In this document: piece after piece, positions 1 through 64,000 of the stretch
How the letters are laid out: every line of letters starts with the position of its first letter
Position numbering within the stretch: position 1 is the first letter of the stretch
From: an uncultured bacterium
GTDB lineage: Bacteria; Hydrothermota; Hydrothermia; B15-G9; WFZT01
Direction of reading: 5' to 3'
DNA: 64,000 nt
NCBI GenBank assembly: GCA_964571845.1
Contig: CAZNDM010000062.1
Location: forward strand, 18,258-82,257
Made by a program: the position numbers and the translations under genes
Notes under the pieces: generated by a model
What the model was told of the DNA's origin: nothing
The model's database searches: none
Seen by the model: only the letters and a program-made list of their open reading frames with translations

Positions 1-185
1 TTTGTATAGTAATTTTCGAGGACAACTCCGGCAAATCTTGCCAGATTTTCTTCACCTTCGTAGTTAAAGATCTTAAAGTGCTGTGTTTCAAGCACTTTCC
101 ACTGAAAATCTTTATACTGAACCTTATTTTTGCCAAAGGAGTAATACTGGGAGAAAAGGAGAGCAACTGCAATCAGGAAAGACAT
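1..185 (-). CDS. Hypothetical protein, 5' portion only; the gene continues beyond the window start
   Basis: An ATG at 183-185 on the minus strand sits 2 bp after the stop of the M23 peptidase gene and opens a frame that reads MSFLIAVALLFSQYYSFGKNKVQYKDFQWKVLETQHF... to the window edge. The hydrophobic N-terminus suggests a signal peptide or membrane anchor. The gene is absent from the ORF track because it is truncated. Confidence 0.35.
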   Translation of the reverse strand, partial: MSFLIAVALLFSQYYSFGKNKVQYKDFQWKVLETQHFKIFNYEGEENLARFAGVVLENYYT

Positions 186-187
186 AA

Positions 188-1111
188 TCAGTCGTAAAGG
201 ACAGTATCAGGGATTATGTATTTAATTGGATTGATGGGCCTCCCCATTACTCTAACTTCATAATGGAGGTGTGGACCAGTGGAACGGCCCGTGTTTCCAA
301 CATAACCGATAACCTGACCGCGTCTCACAAACTGTCCCTGTCTAACAGCTGATCTGCTACAGTGTCCGTATCTCGTTGTAACTCCGAATCCGTGATCAAT
401 TTCAATCATCAAACCGTAGCCTTTAACCCACCTGACACTCTTAACAATCCCATCTGCAGGTGCAACGATTGGCGTTCCTTCCGGCGCTGATATATCAATT
501 CCGTCGTGATGCTTTATCTTTCCAGTAAATGGATCCCTTCTGAAACCGAATGGTGATGTCAAAATACCACTTGTGGGATATATTGATGGTGTGTGTCTTC
601 TCAATTTTTCGTCCCTTGCAAGTTTATTGTGGATCTTTGAGAGACTTTGAAGTTCATAATCCGAATATTTGAGCATACGGTTCAACTCAGTATCCAGATT
701 GAAAAGGTCTCTATCAAGCGAGTCTTTAGGAATCTCAAGAGTTCCACCTATACCCATCTGCTTCTGGGCAGGCGGAATCAATGGCAATTCAGCAATGGTT
801 CTGAGCTTATTGTCCCACTCATAAATCTGGTCCAGCTTTTTCCTTATAACAGCGACCTTATCCTCCATCTGTCGGAGGCTCTCTTTTAATTTTTTATTCT
901 CACTCTCCAGTCTCACCTGTTTTTTGTAATCTAATTCCAGCGTAACATACCTGTAAGTTGCAAAGCCCAGAACACCGATAAAAATAAACAATGCAGTGAG
1001 AAAAGAATAAATTTTCAATGGAGTGAGTTTTATCTCTCTTGGTGTAGCATGAGGGTCGGATGGTACTATTTTTATGTCGTATTTAATCTTTTTCATAGCA
1101 GGATGAGCCAA
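188..1111 (-). CDS. M23 family metallopeptidase (LytM/EnvC-like murein endopeptidase) with an N-terminal TM segment and coiled coil
   Basis: The C-terminal LytM domain carries HDGIDISAPEGTPIVAPADG...GYVGNTGRSTGPHLHYEV, i.e. the HxxxD and HxH zinc motifs. The N-terminal region is coiled-coil (KKLKESLRQMEDKVAVIRKKLDQIYE). Confidence 0.85.
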   Translation of the reverse strand: MAHPAMKKIKYDIKIVPSDPHATPREIKLTPLKIYSFLTALFIFIGVLGFATYRYVTLELDYKKQVRLESENKKLKESLRQMEDKVAVIRKKLDQIYEWDNKLRTIAELPLIPPAQKQMGIGGTLEIPKDSLDRDLFNLDTELNRMLKYSDYELQSLSKIHNKLARDEKLRRHTPSIYPTSGILTSPFGFRRDPFTGKIKHHDGIDISAPEGTPIVAPADGIVKSVRWVKGYGLMIEIDHGFGVTTRYGHCSRSAVRQGQFVRRGQVIGYVGNTGRSTGPHLHYEVRVMGRPINPIKYIIPDTVLYD

Positions 1112-1177
1112 CCTTTAGTTTAAAATCGGCTTTTTATAATGTCAAGCTACAAGCCCTTTTCCACAGATGCCAAAATT

Positions 1178-1921
1178 TTAGATAACAAAAAGAAGAGCAC
1201 CCAGCAGGAATGTATAATATGCAAAATAGTGGAGTTTTCTAACAAGGACCACCCTTTTCAAAATCATGATTGCCAAAAGACCTGAAATTAATGCGGAGAG
1301 AAAACCAACAATATAGCCGTAAGAAAGTGCACTTCCGGACAGATCCTTTACTTTGAGAACTGCGGCGCCTGAAATGGCAGCAATAGACAGGAGAAATGAA
1401 AATGAGAACGCCCTTGACGGCTTAATACCAAGTAATAGTGCTGCTGTAATCGTCGCCCCCGATCGCGATATCCCTGGCAGGATGGCAAACGATTGTGCAA
1501 TACCGATTAATAAAGCATCCCTGAGCGTTATCCTCTCCCGCTCACCCCTTGTCCACCTCGTTGTCAGAAGTATGAAGCTATTTAAAAGAAAAAAGTACCT
1601 GACCCAATTGACCGACTCAAAAAGTCCCTCGATAACATCACCCAAAAGAACACCTACCACTCCCGCCGGTATTGTTCCCACAACTATCAATAGCAGAGGC
1701 TGCTCGGTGAAGGAGTATCTCCTGAATTGAAAAATTTCAAGAATATCACGCCACAGGTATATCACAACAGCAGTAAGGGTTGCGACATGCAGGAAAACCT
1801 CAAATGTTATACCCGGAAAATGGACATTGAGGAAATTTTCAAAAACAACGAGATGACCGGACGATGAAATTGGTAAAAATTCTGTTAATCCCTGAACCAG
1901 GCCGAGAAGAAAATACTTCAA
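1178..1921 (-). CDS. uppP: Undecaprenyl-diphosphatase (BacA/UppP)
   Basis: MKYFLLGLVQGLTEFLPISSSGHLVV... and PGISRSGATITAALLLG are canonical UppP motifs. The protein is a polytopic membrane protein. Confidence 0.9.
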   Translation of the reverse strand: MKYFLLGLVQGLTEFLPISSSGHLVVFENFLNVHFPGITFEVFLHVATLTAVVIYLWRDILEIFQFRRYSFTEQPLLLIVVGTIPAGVVGVLLGDVIEGLFESVNWVRYFFLLNSFILLTTRWTRGERERITLRDALLIGIAQSFAILPGISRSGATITAALLLGIKPSRAFSFSFLLSIAAISGAAVLKVKDLSGSALSYGYIVGFLSALISGLLAIMILKRVVLVRKLHYFAYYTFLLGALLFVI

Positions 1922-2311
1922 TTAAGAAATCTCCCCGAGTTCCCTCTTTAATTTCGTTATTTCGTCCAGCAGTTTTCTGATCTCACCTTTAAGGGACCTC
2001 AGAAAAGTCTTCAGGGCACGATTGTAAAAATCCGCGTTGTGTATGTCTCTCAACTGATAACTGATCTTTTTAAGATCCTCACCACTATCCTGAAGAGCTT
2101 TAACTATGAGGGCTATCTGAATATCTCTGCGAGTATATCTTCTCTTTCCACCCTTCCTGACAGGCTTTAAAAGTCCATGCTCCTTCTCCCAATACCTCAA
2201 TTGTTCAGGCCTTACCCCCACAATCTCAGCCACTTCTGATATCTTCCAGTAGAGTTTTTCCGGGATGTCTTGCATTCCATAAAGAGTATAACTACGAAGC
2301 CTTACGGTCAA
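1922..2311 (-). CDS. MerR-family transcriptional regulator
   Basis: A MerR helix-turn-helix (WKISEVAEIVGVRPEQLRYWEKEHGLLKPVRKGGKRRYTRRDIQ) is followed by a coiled-coil tail. The gene abuts uppP with no gap and overlaps the upstream transglycosylase gene by 20 bp. Confidence 0.75.
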   Translation of the reverse strand: MTVRLRSYTLYGMQDIPEKLYWKISEVAEIVGVRPEQLRYWEKEHGLLKPVRKGGKRRYTRRDIQIALIVKALQDSGEDLKKISYQLRDIHNADFYNRALKTFLRSLKGEIRKLLDEITKLKRELGEIS

Positions 2312-4304
2312 GTAATTCTTCTGTTAAGTGCGAATAAAGCATTCTGTAAAGCCTGAAATCTTTCATTATTCTCCTGACATAATTCCGTGTTTCCCGAAAT
2401 GGAATAAACTCAACAAATAGCTGGGGATCTGCTGAGATTCCCATGCTCCTGTACTTCTTTATCCATCTATCTACTCTCTTTTCACCGGCATTATAGGCAG
2501 CAAGAGCAAAAACAGGGTTACCCTGATATCTCTCCAGCAGGGAATTGAGATACTTAACACCAATCTCTATGTTGAAGTAAGGATCAAAGAGTTCATCCAG
2601 CTTAACTTTTCTACCTGCAATTCTTGAGGCTGTTGACGGCATCAACTGTGCTATACCCACAGCTCCCGCTGGTGACACTGCCATGTGGTTAAAATGACTC
2701 TCCTCTCTCAATAAAGAGACAAAGAGAAATGGCTCATCTGTCCTGCCCTCGATAAAAGACCAGTAGGCAAGAGGGAAACCAAAAATCAAGCTTTTCCTGC
2801 CCTGCTCGAGCTTCCTGTATCTCTTGAAAATCTCAACTGTGAGATTATCAGCACCTGTAAGATAGGCAAATTCTACACACTCCTGAAGTTCACACTTCTT
2901 CAAAGATCTCAAGGCGTAGTTATTGAGTCCGAGTAATGTGAAAATGTGGTATCTGTCCCAGTAAGAATCTGGCTTATCGAGAAACTTCCCATTCTTCTCT
3001 ATCATCGGGATGAGAATTGAATCCACATCGGGCAACTTCTTCTCTCCATTGGTTATCCATGTAAAGTAAGAAAACGGATGAGCCTTTATGAGCGAATCCC
3101 TGTAGGCTGAAACCCCAGAAATTTTGTAAAGCCAGAACAATGCCTGAGCACGCGCAAAGGAATCCCTTGTTTTTAAAGATCTTTTGAAGAAATCAATTGC
3201 TCCCCTCTTCTCCCCATAAATCATGTATGTCAGTCCCATACGCATCAAATACTCAGGAGAACCTATACCATGAGGAATTTTTCTCTTCCACTTTTTAAAA
3301 ACGTCCGGATGGTTTATAAAAATGAATGAAAGCTCGTACGACGCATAGGCGCGGTATTTCCCGCTACCTTTAATAACTCTCAAAAATAGGGGCACTGCTT
3401 TTGACAGTTTCCTTTTCTTCTCGTATGAAAGTGCGACATAGTAAAGGAGTGAATCGGGGACAAGCCCCTTTCTGTACAGTTTTAGTAACTTTGAATAATA
3501 CCCCGCCCTGTAATAGGCTATTGTCAGATAATGATACTTCTTCGATAGCTTCGACTTTCTCAGATACTTTATTGCTCTCCTGTATTTTCCTCTGTAAAAA
3601 GCGCACAATCCCTTGTAAAAAGTATATCTTCCGCTGACATACCTGATCACTTTATAAGCAAATGGACTCTTGTAATAACGAGTTACAAGTCTCACAGCTA
3701 TACTGTCAGCTGCGGATTTCTGCTTTTTGAACCTTTTTATGTTGTGTAAGTAATAAAGAGCCTCTGCTCTATTTGCATAAATTTTCAATCTTCGTCTGTA
3801 AGTCCTAAAGATTTTTTCGTAGTCAGCATAATCTCCATCAGAGTACATAAACCGCAAAGCCTGCATTATTGCCCTTTCAACAAAGGGACTCTCAGGATAC
3901 CTCTTTGCAAGGATTTTTAAATCAACCGGTATGTAAGTCTTTCTCTGGAGATCAATATTTTTATTGATCCTCAGGTAAAGCAAGAAATCTCCCAGATCAG
4001 GGTATCTTGTGAGCCCTCTTTCGACAAGCTCATAAAAAACACTGTCACCAGCAGGGGTATTGTAGGCAGAGTAGAGAAACGCAAAAAATTCCGGTTTTTT
4101 AAGAGATCCGGTTCTTGTAGAAAAATACTGATAGAGGATCTCGTACTCCCTCATCCTGAGGAGTGATACAGTGAAGTAGAAACGCTCGTCAACATTGGAA
4201 ATAGAGGAGGAATTGTAAATTGCAGGCCAGTTTCTCGTCAGAATAGCAGTGGAAAGGGAAGCTTTAAGACTGAGAGCGGCGAAAAGAAAAAAAATCATAT
4301 TCAA
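2292..4304 (-). CDS. Soluble lytic murein transglycosylase (Slt family) with an N-terminal superhelical repeat region
   Basis: The C-terminal SLT domain contains ESHFNHMAVSPAGAVGIAQLMPSTA...AYNAGEKRV, the catalytic Glu-Ser and AYNAG motifs. There is an N-terminal signal peptide and long Tyr/Arg-rich helical repeats. Confidence 0.8.
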   Translation of the reverse strand: MNMIFFLFAALSLKASLSTAILTRNWPAIYNSSSISNVDERFYFTVSLLRMREYEILYQYFSTRTGSLKKPEFFAFLYSAYNTPAGDSVFYELVERGLTRYPDLGDFLLYLRINKNIDLQRKTYIPVDLKILAKRYPESPFVERAIMQALRFMYSDGDYADYEKIFRTYRRRLKIYANRAEALYYLHNIKRFKKQKSAADSIAVRLVTRYYKSPFAYKVIRYVSGRYTFYKGLCAFYRGKYRRAIKYLRKSKLSKKYHYLTIAYYRAGYYSKLLKLYRKGLVPDSLLYYVALSYEKKRKLSKAVPLFLRVIKGSGKYRAYASYELSFIFINHPDVFKKWKRKIPHGIGSPEYLMRMGLTYMIYGEKRGAIDFFKRSLKTRDSFARAQALFWLYKISGVSAYRDSLIKAHPFSYFTWITNGEKKLPDVDSILIPMIEKNGKFLDKPDSYWDRYHIFTLLGLNNYALRSLKKCELQECVEFAYLTGADNLTVEIFKRYRKLEQGRKSLIFGFPLAYWSFIEGRTDEPFLFVSLLREESHFNHMAVSPAGAVGIAQLMPSTASRIAGRKVKLDELFDPYFNIEIGVKYLNSLLERYQGNPVFALAAYNAGEKRVDRWIKKYRSMGISADPQLFVEFIPFRETRNYVRRIMKDFRLYRMLYSHLTEELLDRKAS

Positions 4305-4310
4305 TAAAAA

Positions 4311-4382
4311 AGCGGGCGACGGGATTCGAACCCGCGACCCTCAGCTTGGGAAGCTGATGCTCTCCCTCTGAGCTACGCCCGC
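4311..4382 (-). tRNA. tRNA-Gly (anticodon CCC)
   Basis: The reverse complement reads GCGGGCG-TA-GCTC-AGAGGGA-GAGC-A-TCAGC-TTCCCAA-GCTGA-GGGTC-GCGGG-TTCGAAT-CCCGT-CGCCCGC-T. This is a full cloverleaf with a 7-bp acceptor stem, a T-loop TTCGAAT, anticodon loop TTCCCAA and a U discriminator, as is typical of bacterial tRNA-Gly. Confidence 0.85.
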
Positions 4383-4471
4383 ATATATGTGTCTTTATTT
4401 ATAACACCTCCACCTTTATTCAGTCAAGGAGACTCCCATTGTGGGCATCCGGTCCATTAAAATTTTAGCAC

Positions 4472-5998
4472 ATGGAAAAGGTTATCATTCTTGACTTCGG
4501 ATCTCAGTACACCCAGCTTATCGCCAGAAGGGTTAGAGAGTGGCATGTTTACTCCGAAATAGTCCCTTACAACATCACTCCACAAACCATCGGAGATGAT
4601 GTGATCGCTATTATCCTGAGTGGAGGACCTGGTAGTGTGTACGATGAAAATCCGTACCTGCCAGATCCCGGGATATTTAAATTGAATAAACCCATACTTG
4701 GAATCTGCTACGGATTACAGATCATAACCCATCTCCTTGGTGGTAAGGTTGCTCCTGCAAAGGAAAAAGAGTATGGCCTTGCGACACTTACCGTAAAAGG
4801 CAGGTCTCCTTTATTCGAAAACCTCCCTGAAAAATTTAAGGTATGGATGAGTCATGGAGACAAAGTCCTGAGTATTCCACACGGTTTCAAAATTATAGGC
4901 TCCACGGAAAATTCAGAATATGCCGCTATTGCCCACGAGGATTTAAAAATTTATGGCCTCCAATTTCACCCTGAAGTCGCTCACACAGAATATGGTAGTG
5001 AGATCATAAAAAATTTCTTATTCAGAATTGCAAAAGCACGGGGCGAATGGAAACTCGAAAACTTTGCCGAAACCCTGATAAATCAGATCCAGGAGCAGGT
5101 TGATGGTCATGGCGTCATTCTCGCACTCTCAGGGGGTGTTGATTCCTCTGTCGTCGCCAGACTCCTTGAAAAGTCCGTCGGCGAAAGTTTCTATCCCATT
5201 TTTATTGACACCGGACTCCTGAAAATCGGTGAAAAGGAAAGAATCAAACGCCATTTTGGCCACTTAAAAAATTTAATAGTCGTTGATGCCGCCCGTGAGT
5301 TCCTTGAATCCCTGAAAGGTATCGAAGATCCCGAATCGAAAAGAAAGATCATAGGCGAAAAATTCATCGAAATCTTTACGAGGGAGTCTTTGAAATTGAA
5401 GGACAGAATCAGGTTCCTCGCTCAGGGAACCCTCTATCCGGATGTCATAGAATCAACACCTGTAGTTGGACCATCTGAGACCATTAAATCACACCATAAT
5501 GTGGGTGGACTCCCTGACTGGCTGCCTTTTGAACTTCTCGAACCTCTGAGGATGCTCTTTAAAGACGAGGTCAGACAGCTCGGACGAATCCTCGGAATGG
5601 ACGAAGAGCTCATAAAAAGACACCCCTTCCCCGGTCCGGGTTTTGCTATCAGAATTATCGGAAGTGTAACTGAAGAAAGACTGAAACTTGTGAAAACCGC
5701 TGATCTGATTATTGAGGAAGAGATAAAAAAAGCCGGCCTGTACGACGAGCTCTGGCAGATCTTTCCTGTACTCCTCCCTATCAAAACAGTGGGGGTTATG
5801 GGGGATAAAAGAACTTACGAATATGTTATTGCAATCAGGGCTGTTACAAGTGTGGACGGAATGACAGCGGATTGGGCAAAACTTCCTTATGAAGTCCTTG
5901 AGAAAATTTCCTCAAGGATTGTCAACGAAATCGTGGGGATAAACAGAGTTGTGTACGACATAACATCCAAGCCACCTGCCACCATTGAATGGGAATAG
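4472..5998 (+). CDS. guaA: GMP synthase (glutamine-hydrolysing)
   Basis: The N-terminus has a class-I glutamine amidotransferase domain ([18 protein letters not shown]; GICYGLQ). It is followed by the ATP-pyrophosphatase SGGVDSSV P-loop and the conserved GuaA C-terminus ...ATIEWE. Confidence 0.95.
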
Positions 5999-6059
5999 CC
6001 CTCCTGGAACATTAGATTGATCCCCTCCGTCTAAATTAACAAACAACGGAGGTGAAAGA

Positions 6060-6470
6060 ATGAACCTGCTGATGATAACTCTGATAATGCTTGCAGGACC
6101 AATGAACATCCCAGTCAAAAAGTTGATCGTGTCTCCCACCCTGCAGGAGAAGCTGGAGTTAAAGGGAAACCAGTTAAATGAGATCAAAAACATCTGGTTT
6201 GAAAGCCGGGAAAAACTTATACCCCTGAATGCTCGCAGGCAAAAACTTCTGCTCGATATAGAAAAGGAGTTGAGCAAAGACGATGTCAATCTTGAGAATT
6301 TGAAGAAGCTATACGATGAACTTGGAGATGTTATCTCCAGGATCAGGTATATCAAAACAAAGACGATGGTTAGTGTGAAGCAGGTACTGACGAGGAAACA
6401 GCTGATAAAGCTCGAAGAGGAAAGGTTGAGATGGAAGAGATATCCTCCCCCACTTCCTTACCATAAATAA
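6060..6470 (+). CDS. Putative periplasmic coiled-coil protein with LTXXQ-type motifs (Spy/CpxP-like)
   Basis: A signal peptide is followed by a helical protein of low complexity. VLTRKQLIKLEE resembles the LTXXQ motif of the Spy/CpxP periplasmic chaperone family. A strong RBS (GGAGGTGAAAGAATG) precedes it. The family assignment is tentative. Confidence 0.4.
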   Translation: MNLLMITLIMLAGPMNIPVKKLIVSPTLQEKLELKGNQLNEIKNIWFESREKLIPLNARRQKLLLDIEKELSKDDVNLENLKKLYDELGDVISRIRYIKTKTMVSVKQVLTRKQLIKLEEERLRWKRYPPPLPYHK

Positions 6471-6475
6471 AAAGA

Positions 6476-6510
6476 GGGGGCGGGGCGCGCGTTCCGCGCG
6501 CCCCGCCCCC
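6476..6510. terminator. GC-rich perfect palindrome hairpin (16-bp stem, 3-nt loop) between convergent genes, a probable bidirectional terminator
   Basis: GGGGGCGGGGCGCGCG-TTC-CGCGCGCCCCGCCCCC was read directly. It lies 6 bp after the stop of 6060..6470 (+) and 22 bp after the stop of the S8 protease gene (-). Confidence 0.6.
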
Positions 6511-6531
6511 AGAATTTCACAAACCACCCAT

Positions 6532-9402
6532 CTATTTAACTATCATCAACCTCTGAATAGCTCTCGTCTCCCCAGCTCTAAATTCTACAAAGTAAACTCC
6601 AGCTTTCAATCCGCGTAAGTTCATGTCTATCGTGTGGGGGCCAGCCCCAAGTGTTCCCCTGAACACCTTTCTAACCGCTCTTCCACTGATATCGTACAGG
6701 CTGATCTCAACATCCTGCCTGCTCGCGAGCGTGAAGCTCAATGTGCTGAACCCTCTTGTTACATTGGGAGCCAGCTTCAAAGGCACAAATCCGGGCTGAA
6801 CCTGACTCTCCTCAACACTAACAAGGTAGGCATGGTAGGCTGAATCAACATTGGCGTAGTAAGCACCAAGAGATACGCCACCGACAATTGCAAACACAAC
6901 TGAATCTTCCTGGCCCGGTGCAAGGGAGAATGGTCCAGCTGAAACAACGACACTGTAATCGTTTGCTGATGTCTGGTTACCGTAGTGCAAAATTCCCGAC
7001 ATGAATTTCCATTCATTCTGGTCCGTCATTCCCGTGTCCGGATAGACATAGGTTGGGTTGGAGATGGTGCTTATATTTGCAACATTGTCCCTTGGATAGA
7101 GCAGGGTTATACCAACTGCGGGGCTGTAGTTCAGGGGCGTCATGAAAGCTGTGTACCTTGTAGTGTCAACAAAGGCGAAGTTCTGGGATGGATCCTGCCC
7201 TATATCAAAGTCAATAAACTGAGCTGCATAGAGGTTATCAAGTGATGATGTGCCGTTGTTTCTGAAAACATACTTCATTATCACAAAATCATTTATCCCA
7301 TCCCTTGAAAATCCGTAGGCTATCTGCTCGACAGTAACATTCTGTGGATTCGGGTGCCCGGAATCTGACATCATACCCCAGATCTCCTGATTCCCGACTG
7401 CTGGTGGAATGACATAGTAGAGCCTTCCAAGAGGATCCGTTGTATAAACCCAGTCTCCATCCTCTGTTCCGTGTTCATACCAGTTGTCAACGAGATATGT
7501 GGAGTCATTACCAAAGGCGAGTGAGCCATAGAAGAGTGTGTTGGATCCGTTCTTTGGATAAATAAACCCATTCCCCATCAGCTGATCTGAAGACATAAAG
7601 CCGATGCCGCCGTTGTCAGTTACTGTAAGGATGCAGTTCCCGGTGTCAATATTGGCAAAGTCGAATCTTGGAGTACCAATTTCAAGTGAAAATTCGAGGT
7701 CGGTGGTGTAAGAAGTTGAAGTTTCGATGTGGAGGACAAAGTTGACAGTGGTCCCGGATGGAGTTGAAGGTGAAACATAGAGGGTGAACGGATCTGCCTG
7801 GTTGCTCACTGTATCGTTGCGAGCAATATCGCCGAAGTTACCCACAGAGTCAAGGATTGTAACATCCTTTGAGCCGAGTCTTAGATAACCAACAGCCGAA
7901 TGGGCAGTAGAGTCAGCAAGATTGGCAAGGTAAACGATTACATTTGCAGTGTCTCCCGGATCCAGTCTTCCGTTGTTATCGTCCACGACAACATTGATCA
8001 GAGCCAGATACGGCTGATCCGGAGCCGGAGTTAGCTCTATTGCAGCAAGCACATCCAGACGGCCCCAGCCGTAGTCATTGTTCGGGAATGTGTATCCGGG
8101 CACATGGTAAGCGGAATTTGTAAGTATGGAATAAATCTGATAGTAATCGAGAACAGGGTTCTTGGACAGGATAAGTGCAATGGCGCCTGTAACATGAGGG
8201 GCTGACATGGATGTTCCGTCCCATGTCTGGTAACCGCCTCCGGGAACTGATGAGTAAATACTTTGACCTGGTGCCACTATGTCCGGTTTTATGAAATTCC
8301 AATCGGGTCTGCTCCAGTAGGTCTGATCATTCCAGGGATAAGCATTGGGAGCGGGTCCCCTCTGAGAAAAGCTCGTCACGGCATCTGTTCTCGTGGTTGC
8401 TCCCACACCGATTACAGTGGGATAGTTACCCGGTGAACTCGCCCTTATATGCGGGCAGTTCATGTCATAGTTTCCAATTGAGAAAACGGGGATAAGTCCA
8501 AGTGACCTTATTGTCCAGATTACATTCCAGTATGTGGTTGACATCGAGTCACATGAACCCCAGGAATTGTTTATAACCCTGAGGTTGACACCTGAGTCAA
8601 CCACGAGACTGCCGAACCACTGGAAAGATCTTGTAATCCAGCTTGAGTAACCGCCAGACGATGTAAACGCCTTGGCAGCCACAAACATCGCACCCGGGGC
8701 AACTCCTATGTCCCTTGTGAATGGTCCGTAACCGTCTCCTCCCAGTATGGTTCCCATGGTGTGGGTACCGTGACCATTGTCATCGTAAGGAGCGGGAAAA
8801 TTCCCATGTGTGGCATCATAAAAGTGTCCTGCAAACTTTCCAGAAAGCGCAGGATGTGATGTATCCACTCCGGTGTCGAGATTTGCAACTATTATCCCCT
8901 GCCCTGTGTAACCCAGCCTCCAGACACTATCCGCATTTATCTTACTTATGTTCCAATAAACAACTTTTGGATCAGCTGATTGGGTGTTACGGGCAGGTAA
9001 AGCTGTTAAAAACGCCTTACTGTCAAGCTCAATCCTCGCAACATCCTCTCTTTCCGCAAGTCTGTAAATAACATCCTTAGTAGCTTTGACATAAACAGCA
9101 TTGATAATCCAGAAACCCTCTTTTTCCATGACTCTGTCTGCATTCGCATCAAGGAATTCGAGAATCGGCCTCTGGGACTCCTTTGCGAGACTTCTGAGGT
9201 ACTCTACCTCAGTCTTCCTATCTCCCTTAAACATCTTTTCCAGATCCTGATAGGATGGCTGCTCTGCGGGGTACACCATCACTCTAATAAACTCGTCGCT
9301 GCCAGCTTTTTCCAGGACCTTCTGCAGATCCTCTGTAATCGTTGCCTTTGCGTTTAGTACTGTGAACATCAGCAAAGACAACACGACCATCAACTTCTTC
9401 AT
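6532..9402 (-). CDS. Secreted subtilisin-like serine protease (peptidase S8) with an I9 propeptide and a T9SS C-terminal sorting domain
   Basis: There is a signal peptide. The S8 catalytic triad motifs are present: DTGVDTSHPAL (Asp), HGTHTMGTILGG (His) and GTSMSAPHVTGAIALI (Ser). The C-terminus GVYFVEFRAGETRAIQRLMIVK is typical of a T9SS type-A CTD. Confidence 0.85.
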   Translation of the reverse strand: MKKLMVVLSLLMFTVLNAKATITEDLQKVLEKAGSDEFIRVMVYPAEQPSYQDLEKMFKGDRKTEVEYLRSLAKESQRPILEFLDANADRVMEKEGFWIINAVYVKATKDVIYRLAEREDVARIELDSKAFLTALPARNTQSADPKVVYWNISKINADSVWRLGYTGQGIIVANLDTGVDTSHPALSGKFAGHFYDATHGNFPAPYDDNGHGTHTMGTILGGDGYGPFTRDIGVAPGAMFVAAKAFTSSGGYSSWITRSFQWFGSLVVDSGVNLRVINNSWGSCDSMSTTYWNVIWTIRSLGLIPVFSIGNYDMNCPHIRASSPGNYPTVIGVGATTRTDAVTSFSQRGPAPNAYPWNDQTYWSRPDWNFIKPDIVAPGQSIYSSVPGGGYQTWDGTSMSAPHVTGAIALILSKNPVLDYYQIYSILTNSAYHVPGYTFPNNDYGWGRLDVLAAIELTPAPDQPYLALINVVVDDNNGRLDPGDTANVIVYLANLADSTAHSAVGYLRLGSKDVTILDSVGNFGDIARNDTVSNQADPFTLYVSPSTPSGTTVNFVLHIETSTSYTTDLEFSLEIGTPRFDFANIDTGNCILTVTDNGGIGFMSSDQLMGNGFIYPKNGSNTLFYGSLAFGNDSTYLVDNWYEHGTEDGDWVYTTDPLGRLYYVIPPAVGNQEIWGMMSDSGHPNPQNVTVEQIAYGFSRDGINDFVIMKYVFRNNGTSSLDNLYAAQFIDFDIGQDPSQNFAFVDTTRYTAFMTPLNYSPAVGITLLYPRDNVANISTISNPTYVYPDTGMTDQNEWKFMSGILHYGNQTSANDYSVVVSAGPFSLAPGQEDSVVFAIVGGVSLGAYYANVDSAYHAYLVSVEESQVQPGFVPLKLAPNVTRGFSTLSFTLASRQDVEISLYDISGRAVRKVFRGTLGAGPHTIDMNLRGLKAGVYFVEFRAGETRAIQRLMIVK

Positions 9403-9459
9403 TTTGACCTCCTATTTTGAAATTTGATTGGTTTATTTTAATTTATCCCCACCCCCTTT

Positions 9460-10359
9460 TCAAACAACATCCGCACTTCCCGATGGCTTTTTGGGTACAA
9501 ATCCCCTGTAAATACTTTTAACTGACACCTTTTTCGCCCCCATTCGCTTTTTGAACTCCTCTACACCCGGTAAACCTGCACTCGACCCAAGATTGTATAT
9601 CCCCCCTCCCAGCTCCATGACCACAGTGTGGTGAAGTAAATTGTTGGGCCTCAACCATAAGAAATCTCGTTTCGATATACCGTAGTGATAAAAAGCATAG
9701 TTCTTACCGTAAACCACAAAGATGTGGGCTATGGCATTATCCTGATAAACCGCTGAATACAGCTTCCCCACCTTCCTGGCGATCAATTCACCGAAAAAGA
9801 ATTTTTTAATCCTCTTATCAAGCCAGCCTTTCCTCGAAAAGATCTCAACGAGAAAATCGTCCAGCATCTCATTTTCAACCACCAGAACACCTGCCTTTTT
9901 TGCCTTTTTAACACCCCTAAGGAAGTTTTCAGGGAATTTAAAACCCCGGTCCAAATCGATAACATGGGTAAAACTGGAGAAAGTCTTAAAGTCGGGGAAA
10001 TCCTCACTACCCACAGGATTGAAAGGATCGAAATTGATCAAAACACCCAAAAACTTCCTCGAAATAGTTCGAAGAGCCTTCAGCAAGCATACGGGATCGT
10101 GGTTTCCATGAATGAGAACTGGGCCTCCGTATGTTGAGAGGGGATTACTGTAGAGGAATTTTAGGATAAAGGCTTTTGACATGAGGTAGGGGAAGAGGTA
10201 AATTGCATTTTTACACAGAATTTCAAAGGCACCGGCTGAGTAGCCTTTCTTCAGATTTTCGTATGTTTCAAGCCAGTCTGGCGAATAGAATGCAGGGAAG
10301 TATTGAAGGTTATCGAGTAGTTCAAGCCATCTGGATCTGGAAATGGGGATCAGTTTCAT
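9460..10359 (-). CDS. Hypothetical protein, possibly a FemAB-like / GNAT-fold acyltransferase
   Basis: The tracked ORF extends upstream into the terminator hairpin. The likely true start is MKLIPISRSRW, at Met23 of the tracked ORF. Its size of about 300 aa and overall pattern weakly resemble FemAB/Acetyltransf_6-like proteins. No diagnostic motif was confirmed. Confidence 0.35.
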   Translation of the reverse strand: MKLIPISRSRWLELLDNLQYFPAFYSPDWLETYENLKKGYSAGAFEILCKNAIYLFPYLMSKAFILKFLYSNPLSTYGGPVLIHGNHDPVCLLKALRTISRKFLGVLINFDPFNPVGSEDFPDFKTFSSFTHVIDLDRGFKFPENFLRGVKKAKKAGVLVVENEMLDDFLVEIFSRKGWLDKRIKKFFFGELIARKVGKLYSAVYQDNAIAHIFVVYGKNYAFYHYGISKRDFLWLRPNNLLHHTVVMELGGGIYNLGSSAGLPGVEEFKKRMGAKKVSVKSIYRGFVPKKPSGSADVV

Positions 10360-10381
10360 GCGGAATTTTTTGGTAATTAGA

Positions 10382-10414
10382 GGGGCGGAGCGCCGGGAAC
10401 CGGCGCTCCGCCCC
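10382..10414. terminator. GC-rich palindrome hairpin (15-bp stem, GAA loop) downstream of the acyl-CoA dehydrogenase gene
   Basis: GGGGCGGAGCGCCGG-GAA-CCGGCGCTCCGCCCC lies 8 bp after the stop of 10422..11567 (-). Confidence 0.55.
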
Positions 10415-10421
10415 TCACACC

Positions 10422-11567
10422 TCATTTATTCCTCAAAAATGCTCTCGCTATTGTTAACCTGTGAGCTTCGCTCGTCCCCTCGTATATCTCCGTTATCTTC
10501 GCATCTCTGTAATGCCTCTCCACATCAAAGTCTTCTGTATAACCGTATCCACCGTGCACCTGTATGGCTTCTCTTGTCACCTTCATTGCGACATCCGACG
10601 CAAAGAGTTTGGCATAGGCTGAAGCAACCACATAATCCTCACCTCTGTCTTTCAAAAATGCTGCCTTGAGGTACAGGAGTCTTGCTGCCTCGATCAGCAT
10701 CGCCATATCAGCTATCTTCCACTGAATAGCCTGGAACTCAGCTATCGGTCTCCCGAACTGTTTTCTCTCTTTTGCATAAGCCACAGACTCCTCAAAAGCT
10801 GCACGAGCTATGCCCACTGCCTGTGCAGCTATTCCAATACGACCACCATCGTAGGCATCGAGGGCTATGTAAAATCCTTTGCCACGCTCTCCAAGCATGT
10901 TCTCTTCGGGAACCCTCATGTCCTCAAAAATAAGCTCTGCAGTTGAGGAAGCCCGTATTCCCAGCTTATGTTCAATCTTTCCGATGGAAAAGCCCGGAGT
11001 ATCTCTTTCAACGATAAAAGCGGAAAGTCCCTTGTGTCCGAGCTCAGGATCCGTTTTTGCAAAGATAAGATAGATACCAGCCTCTCTTCCATTCGTTATA
11101 AATATTTTCCTGCCGTTAATGACCCAGTATTTGCCATCCTTTACAGCCCTTGTCTTTATGCCAGAAATGTCAGTCCCGGCTTCCGGCTCCGTCATGCCAT
11201 GAGCACCAAGGACTTTACCAGAAGCGAGGAGTGGAAGATATTTCTTTTTCTGCTCTTCGGTCCCGTACTTCATTATAGGATCCACAACGAGGGAGGTATG
11301 TGCAGACATGATCACCCCGGTTCCCGCACACGCCCGTGAAATCTCTTCAACCATGAGGGCGTAACTGACAACATCCATACCAGCGCCACCGTACTCCTCC
11401 GGCACATAAACCCCAAACATCCCAAGTTCTGCCATTTTCTTTACAATTTCAGCCGGGAATTTCGCCTCTCTGTCGAGCTCCCTTGCAACAGGCTTTACCT
11501 CTTTTTCGGCAAATTCCCTTGCCATGTCTCTTGCCATTTTTTGTTCTTCTGTTAACTCAAAATTCAT
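10422..11567 (-). CDS. Acyl-CoA dehydrogenase (short/branched-chain, butyryl-CoA dehydrogenase-like)
   Basis: MNFELTEEQKMARDMAREFAEKEV... is an ACAD N-terminus. The ACAD middle and C-terminal domains are present, including the catalytic base region ...YEGTSE... The protein is full length at 381 aa. Confidence 0.9.
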   Translation of the reverse strand: MNFELTEEQKMARDMAREFAEKEVKPVARELDREAKFPAEIVKKMAELGMFGVYVPEEYGGAGMDVVSYALMVEEISRACAGTGVIMSAHTSLVVDPIMKYGTEEQKKKYLPLLASGKVLGAHGMTEPEAGTDISGIKTRAVKDGKYWVINGRKIFITNGREAGIYLIFAKTDPELGHKGLSAFIVERDTPGFSIGKIEHKLGIRASSTAELIFEDMRVPEENMLGERGKGFYIALDAYDGGRIGIAAQAVGIARAAFEESVAYAKERKQFGRPIAEFQAIQWKIADMAMLIEAARLLYLKAAFLKDRGEDYVVASAYAKLFASDVAMKVTREAIQVHGGYGYTEDFDVERHYRDAKITEIYEGTSEAHRLTIARAFLRNK

Positions 11568-11570
11568 AAC

Positions 11571-12278
11571 TCACCTCCTAAAAATCATTCCAAGTCTTTC
11601 CTTTTTCGGAGAATCAAACAGGATTCTGTTAAAAAGAGACCTTATGGGATCCCTGCCAGATTTAACATCTTCTATGACAAAAAAGGCTCTGCGAAAAATC
11701 AAAAACAGTGAGATGTAAACAACGACTCCCGTAAATTCGGGTTTAAAAAGTTTAAAAAATACCGGGGTCAGTAAAGTTGCAAAAAATGTCGAGAGTGCTG
11801 CCTCTCCTATGAGAATCCCCGCACCTGAGATGACCACGAAAAACACAAATGCAGGTGGAAATAGGGCGAGCAGGACACCGAGTGCAGGCGCAATTCCCCT
11901 GCCTCCATGAAATTTAAGAAAAATCGGGAAGCAGTGACCCACGATAACTGCGAGAACGGAGAGGGTAAAAAGACTGTTGTAATGAATGGCAAGCTGGGCT
12001 GATACATAGCCCTTGAGAAAGTCAAGCATACCGGCTGCAACTCCCACCAGCAGACCGGCGTTTCTGATGGCATTTGAGCCACCTACATTTCTTGATCCAA
12101 CCTTTCTTGTGTCAATACCTTTAAACCATATAGGCAGAATGTAGGAGAATGGAATGCTTCCGATAATATAAGTCAGGACTGGCACAAAATGAAGTATAAA
12201 ACCACAAAAGGAAAAATTCCACAGGAACACATTGTGGGGATATTTGAGTCGGAACTGACGGCAGCTGATTAAATGCAT
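11571..12278 (-). CDS. plsY: Glycerol-3-phosphate acyltransferase PlsY (acyl-phosphate dependent)
   Basis: YIIGSIPFSYILPIWFKGIDTRKVGSRNVGGSNAIRNAGLLVGV carries the PlsY signature motifs. The start is uncertain: Met7 of the tracked ORF is used here, and the tracked ORF starts at 12296. Confidence 0.75.
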   Translation of the reverse strand: MHLISCRQFRLKYPHNVFLWNFSFCGFILHFVPVLTYIIGSIPFSYILPIWFKGIDTRKVGSRNVGGSNAIRNAGLLVGVAAGMLDFLKGYVSAQLAIHYNSLFTLSVLAVIVGHCFPIFLKFHGGRGIAPALGVLLALFPPAFVFFVVISGAGILIGEAALSTFFATLLTPVFFKLFKPEFTGVVVYISLFLIFRRAFFVIEDVKSGRDPIRSLFNRILFDSPKKERLGMIFRR

Positions 12279-12332
12279 AAAAGTTGAAAATTTCACATGC
12301 GTGCTTTATTTTGTGGAAAAAAGGAGTGGCAC

Positions 12333-13940
12333 ATGTTCAGGATTGAATCCAGGGTAAAAACCACCAGTCCCGAGTTTATTGAGAACATGAAATACAACAA
12401 GGAGCTTGTAAAACAGCTCCGGGAGAGACTGGAACAGGTTAAAAAGGGAGGACCACCTGAGGCAATTAAAAGACATAAGGAGCGTGGGAAACTTCTTGCC
12501 CGAGAAAGGATAGAGCTTCTGCTGGACAAAAACACACCTTTTCTTGAACTTTCCCCACTTGCAGCATGGGGGATGTATGACAATCAGGTACCGGCTGCCG
12601 GGATTATCACAGGAATTGGTGTCGTTCACGGAAGAGAGGTCTGCATAGTTGCAAACGACGCAACAGTGAAGGGAGGAACATATTTCCCTGAAACCATAAA
12701 AAAACACATACGGGCGCAGGAAATCGCAATGCAAAATCGTCTGCCCTGCGTTTACATGGTTGACTCAGGTGGTGTATTCTTGCCACTCCAGGCTGAGGTA
12801 TTCCCCGATAAAGAACATTTTGGCAGAATTTTCTACAACCAGGCGAGAATGTCAGCCGAAAATATTCCCCAGATTTCCATTGTTATGGGATCTTGCACGG
12901 CTGGTGGAGCTTATGTACCTGCCATGAGTGACGAGACCATCATCGTTAAGGAACAGGGGACGATTTTCATCGGTGGTCCACCACTGGTCAAAGCAGCAAC
13001 TGGCGTTGATGTAACAGCTGAAGAGCTCGGTGGTGCGGATGTACACACCCGTATTTCCGGTGTGGCAGACCACTTCGCGGTGGATGATCGCCACGCCATC
13101 CAGATTGCCAGAAACATCATTGAAAACCTTAATAGATCCGATAAGTTCCCGCTCGATATATCTGAACCGGAGGACCCATATTACGATCCAGAGGAAATAT
13201 ACGGAATTATACCAAGAGACCTGAAAAAACCATTTGACGTTAGAGAAATTATTGCCAGAATAGTTGATGGCTCGAGATTCCATGAGTTCAAAGCGAGATA
13301 CGGCACGACACTTGTTACCGGATTTGCAAGAATAATGGGGTATCCGGTATGTATAGTCGCTAATAACGGCGTATTTTTCTCTGAAGCCGCACAGAAAGGG
13401 GCTCATTTTATATCCATGTGTTCGGTGAGGAAAATACCGATTGTGTTTTTACAGAATATAACCGGGTTTATAGTCGGGAAACAGTACGAACATGGTGGTA
13501 TTGCTAAGGACGGCGCCAAGATGGTCCATGCTGTTGCTGTTGCCCAGGTACCCAAATTCACCGTCATTATCGGAAATTCCTTCGGGGCAGGAAACTATGC
13601 AATGGCTGGTAGAGGATATGACCCCAGACTCCTCTTCATGTGGCCCAATGCAAAGATTGCTGTAATGGGTGGTGAGCAGGCGGCTGATGTCCTCGTTACT
13701 GTCAAAAGGGATCAGCTCAGAAGAAAAGGTCTCGAGCTATCACCTGAAGAAGAAAGAAAGATCAGGGAGCCGGTACTGAAAAAATACGAGGAAGAATCAA
13801 GCGCTTACTACAGCACAGCAAGGCTCTGGGATGACGGAATTATCGACCCTCTCGATACCCGCACGATCCTGGCTCTCGGAATATCCATGTCACTTAATGC
13901 TCCAATACCCGACCATAAATTCGGAGTGTTCAGAATGTAA
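12333..13940 (+). CDS. Acyl-CoA carboxylase carboxyltransferase subunit (PccB/MccB-type, beta chain)
   Basis: The protein has a two-lobed carboxyl-transferase domain and the conserved N-terminus ...[35 protein letters not shown]... Start MFRIESR is preceded by an AAGGAG RBS. It is about 535 aa. Confidence 0.85.
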
Positions 13941-13944
13941 TAAG

Positions 13945-15306
13945 ATGCCAAAAGTACTCATCATAGAGGACGAAGTAAATCAAAGAGAGCTTCTAAAAGA
14001 ATTCCTGTCAACAAAGGGTTACGAAGTTGAGACAGCAGGAGATGGAAGTGAGGGGATAGCTCGGTTCAGAGAAGACATTTTTGATGCAGTCCTGCTCGAT
14101 ATCAAACTACCCGACATGTCAGGTATCGATGTTTTGAAACAAATCCAATCAATTAACCCGGGAATACCCGTAATAATGACAACCGCCTACTCTGATGTGG
14201 AGCTCGTGGTCGAAGCCATGAAGTCAGGTGCCTACCATTATCTTGTAAAACCGATAAATCTCGAAGAACTCCTCATTATTCTCAGCAGGGCGATAAAACA
14301 CTTTAATCTAATAAGGGAAGTTGAAATTTTAAGAGAGAAAACAGAGCTCGCATACCCGGATATTGAGGGGATAATTGCAGAGTCACACGAAATGAAGAAA
14401 GTGCTCGCAACTGCTCTCAAGGTGGCAAAGTCAAAAGCAACGGTACTCATTACCGGAGAAACGGGGACCGGGAAAGAGCTTATTGCAAGATTTATCCACA
14501 GATACTCACCGAGGAAAAACAAACCCTTTGTCCCGGTTAATGTGGCAGCTATACCGGAATCACTTGTAGAATCAGAACTTTTTGGGCATGTAAGAGGGGC
14601 ATTCACAGATGCGGTAAAGGATCGTAAGGGATACTTTGAAATTGCCGATGGAGGTACAATTTTCCTTGACGAAATTGGTGAATTACCTCTGTCTGTCCAG
14701 CCAAAACTTCTAAGAGTGCTACAGGAGGGAGAATTCTACCCTGTAGGCTCGTCAAAACCAGTAAAGGTTGACATCAGGGTTATAGCCGCTACAAACCGCA
14801 ACCTCGAGGAGGAAGTGAAAGAAGGTAAATTCCGTGAAGATCTTTACTATCGCCTGAATGTCATCAACATCCATATCAAACCTCTGAGGGAGAGAAGGGA
14901 GGATATTCCTTATCTGCTGGATCACTTCCTGAAAAAGTACAGTCAGAAAGAGGGGAAGAAGATCCTCGGTTTTACACGAGAGGCATACGAGGCACTATTG
15001 AGATACGATTATCCCGGCAATGTGAGAGAACTGGAAAACATTGTGGAAAGAGCGGTGGTGCTTGCTCAGGGTGATTATATTACAACTGCTGAGCTCCCTT
15101 TGCATCTTGTCTCATCCGAATTCCCCATTGATACTGCTAAACCCTTATCATTGCCTGAAAAGCTCGAATTGCTCGAGAGAAGCATAATCCTTGAAGCCTT
15201 AAAGAAACACGGATGGGTGAAAACACGGGCTGCCAGAGAACTCGGAATATCTGAAAGGGTATTGCGCTACCGTATGCAGAAACTCGGCATTAAAGAGAAC
15301 GGTTAA
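13945..15306 (+). CDS. Sigma-54-dependent response regulator (NtrC/AtoC family: receiver + AAA+ sigma-54 activator + Fis HTH)
   Basis: The receiver domain carries MPKVLIIEDE...DAVLLDIKLPDMSG with the phospho-acceptor Asp. The AAA+ core has GETGTGKE (Walker A), GAFTDA, and ESELFGH, which matches the GAFTGA sigma-54 contact motif. The C-terminus has a Fis-type HTH (RAARELGISERVLRYRMQKLGI). The ATG lies 5 nt after the pccB-like stop. Confidence 0.9.
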   Translation: MPKVLIIEDEVNQRELLKEFLSTKGYEVETAGDGSEGIARFREDIFDAVLLDIKLPDMSGIDVLKQIQSINPGIPVIMTTAYSDVELVVEAMKSGAYHYLVKPINLEELLIILSRAIKHFNLIREVEILREKTELAYPDIEGIIAESHEMKKVLATALKVAKSKATVLITGETGTGKELIARFIHRYSPRKNKPFVPVNVAAIPESLVESELFGHVRGAFTDAVKDRKGYFEIADGGTIFLDEIGELPLSVQPKLLRVLQEGEFYPVGSSKPVKVDIRVIAATNRNLEEEVKEGKFREDLYYRLNVINIHIKPLRERREDIPYLLDHFLKKYSQKEGKKILGFTREAYEALLRYDYPGNVRELENIVERAVVLAQGDYITTAELPLHLVSSEFPIDTAKPLSLPEKLELLERSIILEALKKHGWVKTRAARELGISERVLRYRMQKLGIKENG

Positions 15307-15370
15307 ATTTTTGCAATAAAATCGTTTAGATCGAATCCAGTAATCGTGAATTTCACCCGTGTGTCGTAAG

Positions 15371-15400
15371 TTGACACAAAAATTGAGCGAAGTCTATAAT
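15371..15400 (+). promoter_or_regulatory. Candidate sigma-70-type promoter upstream of the EF-G paralog
   Basis: TTGACA, an 18-nt spacer and TATAAT (ttgacacaaaaattgagcgaagtctataat) lie about 40 nt upstream of an AGGAGG RBS and the ATG at 15438. Confidence 0.35.
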
Positions 15401-15437
15401 TTATGCCAATTTTTGAAATCCACGAAGGAGGACGAAT

Positions 15438-17480
15438 ATGAGTTTAGATGTTAACGCCATCAGGAATTTTGCACTTATTGGACACGGTGGTTCTGGTAAG
15501 ACCTCCCTTGCTGAAGCTCTTCTTTACAAGGCGAAGGTTACAAACCGATTGAACAGTCCAGATCAGGGCAATTCTATTCTGGACTTTGATCCTGAGGAGA
15601 TTAAAAGAAAGATAACAATCAATCTTGCTGTTGCGCATTTCGAATGGAAAGGCAAATGGATGAACCTCATTGATACTCCTGGTTACCTCGATTTCGCCGG
15701 AGAAGTGGCTGCAGGTCTGAGAGCTGCTGACAACGCCATTGTTGTTATTGATGCGTCCTCCGGTGTTGAAGTTGGAGCTGAAAAGTATTACGAAATTGCA
15801 AAAAAGAGGGGAATTCCGAGAATTATTTTTGTAAACAAAATGAAATCCCCGGAGATCAATGTTGATTCCCTTATCCAGGAACTCAAAGAAGCCTTTGGAA
15901 ACGGCGTCGTTCCCGTCCAGATTCCCATTGGATCCGGGGAAAATTTTGAAGGTGTTTTTGACCTTATAAGCGGCGATCCTTCAACATTGTCGGGGGAGAC
16001 AAAGGAATACGCAGAATCCAAAATTGAGGAGCTCAAGGAAGCCACGATCGAGCTTTCAGAGGAACTGCTCGAAAAGTACATGGAAGGTGAAGAGATCTCC
16101 ACCGAAGAGCTTGCCAGGACCCTCAGAGAAGGGATAATAAGCGGAGAGCTCATCCCTGTACTTTTCGGTGAGGCAAAGGAGCTAATAGGTGTTGAGGAAC
16201 TTGCTGACTTCATAGCTGAGTATGGCGCCTCACCGGTCAATGCTCCAAAAGAAATTGGAAAAATGGGAGACGAAGAAGTAGAAATTGTCCCGGATCCAAA
16301 TGAGCCTCTTGTTGCTTTTGTCTTTAAAACCATCTCAGAGCTCCATGTCGGAGAGCTATACCTCGTTAAAGTCTATTCCGGAACACTGACACCCGGTATT
16401 GAAGTTATCAACGCAAATCTCGGTAGAACAGAAAAAATCAATCAGGTTTACCTCGTCAGGGGTAAGGAAAGAAAGGAAACTGATAAGCTCATACCCGGTA
16501 TGATAGGTGCACTCGTCAAGCTCAAGGAGACAAAGACTGGTCACACACTCTGCTCAAAAGACAGACCTGTTGTGCTTCAGGGAATTGAATTCCCACATCC
16601 AACGATTTCTGTTGCCATCGTACCCAAAACCCGTGAGGACCAGGAAAAGGTCTCTGAAGGACTTTCAAGACTCAGAGACGAGGACCCCACATTTGAATTT
16701 CACTATGATCCTGAACTAAAACAGACCCTGATTTCAGGACTTGGAGAGATACACCTCGATGTGATCGTCTCAAAGTTGAGAGACAAGTTTGGAGTTAATG
16801 TTGAAACTTCCAAGCCCAAGATCCCTTACAGGGAGACGATTCGAAAACCTGCTCAGGCTATGGGTAAGTATGTGAAGCAGACAGGCGGGCACGGTCAGTA
16901 CGGAATATGCTACATAAAAATCGAACCTCTTCCGAGAGGCGGTGGTTATGAGTTTGTAAACGAGATATTCGGAGGAGCTATTCCCTCCCAGTTTATTCCC
17001 TCAGTGGAAGCCGGTATAAAGAAAGCTATGGAGAAAGGTGTACTTGCTGGCTATAAGGTGGTCGATGTCAAGGTTACCCTTTACGATGGTAAATATCATC
17101 CAGTTGATTCTTCCAACCTTGCTTTTGAAATTGCCGGTTCAATGGCGTTCAAAGAGGCAGAGGCTAACGCAGATCCCTATCTCCTCGAACCCATCTATGA
17201 AGTCGAGGTGCGCGTACCCGAAGAGTACATGGGAGATGTGATCGGTGATCTGAACGCAAGAAGAGGCAGAATTCTCGGAATGGAAGCAGAGGGCAAGATG
17301 CAGATAATCAAGGCTCATGTTCCGCTTGCCGAGCTCTACAAGTACTCATCCACACTGAGATCCATAACCAAGGGACGCGGCACATTCACTATGAAATTCT
17401 CGCATTATCAGGAAGTTCCAAAAGAAATTGCACAGAAGATCATAGAAGAGGCGAAAAAGGAACAGGAAGAAGGCAAGTGA
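15438..17480 (+). CDS. Elongation factor G family GTPase (EF-G2-like paralog)
   Basis: The G domain carries ALIGHGGSGKTSLAEAL (G1), DTPGYLDF (G3) and NKMK (G4). EF-G domains II to V follow, with the conserved ...GGHGQYG... region. At 680 aa it is short, and the sequence is divergent, as is typical of EF-G2 paralogs. Confidence 0.85.
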   Translation: MSLDVNAIRNFALIGHGGSGKTSLAEALLYKAKVTNRLNSPDQGNSILDFDPEEIKRKITINLAVAHFEWKGKWMNLIDTPGYLDFAGEVAAGLRAADNAIVVIDASSGVEVGAEKYYEIAKKRGIPRIIFVNKMKSPEINVDSLIQELKEAFGNGVVPVQIPIGSGENFEGVFDLISGDPSTLSGETKEYAESKIEELKEATIELSEELLEKYMEGEEISTEELARTLREGIISGELIPVLFGEAKELIGVEELADFIAEYGASPVNAPKEIGKMGDEEVEIVPDPNEPLVAFVFKTISELHVGELYLVKVYSGTLTPGIEVINANLGRTEKINQVYLVRGKERKETDKLIPGMIGALVKLKETKTGHTLCSKDRPVVLQGIEFPHPTISVAIVPKTREDQEKVSEGLSRLRDEDPTFEFHYDPELKQTLISGLGEIHLDVIVSKLRDKFGVNVETSKPKIPYRETIRKPAQAMGKYVKQTGGHGQYGICYIKIEPLPRGGGYEFVNEIFGGAIPSQFIPSVEAGIKKAMEKGVLAGYKVVDVKVTLYDGKYHPVDSSNLAFEIAGSMAFKEAEANADPYLLEPIYEVEVRVPEEYMGDVIGDLNARRGRILGMEAEGKMQIIKAHVPLAELYKYSSTLRSITKGRGTFTMKFSHYQEVPKEIAQKIIEEAKKEQEEGK

Positions 17481-18325
17481 AAGCAGGTCCTGAGTGCTTT
17501 CCGTGCGCACTCAACCAGGTTTTGAGGTTGATGCGCGCGGTTAATATGAACGACGAAACTATCCTTGACGCAATTAAAGAGGCCTGGGAATACATCAAGG
17601 GCCTTGACCTTAACTATTCACCGGCATACATTGCTACCCGTTCGATCCGAACGGGTAGCAAGTATTTTCCGGTGAAAGATCCATACCTTGAATTCAAGAG
17701 AGAACACAACTTAATAGCGAAAAAGGTACTCGAAGAAGTCAAGGACCGGGTTGAAAACACTTCTGACCCACTAAAATTTAGACTCATTCTCATGGCTTCG
17801 GGGAACATCATCGATCTCGGCACACAGGATAAATTCGATCTCGTGAAAACACTCGAGGCAAACTTTGACGCCGGCTTCGGAATTGATCACTATGAAATCT
17901 TCAAAGAAAAATTGAGCAATGCAAATAAATTTATGCTGATCGCCGACAATGCCGGTGAAGTGGTTTTCGATATCTACTTTCTCAAAAAACTGGATGTAAA
18001 AGAAAAAATCCTCGCAGTAAAGAGCGGACCTGTCCTGAACGATGTAACCATGTATGACCTCGAAGACCTTGATACAGAGGGGTTGAGAGTAATTGAGACG
18101 GGTTCAAATGCCCTCGGTGTGGATTTCAAAGAGGTTTCAGAGGAATTTCTTGATGAGTTCAACAGCTCGGACATTGTGCTTGCTAAGGGACACGCTAACT
18201 TTGAAACACTGGACGATGCACCAAGAGAAGTGTTTCTCCTGCTCCAGATAAAGTGTCAGGTGGTTTCAAGAAGACTTGGTAAACCGGTGGGTACACCTGT
18301 TTTTGCTCTGAATACGCTGATTTAA
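17477..18325 (+). CDS. DUF89 (ARMT1-like) family protein, a putative damage-control phosphatase
   Basis: The conserved DNAGE metal-binding motif is present (LIADNAGEVVFDIYFLKKL), the N-terminal region contains ECFPCAL, and the length is about 280 aa. A GTG start overlaps the EF-G stop (GTGA). Confidence 0.65.
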   Translation: MKAGPECFPCALNQVLRLMRAVNMNDETILDAIKEAWEYIKGLDLNYSPAYIATRSIRTGSKYFPVKDPYLEFKREHNLIAKKVLEEVKDRVENTSDPLKFRLILMASGNIIDLGTQDKFDLVKTLEANFDAGFGIDHYEIFKEKLSNANKFMLIADNAGEVVFDIYFLKKLDVKEKILAVKSGPVLNDVTMYDLEDLDTEGLRVIETGSNALGVDFKEVSEEFLDEFNSSDIVLAKGHANFETLDDAPREVFLLLQIKCQVVSRRLGKPVGTPVFALNTLI

Positions 18326-18330
18326 GCTAC

Positions 18331-18540
18331 CTACTCCCTGACAAGATCAACTGCCTCTTCGTAAAACTCTTCAGGGACAAGAATTCTGACCTGCCCGAGC
18401 CCATCAACAGTTAAACCATAGATCTGACCGATTGCCTCGTACTCGAGTTTTACCGGTATATCATTTGATTCGAGCAAACCTTTTACAATGTAGGCTTCGG
18501 GCAGGCCATTTACAATCTTCACGATTTTCCAGCTATCCAT
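18331..18540 (-). CDS. Small DUF2007-like protein (putative signal-transducing protein)
   Basis: The 69-aa product resembles DUF2007 in size and pattern (...VKGLLESNDIPVKLEYEAIG...). Its start abuts the kbl stop with no gap. Confidence 0.4.
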   Translation of the reverse strand: MDSWKIVKIVNGLPEAYIVKGLLESNDIPVKLEYEAIGQIYGLTVDGLGQVRILVPEEFYEEAVDLVRE

Positions 18541-19722
18541 TTAGCTTATCACACCAAGTTCACGCCCCACTTTTGCGAATTTCTCAAGTGCAAAATCGAG
18601 ATCTTCCTTTGAATGTGTAGCTGAAATCATGACCCTTATTCTTGCCTTACCGCGTGGAACTGTTGGATACCCGATTGCCTGGGCAAAAATACCTTCTTCA
18701 AAAAGTCTCTTGGAAAATTCCTGAGCAACACTCGCCTCGCCCAGCATGACCGGTGTTATTGGAGTCTGACTCTTACCAATGTCAAACCCGAGATTTTTCA
18801 TGTTTTCTTTGAAATACTTGGCATTATCCCAGAGCTTTCTCACAAGCTCGTCCGATTCCATGAGTATGTCCACAGCTGCAATTGAAGCTGCAACATCAGG
18901 TGGAGTTACCGCACTTGAGAAGAGGAATGGCCTTGCCTTCTGCTTAAGATATTCAACAATCTCTTTTGATCCTGCGACATAACCACCCACAACACCAAAA
19001 GCCTTCGAAAGTGTCCCGACCTCAATATCAACCTTTCCGTGAAGATCGAAATGATCCACTATACCTCTGCCACCTCTACCAAGTACGCCCTCACCGTGGG
19101 CATCATCCACCATCAGGATTGCCTCGTACTTTTCTGCTATTTCAGCAATCTCTGGTAGTGGCGCGATGTCTCCGTCCATTGAGAAAACACCGTCTGTTAC
19201 AACAAGTTTCCTCCTGTATTTCGGACCCTCCTCTTTCAGCTTTCTCTCAAGATCTTCTGGATCGTTGTGGTTATACCTTATGATCGTCGCTCTTGAAAGC
19301 CTTGAACCATCAATGATAGATGCATGGTTCAATTCATCTGAAAAAATGGCATCTCCTCTTCCAACAAGTGCAGGTATGGTTGCAAGATTGGCGTTGAAAC
19401 CACTCTGGAAAGAGATGGTCGCCTCTGCTCCCTTAAACTCTGCAAGTTTCCTCTCAAGCTCGTTGTGCAGGGACATGGTGCCAGCAATGGTCCTTACAGC
19501 CGCCGGTCCAACACCAAATCTATCTATTGCCTCCTTTGCCTTCTTTCTCAATTCAGGATGATTGGCAAATCCAAGGTAATTGTTTGAACACAGATTCAAT
19601 ACTTTCTTGCCGTCAACGACAATCCAGGCACCCTGCGGGGACTCAATGGTCCTGATGATGATGTAAAGTCCCTCTTTCTTCAGATTTTCTATGTCTTCAC
19701 GAATAAAATCGAGTTTTCCCAT
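18541..19722 (-). CDS. kbl: Glycine C-acetyltransferase (2-amino-3-ketobutyrate CoA ligase)
   Basis: The protein belongs to the alpha-oxoamine synthase family ([12 protein letters not shown]; PLP lysine region GTLSKAFG). It lies immediately downstream of tdh in the same orientation. Confidence 0.85.
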
Positions 19723-19732
19723 GCTTCACCTC

Positions 19733-20761
19733 CTAAAAACTCATAACAATTTTTGCAGCTTCCTTCTTTATCAAAAGCTCCATCCCCTTTTCAATCTCGT
19801 CAATTTTCAACTGATGAGTGATTATTGGTGTTAGATCAACCTTACCTGACGCAAGGAGAGCCGTTGATTGGTACCATGTCTCAAACATTTTGCGCCCCGT
19901 AATTCCGTATATCTTCAATCCCTTAAAAATCACATTTTCAGCAAGATCAACGGAAATTTTCTTGTGAGGGATTCCGAGAAGGGAGATTCTGCCCCCATTT
20001 CTTATAACTTTAAACATCTGCTGGATAGCTGGCTCGGCTCCTGACATCTCAAGCACAACATCCACACCGAGACCACCTGTCTCATCGAGAATCACCTCGA
20101 TGGGATTATCTTTCTCTGGATTGATCAGCCTATCAGCTCCCATCTTTTCACCGAGAGACAGACGAAAACTGTTGGGCTCGATAAGGAATATCCTCGAGGC
20201 TCCTCCTGCCCTTGCCACAGCAACGGACATAAGACCAATAGGTCCCCCTCCAAAAACCGCAACTGTCTTGGCTGTTATATCTTCAACAAGTGTAGAATAA
20301 ACGGCATTTCCAAATGGCTCCTGAAGAGTGGCAACCTCAGGCGGGATGGTTCTATCAGTCTTCCATACATTCTCCTCCGGCACCTTCACATATTCAGCAA
20401 ATGCACCGTTTACATCCACCCCCAGGATCTTGACATTCACGCAAATATGGGAGTTTCCTGTCCTGCATAAATAACAATGCCCGCAGGCAATGTGTGTCTC
20501 TGCTGAAACATAATCCCCCGGATTAACGGATTTTACCTCCTTACCCACCTCGACGACTTCACCTACAAACTCGTGACCAAATATGATAGGCGGCTTTATT
20601 CGGGAAGCGGACCACTCGTCCCATGTGTATATGTGTACATCTGTGCCACAGATACTGTTCTTAATAACTTTAATCAACACATCATGGGGACCTACCTCGG
20701 GAATCGGGGCATCCACGATCTCGAGGCCCGGTCCCGGCTTCTGTTTCATAACAGCTTTCAT
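19733..20761 (-). CDS. tdh: L-threonine 3-dehydrogenase (zinc-dependent medium-chain dehydrogenase/reductase)
   Basis: MKAVMKQKPGPGLEIVDAPIPEVGPHDVLIKV...CGTDVHIY carries the zinc-binding motif, and a Rossmann GGGPIGL motif follows. Met20 of the tracked ORF is preceded by a GGGAGG RBS. Confidence 0.85.
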   Translation of the reverse strand: MKAVMKQKPGPGLEIVDAPIPEVGPHDVLIKVIKNSICGTDVHIYTWDEWSASRIKPPIIFGHEFVGEVVEVGKEVKSVNPGDYVSAETHIACGHCYLCRTGNSHICVNVKILGVDVNGAFAEYVKVPEENVWKTDRTIPPEVATLQEPFGNAVYSTLVEDITAKTVAVFGGGPIGLMSVAVARAGGASRIFLIEPNSFRLSLGEKMGADRLINPEKDNPIEVILDETGGLGVDVVLEMSGAEPAIQQMFKVIRNGGRISLLGIPHKKISVDLAENVIFKGLKIYGITGRKMFETWYQSTALLASGKVDLTPIITHQLKIDEIEKGMELLIKKEAAKIVMSF

Positions 20762-21075
20762 TTTCAAGCCTCCCTGTAAAATAACCCGTCCAAAGTATAA
20801 TTCAACCAAATGAACCATTCAATCGTGTTAAATACATATATCAGGGACAGAAACCCACCCATCCATCAACCACACTAAAATGCTCTTGAAAAAAGATAGC
20901 ACTCCGGATCAGCCACTTCAAAAAAGTCTGTGGCTATACGACACGAATATGACATTAGTGTCGAAAGAAACCGCTAAAAATTGTTCTGCATAAAACGGGA
21001 AGTGATCGTTTTTTCCTCCGTATTGAAGAGCTTTGATGGCTGCATTTTTGTCCCTGCAAAGTGTAAGACTGTTAG

Positions 21076-21645
21076 GAAATATTTTACCGGTGACCATTTT
21101 CCCTTTAACTTTGCGGAAAAAATCTTTTTCTCTCTTATGCTTGCGTAAGCCCATTTCGTAGCAAAAATCACACTGGCTCCTTTCCCGCTTTGTGAGAGGA
21201 ATCACTTCAAACTTCCACTCCTGCTTGCAGGAGGAACCACTACTAATCTTCTTTCCAGCAAGGCGAGAGGGATCATTTCCAATTTCCCCTCCCACACGGC
21301 GGGAGTGATCACTTCCAATCTCCCCTCCCGCACGGCGGGAGAGACCTTTCCAATCTCCCCTCCCGCACGGCGGGAGGGGACAAAGGGGAGGGCAAAAATA
21401 CCCTTCATTACTCTTCCAGTCAATTTTGTTCATTCTGCCCCCTCCTTAATCCTCCCCGACAAAGTGGGGGGAGGAGATTGATGAGCGTCCCCCACAAAGT
21501 GTTACCGTGTCCTGTGGGGGAGGGAGTCATTGGGAGCCCACAAGACATCCATTTTGTAGGGAAGGAATAAGTGTCCTCCCACAGTACCAAACACTCTGGG
21601 GAAGGAAGTTAAAAAATCACATGCTCCTTTTACCCTAAAGGATTT
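21076..21645 (+). repeat. Copy A of a three-copy composite intergenic repeat family (see copies B and C), forward orientation
   Basis: The 5' arm GAAATATTTTACCGG...CTTTGCGGAAAAAATCTTTTTCTCTCTTATGCTTGCG is shared with copies B and C. The internal array is three 35-bp units TTCCAATCTCCCCTCCCGCACGGCGGGAG(N6) at 21276-21382. The shared core is AAGGGGAGGGCAAAA...CTTCCAGYCAAT...CCTCCCCNACAAAGTGGG...AGATTGATGAG...CAGTACCAAA...AGTTAAAAAATCA..CTTTTACCCTAAAGGA. Confidence 0.6.
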
Positions 21646-21939
21646 CTCCGAAGATTCTCCTGCGAAGTATTAGCACCGGGAGGAAAATGTAGGTGGACCT
21701 TCCCGATAGGAGTAGGAATTGTGGAGATAGTATCATCACTTTAACCTCCCTCTATGACGCTAAAGGGTGTAGAAAGAATTAATCTTGAATCTCGGTGGAA
21801 ACGACACCAGAGAACCATGTGTAATGGAATCTCCGTTGCATGAATTGAAACAGTTGAAAAGAATGGGATTTGGGAACATGTGGGGGCATATGGATGTTTT
21901 TCCGATGCCCATTGGGCATTGTGGAATTTGGGAACATGT

Positions 21940-21970
21940 GGGGGCGGGACCGCTTCGCGGTCCCGCCCCC
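21940..21970. terminator. GC-rich palindrome hairpin (14-bp stem) at the 3' end of the minus-strand OMP gene
   Basis: GGGGGCGGGACCGC-TTC-GCGGTCCCGCCCCC sits 8 bp beyond the stop of 21978..22601 (-). Confidence 0.55.
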
Positions 21971-21977
21971 ACCCTCT

Positions 21978-22601
21978 TTAAAACACCAAAACCGGCCCAA
22001 GAGATATCGTGAAGATCTTTGTATTGATGTCGTTGTAATCCGTTGTCGTGAACACAAGATCGAAGTTCAGATTCAGGTCTATTCCAAGCTTCTTCCTCGG
22101 CTGCACATGGAATCCTGCACCAAAGCTCAGTCCCACCGAGTTGTGCGTCGCCTTATCCTTTGTACCCTGTCCCACATTTTTAACCTCCGTTGACACCATG
22201 TACAGACCACCTCCACCCTGGAGATAGGGCATAAGTGGCCTGTTGGGAAGTGTGAGATAGTATCTCACAATCCCTTTTATTGCCAGAATCTTGTCGTAAA
22301 CCTTCTGAACATGCGGATCTATCGTTCTGTTACCGGCTTTGTTTATCTTGTAGCTTGCATTGGATATACCAAGCATCGTGAGGATATTCTTTGTTAATCC
22401 AAAGGAGAAGAATCCTGTCAGGTTAAATCCATTTTCGCCTCCAAGTGCTATTCCCCTATCCTCAGGGAACATGTCGGGCATGTCACCAATGGGTATCCCG
22501 ATACCCGCATAACCGTGTACTGTGAATTTGTTCATGAAATTGTACGAATAAACATTTCCCGTGACCATAAACAATGCCAATATTACAAGGTATTTCCTCA
22601 T
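21978..22601 (-). CDS. Outer-membrane beta-barrel protein (OmpA-like small beta-barrel/porin family)
   Basis: A signal peptide (MRKYLVILALFMVTGNVYS) is followed by alternating amphipathic beta-strand patterning over about 200 aa, with a C-terminal aromatic residue (…LGPVLVF). Confidence 0.6.
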   Translation of the reverse strand: MRKYLVILALFMVTGNVYSYNFMNKFTVHGYAGIGIPIGDMPDMFPEDRGIALGGENGFNLTGFFSFGLTKNILTMLGISNASYKINKAGNRTIDPHVQKVYDKILAIKGIVRYYLTLPNRPLMPYLQGGGGLYMVSTEVKNVGQGTKDKATHNSVGLSFGAGFHVQPRKKLGIDLNLNFDLVFTTTDYNDINTKIFTISLGPVLVF

Positions 22602-23131
22602 TTTTTCACCTCCTTTATTTTATAAATCTTTCCAAACTCTTTCCCACCACATGCATTCTCGAAGTAGTACTGGGCGTCAAGATTTATGTTTGATACTGTT
22701 CCTGTAATTCTCATAAACACAAAGTTGTTATTTTGCATGTCAGGATGACAACCGAAGATGATATCATCCTCGTAACCATCCCCATCCGCATCAACGCAGT
22801 CGCTTAGGGCAAATATGATCATGTAATCATCTGTCGAATAACCCTCCGGTATGTTGAAAGTTACATTAGAAAAGGTAAGTCCCACCTGTACGGGATTGGT
22901 CTCAACATCCTGGTCATCCAACCTCTGATCGTGCGAGAATACAATTTCAAGGTTGTACTGCTGGAATCCTGCATGGTCCGTTATTCTACCGGAGACTGTT
23001 ACGGTATTGGTTGTGCCTCCGCCTCCGCCACCTACGCCGCCACCACCCAATCCTGTTCCCGTAACTTCAGTTGATTTACACCCTCCAAATATCAGGGCAC
23101 CAACAATTATTAGAGGCAACAACTTCTTCAT
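22598..23131 (-). CDS. Hypothetical lipoprotein with a Gly-rich linker
   Basis: A lipoprotein signal and lipobox (…ALIFGGC) are followed by a poly-Gly stretch (GGGGVGGGGGG). The stop overlaps the downstream OMP start by 4 bp. Confidence 0.5.
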   Translation of the reverse strand: MKKLLPLIIVGALIFGGCKSTEVTGTGLGGGGVGGGGGGTTNTVTVSGRITDHAGFQQYNLEIVFSHDQRLDDQDVETNPVQVGLTFSNVTFNIPEGYSTDDYMIIFALSDCVDADGDGYEDDIIFGCHPDMQNNNFVFMRITGTVSNINLDAQYYFENACGGKEFGKIYKIKEVKK

Positions 23132-23358
23132 TTTGACACCTCCTTTTTCCCTGTCTCTTTTAAAAATCTCTGGATAAACTCAATGGCTTCGTCCACACTA
23201 TGGAAAATCCTTTCCTTGACTTCTGTATCGAGGATTCTTATTAATATCCTCTCCTCGCCCGCTTCAGTTTTTATGAATTCAAGTGTGAGGAATTTCTTTA
23301 TCATCGTTCTCTATGTTACAATTTAAGTGTTACAAAAAAGTTAACACTGAGTTAACAA

Positions 23359-25521
23359 GTGATGGATGTCGAAAAAGTCATAAAGAGAGTGGAGGAGCTT
23401 TATTACGACGGGAAATTTGAGGAAGGCTTAAAACTCCTTGAAGAAATCCCTGACGAGGAAAAACCTGAGTTCGCCTATTTGCTCCTCGGTGTGGGCAATA
23501 AATTTTTGAATAGATTCTATGAAGCCGAGCTTTTTTTAAACAAAATATTGAATTCAAGTGATCCCAAAATCAGAAGTTACGCACGCTGGCAGATTGGCGC
23601 CATTGAAATTTACAAGGGTAACATGGAACGGGGGATAAATCTGCTCAAAGAAATTGAGCCTGAGATGAGGAAAACGCCACAATATGCGTCTTTTATCTTC
23701 GATCTCGTTGAAGGACTGTATTTAAGAAACGAGATTGATGAGTGCATCGAATACCTACAGAAGGCTCTAAAGTTTTCCAGAGAGAGAGGTGATTTAAACC
23801 TGATTGTTACTGCAATTTCCAACCTTGCCCTTGCTTATGATACAAAGGGGGATATCAAAAACGCCCTCACAATGTATCTTGAAGCTGCAAAAATAGCCGA
23901 AAGACAGGACATTTTACACATAGCCTGTTCAACCCTTGTAAATCTTGCTGAGCTCTATGCAGAACTCGGAGATTTTGAAAGTGCATTCAAAACCATAGAG
24001 AGAATTAAAAAGAAAAAATGTCTGAGCTATGAACCCAAACGAGGAATCACCTTATCTGGCATTGCTAAAGTGTATCTCCTGTCAGATAGATTGAAAGACG
24101 CCCGTAAGACACTCACCTTTTTACACGACATTTTACTCGAAAGGGACAACAGCGTTGAGCATGTCACCTATCATATCCTTCAAACACTTCTCAAGTTCAA
24201 AGAAGGTGCCCTTACAGATGTGGAAAACCATATTGAGTACATTCTCGAAAACTGGGAAGCTAAAGATTCGTTTGAATACAGGATAGCAAAATTTTTTAAA
24301 CTCTACATGGAGGCATATTCTGGTCGAGAAATAAATCTATCCGAAATCGAGGAAGTTGTTCACGGACTGTGCAGTGATATGATCGTAATCTCACCCCTCT
24401 ATGTTAAAGTTCTACTCGATTTCGGCAATAAAGAGAAAGCCCTCTCGGTAATGGACGAAATTTCCGATTGTCTGAGGAAAAGGTATGGCAAAACGGGATA
24501 CTTCACATTCTTCAAAGATGAGCTCAAAGAGGTTATAAGAAACCTTTCAAGGGACATAAGATCACCCGAGTTGCTGTTGAAAACCGGGACACTCCTTGCA
24601 GATCGAGAGATACTCGAAAATCTCTTCAAAAGATTTGAGATTACAGAAATTATAGACGAGCTGCGGAAAAATCCGGTCTTCCACCCACATCTCTTCCTCA
24701 CACTAAAATCCCAGCTAAAAAAAGAACCTCACAGGGAGGCGTATCACAAACTCGTGAGGGAGTACCTTTCAAAAAATTCAATATCGATAATCACATTCGG
24801 TCATCTTGAAGTTTACATTGGCCCTTACAAACTCACACCAAAAGACTGGAAAAGGCCTGTAACCCGTGATCTTATAAAATTTTTCATTGTTAACAAAAAC
24901 AAGCTCATTCCGCGTGAGGTCATTTATGAGGCACTATGGCCCGGAGAAGATCCACAGAAAACCTCAAGCAAATTCAGGGTTTACATCTCAATTCTTAGAG
25001 ATGTAATTGAGCCCTGGCTGCTCAAAGACGAAAAGCCCCGAATAATAATTTACACCGAAGGTAAGTACCTCTTTTCAACGGAAAACATCAACATAGATGT
25101 TGAGGATTTTGAAAAACTCGTTGCAGACGGCCTGAAATCCATGGACAGTGCTGAGGCGATGTACAATCTCGAAAAAGCAGTGGAACTCTACAGAGGCGAT
25201 TTCCTGGAGGACGATATCTACAGCGATTTCATTTACATTGAGAGGGAAAGATTGAGAAACATTTTCTTCCGTGCAGTCAACAGACTGAAGGAACTTTACG
25301 ATGAAAAAGGGAATACAGGGAAGGCGAGAGTCCTGCTTGATAAAGCATTTTTCGTTGATCCAACAAACGATACCGTGGCATACGATTATATCGAACTTCT
25401 TCTCAAAATAGGTGAAAGAGCCAACGCAAGGAGAATCTTGGAAATCCACAAAGAAACCCTGAAAAAGAGATACGAAATTGAACCCTCTGAGAAAATCCTG
25501 AAACTTATTGGAGAAAGCTGA
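23359..25521 (+). CDS. TPR-repeat protein with a C-terminal SARP-like module (OmpR-type winged helix + bacterial transcriptional activator domain)
   Basis: The N-terminal ~470 aa are TPR-like helical repeats. The C-terminus has ...ITFGHLEVYIGPYKLTPKDWKRPVTRDLIKFFIVNKNKLIPREVIYEALWP..., an OmpR/SARP-type winged helix. This is followed by DVEDFEKLV...LYRGDFLEDD...YEIEPSEKILKL, which matches the DnrI/AfsR activator-domain (BTAD) pattern. Confidence 0.55.
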   Translation: MMDVEKVIKRVEELYYDGKFEEGLKLLEEIPDEEKPEFAYLLLGVGNKFLNRFYEAELFLNKILNSSDPKIRSYARWQIGAIEIYKGNMERGINLLKEIEPEMRKTPQYASFIFDLVEGLYLRNEIDECIEYLQKALKFSRERGDLNLIVTAISNLALAYDTKGDIKNALTMYLEAAKIAERQDILHIACSTLVNLAELYAELGDFESAFKTIERIKKKKCLSYEPKRGITLSGIAKVYLLSDRLKDARKTLTFLHDILLERDNSVEHVTYHILQTLLKFKEGALTDVENHIEYILENWEAKDSFEYRIAKFFKLYMEAYSGREINLSEIEEVVHGLCSDMIVISPLYVKVLLDFGNKEKALSVMDEISDCLRKRYGKTGYFTFFKDELKEVIRNLSRDIRSPELLLKTGTLLADREILENLFKRFEITEIIDELRKNPVFHPHLFLTLKSQLKKEPHREAYHKLVREYLSKNSISIITFGHLEVYIGPYKLTPKDWKRPVTRDLIKFFIVNKNKLIPREVIYEALWPGEDPQKTSSKFRVYISILRDVIEPWLLKDEKPRIIIYTEGKYLFSTENINIDVEDFEKLVADGLKSMDSAEAMYNLEKAVELYRGDFLEDDIYSDFIYIERERLRNIFFRAVNRLKELYDEKGNTGKARVLLDKAFFVDPTNDTVAYDYIELLLKIGERANARRILEIHKETLKKRYEIEPSEKILKLIGES

Positions 25522-26890
25522 ATATAATCACTCCCCTCTTGGTTCCAGCATAAAGATTTCTGCCGTCAAAATAGAGAGATTTAATCACAGGAAGACTGAA
25601 CCCCGGAGTATATCTTTCAAATCCCAGATCCTTCAGATTGAGAATGTATAGCCCATCCGGTGCACCTATAAAAATTTTATCATCTGCCACAACCATAGGA
25701 TAATCAAATCCACGGGACGGTTTGAAAGGTACAGGTAGTTTATCGACAATTCCGTTTTTAAACTCCAGGATTCCAATGTCTGATAAAACATAAAGCCTGC
25801 CACCTGAAACCGCGGCTGAGTATATGGGAGCAAATTTGTTGTATTTTCTTTGAGGCTGTAATTCTCTCGAATAGATTTTGCCGTCCATCAGAAAAAGGGG
25901 AGAATCTTCATAAATCACCATTTTCGATATTTCCAAAGGAATTTTCAGTCTGGACAGAACATTGCCAGCAGGTGTTACCTCAAGCAATCTCCCCGACATT
26001 TGAACGAAGAGCAAGCCATCGAATACACCCAGGAGTTTCCCATTGTCCAGGAATTTCCTGATCCACCTATTCTTCAGAACAAAAATTCCACATCTGCTGC
26101 TAAAATAAAGGGAACTGTCGAGTGGCGAGATCATCTCGACATCCGGGCAATCTGTGCGTATAAAGCTCCAGAACCTGCCATTCTTCAATGCAATACCACC
26201 GTTTCCGGCAATAAAGATCTTCCCGCTAATTCCAGTAATACAGTTGACCTCAGAAAAGGGGAGTCCGATCTGTATGGAGTCTCGGACAATTTTCAGGTTA
26301 AAATCGTACCTGTAAATTCCCTTTTTATCCGTCCCCACCCAGAGAGTGTTGAAATCTCGGTAAAAATAGGTAAAGTTGACCTTGCCAGCCAGTGGATCAT
26401 AGAAAAAGAACGGGGCAAGGAATGCCACCTTCAGACTATCCCTCGTCAGTGAATTGAGCCGCCCCACCCAGACAGTACCACTTTCAGGCTTTCTATTCCC
26501 CAATCTGAACCCTGAAGTTGTGAAGGCGATTATTTCTCCGTTGTTCTCCACATAAATTTTATCACAGCATATACCGAGAGAGGTCGCAGGCCCGGCAGAG
26601 GCAAGAAAAGTTACATCCTCAGAAGTGGTCGTCCATCTATAGAGATTCCCAAAAACATCAATGAAAAACACACTCAGGAGATTCTGCATCACAGCAAATT
26701 TAACGGGAGTTTCCGTTAAAACGGATCTCTCCATACGGTTGTCGAAAAGGTTGTAAGTGTAGATACCACCAGGAGTTGAAACGAGCAATCTGTTGTTTTG
26801 CCTGACCAGAGAATTTATGTGCAAAAATTCACCGATTTTCGAGACATTTGCTGAGTGGATGGAAAATGCCAGAAGAATACTAAAAATCAT
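25505..26890 (-). CDS. Hypothetical secreted beta-propeller-like protein
   Basis: A signal peptide is followed by repeated ~45-aa segments rich in G/Y/F/D (GGIYTYNL..., GKIFIAGNGGIAL..., GRLYVLSDIGILEF...). These resemble the Reg_prop/two-component-regulator propeller repeats. No catalytic motif is seen. Confidence 0.4.
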   Translation of the reverse strand: MIFSILLAFSIHSANVSKIGEFLHINSLVRQNNRLLVSTPGGIYTYNLFDNRMERSVLTETPVKFAVMQNLLSVFFIDVFGNLYRWTTTSEDVTFLASAGPATSLGICCDKIYVENNGEIIAFTTSGFRLGNRKPESGTVWVGRLNSLTRDSLKVAFLAPFFFYDPLAGKVNFTYFYRDFNTLWVGTDKKGIYRYDFNLKIVRDSIQIGLPFSEVNCITGISGKIFIAGNGGIALKNGRFWSFIRTDCPDVEMISPLDSSLYFSSRCGIFVLKNRWIRKFLDNGKLLGVFDGLLFVQMSGRLLEVTPAGNVLSRLKIPLEISKMVIYEDSPLFLMDGKIYSRELQPQRKYNKFAPIYSAAVSGGRLYVLSDIGILEFKNGIVDKLPVPFKPSRGFDYPMVVADDKIFIGAPDGLYILNLKDLGFERYTPGFSLPVIKSLYFDGRNLYAGTKRGVIIFSFLQ

Positions 26891-28409
26891 CGTCAGATTC
26901 TTCGTAATCCTTCAGGTATTTGATCGCCTCTGGAATGTAGTTAATGAGATCCCCTGCAATCATCGTGTGTCTTGGCTGTTCGACAACACCAATGTCAGCG
27001 GCAAGGCCATGTAAAAATGTACCGAGTAACGCCGCTTTGACAGGCTCAACTCCCTGAGCAAGGAGACCTGAAATCATTCCCGTAAGGACATGACCGGTTT
27101 CCCCAGACGCAAGTCCTGGCGTGCCCGTAGAGTTTATCCATGTCCTCTCATCAGGTGAAAAGACAACTGCTGGCGCACCCTTTACGACCACAACGATACC
27201 GTTGTCTTTTGCAAATCTTACTCCTGCACGAGGGTCAAGTGGATTTCCCCGAATACCCTGCATGCTCAAAAGTTCTGCAAACTCTTTGTGATTCAACATC
27301 AGAATTCCCGGTGCCTCCCTGTTCCTCAGACAGTTCATGTGGATTCCCTTGAGCTGGTCAACCTGTGCGTCAATCAAAATTGGGCCTGGAAATTCCCTTA
27401 TTAACTTCAAAAAGGACGAAGATGTAAGCATCCCGGACAGGGCACCACGCGAAACAGTCAGTGCATTAAAATTCAACCCATAGTTGAAAATCTGCTGGAT
27501 AGAATCATCGTTAAAGATCCCGTCCCTATCCTGAACGGCGAGCTCCACAACATCAGGTCCCGGGGATGTAAAGACCCACTTATATTCCAGTGGTATGGTG
27601 ACATAAGCTGTGGCGGCTCCGGTCTTCACTGCCGCAAGTGATGCAACCACCATTTCTGCCATACTACCTATAAACAGCGCTTTTCCACCAGAAACACCGG
27701 TAATCATAAACTTCGCGGCATCCTCCTCCTCAAATGTGGACCTTTTAACGAATGAAGACACTATCTTTTCCGGAATTCCTGTATCTGCGACAACGAGCTT
27801 GCCGGTGTGTAACTTACCGGGATAAAAAAGATTACCTATCTTTGGGAAAACCATTGTGACAGTGAGATCCGCATAAACTGCCTCTCCCAGAACCTCGCCA
27901 CTCCATGGATTCACACCGGATGGGATATCCACAGAAAGGGTATAGGCACGGGATTCGTTTATCCAGTTTATAATCTCATTGTAAACACCCTTCACCCTGC
28001 CTCTGAATCCAGTTCCAAAAATAGCATCAACCACAAGATCAGCTCCAAGAATCTGACCTTTAACCTCCTCCTCGCAGGAAGTAACCTCGACCACCTTACC
28101 GCCAAGCCTCTCGTACAGCTTCAGGTTGCTCTTTGCGTCTTTCTTTAACCATCTCTTTTTTCCTATCAGAAAAACCGTTGTCTCTTTTGATTTTTCCAGC
28201 AAATACCTCGCTATTACAAGCCCCTCTGCACCATTATTTCCGGTACCGATTACGACAACAGACCTGTTAACAGGAAATTCTATTTCTTCAAGTAAAACGG
28301 AAAAGGCGGTCCTGCCGGCATTCTCCGTTAGTATGAGACTCTTCAATCCGAGCTCTTTTATTGCGGTTTCCTTTATTTTTTTCAGTTCTTCAGGTGTTAG
28401 TACATACAT
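26880..28409 (-). CDS. nnr: Bifunctional NAD(P)H-hydrate repair enzyme Nnr (epimerase + ADP-dependent dehydratase)
   Basis: The N-terminal YjeF-N domain carries VVIGTGNNGAEGLVIARYL. The C-terminal carbohydrate-kinase-like domain carries ...GDLVVDAIFGTGF... and ...HVLTGMISGLLAQG. Confidence 0.85.
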   Translation of the reverse strand: MYVLTPEELKKIKETAIKELGLKSLILTENAGRTAFSVLLEEIEFPVNRSVVVIGTGNNGAEGLVIARYLLEKSKETTVFLIGKKRWLKKDAKSNLKLYERLGGKVVEVTSCEEEVKGQILGADLVVDAIFGTGFRGRVKGVYNEIINWINESRAYTLSVDIPSGVNPWSGEVLGEAVYADLTVTMVFPKIGNLFYPGKLHTGKLVVADTGIPEKIVSSFVKRSTFEEEDAAKFMITGVSGGKALFIGSMAEMVVASLAAVKTGAATAYVTIPLEYKWVFTSPGPDVVELAVQDRDGIFNDDSIQQIFNYGLNFNALTVSRGALSGMLTSSSFLKLIREFPGPILIDAQVDQLKGIHMNCLRNREAPGILMLNHKEFAELLSMQGIRGNPLDPRAGVRFAKDNGIVVVVKGAPAVVFSPDERTWINSTGTPGLASGETGHVLTGMISGLLAQGVEPVKAALLGTFLHGLAADIGVVEQPRHTMIAGDLINYIPEAIKYLKDYEESDDDF

Positions 28410-28625
28410 GCTGTTAACCTCAGTGTTAAATTTTAATCTTACGCGGGTAAAAATACCACGAAGGATGTTAAACAGCTGTTAATCTGATGCAGGGGATATA
28501 CCAGCAGGTGATTTCCACAGGTAATTGATTTAATTGCAGAAGTAGGTTTAACGCTCGGGTAAGTTGATAGCGGGTTTTTGTATTGACTAAGTTGGTGGGG
28601 CGTTTCCTTTAAAGAGGTATTAATA

Positions 28626-28670
28626 AAAGGTGGGTGGGGCGCGCGCGAAGCGCGCGCCCCACCCACCTTT
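28626..28670. terminator. GC-rich palindrome hairpin (~20-bp stem) flanked by an A-run and a T-run, a terminator of the large S8 protease gene
   Basis: AAAGGTGGGTGGGGCGCGCG-CGAAG-CGCGCGCCCCACCCACCTTT lies 5 bp after the stop of 28675..32169 (-). Confidence 0.6.
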
Positions 28671-28674
28671 ATTA

Positions 28675-31600
28675 TCACTTCAGTATCACAATCTTCCTCG
28701 TCTTACTGTAATTTCCAGCCTCAATGCTCAAAAAGTACACTCCTCCACGAATCTTTTCCGTACTCCAGTCGATACTGTGGTTTCCTGCCTCCATCCTTCC
28801 CTCGTACAACTTTGACACAACCCTGCCACTCACATCATACAGTCTAATTTTGACATCCGTTGCCGCTGGAATAACAAATGAGATCTTCCCTCTTCTAACC
28901 ACTGGATTCGGTGTTACATCGAAGAAGAACTTTACGGGTTTCAGAGCACCCTCACCCACGCCCACTGTCGGGGGCAATGTCGTGAATTTGATGGCTTTAC
29001 CTGCTGATATTCCAGTTGCGAGTCTATCCGAGACACCGTCATAGTAAATCTGGATTCCGTCTGTTTCTGAAGCGTTTTCAATTCCTGTCGTGAAATCATC
29101 CTGCATTGGATCAGATAGATACTGGAAAACAATTTCCCCGTCACCTGTAGGTGTTGTGTAGTACATTGGATCGTAGAGGAGCACCTGAAATGTCTCCACC
29201 TCGTTTGAATGGGCAAAATGAGGCACCTGATACCATTCCACGATAAAAATGTGGTTGTCAGAGTCATAGTAATATGCGACCTGGCCACCTCTTGAGGGAT
29301 TGAGGTCGTCCCACAGGGGAGCAATCATATTTGATGGACCATCACTGTTGGGTATGCCAGAGTTGCTGAAATCTCTTGCATTCTCACTGCCCATAGCAAG
29401 GTTTCCATTTGATCCGATGGTAATCTGGGTGAATGATGCACCGTAATAGTTAAATGTGAATGGGAGATTAACGAGCTGGTCATCGTCGTCTCCGAGCTGG
29501 ATGACCGTTCCGCTACCGCCAGCCGCAGGTGCAATTTCTATCCAGTTGAAAACCGGTGCCGGTGAATAGGAAGAGTCGTTGTTCTCGTAAGCATAATAAC
29601 CGTAGCTATCAGGTCCTGATGGATCATTCACCGTCATCTGACCTATTGTGAGTGTGTAATTAATACTCTTGGTATAACCGGATGAATCCACGAGTGTAAT
29701 TGTCAGTTCTGCACTATGCTCTCTCGGTGTGGATGGAGATGCCTGAACAAAGAACATTGTGTCGCTCACCTCGCCTCCGTTGGCTGGAATAGAGGGGATA
29801 AAGGCGGTCGAATCAAGGACCTGGAGAAATGTGTCCTGTGTGGACAGAGAGACTGAGACATTGCCGGCGTCCTGTGTCCCAATATTCCTAAGAGTTACGA
29901 GAAACCTTCCACTTTCACCGGGATCGATCACCCCATTTCCCGACTCATCAAGAACGGAGATTCCGGTAAAGCTAACAACCACACCTTCAAGCGGCAGGTC
30001 CTTTTCAATGGTGAGATCGTCGATATACCATCCGTCCCGTGTAATTGAGCCGTCAGAGGTAATGAGAAATCTGATGTACACGGTGGTTGAACCCACAAAG
30101 GGCGAGAGATTGACAAAAACCTCCTCCCATGTGCTTTGCGAGCCGTTAACAGAAGCGAGATTTGTCCATTCGCCATTGGGGTCTGTCGCAGCCTGGACAT
30201 AACCATAGTCAAAGCCACTTTCAAATTCATACCTCTGCCAGAAGTGGAGTCTTGCGAAGTAGGCGTCAGAAAGATCTATTGGTGTCGCAAGCATTGCATA
30301 GTAATTTGCGTTGTTTGGATACTGACCATTGGGGGAATCGGTGAGACTTCCATTCCCCGAATGGGCGTAAGATGTGGTGATTCCCCAGCTACCTGTTAAT
30401 ACCCAATCGGGAAGAGAAGACTCAAAGTCCTGTACATACCAGGGGTAGTAAGTGGGCTGTCCTATGACAACCGTAATCGTGTCAACTTTGGTGTATCCGG
30501 TCATGGATGTGTCACTACCTGTAATTGTGATGACAAATTGAGCGGCGAGACCGGCACGCCATGTTGAATCAACTGAAAATGAGAATCCATCTCCTGAAAC
30601 TATAGAGTCATGCGGGATATCACCGTAAAATGAGGAGTTGTCCGTGATCGTGATAAGCGGGTTATCGGTTGATATCGTGGCATTCACATTGAGGACATCA
30701 AGTCCCAGGTTTCTAAGAGGAATGGTCATTGTTACACTCTCTCCTGGATCCGGCATACCATTACCATTTCCAGACGCATCATCATACACAGGTTGAAGTA
30801 ATCTCAGGTAAGGAGCGTCAAGAGTCGGAGTTGATTCAATGACTTTCAGGGCATTTATACGACCCCACCCATAGTCGTTGTTGGGATAGGTATTGCCTGC
30901 TGGATGATCGACACCATAGTTTGTGAGAATATCATAAATGGTACTGTAGTCGAGAGATGGATTGAGTTCAAACATAAGGGCAATGACACCGGTTACATGG
31001 GGAGTGGCCATGGATGTTCCATCCCAGCTTTCGTAACCGCCGCCGGGTGTGCTTGATCTAACATTGACTCCTGGAGCTGAAATATCGGGCTTGATAAAAT
31101 TCCAGTCTGGTCTTGACCAGAGTGTCGTATCTGACCAGGGGTACTGGTTGGGAGCCGGTCCCCTCGAGCTAAAGCTCGCAATATTATCATTAATGTCTGT
31201 TGCTCCAACTCCGATAACATTTGGAAAGTTACCGGGTGTTCCAGCAGATCCACTACCGGGACCAGAATTACCGCTGGCAAAAACCGGGATTATGTCAAAC
31301 TCGTGCCAGGCCCTCACAAACGGTAAAAAGGTCGTGTCTGTTTCATCCGTACTACCCCATGAATTAGACACAGCCTTTATGTCCACACCTGAATCGACTT
31401 TCAAGGACACGAACCACTGGAAACATTCGATAATATCCTGATCCTGCCCGCTTCCTCCGGAATTAAATGCCTTGGCAGATGCAATCTGTGCCCTGTAAGC
31501 CACGCCAATGTCGTTTGTAAACGGACCAGGTCCATCACCACCAGCAATTGTCCCGGCCACATGTGTTCCGTGGCCGTGATCGTCATACGGGGTCGTCCTG

Positions 31601-32169
31601 TCATTCACAGCATCAAAGAAATAACCTGAGAAGTTGCCAGATAAGGCAGGGTGTGATGGATCTATTCCAGTGTCCATTGTTCCGACTATTACACCGTCTC
31701 CTGAGAGGCCATAGGCAGACCAAACTGAATCTGCTTTTATTTTCGTGATATTCCATTCAACAGACTTCTCCTGGGGTATGTCTTTAAAAGACTTTTTGGG
31801 CATAATGATGTGTCTCTCACGCACAACATCGACGAGAGCGACATCTTCTCTCTTCGCAAGCTCGACAATTACCTCTGGTGTGGCTTTGACATATAGCATG
31901 TTCACAAGCCAAAAACTCTCATACTCGGCAACATCTTCGGAACTCAGGAATGATATGACATCCCTCTGTGAATTCCTTGCGACGGTTTTCAGGACTTCGG
32001 CTTTGGCTTTGTAGCCTTTAATACCTGAAAGGTCCGCCTGCTGTTTCATCCAGACAAGAGCCTGAATACTCTCTCCAGGCCCTGCCTTGCTCAGTTTCTC
32101 CATCATGGCATCAGAAAGTTTCCCTGCATACAGGGAAGTTACCATGACCAGTGCAAGCAGATACTTCAT
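28675..32169 (-). CDS. Large secreted subtilisin-like serine protease (peptidase S8) with an I9 propeptide, extra beta-rich domains and a T9SS C-terminal sorting domain
   Basis: There is a signal peptide. The S8 motifs are DTGIDPSHPAL (Asp), HGTHVAGTIAGGDG (His) and GTSMATPHVTGVIALMF (Ser). The C-terminus GGVYFLSIEAGNYSKTRKIVILK is a T9SS CTD. Its N-terminal half is paralogous to 6532..9402. Confidence 0.85.
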   Translation of the reverse strand: MKYLLALVMVTSLYAGKLSDAMMEKLSKAGPGESIQALVWMKQQADLSGIKGYKAKAEVLKTVARNSQRDVISFLSSEDVAEYESFWLVNMLYVKATPEVIVELAKREDVALVDVVRERHIIMPKKSFKDIPQEKSVEWNITKIKADSVWSAYGLSGDGVIVGTMDTGIDPSHPALSGNFSGYFFDAVNDRTTPYDDHGHGTHVAGTIAGGDGPGPFTNDIGVAYRAQIASAKAFNSGGSGQDQDIIECFQWFVSLKVDSGVDIKAVSNSWGSTDETDTTFLPFVRAWHEFDIIPVFASGNSGPGSGSAGTPGNFPNVIGVGATDINDNIASFSSRGPAPNQYPWSDTTLWSRPDWNFIKPDISAPGVNVRSSTPGGGYESWDGTSMATPHVTGVIALMFELNPSLDYSTIYDILTNYGVDHPAGNTYPNNDYGWGRINALKVIESTPTLDAPYLRLLQPVYDDASGNGNGMPDPGESVTMTIPLRNLGLDVLNVNATISTDNPLITITDNSSFYGDIPHDSIVSGDGFSFSVDSTWRAGLAAQFVITITGSDTSMTGYTKVDTITVVIGQPTYYPWYVQDFESSLPDWVLTGSWGITTSYAHSGNGSLTDSPNGQYPNNANYYAMLATPIDLSDAYFARLHFWQRYEFESGFDYGYVQAATDPNGEWTNLASVNGSQSTWEEVFVNLSPFVGSTTVYIRFLITSDGSITRDGWYIDDLTIEKDLPLEGVVVSFTGISVLDESGNGVIDPGESGRFLVTLRNIGTQDAGNVSVSLSTQDTFLQVLDSTAFIPSIPANGGEVSDTMFFVQASPSTPREHSAELTITLVDSSGYTKSINYTLTIGQMTVNDPSGPDSYGYYAYENNDSSYSPAPVFNWIEIAPAAGGSGTVIQLGDDDDQLVNLPFTFNYYGASFTQITIGSNGNLAMGSENARDFSNSGIPNSDGPSNMIAPLWDDLNPSRGGQVAYYYDSDNHIFIVEWYQVPHFAHSNEVETFQVLLYDPMYYTTPTGDGEIVFQYLSDPMQDDFTTGIENASETDGIQIYYDGVSDRLATGISAGKAIKFTTLPPTVGVGEGALKPVKFFFDVTPNPVVRRGKISFVIPAATDVKIRLYDVSGRVVSKLYEGRMEAGNHSIDWSTEKIRGGVYFLSIEAGNYSKTRKIVILK

Positions 32170-32170
32170 A

Positions 32171-32455
32171 CTAACCTCCTTTTAGTGCTGAAATTAACAA
32201 AATTAAGCCTATAAGGACAAAAATTGCCCCTGTTATCAGATTTATTATCCTGTGGGGGATGGTGTTTCCGAGCAGGGTTCCGGCAGCTATTGACAGTACC
32301 GATGCAGCCATAAATGCGAGTGTGGCAGAAACAAAAATACTGACTCGACTGATCTCTGGATGTGTTGAAAACAGGAATGTTGTTATGTTGGTCTTATCCC
32401 CAAGCTCTGCGAGGAAAACGGTTATAAAAATTAGGAAGAAAACCTTCAGGTTCAA
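32171..32455 (-). CDS. UPF0016 (GDT1/TMEM165/MneA-like) single-domain membrane protein, a putative Mn2+/Ca2+ transporter half-unit
   Basis: AELGDKT matches the E-x-G-D-(K/R)-(T/S) signature of UPF0016. The protein is 94 aa with three TM helices, i.e. one repeat only. Confidence 0.7.
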   Translation of the reverse strand: MNLKVFFLIFITVFLAELGDKTNITTFLFSTHPEISRVSIFVSATLAFMAASVLSIAAGTLLGNTIPHRIINLITGAIFVLIGLILLISALKGG

Positions 32456-32458
32456 AAA

Positions 32459-33043
32459 CTAATCAACTCCTTTACCGAATGCCTCTTTTTCCCTTTCAAT
32501 GAAATCTTCAAGAAAATTTGCAACAAATTTGTAAAATTTGAGTCTTGCCTCACTTCTGAGGTCCGCAATAAAGTCAGGCACCCATTGAAGAATATGCTCC
32601 TCAAAGAACTCTCTGGCGAGATCAAGATCACCTTCTTCCAGCAAAAATCGCATAAAATCCAGCTCGTAGGATATGTGATCCGGGAGATCCTCTTCGGGGA
32701 TCATAAGGTTGTAAAGTGAATAGTACTTCGACACCTCCTCTGCATAGTCTCCCATCAACAACATTTCTCTGTATGCAGATTCATATGGTGGACACGGTAA
32801 GGTGGGAAAGCTATTGATAAACAGTCTCGTGTGTTCTGCCTGAAGTTCCTCAGGTGGAAGGGTCCTGAGCTCGTCAATTGCCTCACTAAATTGAAAAATA
32901 AGATTCTCAGCCTCAGAATACTCCTGAAGGACATCCTGAATGTAGTCTTCGATTTCGTTCAGTTTCTCGAAAAATTCCTCGTCAGGATAGAAAAACAGCT
33001 GGCTCAGGATCCTGTAGATACGAGCTCTATCATCAACATTCAT
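32459..33043 (-). CDS. TorD/DmsD-like redox-enzyme maturation chaperone (putative)
   Basis: EEDLPDHISYELDFMRFLL matches the E-P-x-DH...L.FM motif of the TorD family, and the protein is all-helical at about 195 aa. The likely start is MNVDDRARIY, at Met27 of the tracked ORF. Confidence 0.5.
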   Translation of the reverse strand: MNVDDRARIYRILSQLFFYPDEEFFEKLNEIEDYIQDVLQEYSEAENLIFQFSEAIDELRTLPPEELQAEHTRLFINSFPTLPCPPYESAYREMLLMGDYAEEVSKYYSLYNLMIPEEDLPDHISYELDFMRFLLEEGDLDLAREFFEEHILQWVPDFIADLRSEARLKFYKFVANFLEDFIEREKEAFGKGVD

Positions 33044-33194
33044 GGTGGTTAATTTTAATGCCAAATAAATAATGGTCAACCATCCCGGACATTTGGAAAA
33101 TATCAAACCACTTCTTCTCAAAAAACTTTTTATCGAACAGCCTCACCGTCCTGTGACACGAGCATTTGTAGAATTTTATTCTGCGAGGAATCTA

Positions 33195-33235
33195 TTTTTG
33201 ACCTGAAAGGTGGAACATATTACAGTCATGGTATA
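33195..33235 (+). promoter_or_regulatory. Candidate promoter for the envelope operon (TTGACC ... extended -10 TGGTATAAA)
   Basis: tttttgacctgaaaggtggaacatattacagtcatggtataaaatt lies about 40 nt upstream of the AGGGAGG RBS and ATG at 33273. The fit to consensus is weak. Confidence 0.25.
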
Positions 33236-33272
33236 AAATTTGTGGACGCTATTCAAAAGGGAGGTTTCGTGC

Positions 33273-34415
33273 ATGATTGAACTATTGCGAAATTTAACTA
33301 TCCTCGTGCTGGTTTCATTAAAACCAGCTCCGGCAACCAATGTTAGAGCCTTTGACACTCCCAATGATGCTGGAGGAAGTGTTATCGTAAAATGGGACCT
33401 CTCAAAAGACGATTCTATCGTGACAAAGTATGAGATCATCAGGATCGTGGGGAGTCCTGATGGCAAAAGGGTAACTGCTGGATTTGTACTTCGTGGTACA
33501 AACACTTACAGGGATGTGGATCTTAAAAACGGTGAAAAATACTACTACATGGTTAGGACATGGGCAGACGGAGAATATTCGGACTCTGAGATAACAGCTG
33601 AGCCAGCGATACCCCGTCCCCAATGGTTCCATACCAAACGAGTCGTTGCACTTATCATCCTCCTCGTATTCGGGTCCCTGTTTTTCTATTACTTGAAGCT
33701 GGCAAAAGAAGGTGCTCCACTCTGGATCAGAAAGATTGCCGGTCTTGAGGCAATTGATGAGGCTGTTGGTAGATCAGTTGAGATGGGACGGCCTATTCTT
33801 TACATCCTCGGACTTGGATTCATATCAGACATACCGACCATTGCAGGTCTTGCCATACTTAAGAGAGTTGCCAAAAAGGCCGCTGAATACGAGGCAGATA
33901 TTATTGTTCCCAACTATGATCCCATCGTGATGGTTGCTGCGCAGGAAACGGTAAAGGAAGGATACATGGAAGCAGGAAGGCCCGATCTGTTTAACGAATC
34001 AAATATTATGTTTCTCACTCAGGACCAGTTTGGGTACGCCGCCGGTGTTGATGGAATAATGGTAAGGGAGAAACCTGGAGCCATCTTCCTTCAGGGTCTA
34101 TTCTATGCTGAATCCCTTATCCTTGCTGAGACAGGGCACTCCATAGGTGCGATACAGATCTCCGGAACAACATCGGTAACCCAGCTCCCATTCTTTATTG
34201 CTGCAACAGACTACACACTTATCGGAGAGGAAATGTATGCAGCAAGTGCTTATTTAACGAGGGATCCACTGGCACTTTCTACGCTAAAGGCAGAGGACAT
34301 CATGAAAGCCCTATTTATCGGCCTCATGGCACTGGGCACAATTTTCGAAACTATCGCCCTTCTGACTGGTAATCCGGGTTTTCATGTTCTTAAAAACTTT
34401 TTCAACATGTTTTAA
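33273..34415 (+). CDS. Membrane protein with an N-terminal extracytoplasmic fibronectin type III-like domain, one TM helix and an uncharacterised ~230-aa C-terminal domain
   Basis: The start MIELLRNLTILVLVSL (signal-like) is preceded by an AGGGAGG RBS. An FN3-like beta-sandwich follows (VRAFDTPNDAGGSVIVKWDL...YEIIRIVG...GEKYYYMVRTWADGEYSDSEIT), then the TM helix VVALIILLVFGSLFFYYL. The C-terminal domain has no motif I recognise. Confidence 0.5.
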   Translation: MIELLRNLTILVLVSLKPAPATNVRAFDTPNDAGGSVIVKWDLSKDDSIVTKYEIIRIVGSPDGKRVTAGFVLRGTNTYRDVDLKNGEKYYYMVRTWADGEYSDSEITAEPAIPRPQWFHTKRVVALIILLVFGSLFFYYLKLAKEGAPLWIRKIAGLEAIDEAVGRSVEMGRPILYILGLGFISDIPTIAGLAILKRVAKKAAEYEADIIVPNYDPIVMVAAQETVKEGYMEAGRPDLFNESNIMFLTQDQFGYAAGVDGIMVREKPGAIFLQGLFYAESLILAETGHSIGAIQISGTTSVTQLPFFIAATDYTLIGEEMYAASAYLTRDPLALSTLKAEDIMKALFIGLMALGTIFETIALLTGNPGFHVLKNFFNMF

Positions 34416-34427
34416 CGGAGGAAGACT

Positions 34428-35213
34428 ATGAAAAGGGAAGTTCCAATAGCAATTACCTTTATTTCCGGTGTATTACTCGTGATTGCGTTCTTTATCCCGC
34501 ACGAGCCTTTTGGAAGCCTCGAGCAGAGATTCAACGACTGGTACATAATCGTATCTGGATTTGCACTTATCCTCGGAATTGATTCTTTGCTTCTGCACCA
34601 CTGGAACAAGGTCTCAAGAAGAAGCAAAGATTGGTTCCATTCATTGAGTTTGATCATCGCCTTTTTCGTAACCCTGATATGGGGATTTTATTCCGGGATC
34701 AAGACGGGGCATTTTCTCTCAGCACAGTCAACATTCAGACAGTACTTCTACATGTATGTCTTCGTCCCGTTGCAGGCAACGATGTTCTCACTTCTTGCGT
34801 TTTTCATTGCATCAGCAGCGTACCGTGCGTTCCGGGCTGACAGATTTGAAGCTGCTCTGCTCCTCTTCTCAGCAGGAATTGTCATGCTCGGAAGAGTTCC
34901 CCTCGGAAATTCTGTAGCTCCATACATGGTTGCTCTCGTATTCCTCATTTTTGCCTTCCTGCTGTACACTGACGGCCGAAAAGAAGTTGATCCTATGAGG
35001 AAATATCTCAAGATTGGGGGAGCCGTAGTGAGTCTTCTCCTGATTTACCCTGTTGGATGGTTCTTCCTTCACTATACGGCACAGACAGCGGGATGGATAA
35101 TGAATATACCACAGCTTGCGGCCAAAAGAGGGATCTTTGTCGGGATAGCTCTCGGTGGTATTGCGATGTCTCTCAGAATTATCCTTGGCATAGAAAAAAC
35201 TTATCTGAGGTGA
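34428..35213 (+). CDS. Uncharacterised polytopic membrane protein (~7 TM)
   Basis: Hydrophobic helices run throughout (VPIAITFISGVLLVIAFFI..., IIVSGFALILGI..., LSLIIAFFVTLIWGF... and so on). It starts 12 bp after the previous stop. Confidence 0.5.
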   Translation: MKREVPIAITFISGVLLVIAFFIPHEPFGSLEQRFNDWYIIVSGFALILGIDSLLLHHWNKVSRRSKDWFHSLSLIIAFFVTLIWGFYSGIKTGHFLSAQSTFRQYFYMYVFVPLQATMFSLLAFFIASAAYRAFRADRFEAALLLFSAGIVMLGRVPLGNSVAPYMVALVFLIFAFLLYTDGRKEVDPMRKYLKIGGAVVSLLLIYPVGWFFLHYTAQTAGWIMNIPQLAAKRGIFVGIALGGIAMSLRIILGIEKTYLR

Positions 35214-35217
35214 GAAA

Positions 35218-36036
35218 ATGAAATACATTGAGAAACTTGCAAGAATTGACAGAAGGATAATTTATCTGATCCTCTTTTTAACGGTTCTGCTGCCTTATCT
35301 TTTTAAGATCAGTCTGCCGATGAAACCACTTCCTGAGGTGGTTCAGGCTTATAAGGAGATAGACAAACTTCCCGCTGGATCAGTTGTTATGATTTCAATA
35401 GACTACGATGCGGCTTCCATGCCTGAGGTCCAGCCCATGCTGTACGCGATTCTTCGACACTGTTTCAGCAAAGACCTGAAAATCATCATGCTTGGTCACT
35501 GGCCTCTTGGAATCCCTCTTGGTATTGCAGCTCTCGAGGATGTGGCGAAAGAATACGGTAAAAAATACGGTGAAGATTATGTGTTTCTCGGATTCAGACC
35601 GGGGGTTGCCGCTGTAATGATCAACATTGGTAAAGAAATCAGATCCGTGTTCAGAGAGGATTACTGGGGTACTCCGCTCGATTCTCTACCAATGATGCGG
35701 AATGTCCACACATACGATGATATCGCCATCCTCGTGGGACTTGAGGCAGGAGCGACCGGAGACTACTGGGTACAGTATGCTCAGGCGAGATACAATCAAA
35801 AGATCATACTGGGTGGAACAGCAGTGGTGGCGCCTGACTGGTATCCCTATTTACAGTCCAACCAGATCGTGGGCCTGATAGGCGGTCTTAGAGGTGCTGC
35901 TGACTACGAGAACCTTGTTCATAACAAAGCTCTTGCTTACTACGGAATGACTCCTCAGGCAGCAGTTCACATTCTCATCGTCATATTCATAATTCTCGGT
36001 AACATCGGATACTTAGCATTAAGGAGGAGGAAGTAA
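35218..36036 (+). CDS. Uncharacterised bitopic membrane protein (N- and C-terminal TM helices flanking a ~200-aa soluble domain)
   Basis: An N-terminal TM helix (IIYLILFLTVLLPYLF) and a C-terminal TM helix (VHILIVIFIILGNIGYLAL) flank a soluble domain. It lies 4 bp after the previous stop. Confidence 0.5.
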   Translation: MKYIEKLARIDRRIIYLILFLTVLLPYLFKISLPMKPLPEVVQAYKEIDKLPAGSVVMISIDYDAASMPEVQPMLYAILRHCFSKDLKIIMLGHWPLGIPLGIAALEDVAKEYGKKYGEDYVFLGFRPGVAAVMINIGKEIRSVFREDYWGTPLDSLPMMRNVHTYDDIAILVGLEAGATGDYWVQYAQARYNQKIILGGTAVVAPDWYPYLQSNQIVGLIGGLRGAADYENLVHNKALAYYGMTPQAAVHILIVIFIILGNIGYLALRRRK

Positions 36037-36037
36037 A

Positions 36038-36682
36038 ATGGCACAGGTTTTCTGGACTTGGGTAGCTGCATTTTTAACCCTCGCTATATTCAGCTTTTTG
36101 TACAAGGATAATCCTTTTTACAAATTTGCAGAACACATTTATGTTGGCAGTTCCGCAGCTTTCTGGTTCGTTTACCTCTGGTATTTCGACATAAAACCCA
36201 AACTCATTGACGGCTGGAGGTACAACACGGGATTGGAAAAATATATTTTGATCATCCCGGCTATTCTTTCAGTTTTTATGCTCATGAGATTTATAAGACC
36301 CCTTGCCTGGCTTTCACGGTGGGCAATTGCATTTACCGTCGGAATGGCAGCAGGACTTGGAATAACAGCGGCTCTTCAGGGCTTCCTCGTTCCGCAGATC
36401 CAGGCTACATTTCTGCCACTCTGGGTCTCCAAAGGGAATTTCTGGCAGTCTCTCGGTGCCTCCCTGAACAACATTGTTCTCGTGCTCGGAACCATTGTAA
36501 CAATCTTTTACTTTTACTTCTCCAAGGAGCACAAAGGTACTCTCGGTGCACTCTCACGGGCAGGTATCGTGTTTATCATGATCGCTTTCGGAGCATCCTT
36601 CGGCTATACGGTAATGGCAAGAATATCACTGCTGATCGGTAGGGTTTATTTTCTAATTCACGACTGGTTGCACATTGTCTAA
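36038..36682 (+). CDS. Uncharacterised polytopic membrane protein (~6 TM)
   Basis: Six hydrophobic helices are present. It starts 1 bp after the previous stop and overlaps lspA by 8 bp. Confidence 0.5.
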   Translation: MAQVFWTWVAAFLTLAIFSFLYKDNPFYKFAEHIYVGSSAAFWFVYLWYFDIKPKLIDGWRYNTGLEKYILIIPAILSVFMLMRFIRPLAWLSRWAIAFTVGMAAGLGITAALQGFLVPQIQATFLPLWVSKGNFWQSLGASLNNIVLVLGTIVTIFYFYFSKEHKGTLGALSRAGIVFIMIAFGASFGYTVMARISLLIGRVYFLIHDWLHIV

Positions 36683-37145
36683 AAAATTAAGTAACAGCCT
36701 GCTCACCATACTCATTGTCGTTGCAGTGGATCAGGTCTCAAAGTATCTGGTTTACTCGAACCTCAAGCTCTATCAGTCAATTCCACTGATAGATGATATT
36801 TTGAGGATCACCTACATCCACAATCCAAATTCCGTTTTCGGTCTCAGTCTTGGATCCCGATTTCCGTATCCTCTCATGATCATTGTCCTCATCCTGATTG
36901 TGGGTGTTATCTGGTTCTTTGAGAGACGAGCAGAATTCTACTATCTCTACAGCGCAATTATCGGAGGAGCAATCGGGAATCTGATAGACAGGGTTAGATT
37001 CCACGAGGTGGTTGATTTTATTGACATAGGGATCTCAAAAAACCTGAGATGGCCCGTTTTTAACATAGCGGATGCTTCAATTTCAATTTCTGTTGTATTA
37101 ATATTAATCCTGAGTTTGAAAAAATCCGGATCGGAGGTAGATTAA
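36675..37145 (+). CDS. lspA: Lipoprotein signal peptidase (signal peptidase II)
   Basis: ILRITYIHNPNSVFGL, GGAIGNLIDRV and VFNIADASISISVVL carry the conserved Asn/Asp boxes, including the catalytic Asp of FNxAD. It is 156 aa with 4 TM helices. Confidence 0.85.
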   Translation: MSKKLSNSLLTILIVVAVDQVSKYLVYSNLKLYQSIPLIDDILRITYIHNPNSVFGLSLGSRFPYPLMIIVLILIVGVIWFFERRAEFYYLYSAIIGGAIGNLIDRVRFHEVVDFIDIGISKNLRWPVFNIADASISISVVLILILSLKKSGSEVD

Positions 37146-37148
37146 AAC

Positions 37149-38180
37149 ATGCTCAACGCCTTTTGGGTTACAACTTTATATTTTTTTCTGGGAGCGAACT
37201 CTGTTCTGCCGGTAACTTCGCTTTCAATTGCTGATTCTCTATACAATCCCGGTGTATTCAAAAACACGGAAAAATTCAGTTTAAATTTAATCATAGAACC
37301 TTCGTTTATCACTGAGATCGAAGACGAGTACGAATATGCATACGACCAGTTCAACTCGACTATTGGAAAGATAAATACATACAGCGGTCAGTTTTCCTAT
37401 GTGAAGCCGGTGAACATGCTACTTGGATGGACCTATAAAAACTTCAGCTTTGTAGCTGGATACGAACTTTACAAATCCTTTGAGAAGAGGGTGGATAGGG
37501 ATATCTACAATAGAGATAACATGAGGATTGTGCACGAACACTTTGTTTCAAAAGGGGGAATCAGTGGAATTTATGCAGGATTCGGAATAAAAAACCGTCG
37601 TATCGGGGTTGGCACCAGAATTGTTAGATATACTTACGACCTCTCACTGGACGATGATACAGACCTGAATAGTGAAAAAACTGGTATTGAGATCTTTTCA
37701 AATGTAAACATTACCAGGAGGATCAGAGTTTCAACATTTTTCAGCCCGGATGTGGACTTTTTCAAGGCTCATCCTTCGGAGCAGTACTTGAATTATCTAC
37801 AGGAAAACTTCCTCAACTACCACAGACTGCCAGACAGAAAGGGACTGGAAATCGTTTATCTTCCAGCAACGGACATTGTTACCATGACATCATTCACATT
37901 AATGAAAGAAGGGGAATCAAGATACATCCATCTGGATTTCAAGCACAACTTCCTTAATGTAAACGCCTTTGAATTTGGAGGAGGACTCTTCAGAGATAAA
38001 AACGACAGATGGGGCAGCTTTGTCAATTTCGGTCTTGGAATGTTGTATAAAAATCTTGGATTTGACACGCAGGTGAGGTACAGTTTCGTTGCCGACGAAG
38101 GCTCCAGTTTGTGTGAAAATCCATGTGAGAAAAATTTCTCTCTTGTAACCTTAAATCTGGTTTTGAGGTACAGGTTATGA
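37149..38180 (+). CDS. Putative outer-membrane beta-barrel protein (family unassigned)
   Basis: A signal peptide (…FFLGANSVLP) is followed by a Tyr/Asn/Asp/Gly-rich sequence with alternating hydrophobic strands. It lies 3 bp after lspA. Confidence 0.4.
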   Translation: MLNAFWVTTLYFFLGANSVLPVTSLSIADSLYNPGVFKNTEKFSLNLIIEPSFITEIEDEYEYAYDQFNSTIGKINTYSGQFSYVKPVNMLLGWTYKNFSFVAGYELYKSFEKRVDRDIYNRDNMRIVHEHFVSKGGISGIYAGFGIKNRRIGVGTRIVRYTYDLSLDDDTDLNSEKTGIEIFSNVNITRRIRVSTFFSPDVDFFKAHPSEQYLNYLQENFLNYHRLPDRKGLEIVYLPATDIVTMTSFTLMKEGESRYIHLDFKHNFLNVNAFEFGGGLFRDKNDRWGSFVNFGLGMLYKNLGFDTQVRYSFVADEGSSLCENPCEKNFSLVTLNLVLRYRL

Positions 38181-39058
38181 CCGCAATACTAATTTTTGTG
38201 GTCCTGGGGTTTTCTCAAAAATCGTTCAGCTATAATTACCTTCTGCTTCCATTTGGAAGTGATGGTGCGGTCTTTCGAACTGCACTCGTGTCGGACCCGA
38301 CATCCGATTTTTCAGTTTACTACAATCCGTCCTTCAAATTCCACTCAAAGCTGGCTACATTTGCCTCTTCCTATCTTGTGGGATCGAGCTACGGAGGTAT
38401 TCTGTTTTCTCCAGCAAAAGACATAACTGCTGGAGTGCTGTTCTTTTCCGACGGTGGACAGGACGAAGTGAACTATGAGGGAATAAAGATCGGGACATAC
38501 TCATCCACTTATCTCTCACTCTTTGCGAGCACACCATTACCCTACACACACAGGATAGGTGAAAGGGTATTAGTTTCTGGTGTTACCGGGAAACTGCTTT
38601 ATCAGTCCATTGCCGATAGAAAATCTCTTGCAGTTGCAATTGATGGCGGGATTTATCTTCCATTCAATTCGAGGGTAAAAATTGGTGCATCTGTGAGGAA
38701 CATCGGTATCGAAATCAAACATTTCTACGAAAAGAACTACTTTCCACCGCCTGTAATTTCCATAGGGGGTTTTGTCAAATTATCAGAAAAACTCGTGTTT
38801 CTCCTTGCCGGTGGTCTGGAGCTGAATTACGGCTTTATTTTCGACGCAGGAATCCGATTATCTCCTGTCAGGATGTTTCAAATTTCAGCAGGATACTCGC
38901 TCAAAGGACGGGAGCTGAATACAGGAGCAAATCTTGACATCTTGAATGGACTTGCAGGCGGATTTATTTTTAAGGTCAAAGATCTCAAAGTGAGTTATTC
39001 AATTATGCCCATGGGGGAACTTGGACTCACACATTATGTTGGCATAGTTTACAGATAA
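38177..39058 (+). CDS. Putative outer-membrane beta-barrel protein (family unassigned; possibly T9SS/envelope-associated)
   Basis: A signal peptide (MTAILIFVVLGFS) is followed by amphipathic beta-strands to the C-terminus (…GLTHYVGIVYR). It overlaps the previous gene by 4 bp. Confidence 0.4.
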   Translation: MTAILIFVVLGFSQKSFSYNYLLLPFGSDGAVFRTALVSDPTSDFSVYYNPSFKFHSKLATFASSYLVGSSYGGILFSPAKDITAGVLFFSDGGQDEVNYEGIKIGTYSSTYLSLFASTPLPYTHRIGERVLVSGVTGKLLYQSIADRKSLAVAIDGGIYLPFNSRVKIGASVRNIGIEIKHFYEKNYFPPPVISIGGFVKLSEKLVFLLAGGLELNYGFIFDAGIRLSPVRMFQISAGYSLKGRELNTGANLDILNGLAGGFIFKVKDLKVSYSIMPMGELGLTHYVGIVYR

Positions 39059-39059
39059 A

Positions 39060-39518
39060 ATGGTAGCAACAAAGACGCTGGTTGAAAACAGAAAGGCACG
39101 CAGAGATTACGAGATTCTTGAAACTTACGAAGCAGGAATAGCTCTCAAGGGGAGCGAAGTAAAGTCAGCAAGGTTAGGGAAAATCTCCATAAAAGACGCC
39201 TATGCCGAGGTCCGGGATGGTGAACTGTATCTCGTGGACATGCATATAGCACCCTATCCCCAGGCAGGGAGGTTTGGTCATCATCCTGAACGCCCGAGGA
39301 AACTCCTTCTTCACAAGTATGAGATAAAAAGGCTTATTGGCAAGGTCAAGGAAAAAGGACTCACACTCATTCCCCTACGAGTTTACCTTAAGGGCCACCT
39401 GATAAAGGTGGAGCTTGCTCTCGTAAGGGGTAAAAAACAGTATGAAAAAAGAGAGGCAATCAAAAAGAGAATCATTGAAAAAGAAATTGCTCGTGCTTTA
39501 AAGTATGACAAAAGATAA
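39060..39518 (+). CDS. smpB: SsrA-binding protein
   Basis: ...ENRKARRDYEILETYEAGIALKGSEVKS...GELYLVDMHIAPY...LLLHKYEIKRLIGKVKEKGLTLIPLRVYLK... is the canonical SmpB sequence. Confidence 0.9.
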   Translation: MVATKTLVENRKARRDYEILETYEAGIALKGSEVKSARLGKISIKDAYAEVRDGELYLVDMHIAPYPQAGRFGHHPERPRKLLLHKYEIKRLIGKVKEKGLTLIPLRVYLKGHLIKVELALVRGKKQYEKREAIKKRIIEKEIARALKYDKR

Positions 39519-39561
39519 ATCTTAACACATCAGGAGGGAAGTCCCTGAGGAGGAAGAAAAC

Positions 39562-41529
39562 ATGGTACCAGAATTCACATTGACCGAAGAAAAATTAGAT
39601 GAACAGAAAGAAGAAATTTTAAAAATCCTTGAAGAGAATAAGAAGAAGCTGGAGCAGCTTATCTCGATCCCGGATAAGACTTATGAAAATTTTGTAAAAC
39701 CCTACCAGCTTATGAATCACAGGCTACAGGTCCTATTCACACCTGTAGCCCTCCTGCACAGTGTAAAAAACTCTGAAAAAACAAACGAAGTTTTCTCACA
39801 TTTATTACCGCAGATAACCGGATACTTCACTTCCCTGCACCAGGATCCCCGACTTTATGAGGCATTCAAAGAGATCCTTGAAAAAGAAAATGGTACCCTG
39901 AACCAAGAACAGAAACGAGTCCTTGAGTTACTTGTCAAATCATTCCAGCTCGAGGGTGTCAAACTCCCGGACAGTGATCGGGACAGGGTAAAGACAATCA
40001 ACATCAAACTCTCTGAGCTGAGTAACAAATTTGCCCAGAATGTCTTGAATGCCATTAACAGCTATGAGTTGATCATCGAGGATCCTGAAGATGTTAAAGA
40101 ACTTCCTGAAATGGAAAAACAGAAGGCACTGGTGGAGAAAGATGGCAAAAAAGTTTACAGATTTACCCTCTTTCAACCGAGTTACATCGCCTATTTGACT
40201 TACGGCTCCAGCAGGGAAAAGAGAGAGGAGCTTTACAGAGCCTATGTTACCAAAGCACCAGAGAATGACGAAATAATAACAGAAATCCTGGCTCTGAGAA
40301 ACGAGAAGGCAAAACTTCTTGGTTTTGAAAACTTTGCTCAGCTTGCCCTTCAGATGAGAATGGCAGATTCACCAGAGGAAGTAATCTCTTTTCTCAAAAA
40401 ACTTGCAAGGGAGAGCAGAAACGCAGCTTTAAGGGAATACGAAGAACTGAATGAATTTGCCCACAAGAAAGGGCTCAACGATGATGTCCAGCCCTTTGAC
40501 TTTTACTACTATGCCGAGAAACTCAAGAAAGAGAAATTTGATGTTGATGATGAGATCTATAAACCCTATTTTGAGCTAAACAGTGTACTCAACGGTCTTT
40601 TCACTTTTTTAAACAAACTCTTTGGACTCGAATTTGAACCTGTAAAAGTACCGGTATGGCATCCATCTGTCAAAGTTTTCCACATTTACAGGAACAAAGA
40701 GTTTATCGGTAGAATTTACTATGATCTCGAGGCGAGAAAAGGGAAGAGAAGCGGCGCATGGATGGGCGACTGGGTGGTTCATCATACAAACGAGAAAGGC
40801 GAGACAGTACCACCTGTTGCATTCGTTGTGGCCAATTTCCCTGAAGCATCCGGGGACTCTCCATCCCTTCTGAGACCTTTTGATGTGAAGACACTGTTTC
40901 ACGAAATGGGACACGCACTCCAGCATCTACTGAGCAAGGTCAACGAGCCCAATGTCAGTGGAACCGGCGGCGTGGAATGGGACGCAGTGGAGTTCCCATC
41001 ACAATTCCTCGAAAACTTTGTTTACGAAAAGGAGGTCTTGAATCTCTTTGCAAGACACTATAAAACTGGCGAACCAATGCCGGACGAACTTCTTAGAAAA
41101 CTCAAAGATATCAAAAATTTCCTTTCGGGTTTACTCATGCTTCGCCAGCTCGAATTTGGACTTTTTGATATGCTTATTCACCTCGACAAATACACGGTAA
41201 ATGATGTCTATGACATCCTGTGGAATGTAAGAAGGGAAATTTCCGTCATAATGCCCCCCAAGTATGAAAGATTTTACAGGAGCTTCAACCACATTTTTGC
41301 TGGTGGCTATGCCGCAGGATACTACAGTTACAAATGGGCAGAGGTCCTCTCAGCAGACGCCTTTCTCCATTTTGTGGAAAATGGTATTTTCAACAAAGAG
41401 ATTGCAGAAAGATTTTACAATGAAGTCCTCACCAAAGGAGGAAGTCTACCTGCAAGACAGATATTTAGAAACTTTATGGGAAGAGATCCTGATCCCGAAT
41501 CACTCCTGCGTTTAAGCGGCATAAAGTAA
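39562..41529 (+). CDS. M3-family zinc oligoendopeptidase (oligopeptidase A / Dcp-like)
   Basis: The HEXXH zinc motif is present (LFHEMGHALQHLLS). Length and helical architecture fit the M3 family, with a downstream Glu region (...VEFPSQFLENF...). Confidence 0.85.
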   Translation: MVPEFTLTEEKLDEQKEEILKILEENKKKLEQLISIPDKTYENFVKPYQLMNHRLQVLFTPVALLHSVKNSEKTNEVFSHLLPQITGYFTSLHQDPRLYEAFKEILEKENGTLNQEQKRVLELLVKSFQLEGVKLPDSDRDRVKTINIKLSELSNKFAQNVLNAINSYELIIEDPEDVKELPEMEKQKALVEKDGKKVYRFTLFQPSYIAYLTYGSSREKREELYRAYVTKAPENDEIITEILALRNEKAKLLGFENFAQLALQMRMADSPEEVISFLKKLARESRNAALREYEELNEFAHKKGLNDDVQPFDFYYYAEKLKKEKFDVDDEIYKPYFELNSVLNGLFTFLNKLFGLEFEPVKVPVWHPSVKVFHIYRNKEFIGRIYYDLEARKGKRSGAWMGDWVVHHTNEKGETVPPVAFVVANFPEASGDSPSLLRPFDVKTLFHEMGHALQHLLSKVNEPNVSGTGGVEWDAVEFPSQFLENFVYEKEVLNLFARHYKTGEPMPDELLRKLKDIKNFLSGLLMLRQLEFGLFDMLIHLDKYTVNDVYDILWNVRREISVIMPPKYERFYRSFNHIFAGGYAAGYYSYKWAEVLSADAFLHFVENGIFNKEIAERFYNEVLTKGGSLPARQIFRNFMGRDPDPESLLRLSGIK

Positions 41530-41797
41530 AGGGCACGGTTCAAAAATTTAAGAAGGTGGTACACGAAAAATTCATGTCCACACCTGCGGGTGTTGGAATA
41601 ATTTTTTACATTGTAGAAAGATTCTCTTTCTGCTTGCAAGAAGATCCATCTATTCCCCAACTTTCAATTCATGAGAGAAAATCGAGGGAAGTTATCTTCT
41701 CCACAGTGTTAACGCACTGTGGAGAGAGAGTCGAAAAATACATTCCTTCTATTTCCGAAGCTTTTTCGAATAACCCTATGAACTCCTCTGGATGTTT

Positions 41798-42270
41798 GAA
41801 AAATATTTTACCAGTAGTTGCTTTCTCGTCACTTTGTGGAAAAACTCCTTTTTCTCCCTTATTTTTGCGAGGGGATCCACCCACAACCTCCCCCCATTTG
41901 TGAAAATCCACCTACAACCTTCCCTCCCATTTGTGAGATTTCACCTACAACCTCCCGCTCTGCGGGGGTACCCACAACTCCCCTCCCGCCTTGCGGGAGG
42001 GGATTAAGGGGAGGGCAAAAGGACCACTAACTTCTCTTCCAGCCAATCCTCCCCTACAAAGTGGGAAATAAGATTGAAGAGGATCCTCCGCCCACTTATC
42101 GAAGGCTCAAGAAATCTCGCAACAGTTCCGGAGGAGATTGGTAAGTGTTCCCTACTCAGTGCTGACTTACCCCGGGTAAGTATCCTTTCCCAGAGTACCA
42201 AATGCTCAGGAGTGAGTTAAAAAGTCATATCCCCTTTTATACCCTAAAGGAATTTTTTCGAACACCCTCT
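41798..42270 (+). repeat. Copy B of the composite intergenic repeat family, forward orientation
   Basis: The 5' arm GAAAAATATTTTACCAGTAG...CTTTGTGGAAAAACTCCTTTTTCTCCCTTATTTTTGCG is shared with the other copies. The internal array is four ~31-bp units CCACCYACAAC(C)TYCCC... at 41887-42013. The conserved 3' arm runs through ...AGTTAAAAAGTCATATCCCCTTTTATACCCTAAAGGAATTTTTTCGAACACC. Confidence 0.6.
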
Positions 42271-42279
42271 ATGTACTTC

Positions 42280-42308
42280 TTGACCTCACTCTGTCATGAA
42301 TGTATAAT
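42280..42308 (+). promoter_or_regulatory. Candidate sigma-70-type promoter for argC-argB-argG, immediately 3' of repeat copy B
   Basis: TTGACC, a 17-nt spacer and TATAAT (ttgacctcactctgtcatgaatgtataat) lie about 190 nt upstream of the argC ATG. Confidence 0.35.
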
Positions 42309-42497
42309 TATTCACCGAAAATGAAAGAATATAATTTCAACAAGCCTCATAAAAGCCTGAACTTCCCTTCGGGCATTACTGTTAGATTCCCTTATAGAAG
42401 ACCTTTCTAAGCCCGGGGTGTCTTCTTCACCCTGGAGGAGATGTAGAATGATGGCGTGGTATATTTTTACAAAATTTTTAAAATCGGAGGAAAAAGG

Positions 42498-43490
42498 ATG
42501 GTGAAGGTTGGTATCGTTGGCGGATCAGGTTTCACAGGTTACGAACTCTTAAGGCTCTTAAATTCTCACTACTCCGTTGAAATAATCTTTGTCACCTCGG
42601 ATGAACATGCTGGAAAACCCGTGAATTCTGTCTTCCCATCCGTTAACTCCACAAAGCTGAGCTACATCCCACATGAAAGGTCATTTGAATTTAAAGATGT
42701 GGACCTTGTTTTTACGGCACTTCCACACGGCAAATCCGGAACCTTTGTACAGAAGTTTTTTGACCTCGGCGTGCGCGTCATCGACCTTGCCGGTGACTCA
42801 AGGTTTTCCGATCCAGACATATTTAAAAAATGGTATCACATGGATCATCCCTCTCCTCAATACCTCAGCAACATTGTTTATGGAATACCAGAAATTTTCA
42901 AAGACAAAATAAAATCGGCACCTATTGTGGCCAATCCGGGATGTTATCCAACGAGTGTCATCATACCCTTATACCCGGTCCGCGAACTGATTGATGATGT
43001 TATTGTGGATGCAAAATCCGGCGTTTCAGGCGCAGGCAAAACCTGCACGGAAAAAACACACTTTGTCAATGTAAACGAAAACTTTTTTGAATATTCGGTG
43101 GGGAAATCCCACAGACACATAGGCGAAATGGAGGTATATTTAGGTAAAAATGTTACCTTCTCCGCAGGTCTCCTCCCCATCACCAGGGGAATTCTGTCCA
43201 CCATTTATGTTAAAAAACGTACCCCCACGGATTTTTACGAAAAGATCTCCAACTATTACAAAGACTCCCCATTTGTCAGGATTTACAGGGAGAAAACAAT
43301 CTCCATCAAATCCGCTATCTACTCAAACAATATTCTCATTTCAATTTTCGAAAATGACAAAAATGCGATAATCATTTCTGTTATTGACAACCTTATAAAA
43401 GGAGCAGCCGGACAGGCTATCCAGAACATGAACATCATGTTTGGTATTGATGAATGTAAAGGGCTCCCCAATGGAGGTATTGAGCTATGA
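42498..43490 (+). CDS. argC: N-acetyl-gamma-glutamyl-phosphate reductase
   Basis: The sequence carries MVKVGIVGGSGFTGYELLRLL and the catalytic Cys region (ANPGCYPTSVI). It is preceded by a GGAGGAAAAAGG RBS. Confidence 0.9.
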   Translation: MVKVGIVGGSGFTGYELLRLLNSHYSVEIIFVTSDEHAGKPVNSVFPSVNSTKLSYIPHERSFEFKDVDLVFTALPHGKSGTFVQKFFDLGVRVIDLAGDSRFSDPDIFKKWYHMDHPSPQYLSNIVYGIPEIFKDKIKSAPIVANPGCYPTSVIIPLYPVRELIDDVIVDAKSGVSGAGKTCTEKTHFVNVNENFFEYSVGKSHRHIGEMEVYLGKNVTFSAGLLPITRGILSTIYVKKRTPTDFYEKISNYYKDSPFVRIYREKTISIKSAIYSNNILISIFENDKNAIIISVIDNLIKGAAGQAIQNMNIMFGIDECKGLPNGGIEL

Positions 43491-44272
43491 AAATTTTAAT
43501 TAAAGTGTCAGGAAAAATGACAAAAAAGGCAAATTTCCTCCCTATAGCGGAGGAGATCGCAGAATTGAAAGATAACGGGCACCAGGTCATCGTCGTCCAC
43601 GGAGGCGGAAACGAAATATCAGAGATGCTCGACAAACTGGGAATAGAAACGAAGTTTGTCAACGGATTACGCGTTACCACACAGGAAGTCCTCAAAGTCG
43701 TGGAAATGGTCCTTTGCGGTGTGGTCAATAAACGACTGGTAAGCGCCATGCAGGAGGCTGGTGTTCCTTCCATAGGTATCTCCGGCAAAGATGGAAACTT
43801 CATCGAGGCAGAGATGTATGATCCTGCACTCGGATATGTTGGAAAGATAAAGCGGGTGAACACTCACATTGTTGAAAACATCCTCAGCACCGGCTATGTC
43901 CCAGTCATCGCACCTGTCGGAACTGACAGACACGGGAACTCTTTGAATATCAACGCCGATACTGTTGCCTCGTCAGTTGCCGGCGCCCTCGGTGTTGACC
44001 ACCTTTTCCTCATCACAGATGTCCCGGGAATTATTGACAATGAAGGTAACATCATTAGCGTGATCACACTCGATGAAATTGATAAACTTGCATCAGCAGA
44101 CTTTATAAAAGGTGGAATGATCCCAAAACTAAAGGCAGCCCGTGATTCGCTGATCCAGGGGACGGAGTTCGTCCACATCATTAACTGGACAGGAAAAGGC
44201 TCTATAAAAGACCAATTAATTAACATGGCAAAAGGAACCACATTAAGGAGGAGTTACTCATGGGTGATGTAG
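43487..44272 (+). CDS. argB: Acetylglutamate kinase
   Basis: MKILIKVSGK...VVHGGGNEI..., GISGKDG and a C-terminal amino-acid-kinase fold are present. It overlaps the argC stop by 4 bp. Confidence 0.9.
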   Translation: MKILIKVSGKMTKKANFLPIAEEIAELKDNGHQVIVVHGGGNEISEMLDKLGIETKFVNGLRVTTQEVLKVVEMVLCGVVNKRLVSAMQEAGVPSIGISGKDGNFIEAEMYDPALGYVGKIKRVNTHIVENILSTGYVPVIAPVGTDRHGNSLNINADTVASSVAGALGVDHLFLITDVPGIIDNEGNIISVITLDEIDKLASADFIKGGMIPKLKAARDSLIQGTEFVHIINWTGKGSIKDQLINMAKGTTLRRSYSWVM

Positions 44273-45438
44273 TGCTCGCGTACTCAGGTGGACTCGACAC
44301 TTCCACCGCAATAAAGTGGATAGAAGAAAAGTATGGACTCGGAGTCATTGCTGTAACAATAGATGTAGGACAGGGCGAGGATCTTGAGGAGATCAAAGAA
44401 AAAGCCCTCAAAATCGGCGCCAAAAAGGTCTATGTATTTGATAAAAAAGAGGAATTTGTAAACGAATATGTCATGCCCGCATTAAAAGCCAATGCACTTT
44501 ACGAGGGCGTATATCCTCTTATTAGCTCACTTTCAAGACCTTTGATAGCAAAAACCATCGTGGAAGTGGCGCGAAAAGAGGGAGCTGTGGCAGTTGCACA
44601 CGGATGCACAGGCAAAGGCAATGACCAGGTGAGATTCGATGTATCTTTCAATATCCTCGCTCCAGATCTCAAGGTTATTGCTCCAATCAGAGAATGGGGT
44701 TTCTCCAGAGACGAGTTAATTGACTACGCCCGGGAAAAGGGGGTTCCGGTACCTGTTACAAAAAAGAGCCCTTATTCGATTGACTTCAATGTCTGGGGTA
44801 GATCCATCGAGGCAGGAGTGCTTGAAGACCCTTACACAGAACCACCGGAAGACGCGTTTGTCATGACAGTATCTCCGCAGAATGCACCGGACAAACCCAC
44901 TTATGTTGAAGTTGAATTTGAAAAAGGCATCCCCGTTGCCGTCGATGGCAAAAGGATGTCAGCACTTGAAATTATCCAGCTCCTGAACAGAATAGGAGGG
45001 GAAAATGGATTTGGCAGGATTGATCACATTGAGAGCAGACTTGTGGGGATTAAGTCTCGTGAGGTTTACGAGGCACCTGGTGCCTTGAGCCTGATAGAGG
45101 CTCACAAAGCCCTTGAGTTCCTGACACTGCCAAAAGATTTGATTTTCATAAAACAAAATCTGTCCAATTATTACGCAAGACTGATTTATTTTGGTCAGTG
45201 GTTTTCTCCAATGAAAGAAGCAATCGACGCATTTATGGAGAAAACACAGGAGCATGTAACGGGTACAGTAAGGCTGAAATTCTACAAGGGAAGTATGCAG
45301 GTTGTTGGTAGAAAGTCACCCAAATCGATATACAGGGAAGAGCTTGCGACATACAGTGAGGGGGACAAATTTGATCACAGGGCATCAGAAGGGTTTATCA
45401 AGATTTACGGACTTGACCTAGTGCTTTACGAAAATTAG
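44260..45438 (+). CDS. argG: Argininosuccinate synthase
   Basis: VVLAYSGGLDTSTAIKWIEEKYG is the PP-loop ATPase signature, and the C-terminal synthetase domain is conserved. Confidence 0.9.
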   Translation: MGDVVLAYSGGLDTSTAIKWIEEKYGLGVIAVTIDVGQGEDLEEIKEKALKIGAKKVYVFDKKEEFVNEYVMPALKANALYEGVYPLISSLSRPLIAKTIVEVARKEGAVAVAHGCTGKGNDQVRFDVSFNILAPDLKVIAPIREWGFSRDELIDYAREKGVPVPVTKKSPYSIDFNVWGRSIEAGVLEDPYTEPPEDAFVMTVSPQNAPDKPTYVEVEFEKGIPVAVDGKRMSALEIIQLLNRIGGENGFGRIDHIESRLVGIKSREVYEAPGALSLIEAHKALEFLTLPKDLIFIKQNLSNYYARLIYFGQWFSPMKEAIDAFMEKTQEHVTGTVRLKFYKGSMQVVGRKSPKSIYREELATYSEGDKFDHRASEGFIKIYGLDLVLYEN

Positions 45439-45454
45439 CACTGCCTCCTTCAAG

Positions 45455-45493
45455 GTGGGGGCGAGGCGCGCTTTTAGCGCGCCTCGCCCCCAC
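45455..45493. terminator. GC-rich palindrome hairpin (18-bp stem, TTT loop) between convergent argG and pilin genes
   Basis: GTGGGGGCGAGGCGCGCT-TTT-AGCGCGCCTCGCCCCCAC lies 17 bp after the argG stop and 15 bp after the pilin-gene stop. Confidence 0.6.
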
Positions 45494-45507
45494 ATCACAC
45501 ATCCCAC

Positions 45508-46068
45508 TTAAAAATGGATCTTCCCTGCACCCGGCGGATATGAAATTATCTCACTTTTCTCATCCGTCGTGTAAAATGTTATAAATATCCCATCACCATC
45601 GAGATCGCCGGTAGCGTAGATAGTAATGTCTGAAATTCCGTCAATTGGCTGAGGGGTGGGACCCCTGAAATTTCCCTGATCATCCAGAACTGTTGACACA
45701 TTGTATCCAACACCACCGTGTATTCCCCCGACATTTCCCTCCCTCACTGCATAGGAAAAATACACATCACCCGCTGGTTTAAAGCCGAGAAGACCAAATC
45801 CCTCATTGTCCGGAACAACTGGCCACTTTCTTTTACGGGGAGTCGGCTTTGAGGCTGGAGTTGAAGCACAGACAACATAGATGTCGTACTCTGCCACAAA
45901 GCTCTCCTCAAGATTTCTGATGGCACCGAGATTTGTGTATGCCTCCGTGATCTTGGCTTTAATCTGGAATTTTTTGTACTGGTTAACCGAGATTACAACC
46001 AGCACTGAGATGATCAAAATCCCCACAAGAACCTCAATAATTGTGAATCCAGAATCTAATTTTTTCAT
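45508..46068 (-). CDS. Type IV pilin / pseudopilin (prepilin-type N-terminal methylation domain)
   Basis: MKKLDSGFTIIEVLVGILIISVLVVISV is a class III signal with G-F-T-x-x-E cleavage/methylation motif. The C-terminal domain is variable. Met4 of the tracked ORF is used as the start. Confidence 0.7.
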   Translation of the reverse strand: MKKLDSGFTIIEVLVGILIISVLVVISVNQYKKFQIKAKITEAYTNLGAIRNLEESFVAEYDIYVVCASTPASKPTPRKRKWPVVPDNEGFGLLGFKPAGDVYFSYAVREGNVGGIHGGVGYNVSTVLDDQGNFRGPTPQPIDGISDITIYATGDLDGDGIFITFYTTDEKSEIISYPPGAGKIHF

Positions 46069-46404
46069 TCCTATCAATTATAGCCATCTGGTTTCATTAA
46101 AGCAAGACTATAGATTTACATTTAAGACGCCCAAATCAGTCGTATTTAAAGGTAATCCTGAAATTGTCATCCCTTAATCTTTTAGCATAGAAAATAATTC
46201 AAAACCTGAAATTTGTTTGTATAGTGAAAATTTTCAAAAGTCGTGTTTATAGGTTAACTTACAGGCTAAATCCATCTCGTGGACTTTTTATTTTCCCTGT
46301 GATTTTTTGAGAACAAGGTTGGCGAGAATTTCGGATTCAGGTAGATTAAAAGCCTGTTTTTTGTTGATTTATGGAGGTTTTTGAACTATAATTTAAACCT
46401 CGTG

Positions 46405-47428
46405 ATGCAGATTTCCCGAATATTTCTCCATAACTTCAGGAATTACGAACGACGGACTTTTGAGTTTGACCCCGGAATTAATGTTATTGTCGGACCTAAC
46501 GGTATAGGGAAGACGAATCTTCTTGAGAGTATCGCATATCTTTCAATGCCCAGGTCATTCAGGGGTGTCAGAGATCAGGAGCTCATTAAATGGGGGAAAA
46601 ATGGTTTCGATCTCAAGGGAGTCGTAGAGACCTCCTATTCGTCACATCTTCTTGAAGTACACTATCACGGTGGCAGGAAAAATTATTTGATCGACGGTAA
46701 GAAGATAGAAACTTTTGCAGATATTTTTAAAATCTTCGTAACACTTGTTGTGACAGCCAAGGATCAGGAGATAATTGACGGACCTCCGGAGGAAAGGAGG
46801 AGAAACATTGATTATTTTGGTAGTTTCTACGATCCTGCCTATTACCAACTGCTCCTCGATTACAGACGGGCATTAAAGGAGAAAAATGCACTTTTAAAAA
46901 AGAATCCACCAATGGAGCATGTTATCCCGTGGAATTTAAAGTTGTATGAGCTCGCAGAGGAGATCGTATCTTCGAGGGAGAGATTTATCAAAATGATTGA
47001 AAACATTTTGAACATAAAGATCGTGGAGCTTGGTCTCAACGGGAAGATAGAGTTTATTTACGAGCCATCAATTGAAGGGCTTAAGGAGTATTCAAGGGAA
47101 CTCTTTGAAGAGGAGAAGAGGGCCGGGCACTCACTGGCTGGTCCTCATAGGGATAGGATAAATCTAAACTTTATGGGGTACCCAGTGAATGTGTCAGCGT
47201 CTGAAGGCCAAAAAAGGCTCATCCTCCTGGGACTTTTCCTGACGGAGAGAGAGATTCTGGGAGACAGGATAGGAGAACTACCGGTATTGATACTCGATGA
47301 GCCTTTGAGCGTGCTGGGTGAAGACAAAATCTCCATGCTCATATCCAGTTTGAGTGGTCAGGTCTTCATTTCATCGGTAAGGTATCTGGAAGGATTCAAG
47401 GCTATTGAGCCGGGAGTGGTAGAAATTT

Positions 47429-47442
<14 letters not shown>
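46405..47442 (+). CDS. recF: DNA replication and repair protein RecF
   Basis: MQISRIFLHNFRNYE...GINVIVGPNGIGKTNLLESIAYL is the Walker A motif. The SMC-like signature and Walker B ...LPVLILDEP follow. Confidence 0.85.
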
Positions 47443-50825
<3,383 letters not shown>

Positions 50826-50845
<20 letters not shown>

Positions 50846-51320
50846 AAAGCTCATTCCATTAATTGCCCTGATTGCTGGTGCTTGCACATATTCCTTCTCA
50901 GGCTACTTCCCCTCTCATTTGAAAAAAGTTTCCATTCATGTGTTTCAAAACAAAACCATGATGTACGGACTTGAGGGGACTGTAACTGAATACTTTATTG
51001 ATAAAATCAGGGAGGATGGAAGATTCACCATTGTTCCCGATAACGAGGCAGGGATGATCATTGATGGGAGTGTTGTTGGTTACAAAAAGGCGCCTTTCAG
51101 GTATGATGACCAGGGGAACATTCAGAGCTACAGAATTGAGCTCAGACTCGAGCTTGAATTTTTTGATAAGGTGGAGAACAAACCCTTTCTGCCAAAGGCA
51201 GTTTATAGTGGTAACGGCACTTATGATGTAGCCACAGAAACCGAGGAAGACGGGATAGAGAGGGCTGTTGACGACATTTTCTCAACGGTAATTCACAAAC
51301 TCTTTCAGGTGGCTTTTTGA
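50826..51320 (+). CDS. Hypothetical lipoprotein (LptE-like size/pattern, unconfirmed)
   Basis: A lipoprotein signal with lipobox (…LIALIAGAC) is present, at ~164 aa. LptE-like is a guess from size and secondary-structure pattern only. Confidence 0.3.
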
Positions 51321-52645
51321 TGAAGAGGCTCCTACTTGAAGTAGAAAAGATGATTCCTGGTGGCGATGCAATCTCTTACTACGATGGTAAGGCTGTTTTT
51401 GTGGACGGTGGTGTACCCGGTGACAGGGTGGAAGTGGAAATAATCAAGGAGAAAAAAGATTATCTCGTAGGCAAAATAAGGAAACTGCTTGAACCATCGG
51501 AAGCGAGGACAAAACCCGTCTGTCCTTACTTTCCAGAATGTGGTGGATGCCAGTGGCAGATGGTTGACTATTCCTGGCAACTTAAGTTCAAAAAAGACAT
51601 TATCCTCGATGCCTTTCGGAGAATCGGGAAAATGCAGGAAATTCCTGTTGGCGATGTAATCGGAATGGACTACCCCTGGCATTTCCGCAACAAGGCACAG
51701 TATCCGCTAAAACGAACGAAAAACAGGGTCCTGATAGGGTATTACAGAGAAGGAACTCATCACATTGTTGACATAGACTCCTGCCGGGTACAACTCAAAC
51801 AATTTGACCCTGTTTTAAAGGGTGCCAAAGAAATCCTGAAAAGAGAACCTCTGACAATTTACAACGAACTCAAACACTACGGAAAACTAAGGCATTTTGT
51901 ACTTAGAGGTTCAGAGAATACCGGTGAGACCCTCATTGTGCTCGTCGTCAAAGAAACAGCCATAGTAAAAACTTTCGCAGAAAAGCTCATGGCTCTTGAC
52001 CCTGAAAGGATTATAGGCGTGGTTGAGAATATTAATCCCAAGAGAACAAATGTGATTTACGGACCCAAGACTCGAAAGGTATTGGGTAGACCTTATTACA
52101 TGGAAAAAGTGCTCGGTAAATCTTTCCGTGTCTCCGCCCTTTCTTTCTTTCAGGTTAATGTCAAACAGGTTACAAAACTCCTTGAATTTATGAGGTCGAA
52201 GATCGGAGACAACTATAATCTCGTAATTGATGCCTACGCAGGTGTCGGTTTGTTTGCCCTGAATGTTGCCGATAGAGCAAGAGTGGTTATCGGTATAGAG
52301 GAAAGCACATCCTCTGTTAAAGATGCTCATGAAAACATTGGGATAAACAACCAGTTTAATGTTGAGTATTACGAAGGAAAAGTGGAAAACATCCTTCCTA
52401 CATTGAAAAAACCCGATCTTCTGCTACTTGATCCCCCGAGAAAGGGACTGGAAAAGGAGGTGATTGATTTTATTATCGAAAAAAGACCTCCGGAGATAAT
52501 CTATGTCTCCTGTAATCCCGTAACACTTGCAAGGGACTTAAAGATTCTCATAGAAAAATACGAAATAGAACTCATCCAGCCTTATGACTTTTTCCCTCAT
52601 ACCCATCATGTGGAAAGCCTCGTGATACTGAAGTCAAAAGCCTGA
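51317..52645 (+). CDS. rlmD: 23S rRNA (uracil-5)-methyltransferase RlmD/RumA family
   Basis: A TRAM domain is followed by the 4Fe-4S Cys cluster CPYFPECGGCQWQ. The SAM-MTase motif DAYAGVGLF, LLLDPPRKG and a catalytic Cys near the C-terminus are present. Confidence 0.85.
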   Translation: MMKRLLLEVEKMIPGGDAISYYDGKAVFVDGGVPGDRVEVEIIKEKKDYLVGKIRKLLEPSEARTKPVCPYFPECGGCQWQMVDYSWQLKFKKDIILDAFRRIGKMQEIPVGDVIGMDYPWHFRNKAQYPLKRTKNRVLIGYYREGTHHIVDIDSCRVQLKQFDPVLKGAKEILKREPLTIYNELKHYGKLRHFVLRGSENTGETLIVLVVKETAIVKTFAEKLMALDPERIIGVVENINPKRTNVIYGPKTRKVLGRPYYMEKVLGKSFRVSALSFFQVNVKQVTKLLEFMRSKIGDNYNLVIDAYAGVGLFALNVADRARVVIGIEESTSSVKDAHENIGINNQFNVEYYEGKVENILPTLKKPDLLLLDPPRKGLEKEVIDFIIEKRPPEIIYVSCNPVTLARDLKILIEKYEIELIQPYDFFPHTHHVESLVILKSKA

Positions 52646-52744
52646 CACAAACTTCCCCGATCTTGCTTTTCCACTGAAAAGTACCATTTTTGATCTTTAA
52701 TGACGAAAGTATAAGTGATTGAGAGCCTCCTTTTATCCTAAACC

Positions 52745-53165
52745 CGCGATGGTGTTTGAAAAACATTTCTCCGGGGTAAAAGGGATATTTAATTTTTTAA
52801 CTTTCTCCCCCCGGGCGTTCGGTACTGAAGGGACACTCATCGTACTCTTTTCCACAGGATACATCAACCCTGTGTGGGAGACACTCATCAATCTTCTCCC
52901 CACTTTGTGGGGAGGATTGACTGGAAGAGAAGTAAGTGGTCTTTTTGCCCTCCCCTCAATCCTCCCGCAATGCGGGAGGGGAGTTGTGGGTACTCCCGCA
53001 GAGCGGGAGATTGTAGGTGAAATCTCACAAACGGGCGGGAAGGTTGCAGGTGGATTTTCACAAATGGGGGGAGGTTGTGGGTCGATCTTCTCGCAAGCAT
53101 AAGGGAGAAAAAGAGAGTTTTTTCCGCAAAGTAAAGTGAAGTATCTACTGGCAAAATATTTTCGG
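52745..53165 (-). repeat. Copy C of the composite intergenic repeat family, inverted orientation
   Basis: The reverse complement matches copy B almost end to end (…CTTTGCGGAAAAAACTCTCTTTTTCTCCCTTATGCTTGCG / CCACCCACAACCTCCCCCCATTTGTGAAAAT… / …AAGGGGAGGGCAAAAAGACCAC…AGTTAAAAAATTAAATATCCCTTTTACCCC…TTTTTCAAACACC). The internal tandem units lie at 52961-53085. Confidence 0.6.
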
Positions 53166-53244
53166 ACATCCTCTTCTCTGACACTTGGCAATTGTAATGA
53201 AACCAAATATAATAAAGTGTTCATTATTTTAGAAGGAGGATGTC

Positions 53245-54426
53245 ATGGATATTTTCCAGAAATGTGCCAACTTCGTGGAGGCAGACAAGGTTAAAGAGGA
53301 AGGGCTTTATCCATACTTCAGACCAATAGCCTCAGCTGAGGACACTGAGGTGATCATCGAGGGCAAAAAAGTCCTGATGTTCGGGTCTAACAATTACCTT
53401 GGCCTGACAGTCCATCCAAAGGTTAAAGAAGCAGCCATCAAGGCAATAGAAAAGTATGGTACGGGAACATGTGGATCACGATTTCTCAACGGCACTCTTG
53501 AAATACATCTGGAGCTTGAAAGAAAGCTTGCCCGGTTTATGAAAAAAGAGCGTGCACTCGTATTTTCTACAGGTTATCAAACAAACCTTGGCACAATATC
53601 AGCCCTCGCCGGAAAAGATGATGTTGTCATCACTGATAAATGGGACCATGCGAGTATCATAGACGGTACAAGACTGTCTCTCGGTGAAATAAGAAGGTTT
53701 AAACACAACGACATGGCTGATCTCGAACGGGTTTTGAAGTCTATACCAGACAATAAGGGAAAACTTATTGTCGTTGATGGTTTATTCAGCATGGAAGGAG
53801 ATATTGCTGATCTTCCCGGTATTGTAGAACTTGCCAAGAAATATGGTGCAAGACTTATGGTGGATGATGCCCATGCGATCGGTGTACTTGGTCCAAATGG
53901 TCGAGGAACAGCCGAGCACTACGGCCTTGAAGATGAAGTGGATCTCGTCATGGGTACATTTAGCAAGTCCTTTGCCTCTCTCGGTGGATTTATTGCAGGA
54001 AAAGAATATGTTGTTAATTTCATCCAGCATTTTGCGAGATCCCTGATCTTCTCTGCAAGTATGCCACCTGCAAATGTGGCAGCCGTCTCTGCCGCTCTTG
54101 ATATTATTATCAACGAGCCAGAAAGGAGACAGAGACTCTGGGACAACACAAAAAGAATGCTCGAAGGACTTAGGGGAATGGGTTATGACACCGGCTTATC
54201 AGAAACCCCTGTTATTCCTGTAATCATCGGAGATGACATGAAAACATTCATGTTCTGGAGGGCTCTGCTGGACAACGGTGTTTATGTAAATCCTGTAATT
54301 TCCCCAGCAGTTCCCCCGGGAAGACAGCTTCTCAGAATCAGCATGATGGCCACACACACTGATGAACAGATCGATCGGGCACTTGAAATTTTTGAAAAGC
54401 TCGGCAAAAAATTTGGAATAATATAA
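53245..54426 (+). CDS. Alpha-oxoamine synthase family PLP enzyme, serine palmitoyltransferase-like (second paralog besides kbl)
   Basis: FGSNNYLGL...[25 protein letters not shown] resembles SPT (GSRxLNGT...H.ELE) more than BioF or Kbl. The PLP-Lys region is [12 protein letters not shown]. The protein is 393 aa and is not adjacent to bio genes. Confidence 0.65.
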
Positions 54427-54438
54427 AGGAGGACCGAT

Positions 54439-54960
54439 ATGGCAACCAAAGACGATGTTATTAAGGCTTACGAATTCGCAATAGAACTTGAGAAAGAAAG
54501 CCTTAAAAGCTATCTTGATCTTGCAAAAAGAACCCATGACATGACCGGAAAAAACATGTTTATCTGGCTCGCAAGGGAAGAATTTGAACACATGAGAATC
54601 CTCGAAGCCATAAGGGACAGGGTCCTGAAGGATCTGCCCATTGGCAAAATAGAAATAGAGGAAGACGAGCTCGAAAAACTCCTACCTGATATCAAAAAAC
54701 TCGAAAAGAAAAAATCCACTGCCGCGGAAACCCATCAGATTGACGCACTCCAAGCCGCACTCGAACACGAAGCCCAATCGCGAGACTATTACAAAGAACA
54801 GGCAGATAAAACGGATGACCCTGAATTGAAGCAGCTTTTTAACAGACTTGCCGAGATGGAACAGGCCCACTATGACCTTATTCTCGCACAGCTTGACTTT
54901 ATCAAGGGAACGGGCTTCTGGTTTGGAATTCCTGAATTTGATGTAGAAGGACCTGCCTGA
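54439..54960 (+). CDS. Rubrerythrin-like / ferritin-like diiron four-helix-bundle protein (no rubredoxin domain)
   Basis: Two E-x-x-H diiron ligand motifs are present (REEFEHMRILE and EMEQAHYDL), and the protein is all-helical. It lies 12 bp after the SPT-like gene. Confidence 0.55.
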   Translation: MATKDDVIKAYEFAIELEKESLKSYLDLAKRTHDMTGKNMFIWLAREEFEHMRILEAIRDRVLKDLPIGKIEIEEDELEKLLPDIKKLEKKKSTAAETHQIDALQAALEHEAQSRDYYKEQADKTDDPELKQLFNRLAEMEQAHYDLILAQLDFIKGTGFWFGIPEFDVEGPA

Positions 54961-54973
54961 AACCTAAAAACTT

Positions 54974-55516
54974 TTACCACCCGGGAGGGGGAGGGGTCTG
55001 AATACTTTTTTGCTTCTTGGTTTGCCAAAAATCGTAAAAAGCCAGAACCAATCCTGCAAATGCAAATAAAACACTGAGGAAGAAATCAACTCCCGGAACT
55101 TTTTTAACCTTGGCTGGTTTCATTCTTAGCTTCTTCTTTTCAAAAACCATTTTTGCAATGTTATCAACCCTTTCACCAGTGATCAAAAATATATCTGTAA
55201 AAGGAATCCTGACCACATACCCTTTCACAAGCACCGCATCTCTATCCCTGACTCTATGATTGTTTGTTAAAACAAAAACTCTATTATTCTGCATTAAAGA
55301 TAAAAATCTAACATTTGATAACGATATAAGGTCGTTAATGAATGGAATCTTTTCAAAACTCGTCTCTTTAACATTTCCAACAAGCTTTACCTTCTCCCCG
55401 GTCTTAAAATCTACATGTGAATTACCCACTTTTGTCACGCCTAATTTAGGGTATGTGTATAACGAAAATAAAATACCTACCACAAAAAGTATCAATCCCA
55501 CAATAACTTTATTCAT
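54974..55516 (-). CDS. Hypothetical membrane protein (N- and C-terminal TM helices)
   Basis: A 180-aa ORF fills an otherwise empty gap. It has hydrophobic N-terminal and C-terminal helices and a Pro-rich tail (…TPPPPGW). Confidence 0.35.
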   Translation of the reverse strand: MNKVIVGLILFVVGILFSLYTYPKLGVTKVGNSHVDFKTGEKVKLVGNVKETSFEKIPFINDLISLSNVRFLSLMQNNRVFVLTNNHRVRDRDAVLVKGYVVRIPFTDIFLITGERVDNIAKMVFEKKKLRMKPAKVKKVPGVDFFLSVLFAFAGLVLAFYDFWQTKKQKSIQTPPPPGW

Positions 55517-55794
55517 GACAACCCTCCTTCCTTTTCATATATTTTAACATTTTGATACAACAATTTAAACCTTTTCTCTGCAGAAAATCAAAACTTGTTT
55601 ATAATGCGAAACAAAAATTCCAAACACTCATACTCAAATTTACACTACACAGGCCGGAAAAATGAGCGAAACCCTGACTTCAAACACTTTATGGAATTTC
55701 TACCTTCCAGAAAATTTTCCACAGGTCCGTGAATCTGTTGACACTTGTATAAGTGTAGAATTACAATTTGCAAAATTCCATTGGGAGGAAATAA

Positions 55795-56664
55795 ATGTCT
55801 ATACTTGTAGGGAAAGATACGAGAGTGTTGGTACAGGGTATTACAGGTAGGGATGGTTCATTTCATACCAAATTAATGAAAGAATATGGCACGAATGTAG
55901 TTGCAGGTGTTACCCCGGGAAAGGGAGGAGCAACAGTCGAGGGAGTTCCGGTCTTTAACACGGTTCACGAAGCTGTGGAAAAAACAGGTGCAAACGCATC
56001 AGTTATCTTTGTTCCGGCACCTTTTGCGGCTGACGCCATCATGGAAGCAGCTGATGCCGGGATTGAACTCGTCGTCGCCATAACCGAGGGTATCCCTGTT
56101 AACGATATGCTTCGTGTTGTCAGATTCCTTGAAGAAAAAGGAACAAGGCTTATAGGACCCAACTGTCCGGGCCTCATTACTCCCGGTGAAGCCAAGCTGG
56201 GGATTCTACCCGGGCAGATTTTCAAGAGAGGTCCTGTGGGAGTGATCTCAAGAAGCGGTACACTCACATATGAAATTGTAAGCCATCTTACGGCAAACGG
56301 GCTCGGACAGTCCACCGCAATCGGTATTGGCGGAGACCCCATAATTGGATCCAAATTTATAGATCTTCTCAAACTTTTCAAGGATGATCCAGAGACAGAA
56401 GCGGTTGTTGTTATTGGAGAGATAGGCGGCACGGACGAACAGGATGCAGCTGAGTACATCAAGAGCGAGTTTAACAAGCCAGTTGTCGCTTTTATTGCTG
56501 GTCGGACAGCGCCTCCAGAGAAGAGAATGGGTCATGCTGGTGCTATAATTTCAGGCAGCTCAGGGACAGCTGAAGAGAAGATAAAGGCTTTCAACGCTGC
56601 GGGAGTACCTGTAGCCGCAGAGCCTGCAGAAGTTGCTGTACTTGTGAAAGAAAAACTATCTTAG
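55795..56664 (+). CDS. sucD: Succinyl-CoA ligase [ADP/GDP-forming] alpha subunit
   Basis: [24 protein letters not shown] is the CoA-binding Rossmann N-terminus. The phosphohistidine loop ...MGHAGAII... is present. The protein is 289 aa. Confidence 0.9.
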
Positions 56665-56673
56665 GAAATTTAT

Positions 56674-56704
56674 GGGGGGCGACGCCCTTCGGGCGTCGCC
56701 CCCC
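56674..56704. terminator. GC-rich palindrome hairpin (14-bp stem) downstream of sucD
   Basis: GGGGGGCGACGCCC-TTC-GGGCGTCGCCCCCC lies 10 bp after the sucD stop. Confidence 0.55.
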
Positions 56705-56711
56705 TTCCATC

Positions 56712-57671
56712 ATGCCCCTCCATATCCCTAAATTTTTCTATAATTTCCTAAATTCCTCCATCATCGCTATCCTTCTTTCGATCTTCAGTAACAGCTGTCT
56801 AAATGAGACAGGTGAAACTCACGAGATCACATCCTGGGCGTATCAGCTACAAAATGCTGATCCCAACGAAGTGGCAACCTCCGGTTTTGACCTTGCCGTC
56901 ATAGATTACTCCCGTGATGGCACAGAGGAGGGTGAGTACTCACACGACGAAATTGCCACAATTGTTAGAGGAAATGTAACTCCGGTTGCCTACATAAGCA
57001 TAGGTGAGGCAGAAAACTACAGATTTTACTGGAATTCATCATGGGATAGCTTACCACCCCCATGGCTCGGTCCCGAAAATCCAAACTGGCAGGGCAACTT
57101 TGCAGTAAGATACTGGTATCAGGATTGGCATGAAATAATTTTCTCTTATCTTAATAGAATCCTGTCTCAGGGGTTCAAAGGCGTTTACCTTGACAAAGTT
57201 GATGAGTTTGAATTCTGGAGCGAGTTTGATACAACCATGTCAGAACAGGCTGCTGCCGATAGTATGATCAACTTTATTCTTGAAATAGCGAGGTACTGCA
57301 AATCACGAGCAGGTGAAGATTTTCTAATAATACCACAGAACGGAGAAACGCTGCTCAGATTTGATGATTCCGGTGAACTCTTGAGAGAAATTTCGGGCTG
57401 GGCAGTTGAAGATCTCTTCTACGATGGTCTCCTCCCCAATCCTCCTGAAGTCATATATGAACGTCTTCGTTACTTTAACATCGTTTTAAACTCCGGTAGA
57501 TTTGTCCTTTCAGTTGATTATGTGGATGATGGAACAGGATATCACGGTGAAAACAAAAACAGGATCGATGACTATCGTGCAAGAGCCATATCATCAAACC
57601 TGATCCCCTATGCTGCAAGATCCGACCGTGAGCTCGATGAGCTGAACATCATACCGGGTGTGCAACCCTGA
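56712..57671 (+). CDS. Putative lipoprotein glycoside hydrolase, GH114-like (endo-alpha-1,4-polygalactosaminidase / TM1410 family)
   Basis: A lipobox (…SIFSNSC) is followed by a (beta/alpha)8-type pattern. Motifs YWYQDW and GFKGVYLDKVD recur in the GH114/TM1410-like family. The assignment is by motif recollection only. Confidence 0.5.
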   Translation: MPLHIPKFFYNFLNSSIIAILLSIFSNSCLNETGETHEITSWAYQLQNADPNEVATSGFDLAVIDYSRDGTEEGEYSHDEIATIVRGNVTPVAYISIGEAENYRFYWNSSWDSLPPPWLGPENPNWQGNFAVRYWYQDWHEIIFSYLNRILSQGFKGVYLDKVDEFEFWSEFDTTMSEQAAADSMINFILEIARYCKSRAGEDFLIIPQNGETLLRFDDSGELLREISGWAVEDLFYDGLLPNPPEVIYERLRYFNIVLNSGRFVLSVDYVDDGTGYHGENKNRIDDYRARAISSNLIPYAARSDRELDELNIIPGVQP

Positions 57672-57750
57672 CACCCTGCATATTTTCCCTCATTGTTACC
57701 CATTCCCTATCTCTGTTGAAAAATTCATGTACCTGATTTAATGTAAAGGC

Positions 57751-58725
57751 ATGATCGTTGTGACAGGTGGAGCCGGGTTTATAGGAAGCGCCATTATCTG
57801 GCGGCTAAATATGGAAGATATCAGGGACATCCTTGTGGTTGATCATCTTGGCACATCTGACAAATGGAAAAATCTTTCACCCCTTTATTTCAAAGACTAC
57901 ATGGAGAAGGATGAATTCATAAAACTGATCGAAGCTGGAAAAGAAATCCCGAATCTGGATGTCATTGTCCACATGGGGGCACGGAGTGATACACTCGAAA
58001 AAGACATGAGTTTTCTTATCGAGAATAACTTTAAGTTCTCTCAAAAGCTTGCAAAGTACGCAATTTCAAGGAACATTAAATTCGTTTACGCCTCCAGCGC
58101 GGCAACTTACGGCAGTGGTAAGCTTGGTTTTGATGATAATGAGGTTCTACTGCATTCCCTTAGACCTCTCAATCCCTATGCATTTTCAAAGCATATTTTT
58201 GATCTGTGGCTTTATGAGAACGATCTTCTCAGGTACACAGTTGGACTGAAATTTTTCAATGTTTATGGTCCTAATGAGTATCACAAAGGTGAAATGCGGA
58301 GTAAGGTACTTAAAGCCTACGAGGAGATAAAAAAGACCGGCAGGATAAAACTTTTCAGGTCGTACAATCCAAAATTCAGGGATGGAGAGCAGAAGAGGGA
58401 TTTTATTTACATAAAAGATGCTGTGGAGATCGTTATGTTTCTTATAAAAAACGAGAGAGCTCATGGAATATACAATGTGGGCACCGGGAAGGCACACTCC
58501 TGGCTTGATCTTGCAAATGCGGTGTTTAAAGCACTTGAAATGGAGCCGCAAATCGAATTTATAGACATGCCGGATTGGCTGAAACCCCGGTATCAATACT
58601 TCACGCAGGCCAGTATATCAAAGTTAAGAAGACTCGGCTATCCGGGACAGTTTTACTCCTTTGAAAATGCGGTGAGGGAGTACATAAAAGAATACATAGA
58701 ACCGGGAAAACACCTCGGAGACTAA
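57751..58725 (+). CDS. hldD: ADP-L-glycero-D-manno-heptose 6-epimerase
   Basis: MIVVTGGAGFIGSAIIWRLN, VYASSAATYGSG, FNVYGPNEYHKGEMRS and RDFIYIKD align closely with HldD/RfaD signature regions. Confidence 0.85.
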   Translation: MIVVTGGAGFIGSAIIWRLNMEDIRDILVVDHLGTSDKWKNLSPLYFKDYMEKDEFIKLIEAGKEIPNLDVIVHMGARSDTLEKDMSFLIENNFKFSQKLAKYAISRNIKFVYASSAATYGSGKLGFDDNEVLLHSLRPLNPYAFSKHIFDLWLYENDLLRYTVGLKFFNVYGPNEYHKGEMRSKVLKAYEEIKKTGRIKLFRSYNPKFRDGEQKRDFIYIKDAVEIVMFLIKNERAHGIYNVGTGKAHSWLDLANAVFKALEMEPQIEFIDMPDWLKPRYQYFTQASISKLRRLGYPGQFYSFENAVREYIKEYIEPGKHLGD

Positions 58726-59678
58726 TCCAGTTCTACATACTTTCCGATTCTGACGTACTTCTCGCGTCTTGCTTCTATCAACTTTCCAGCTGGAGTTGGC
58801 AGGAGTTCCTCAACAGCTTTTAAAATCGTTGATTTTATTTTCTCCGCTGTCCAGTTGATGTCATTGTGTGCTCCCCCAAGAGGTTCTTCGATGATACCAT
58901 CAATGATTCCGAAAGAATAGAGATCCTGAGCCGTAAGTTTCAGTGCCTCAGCGGCTCTTGGCGCCTGTTTACCGTCCCTCCAGAGAATGGACGCACAACC
59001 CTCGGGTGAGATTACTGAATAAATGGTGTATTTCAGAGCAAACACCCTATCTCCAAGAGCTATTGCAAGGGCGCCACCTGATCCTCCCTCCCCGATAACC
59101 ACAGTAATGAGAGGGGTTTTGAGGGACAGCATAACTTTTAGATTTTCGGCTATAGCAAATGCCTGCCCCCTCTCCTCAGCTCCCACTCCGGGATAAGCGC
59201 CAGGCGTGTCAACAAAGGTGATAACAGGAAGACCAAATTTTTCAGCAAGCAACATCAACCGCTTTGCCTTTCTATAACCTTCAGGATGGGGCATCCCGAA
59301 ATTTCTGTAGATCTTCTCCTTCGTGTCCCTCCCTTTCTCCTGTCCGATGATCATCACCTTATGGTTCTCCAGGGTAGCAAGACCACCAATAATTGACGGA
59401 TCATCCCTGAAATTTCTGTCTCCATGCAATTCAACAAAGTCTTTAAAAATCAGGTGGATGTAATCAATGAAATGGGGTCTGTCCGGGTGTCTCGCTATCT
59501 GAACGATCTGCCATCGGGTGAGATTTCTGTAAACTTTTTCCTTTAATCTTCTCGCTCTTTCCTCAAGTTCCTTTATCTCTTTCTCGAGTTCCGGCGATTC
59601 TTTTACCTTCTCCTTGAGCTCGTTAATCTTTTTTTCAACCTCGTATATGGGTCTTTCAAAATCCAATAACCTCTTCAT
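58722..59678 (-). CDS. accA: Acetyl-CoA carboxylase carboxyltransferase alpha subunit
   Basis: MKRLLDFERPIYEVEKKINELKE... is followed by the carboxyl-transferase domain (...TFVDTPGAYPGVGAEERGQAFAIA...). The protein is 318 aa. Confidence 0.9.
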   Translation of the reverse strand: MKRLLDFERPIYEVEKKINELKEKVKESPELEKEIKELEERARRLKEKVYRNLTRWQIVQIARHPDRPHFIDYIHLIFKDFVELHGDRNFRDDPSIIGGLATLENHKVMIIGQEKGRDTKEKIYRNFGMPHPEGYRKAKRLMLLAEKFGLPVITFVDTPGAYPGVGAEERGQAFAIAENLKVMLSLKTPLITVVIGEGGSGGALAIALGDRVFALKYTIYSVISPEGCASILWRDGKQAPRAAEALKLTAQDLYSFGIIDGIIEEPLGGAHNDINWTAEKIKSTILKAVEELLPTPAGKLIEARREKYVRIGKYVELD

Positions 59679-60523
59679 ATCTCAAGCTGGAGATTTATTG
59701 TTTTTAAAGTGCCAAAACCCCTGTCAATGGGCCTGATACCTGCAACCACATTGACGATGGATTTTTTGAATCCAATCCAGATTACGAGAGGCGATACATC
59801 GTTACCCGTTTCATAACCGGCTCCGTAGTTAAAGTATTTAAAAGAATGTGACACCTGTATGAAATTTCTCACATCTCCATTCGTCAAGCTCTGGAAAGCC
59901 CCTTCGTAGGTCAAAACTTTGGAAAAATTCCAGTCAATTCGAAAATTTCTGAAGGTGTAAGTCAGTCCCATACTCCCGAGAATGGGGGCTCTGTATTCAT
60001 TGTAAATGAAGCCCTTTTTAAATCCGATATTTTCGAAGGAGACACCTACTCTGAGATTTTTGATCCTCTCAGGTGTGTATAGCAATCCAACAGATGTGTA
60101 AAATCCACCTGTACTGTTGTTCAAAATTGTCTGATGGAAGTACTGAAGCATGATACCAAGCTTCAGTTCGGGATCAACCTGAAAACTCCTGCCAAACTTG
60201 ATCTCGTAAGCGTAAGGGGAAAACAGGACTTCAGTGTAATCGTCGGGAGTCAGGTCCTGATATTCCAGATCGCCGAACCTATAATAACTGACAGAAAATC
60301 CGTAGTTGTTCCAGTTGAACTGGAATGTCGAGATGCCTGCGTCGGCAATCCAGTCAGTGGATGCGAAAAGAAAAGATCTACCACTACTTAAACCAGCAGG
60401 ATTTCTATTTACAGCGGCAATTCCTGTATCAGACGCCACAGGTACTGTAAAAAATGGCTCCGTATTCAGAAAGTCAAAGCTTGGCTGAACATTGATAATG
60501 GCTGCCAGAATAAAGGCTATCAT
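59675..60523 (-). CDS. Putative outer-membrane beta-barrel protein (family unassigned)
   Basis: A signal-like N-terminus (MIAFILAAIINVQP) is followed by Gly/Tyr/Phe/Asn-rich alternating strands over 282 aa. The gene overlaps accA by 4 bp and lies 9 bp from parB. Confidence 0.4.
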   Translation of the reverse strand: MIAFILAAIINVQPSFDFLNTEPFFTVPVASDTGIAAVNRNPAGLSSGRSFLFASTDWIADAGISTFQFNWNNYGFSVSYYRFGDLEYQDLTPDDYTEVLFSPYAYEIKFGRSFQVDPELKLGIMLQYFHQTILNNSTGGFYTSVGLLYTPERIKNLRVGVSFENIGFKKGFIYNEYRAPILGSMGLTYTFRNFRIDWNFSKVLTYEGAFQSLTNGDVRNFIQVSHSFKYFNYGAGYETGNDVSPLVIWIGFKKSIVNVVAGIRPIDRGFGTLKTINLQLEI

Positions 60524-60531
60524 CGAACCTC

Positions 60532-61377
60532 CTAAAATTCTATTTCCTCACCTACAAGCTCTGAAAGAAACCTTCTTAACTCCTCTTTGTTTTTGAATTC
60601 TATTGTTAGCTTGCTCTTACCTTTTGGGTTGAAGTTTACCCTCACCCTGTACTTGAGCCTGTCTGTCAGGAATTTTGAAATGATACGGGAAATTTCCAGA
60701 TCTTTTGAGTGTCTTTTCTCATCCTGACTTTTCTGCCTTTTAACAAGATCCTCCACCTGTCTGGCATTCAATCCCTTTTCAACGATGGCCTTTGCAATTT
60801 TTATCTGAGTTTCATCAGGTAAACCCACAAGTGGTCTTGCCTGCCCTTCGGTTATCTTCCCCTGGAGGATGAGATCCTGAACAAACTCGTGGAGCTGGAG
60901 CAATCTTAGAGTGTTGGCGACTGCAGATCTGCTTCTTCCGATCTTCTTAGCGATTTCATCCTGAGTCAGGCCAAATTTTTCTCGCAGGAGCTGATATCCC
61001 CGCGCGAGCTCAATGGGATTCAGGTCCTTCCTATCAAGGTTTTCCACAAGTGCAATTTCAAGTGCCCCGTTGTCGTCAATATCAATAACTCTTGCAGGAA
61101 TTCTGTCCAGTCCTGCTACTTTCGCTGCTCTCCATCTCCTTTCCCCCGCTATCAACTGGTACTTCCCATCGATTTTTCTCAGTATAACTGGTTGAAGTAC
61201 CCCTCTCTTTTTTATAGACTCTGCGAGTGACTGGATTTCCTCCTCCGAGAATGTAATTCTTGGTTGAAATGGACTCGGCTCTATTTCGTTAATATCAACA
61301 AGTATTATTTCTTCCGTGTTAACAATCTCATTTGATATTAGGGCGTCGAGCCCTCTACCCAGTACTTTCTTTCCCAT
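60532..61377 (-). CDS. parB: Chromosome partitioning protein ParB (Spo0J)
   Basis: The ParB box GERRWRAAKVAGL, the GRGLDALIS N-terminus and an HTH (…TQDEIAKKIGRSRSAVANTLRLL) are present. Confidence 0.9.
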   Translation of the reverse strand: MGKKVLGRGLDALISNEIVNTEEIILVDINEIEPSPFQPRITFSEEEIQSLAESIKKRGVLQPVILRKIDGKYQLIAGERRWRAAKVAGLDRIPARVIDIDDNGALEIALVENLDRKDLNPIELARGYQLLREKFGLTQDEIAKKIGRSRSAVANTLRLLQLHEFVQDLILQGKITEGQARPLVGLPDETQIKIAKAIVEKGLNARQVEDLVKRQKSQDEKRHSKDLEISRIISKFLTDRLKYRVRVNFNPKGKSKLTIEFKNKEELRRFLSELVGEEIEF

Positions 61378-62122
61378 TTAAAAACTCCTTTGCTAATTCG
61401 AGATAATCCCTGGCGCCCTGTGATGTGGGAGCATAGGCACCAACGGGGCGACCAAAACTCGGAGATTCCGCAATTCTGACACTTCTGTGGATCACACTCC
61501 TGTAAACTTTTTTATCAAAAAATCGCCTCACTTCCTGTTCAACCTGGCTCGACAGATTCAGCCTCCTGTCATACATGGTAAGGAGAAAACCTTCGATCTT
61601 CAGATCAGGGTTGTACGCCTGTTTAATCTTCTTGAGTGTCCTGAGGAGCTGACCGAGACCTTCGAGTGCATAGTATTCACATTGAACAGGTATGAGAACA
61701 CTCCTTGCAGCAGTAAGGGCAACAACTGTGAGAAGGCCGAGTGAAGGAGGAGTGTCTATAAAGACGAAACTATAACCCTCAAGATCTTTTAGTTTTTTCT
61801 TGAGAGTCAAATGCCAGTTCTCACGCTCCCTGAGCTCCACATCCGCGCCCACAAGATCCGTCGTGGATGGAACAAGGTACAGGTTTTCGTATGGAGTTTT
61901 GATGGTGGCTTCATCGATCGATACATCTGGATCTATAAGCACATCATAGATGGTTAACTCCGGTTTTTCAGTAATTCCCAGTCCACTTGTGGCGTTTGCC
62001 TGAGGATCAATATCAATGACGAGAACCCTTTCACCAAGTCCTGCAAGGTAGTAAGACAGGTTGATTGCTGTGGTCGTTTTTCCAACTCCACCCTTCTGGT
62101 TGGAAATGGAGACAATTTTCAT
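61355..62122 (-). CDS. parA: Chromosome partitioning ATPase ParA (Soj)
   Basis: MKIVSISNQKGGVGKTTTAINLS is the deviant Walker A motif. Met13 of the tracked ORF is used as the start. The gene overlaps parB. Confidence 0.9.
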   Translation of the reverse strand: MKIVSISNQKGGVGKTTTAINLSYYLAGLGERVLVIDIDPQANATSGLGITEKPELTIYDVLIDPDVSIDEATIKTPYENLYLVPSTTDLVGADVELRERENWHLTLKKKLKDLEGYSFVFIDTPPSLGLLTVVALTAARSVLIPVQCEYYALEGLGQLLRTLKKIKQAYNPDLKIEGFLLTMYDRRLNLSSQVEQEVRRFFDKKVYRSVIHRSVRIAESPSFGRPVGAYAPTSQGARDYLELAKEFLNGKESTG

Positions 62123-62154
62123 GGCAGGAATTATAAAGTGCACTATTTCCCTGT

Positions 62155-62742
62155 TCAACGGTTGATTGTTTCACGTGAAACAATCAGACAGGTATCCGCA
62201 TCAATAAAGGGGTTTCTCACTCTTCTGCTACATCCCTCATCTTTACTTGTTATGTAAATAAACTTACCCCCTGACTTCAAAATTCGCTCAGTTACATTAA
62301 AAATCCTCTCATACCCTGTACCCATGGAAACCACGGTATCAAATTTTTCATCAAGATCATCCCAAGACATGCACATAACCGTTACATTCTGCAATTTTAG
62401 AAGGGCAGAAATGTATTCGAGGAAAATACACTTTTTCCTGACTATCTCCACAAGTGTAAAGTCTTTCTCCGGAAGCACAATGGCGAGGGGGATCCCTGGA
62501 AATCCGCCGCCAGATCCAAGGTCAGCCACTCTCTTACCTTCAATTTCAGAAACGACGATAAGGGAATCGAATGTGAGGCCAAGAAGCCTCCTGTCATCAA
62601 TTCTCTTCGAGACAATTGTCGTCTTTTTTGACCATTTTTTCACCTCACTTAAAAAAGACTCCACCTTTGCGAGCTCATCCCTGCCCAGCTCCACGCCCTG
62701 TTTTCTGAGATAATGTCTCAGTTTTTCTATTGATGTTATCAT
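62155..62742 (-). CDS. rsmG: 16S rRNA (guanine527-N7)-methyltransferase
   Basis: The SAM motif LGSGGGFPGIPLAIV is present, the size is ~195 aa, and the gene lies upstream of parA as in the conserved rsmG-parA-parB arrangement. Confidence 0.85.
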   Translation of the reverse strand: MITSIEKLRHYLRKQGVELGRDELAKVESFLSEVKKWSKKTTIVSKRIDDRRLLGLTFDSLIVVSEIEGKRVADLGSGGGFPGIPLAIVLPEKDFTLVEIVRKKCIFLEYISALLKLQNVTVMCMSWDDLDEKFDTVVSMGTGYERIFNVTERILKSGGKFIYITSKDEGCSRRVRNPFIDADTCLIVSRETINR

Positions 62743-62778
62743 TGGTTGGCATTATAACTTATATCGGAGGTGAGAGAC

Positions 62779-64000
62779 AATGGATCTTTACGAAATGATT
62801 AAAACAAAACCCAAAACCGTAAAGGCTCCACGGGGGACCGAGCTCCATGCCAAAGACTGGCATGCCGAGGCTGCCATCAGAATGCTTATGAACAATGTTG
62901 ATCCCGAGGTGGCAGAAATTCCGGAAGAACTTATCGTTTATGGCGGCTCAGGAAAAGCAGCCCGTAACTGGGACGCCTTCTGGGCAATTATTAAAACCCT
63001 TCTCGAAATCGAACCAGATGAGACCCTCCTGGTGCAGTCAGGTAAACCCGTGGGAGTCTTTAAAACCCACGAATGGGCTCCAAGGGTGATCATTGCTAAC
63101 TCAAATCTTGTCCCAAAATGGGCAGACTGGGATTACTTCCATAAACTCGAAAAAATGGGCCTCATTATGTACGGTCAAATGACCGCAGGCTCCTGGATAT
63201 ACATTGGAACTCAGGGAATTCTTCAGGGCACCTATGAAACATTCGCCGCAGCAGGCAGAAAAAGATTTGGAGTCAACGACCTCAGAGGCAAACTCATCGT
63301 CTCCGGTGGCTGCGGCGGTATGAGTGGAGCCCAGCCCCTTGCCGCAACAATGAATAACGCCACCTATCTCGCCGCTGAAGTGGTTGAAGAAAGAGCAAAA
63401 AAGAGACTGAGAACCCGTTACCTCGATGAAATTGAGCACAACCTCGATGCTGCAATAGACCGTGCAATTGAATACAAGGAAAAAGGAATAGCTCGAAGTA
63501 TCGTCTGGATCGGAAATGTCGTAACTCTCCTTGAAAGACTTGTAGAAAGGGGAATAACTCCGGACCTCCTCACCGATCAAACTTCAGCACACGACCCACT
63601 CAATGGCTACATCCCCGAAGGTCTCTCCTATCAGGAGGCTGTTGAACTGAGAGAAAAGGATCCTGACGAATACCTGAGAAGATCATATAAAACGATGGCA
63701 AAACATGTCCGTCTGATGATAGAACTGCAGAAGAGGGGAGCTGAAACATTCGATTATGGTAATAATCTCAGAGGAAATGCCCTCGCAGGCGGTTTCATAA
63801 GCGAAGAAGAGATAAAGAATCCCGACGGTTCGTGGAAGTATCCTGGATTCGTCCCTGCCTATATCAGACCCCTGTTCTGCGAAGGACAGGGACCATTCAG
63901 ATGGGCTGCTCTATCCGGCGATCCTGAAGACATATACACAATTGATGAGGAGCTCATCAAACTCTTCCCGGAGAAAGAACACATGGTCAGATGGATCAAA
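62779..64000 (+). CDS. hutU: Urocanate hydratase (3'-truncated by the window end)
   Basis: The ATG at 62779 follows a GGAGGTGAGAGACA RBS. The translation [67 protein letters not shown]...[16 protein letters not shown]... is canonical urocanase. The frame is open to the last base, so the gene is absent from the ORF track. Confidence 0.9.

Follow-up and report, generated by a model that had tools for sequence, protein, structure and literature searches.

A probable serine palmitoyltransferase gene in a lineage-specific operon with an erythrin-like diiron protein gene in candidate division WOR-3

Introduction

Why would a bacterium that already has a Kbl-Tdh pair carry a second alpha-oxoamine synthase (AOS), and what does the small diiron protein encoded directly behind it have to do with that enzyme? 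The question is raised by two adjacent genes in a 64-kb stretch of DNA (the window) from a diderm member of candidate division WOR-3 with LPS and T9SS genes. A preliminary description had read the synthase (gene A) as a serine palmitoyltransferase (SPT) or a cysteate acyltransferase rather than BioF, and its neighbour (gene B) as either a lipid hydroxylase- or desaturase-like accessory or an oxidative-stress protein. The 'Spt-like' clade of these synthases occurs in 38-40 phyla (Ding et al. 2024, PMC11334938).

Results

The two genes lie as had been described. Gene A (53245..54426, plus strand) encodes an AOS of 393 aa that contains the motifs quoted for it earlier, and gene B, 12 bp 3' of it (54439..54960, plus strand), encodes a diiron four-helix-bundle protein of 173 aa with two E-x-x-H motifs. 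A predicted sigma-70-type promoter-like site (TTGGCA, 17 nt, TATAAT; 53185..53213, plus strand) lies about 30 bp 5' of gene A; it agrees with the consensus at 11 of 12 positions, the best fit in the region. Each gene is preceded on the plus strand by an AGGAGG that reads as a Shine-Dalgarno sequence, at 53234..53239, 5 nt 5' of the ATG, for gene A and at 54427..54432, directly 3' of the gene A stop codon and 6 nt 5' of the ATG, for gene B, and no terminator-like site was found between the two genes. The non-coding stretch of about 530 bp 5' of gene A has no Rfam match and is not conserved in relatives, and on these grounds a regulatory RNA there was rejected. We also rejected ORF C (54974..55516, minus strand) as a member of the operon: it is convergent, has no family match, and was seen only in contigs of the same species and in L110.

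Gene A matches Pfam Aminotran_1_2 (229 bits), and its top NCBIfam model is NF047600, the Bacteroidota-type (CFB) SPT, at 591.9 bits, which leads the runners-up (450 for a Kbl-related model, 448 for the beta-proteobacterial SPT and 418 for bioF) by more than 140 bits. The three NCBIfam SPT models are lineage-specific equivalogs, and gene A falls short of each curated cutoff (591.9 vs 640 for NF047600, 448.5 vs 500 for NF047599, 378 vs 670 for NF047603); the first of these scores places it outside the narrowly defined Bacteroidota SPT family. The closest solved structures are those of Sphingobacterium multivorum SPT (SmSPT; 3a2b and 8guh), which align without gaps over residues 5-388 at 464 bits. 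Other PDB scores are 336 bits for Sphingomonas SPT, 288-293 for Kbl, 268 for a cysteate-C-fatty acyltransferase, 250 for the SulA-like 7u7h and 223-245 for BioF. Gene A is closer in sequence to SmSPT (53.6% identity) and the Parabacteroides orthologue (56.5%) than to the Kbl encoded in the window (44.0%) or to Escherichia coli BioF (33.5%).

The residues of SmSPT that bind PLP and L-serine are Asn52, Tyr54, Gly80, Ser81, His138, Ser185, Asp210, Ala212, His213, Thr241, Ser243 and a C-terminal Arg (PMC10196870). The PLP and L-serine contacts of SmSPT are all conserved in gene A (N49, Y51, G77, S78, R79, F80, N82, H135, S182, D207, A209, H210, T238, S240, K241 and R364), and N49, Y51, G77, S78, H135, S182, D207, A209, H210, T238, S240 and R364 are kept in 71-72 of 72 family members. 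The G-T-F-S-K-S sequence around the PLP-binding lysine, described as characteristic of SPT (PMC10196870), is present at G237 to S242 with the catalytic lysine at K241; it is not exclusive to SPT, being found also in a Bacillus-type BioF. The SPT clade stands apart from every Kbl and BioF reference at positions 82 and 271, where it has Asn and Ala and they have A, C, S or T at the first and S, N or T at the second. In a neighbour-joining tree with 100 bootstraps, few outgroups and poorly supported internal branches, the Bacteroidota SPTs, proteobacterial Spt and the gene A family form a clade with 85% bootstrap support, and Kbl, BioF and the window's own Kbl fall outside it. The tree thus covers SPT, Kbl and BioF sequences; for SulA, CqsA, ALAS and the broad-specificity Thermus AOS, PDB bit scores serve as a proxy.

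Gene neighbourhoods in relatives point in the same direction. Among 74 loci of the gene A family from about 20 phyla, a CerR-type reductase is found near the synthase in 42 and a bacterial ceramide synthase (bCerS) in 30, mostly within 500 bp; both were identified by profile matches (bCerS and CerR at 386 and 199 bits) to the canonical Rahnella Spt-ACP-CerR-acylAMP ligase-bCerS cluster. Of the nearest outgroups, the 75% relative has CerR (222 bits) and the 72% relative has bCerS, a DAG-kinase-like gene and CerR (522 and 337 bits for bCerS and CerR). In two other WOR-3 genomes (L060 and L073) bCerS lies downstream of Spt, the slot that the diiron gene fills in the lineage studied here. It is by such bCerS and CerR flanks that Spt-like proteins have been recognised in the literature (Ding et al. 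2024, PMC11334938). The search for ceramide synthase and reductase homologues that the preliminary description had proposed came back empty at this locus: no gene for bCerS, CerR, a KdsR-like SDR, ACP, acyl-AMP ligase, a DAG-kinase-like protein or PAP2 was found in the window or in the 10 kb past its right end (about 74 kb), which leaves a complete ceramide pathway in this organism hypothetical. Two candidates for the missing steps were rejected. An extended SDR at 57751..58725 passes the ADP-glyceromanno-heptose 6-epimerase equivalog (375.7 vs 274.6) and reaches 74 bits with the CerR-type profile, against 199-337 bits for true neighbours; gene B as a non-homologous stand-in for either enzyme was dropped because it is a ferritin-like bundle on which the bCerS and CerR profiles are silent.

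Gene B matches Pfam Rubrerythrin (PF02915) at 43.6 bits, over a cutoff of 22.8, and its diiron ligands E18, E48-x-x-H51, E111 and E141-x-x-H144 are invariant across its family. It contains no cysteine and hence no rubredoxin domain, and neither Rubredoxin nor RUBY_RBDX matches it, which sets it apart from canonical rubrerythrins with their C-terminal Fe(Cys)4 domain. The AF2 model (pLDDT 80.6) is a ferritin-like four-helix bundle, and Foldseek matches it to bacterioferritins, 2fzf, TM1526 and the Mn-catalase KatB. Homologues of gene B, often as two to five tandem paralogues, lie in islands with AhpC/peroxiredoxin, Msr, rubredoxin oxidoreductase, rubrerythrin, ferritin, desulfoferrodoxin and catalase, or with IscS/NifU and rubredoxin; no lipid genes were found beside them in this context of oxidative stress and Fe-S assembly. 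Judged by its sequence and by these neighbours, gene B is most likely a redox/iron-stress protein, active in peroxide or oxygen detoxification or in iron handling in an anaerobe, and does not look like a lipid-modifying enzyme.

The pairing of the two genes has a narrow distribution. Spt stands beside a gene B homologue in 3 of the 78 loci of the B family, all of them in close relatives, and a diiron gene is found nearby in none of the 79 more distant Spt loci among the 80 genome loci examined; wherever the pairing occurs, gene A has 93% identity or more. The nearest genome with both genes has them on separate contigs. Within the clade, nucleotide similarity to three relatives (L004, L111 and L112; the first, 94% identical, is the basis of the WOR-3 assignment) sets in at the promoter, from 53180-53182 onwards, and the segment comprising promoter, gene A and gene B is the only one that the window shares with them, the flanks having been rearranged. 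Both genes have pN of 0.02-0.06 with synonymous sites saturated. The unit has thus outlasted rearrangements under strong purifying selection, which, with the single predicted promoter, indicates that this is a real, lineage-specific two-gene operon.

Discussion

We consider it probable that a WOR-3 Spt gene and a stress-type erythrin-like gene were brought together by translocation into a two-gene operon, with any functional link between them more likely to be co-regulation than shared chemistry. Gene A would be a soluble SPT of the homodimer type, in which PLP on K241 would form the external aldimine with L-serine, which would then undergo a decarboxylative Claisen condensation with an acyl-CoA or acyl-ACP thioester of long chain length. 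The product, 3-ketodihydrosphingosine, would be the first intermediate committed to making ceramides and sphingolipids. In related bacteria the later steps, N-acylation by bCerS and reduction of the ketone by CerR, are encoded beside Spt; in the studied lineage these genes, if present at all, would have to lie outside the roughly 74 kb examined. Gene B would be a rubredoxin-less, erythrin-like diiron-carboxylate bundle working in peroxide or oxygen detoxification or in iron handling. The two genes would have been joined in the ancestor of a narrow WOR-3 clade and would now be co-transcribed, and any link between them would more likely be the co-regulation of membrane remodelling and oxidative-stress defence than a common reaction. 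While the family assignments from sequence, structure and phylogeny, the anatomy of the operon and the spread of the pairing are shown directly, we infer the substrates and products, the biochemical activity of gene B and the reason for co-transcription.

The identification of gene A as a probable SPT draws on profile scores, the closest solved structure, active-site residues, tree placement and the bCerS/CerR neighbours of its relatives, which together support it well. The same data make it very unlikely that the enzyme is instead a BioF, a second Kbl or a broad-specificity AOS that makes a non-sphingoid aminoketone, even though many homologues are called 8-amino-7-oxononanoate synthase by JGI automated annotation, the GTFSKS motif is shared with a Bacillus-type BioF, the promiscuous Thermus AOS reaches 330 bits by phmmer, level with Sphingomonas SPT (336), and the window is devoid of downstream ceramide genes. 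The bioF model TIGR00858 comes close (417.8 vs a cutoff of 426.45) and the Kbl models score 450.5 vs 535.4 (TIGR01825) and 417.9 vs 460 (NF005394), but all three stay under their cutoffs, and the lead of the SPT model, the position inside the SPT clade, N82 and A271 in the SPT state, and the family's bCerS and CerR neighbours, in many phyla as in the closest outgroups, all argue for SPT. A true Kbl-Tdh pair is, as had been reported, already present: kbl (18541..19722, minus strand) scores 622 bits with TIGR01825 (cutoff 535) and 564 with NF005394 (cutoff 460), and the adjoining tdh (19733..20818, minus strand) scores 481 bits with TIGR00692 (cutoff 458). No biotin genes had been noticed nearby, and tblastn searches with BioA, BioB and BioD likewise found none in the 64-kb window. 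Of the two activities originally proposed, SPT is the one that the data favour. We give very little credence to a cysteate acyltransferase of the SulA/Cfat type that would start sulfonolipid (capnine) synthesis. Sulfonolipids are found in the FCB group, to which WOR-3 is allied, and the two enzyme types have their fold and nearly all active-site residues in common (PMC9304779), but the position of SulA Lys281, which is Ala in Spt (PMC9304779), is A271 in gene A and Ala in all 72 family members, and the solved cysteate enzymes score 268 and 250 bits against 464 for SmSPT. Substrate specificity in the AOS family is not safely readable from sequence, and some Spt-like enzymes have been suggested to use other amino acids (Ding et al. 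2024, PMC11334938).

What the diiron protein does beside an SPT gene admits several readings. Hydroxylation of lipid-like substrates is known for some small diiron four-helix proteins, Coq7 among them, and gene B has a complete diiron site, a predicted co-transcription with gene A and a conserved aromatic C-terminal motif, GTGFWFGIPEF, that is invariant in its family and unexplained. That it hydroxylates or desaturates the long-chain base or ceramide to which gene A leads is nevertheless highly improbable: no desaturase, hydroxylase or COQ7 family of Pfam or NCBIfam matches gene B at E<=0.01, the best 50 Foldseek PDB matches listed include ferritins, bacterioferritins and Mn-catalase and no desaturase or hydroxylase fold, the protein is a bare bundle of 173 aa with no substrate-binding extension, its family keeps company with stress and Fe-S genes rather than lipid genes, and the organisms are of an anaerobic group in which O2-dependent lipid oxidation would be unlikely. 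Among its refuting conditions the preliminary description had listed a diiron protein that groups with plain rubrerythrins outside any lipid context; that is what the homologues show, and by this measure the lipid-accessory reading is refuted. Its other suggestion, an oxidative-stress protein, is the one that gene context favours. A broader form of recruitment, in which the WOR-3 clade took up an erythrin-like protein as a dedicated partner of sphingolipid synthesis, either to modify the long-chain base in a reaction dependent on O2 or peroxide, or to tie sphingolipid output to oxidative stress in a protective or regulatory role, is a speculative and rather unlikely proposal. We are less sceptical, while still doubtful, about a physiological coupling in which the operon co-expresses sphingolipid synthesis and a peroxide-, oxygen- or iron-detoxifying protein as a stress-response unit. 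Such a coupling would account for an adjacency kept for so long in the clade, the promoter and both genes having stayed together through at least two rearrangements of the flanks in lineages with saturated synonymous sites, and MAGs with genes for Spt-like proteins are enriched in oxidative-stress functions (Ding et al. 2024, PMC11334938). Against it, the 12-bp gap is so small a target for breakpoints that the genes could have stayed together without selection for linkage, 79 of 80 Spt genome loci and 75 of 78 B-family loci do not show the pairing, and the two genes lie apart in the nearest genome with both. The physical link that had been proposed between the genes is therefore upheld within close relatives, and its long retention could reflect a real functional link, whereas a conserved Spt-diiron module is rejected; on present evidence the pairing is a lineage-specific gene arrangement and not a new system.

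Compared with known systems, gene A is closest to SmSPT and its Bacteroidales orthologues (Parabacteroides, Bacteroides), with the same length, a gapless alignment, 51-57% identity, the same soluble single-domain form, PLP and L-serine contacts and GTFSKS motif, and a place in the same clade of the tree. It differs in its WOR-3 host, in its score under the NF047600 cutoff and in its diiron co-transcription partner, where the Bacteroidales genes adjoin a DAG-kinase-like gene; Ala79 of SmSPT corresponds to Cys76 in gene A, and human SPTLC1 has Cys133 there. The Caulobacter-type Spt-bCerS-CerR pathway resembles the arrangement of the gene A family in many phyla, in the two other WOR-3 genomes and in the 72-75% relatives, but the studied lineage has no adjacent bCerS or CerR and no dedicated ACP or acyl-ACP synthetase nearby. 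Gene B shares with erythrin-type diiron proteins (Pyrococcus furiosus 2FZF, Thermotoga maritima TM1526/1VJX, symerythrin and bacterioferritin) a four-helix bundle with E/ExxH/E/ExxH ligands, a length of about 170 aa and a home in the oxidative-stress gene islands of anaerobes. It is only 15-22% identical to any of the solved structures, and differs from them in a long B-C connector that includes a short extra helix and in the C-terminal motif, in having no rubredoxin domain, and in showing no sign that it binds haem or forms cages.

Spt-like genes have already been published from about 40 phyla and gene A is a further member; in agreement with that distribution, our results extend the list of probable sphingoid-lipid producers to WOR-3, an uncultured and mostly anaerobic group. 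For annotation, Asn82 and Ala271 (window numbering) together with bCerS or CerR neighbours offer a working rule to tell Spt from BioF and Kbl paralogues that routine annotation mislabels as '8-amino-7-oxononanoate synthase'. If the diiron protein did prove to be a recruited partner, bacterial sphingolipid synthesis would gain an accessory not described before. The Spt-erythrin operon offers a slight hint that sphingolipids may be linked to oxidative-stress defence in anaerobes.

Locus and host

Gene A (53245..54426, + strand, 393 aa; Pfam Aminotran_1_2, 229 bits) and gene B (54439..54960, + strand, 173 aa; Pfam Rubrerythrin, 43.6 bits against a cutoff of 22.8) lie 12 bp apart, and their ORF coordinates and Pfam matches bear out the preliminary description of an alpha-oxoamine synthase paired with a rubrerythrin-like diiron gene. 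The same description had reported a genuine kbl beside tdh and no biotin genes nearby. This holds: the gene at 18541..19722 (-) exceeds the cutoffs of the glycine C-acetyltransferase (Kbl) models (622 vs 535 and 564 vs 460), that at 19733..20818 (-) passes threonine dehydrogenase models, and a tblastn search of the window with BioA, BioB and BioD gave no match. With the Kbl-Tdh pair present and bio genes absent from the window, gene A is genuinely a second paralogue among the alpha-oxoamine synthases.

The two genes sit in a core chromosomal region, downstream of argCBG, recF, dciA, gyrB, lptE and rlmD and upstream of sucD, an ADP-heptose epimerase gene, accA, parAB and gidB. The nearest genome match for gene A is in a candidate division WOR-3 MAG (L004, 94% protein identity). 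LptE, LspA, an OMP beta-barrel protein and two subtilases bearing T9SS sorting domains are further products of the window, which makes the host a diderm; its outer membrane is the compartment in which bacterial sphingolipids are found. Both large subtilisin-family proteases (6532..9402 and 28675..32169, - strand) carry a C-terminal Por_Secre_tail (type IX secretion) sorting domain, which fits an FCB-related diderm lineage. Around lspA, a DUF6754 protein and five proteins without a Pfam family (261, 272, 214, 343 and 293 aa) are encoded on one strand (33240..39058). Convergent with gene B, a 180-aa protein (54974..55516, -) has hydrophobic segments at both its N and C termini; it belongs to no Pfam or NCBIfam family, and its homologues are detectable only in same-species contigs and in one close relative (L110).

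Assignment of gene A

The top NCBIfam model for gene A is NF047600, the Bacteroidota-type serine palmitoyltransferase (SPT or Spt), with 591.9 bits, below its curated cutoff of 640; it leads every Kbl or BioF (8-amino-7-oxononanoate synthase) model by more than 140 bits, and those models likewise fall under their own cutoffs. The best solved structure is Sphingobacterium multivorum SPT (SmSPT, 3A2B/8GUH; 464 bits), aligned without gaps over residues 5-388, followed by Sphingomonas SPT (336 bits), a promiscuous Thermus alpha-oxoamine synthase (330), Kbl (288-293), cysteate acyltransferases (268 and 250) and BioF (223-245). Diagnostic residues were taken from studies of SmSPT (PMC10196870) and of the cysteate acyltransferase SulA (PMC9304779). 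All PLP/L-Ser contacts of SmSPT are kept in gene A (N49, Y51, G77, S78, H135, S182, D207, A209, H210, T238, S240, K241 and R364), which carries a G-T-F-S-K-S motif. The position occupied by a lysine in SulA (PMC9304779) is an alanine in gene A (A271), and in our alignment N82 and A271 distinguish every SPT-clade sequence from every Kbl and BioF reference.

A phylogeny with SPT, BioF and Kbl, part of the check that had been proposed, gave a concordant answer. In a neighbour-joining tree of 86 sequences, with references from PDB alignments, annotated genome records and E. coli K-12, gene A groups at 85% bootstrap with Bacteroidota SPTs, proteobacterial Spt and enzymes of Spt+ACP clusters, and the window's own Kbl clusters with E. 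coli Kbl outside this clade.

Bacterial ceramide synthesis has three core enzymes, Spt, bCerS and CerR (PMC11087976), and co-localisation with the latter two is the published criterion for an 'Spt-like' protein (PMC11334938). The analysis of neighbours covered 74 loci in about 20 phyla, with Spt-family proteins 59-69% identical to gene A; the Spt-family gene adjoins an extended-SDR gene in 42 of them and an unannotated gene of ~376 aa in 30. Profiles made from these neighbours, run on the canonical Rahnella Spt-ACP-CerR-acylAMP ligase-bCerS cluster, matched the CerR-position epimerase (199 bits) and the bCerS-position N-acetyltransferase (386 bits), respectively. Gene A's nearest outgroups keep the ceramide context of the wider family: its 75% relative has CerR downstream (222 bits), and in its 72% relative Spt is surrounded by bCerS (522 bits), a DAG-kinase-like gene and CerR (337 bits). 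In two WOR-3 loci (L060, L073) bCerS lies immediately downstream of Spt. Profiles, structures, residues, phylogeny and family neighbourhood, five independent lines, agree in identifying gene A as an Spt, as the SPT-like reading had held; its amino-acid and acyl-donor specificities we infer.

The bCerS family found beside Spt in 30 loci (e.g., L025:2795-3940; also L108:3859-4995) is clearly homologous to the Rahnella enzyme and has no Pfam-A (E<=1e-4) or NCBIfam (E<=1e-10) match, which suggests that the profile libraries lack this family. In seven loci from Anaerolineae and a Clostridium genome (L024, L044, L057, L072, L075, L078, L083) a classical short-chain dehydrogenase adjoins the Spt-family gene; it weakly resembles the 3-ketodihydrosphingosine reductase KdsR (119 bits, cutoff 400), not CerR, and this suggests that these lineages use another reduction step. 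Spt repeatedly has a membrane protein of the PAP2_3/PAP2_C family as its neighbour (L006, L008, L009, L013, L014, L026, L027, L034, L036, L040, L044; most of these are Desulfobacterota or Nitrospirota loci); sphingomyelin and IPC synthases belong to its fold class, which makes this protein a candidate head-group transferase. A DAGK_cat (diacylglycerol-kinase-family) gene lies directly beside Spt in two Bacteroidales loci (L084, L085), and DAGK_cat also neighbours Spt in a Roseomonas Spt-ACP cluster (L095) and the 72% relative (L108/L109); its product may be a conserved partner kinase for ceramide or sphingoid bases, and no homologue was found in the window. Spt-clade genes occur in Gram-positive lineages too: on the mobilizable Priestia megaterium plasmid NZ_CP137804 (L086; 56.7% identity), by an acyltransferase and a methyltransferase, and in an Spt-bCerS-CerR-LTA synthase cluster on the Rubrobacter radiotolerans plasmid NZ_CP007515 (L094).

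Gene B and its pairing with gene A

Gene A is preceded by a near-consensus promoter (TTGGCA-17-TATAAT, 53185-53213), both genes have an AGGAGG ribosome-binding site, that of gene B starting directly after the gene A stop codon, and no terminator was found between them; judged from these signals, the two are almost certainly on one transcript. Between rlmD and the promoter, about 530 bp (52646..53180) appear non-coding, with two 33-nt direct repeats (53005-53070) and two CTCCCGCAnnGCGGGAG hairpins; Rfam gives no match to this stretch, the closest relatives do not conserve it, and public gene calls put a 117-aa ORF without a family within it.

The diiron protein had been proposed as either a lipid accessory or an oxidative-stress protein. 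Lacking any cysteine, gene B cannot have a rubredoxin domain, and its diiron ligands (E18, E48-x-x-H51, E111, E141-x-x-H144) are complete and invariant across 22 homologues. Its AlphaFold model (pLDDT 80.6) shows a four-helix bundle plus one additional short helix, and Foldseek matched it in the PDB to bacterioferritins, P. furiosus 2FZF, TM1526 and the Mn-catalase KatB (TM 0.56-0.64), with no desaturase or hydroxylase among the matches listed; a profile search of PDB sequences agrees. An invariant aromatic C-terminal motif of the family, GTGFWFGIPEF (residues 157-167), is modelled with low confidence (pLDDT 42-56), and the matched ferritin-like structures contain nothing equivalent. A KSB1 homologue neighbours peroxiredoxins, methionine sulfoxide reductase, a rubredoxin-type oxidoreductase, two more erythrin-like genes, a canonical rubrerythrin, ferritin, desulfoferrodoxin and catalase; others lie in tandem arrays with IscS, NifU, rubredoxin and a desulfoferrodoxin N-domain, or beside UbiA and cytochrome b5. 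With no lipid context in these neighbourhoods and no such fold match listed, the lipid-accessory proposal is not supported, and homologues among stress and Fe-S genes favour its alternative. Gene B is a member of an uncharacterised erythrin-like subfamily, and the evidence supports a role in redox or iron stress.

Among 80 genome loci with the Spt family, gene B adjoins Spt only in the 94% relative; of 78 metagenomic loci with the gene B family, Spt is present in just three, those whose B is at least 93% identical, and the 66% homologue has no Spt. In GCA_053997435.1, a 72% Spt and a 62% gene B homologue are on separate contigs, the latter adjoining transketolase and DUF1573 genes. Confined to the closest relatives and with its two genes apart in that genome, the arrangement is derived; a translocation placed B beside Spt in the common ancestor of one narrow clade of WOR-3. 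The four A-B lineages share only 77-79% DNA identity, with synonymous sites saturated and pN of 0.02-0.06 for both genes, and the segment common to them is exactly promoter+A+B, its flanks being unrelated or inverted. Purifying selection on both genes is strong, and the operon is an old one. The 12-bp junction is a very small breakpoint target, so that retention alone does not prove a functional link; the operon is a lineage-specific arrangement.

Search for a ceramide pathway in the host

No bCerS, CerR, KdsR-like SDR, PAP2_3, ACP, acyl-AMP ligase or DAG-kinase-like gene was found in the 64-kb window or 10 kb past its right edge. The sole extended SDR near the two genes (57751..58725) was considered as CerR and rejected, being a bona fide ADP-heptose epimerase. 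In Bacteroidota the pathway genes are dispersed (PMC11334938), and by analogy dispersal is possible in gene A's host. No paper that ties WOR-3 to sphingolipids in substance turned up in a full-text literature search. One study reports Spt-like proteins with links to bCerS and CerR from 38-40 bacterial phyla and finds the genomes that carry them statistically enriched in oxidative-stress functions (PMC11334938); gene A adds one more Spt to this group.
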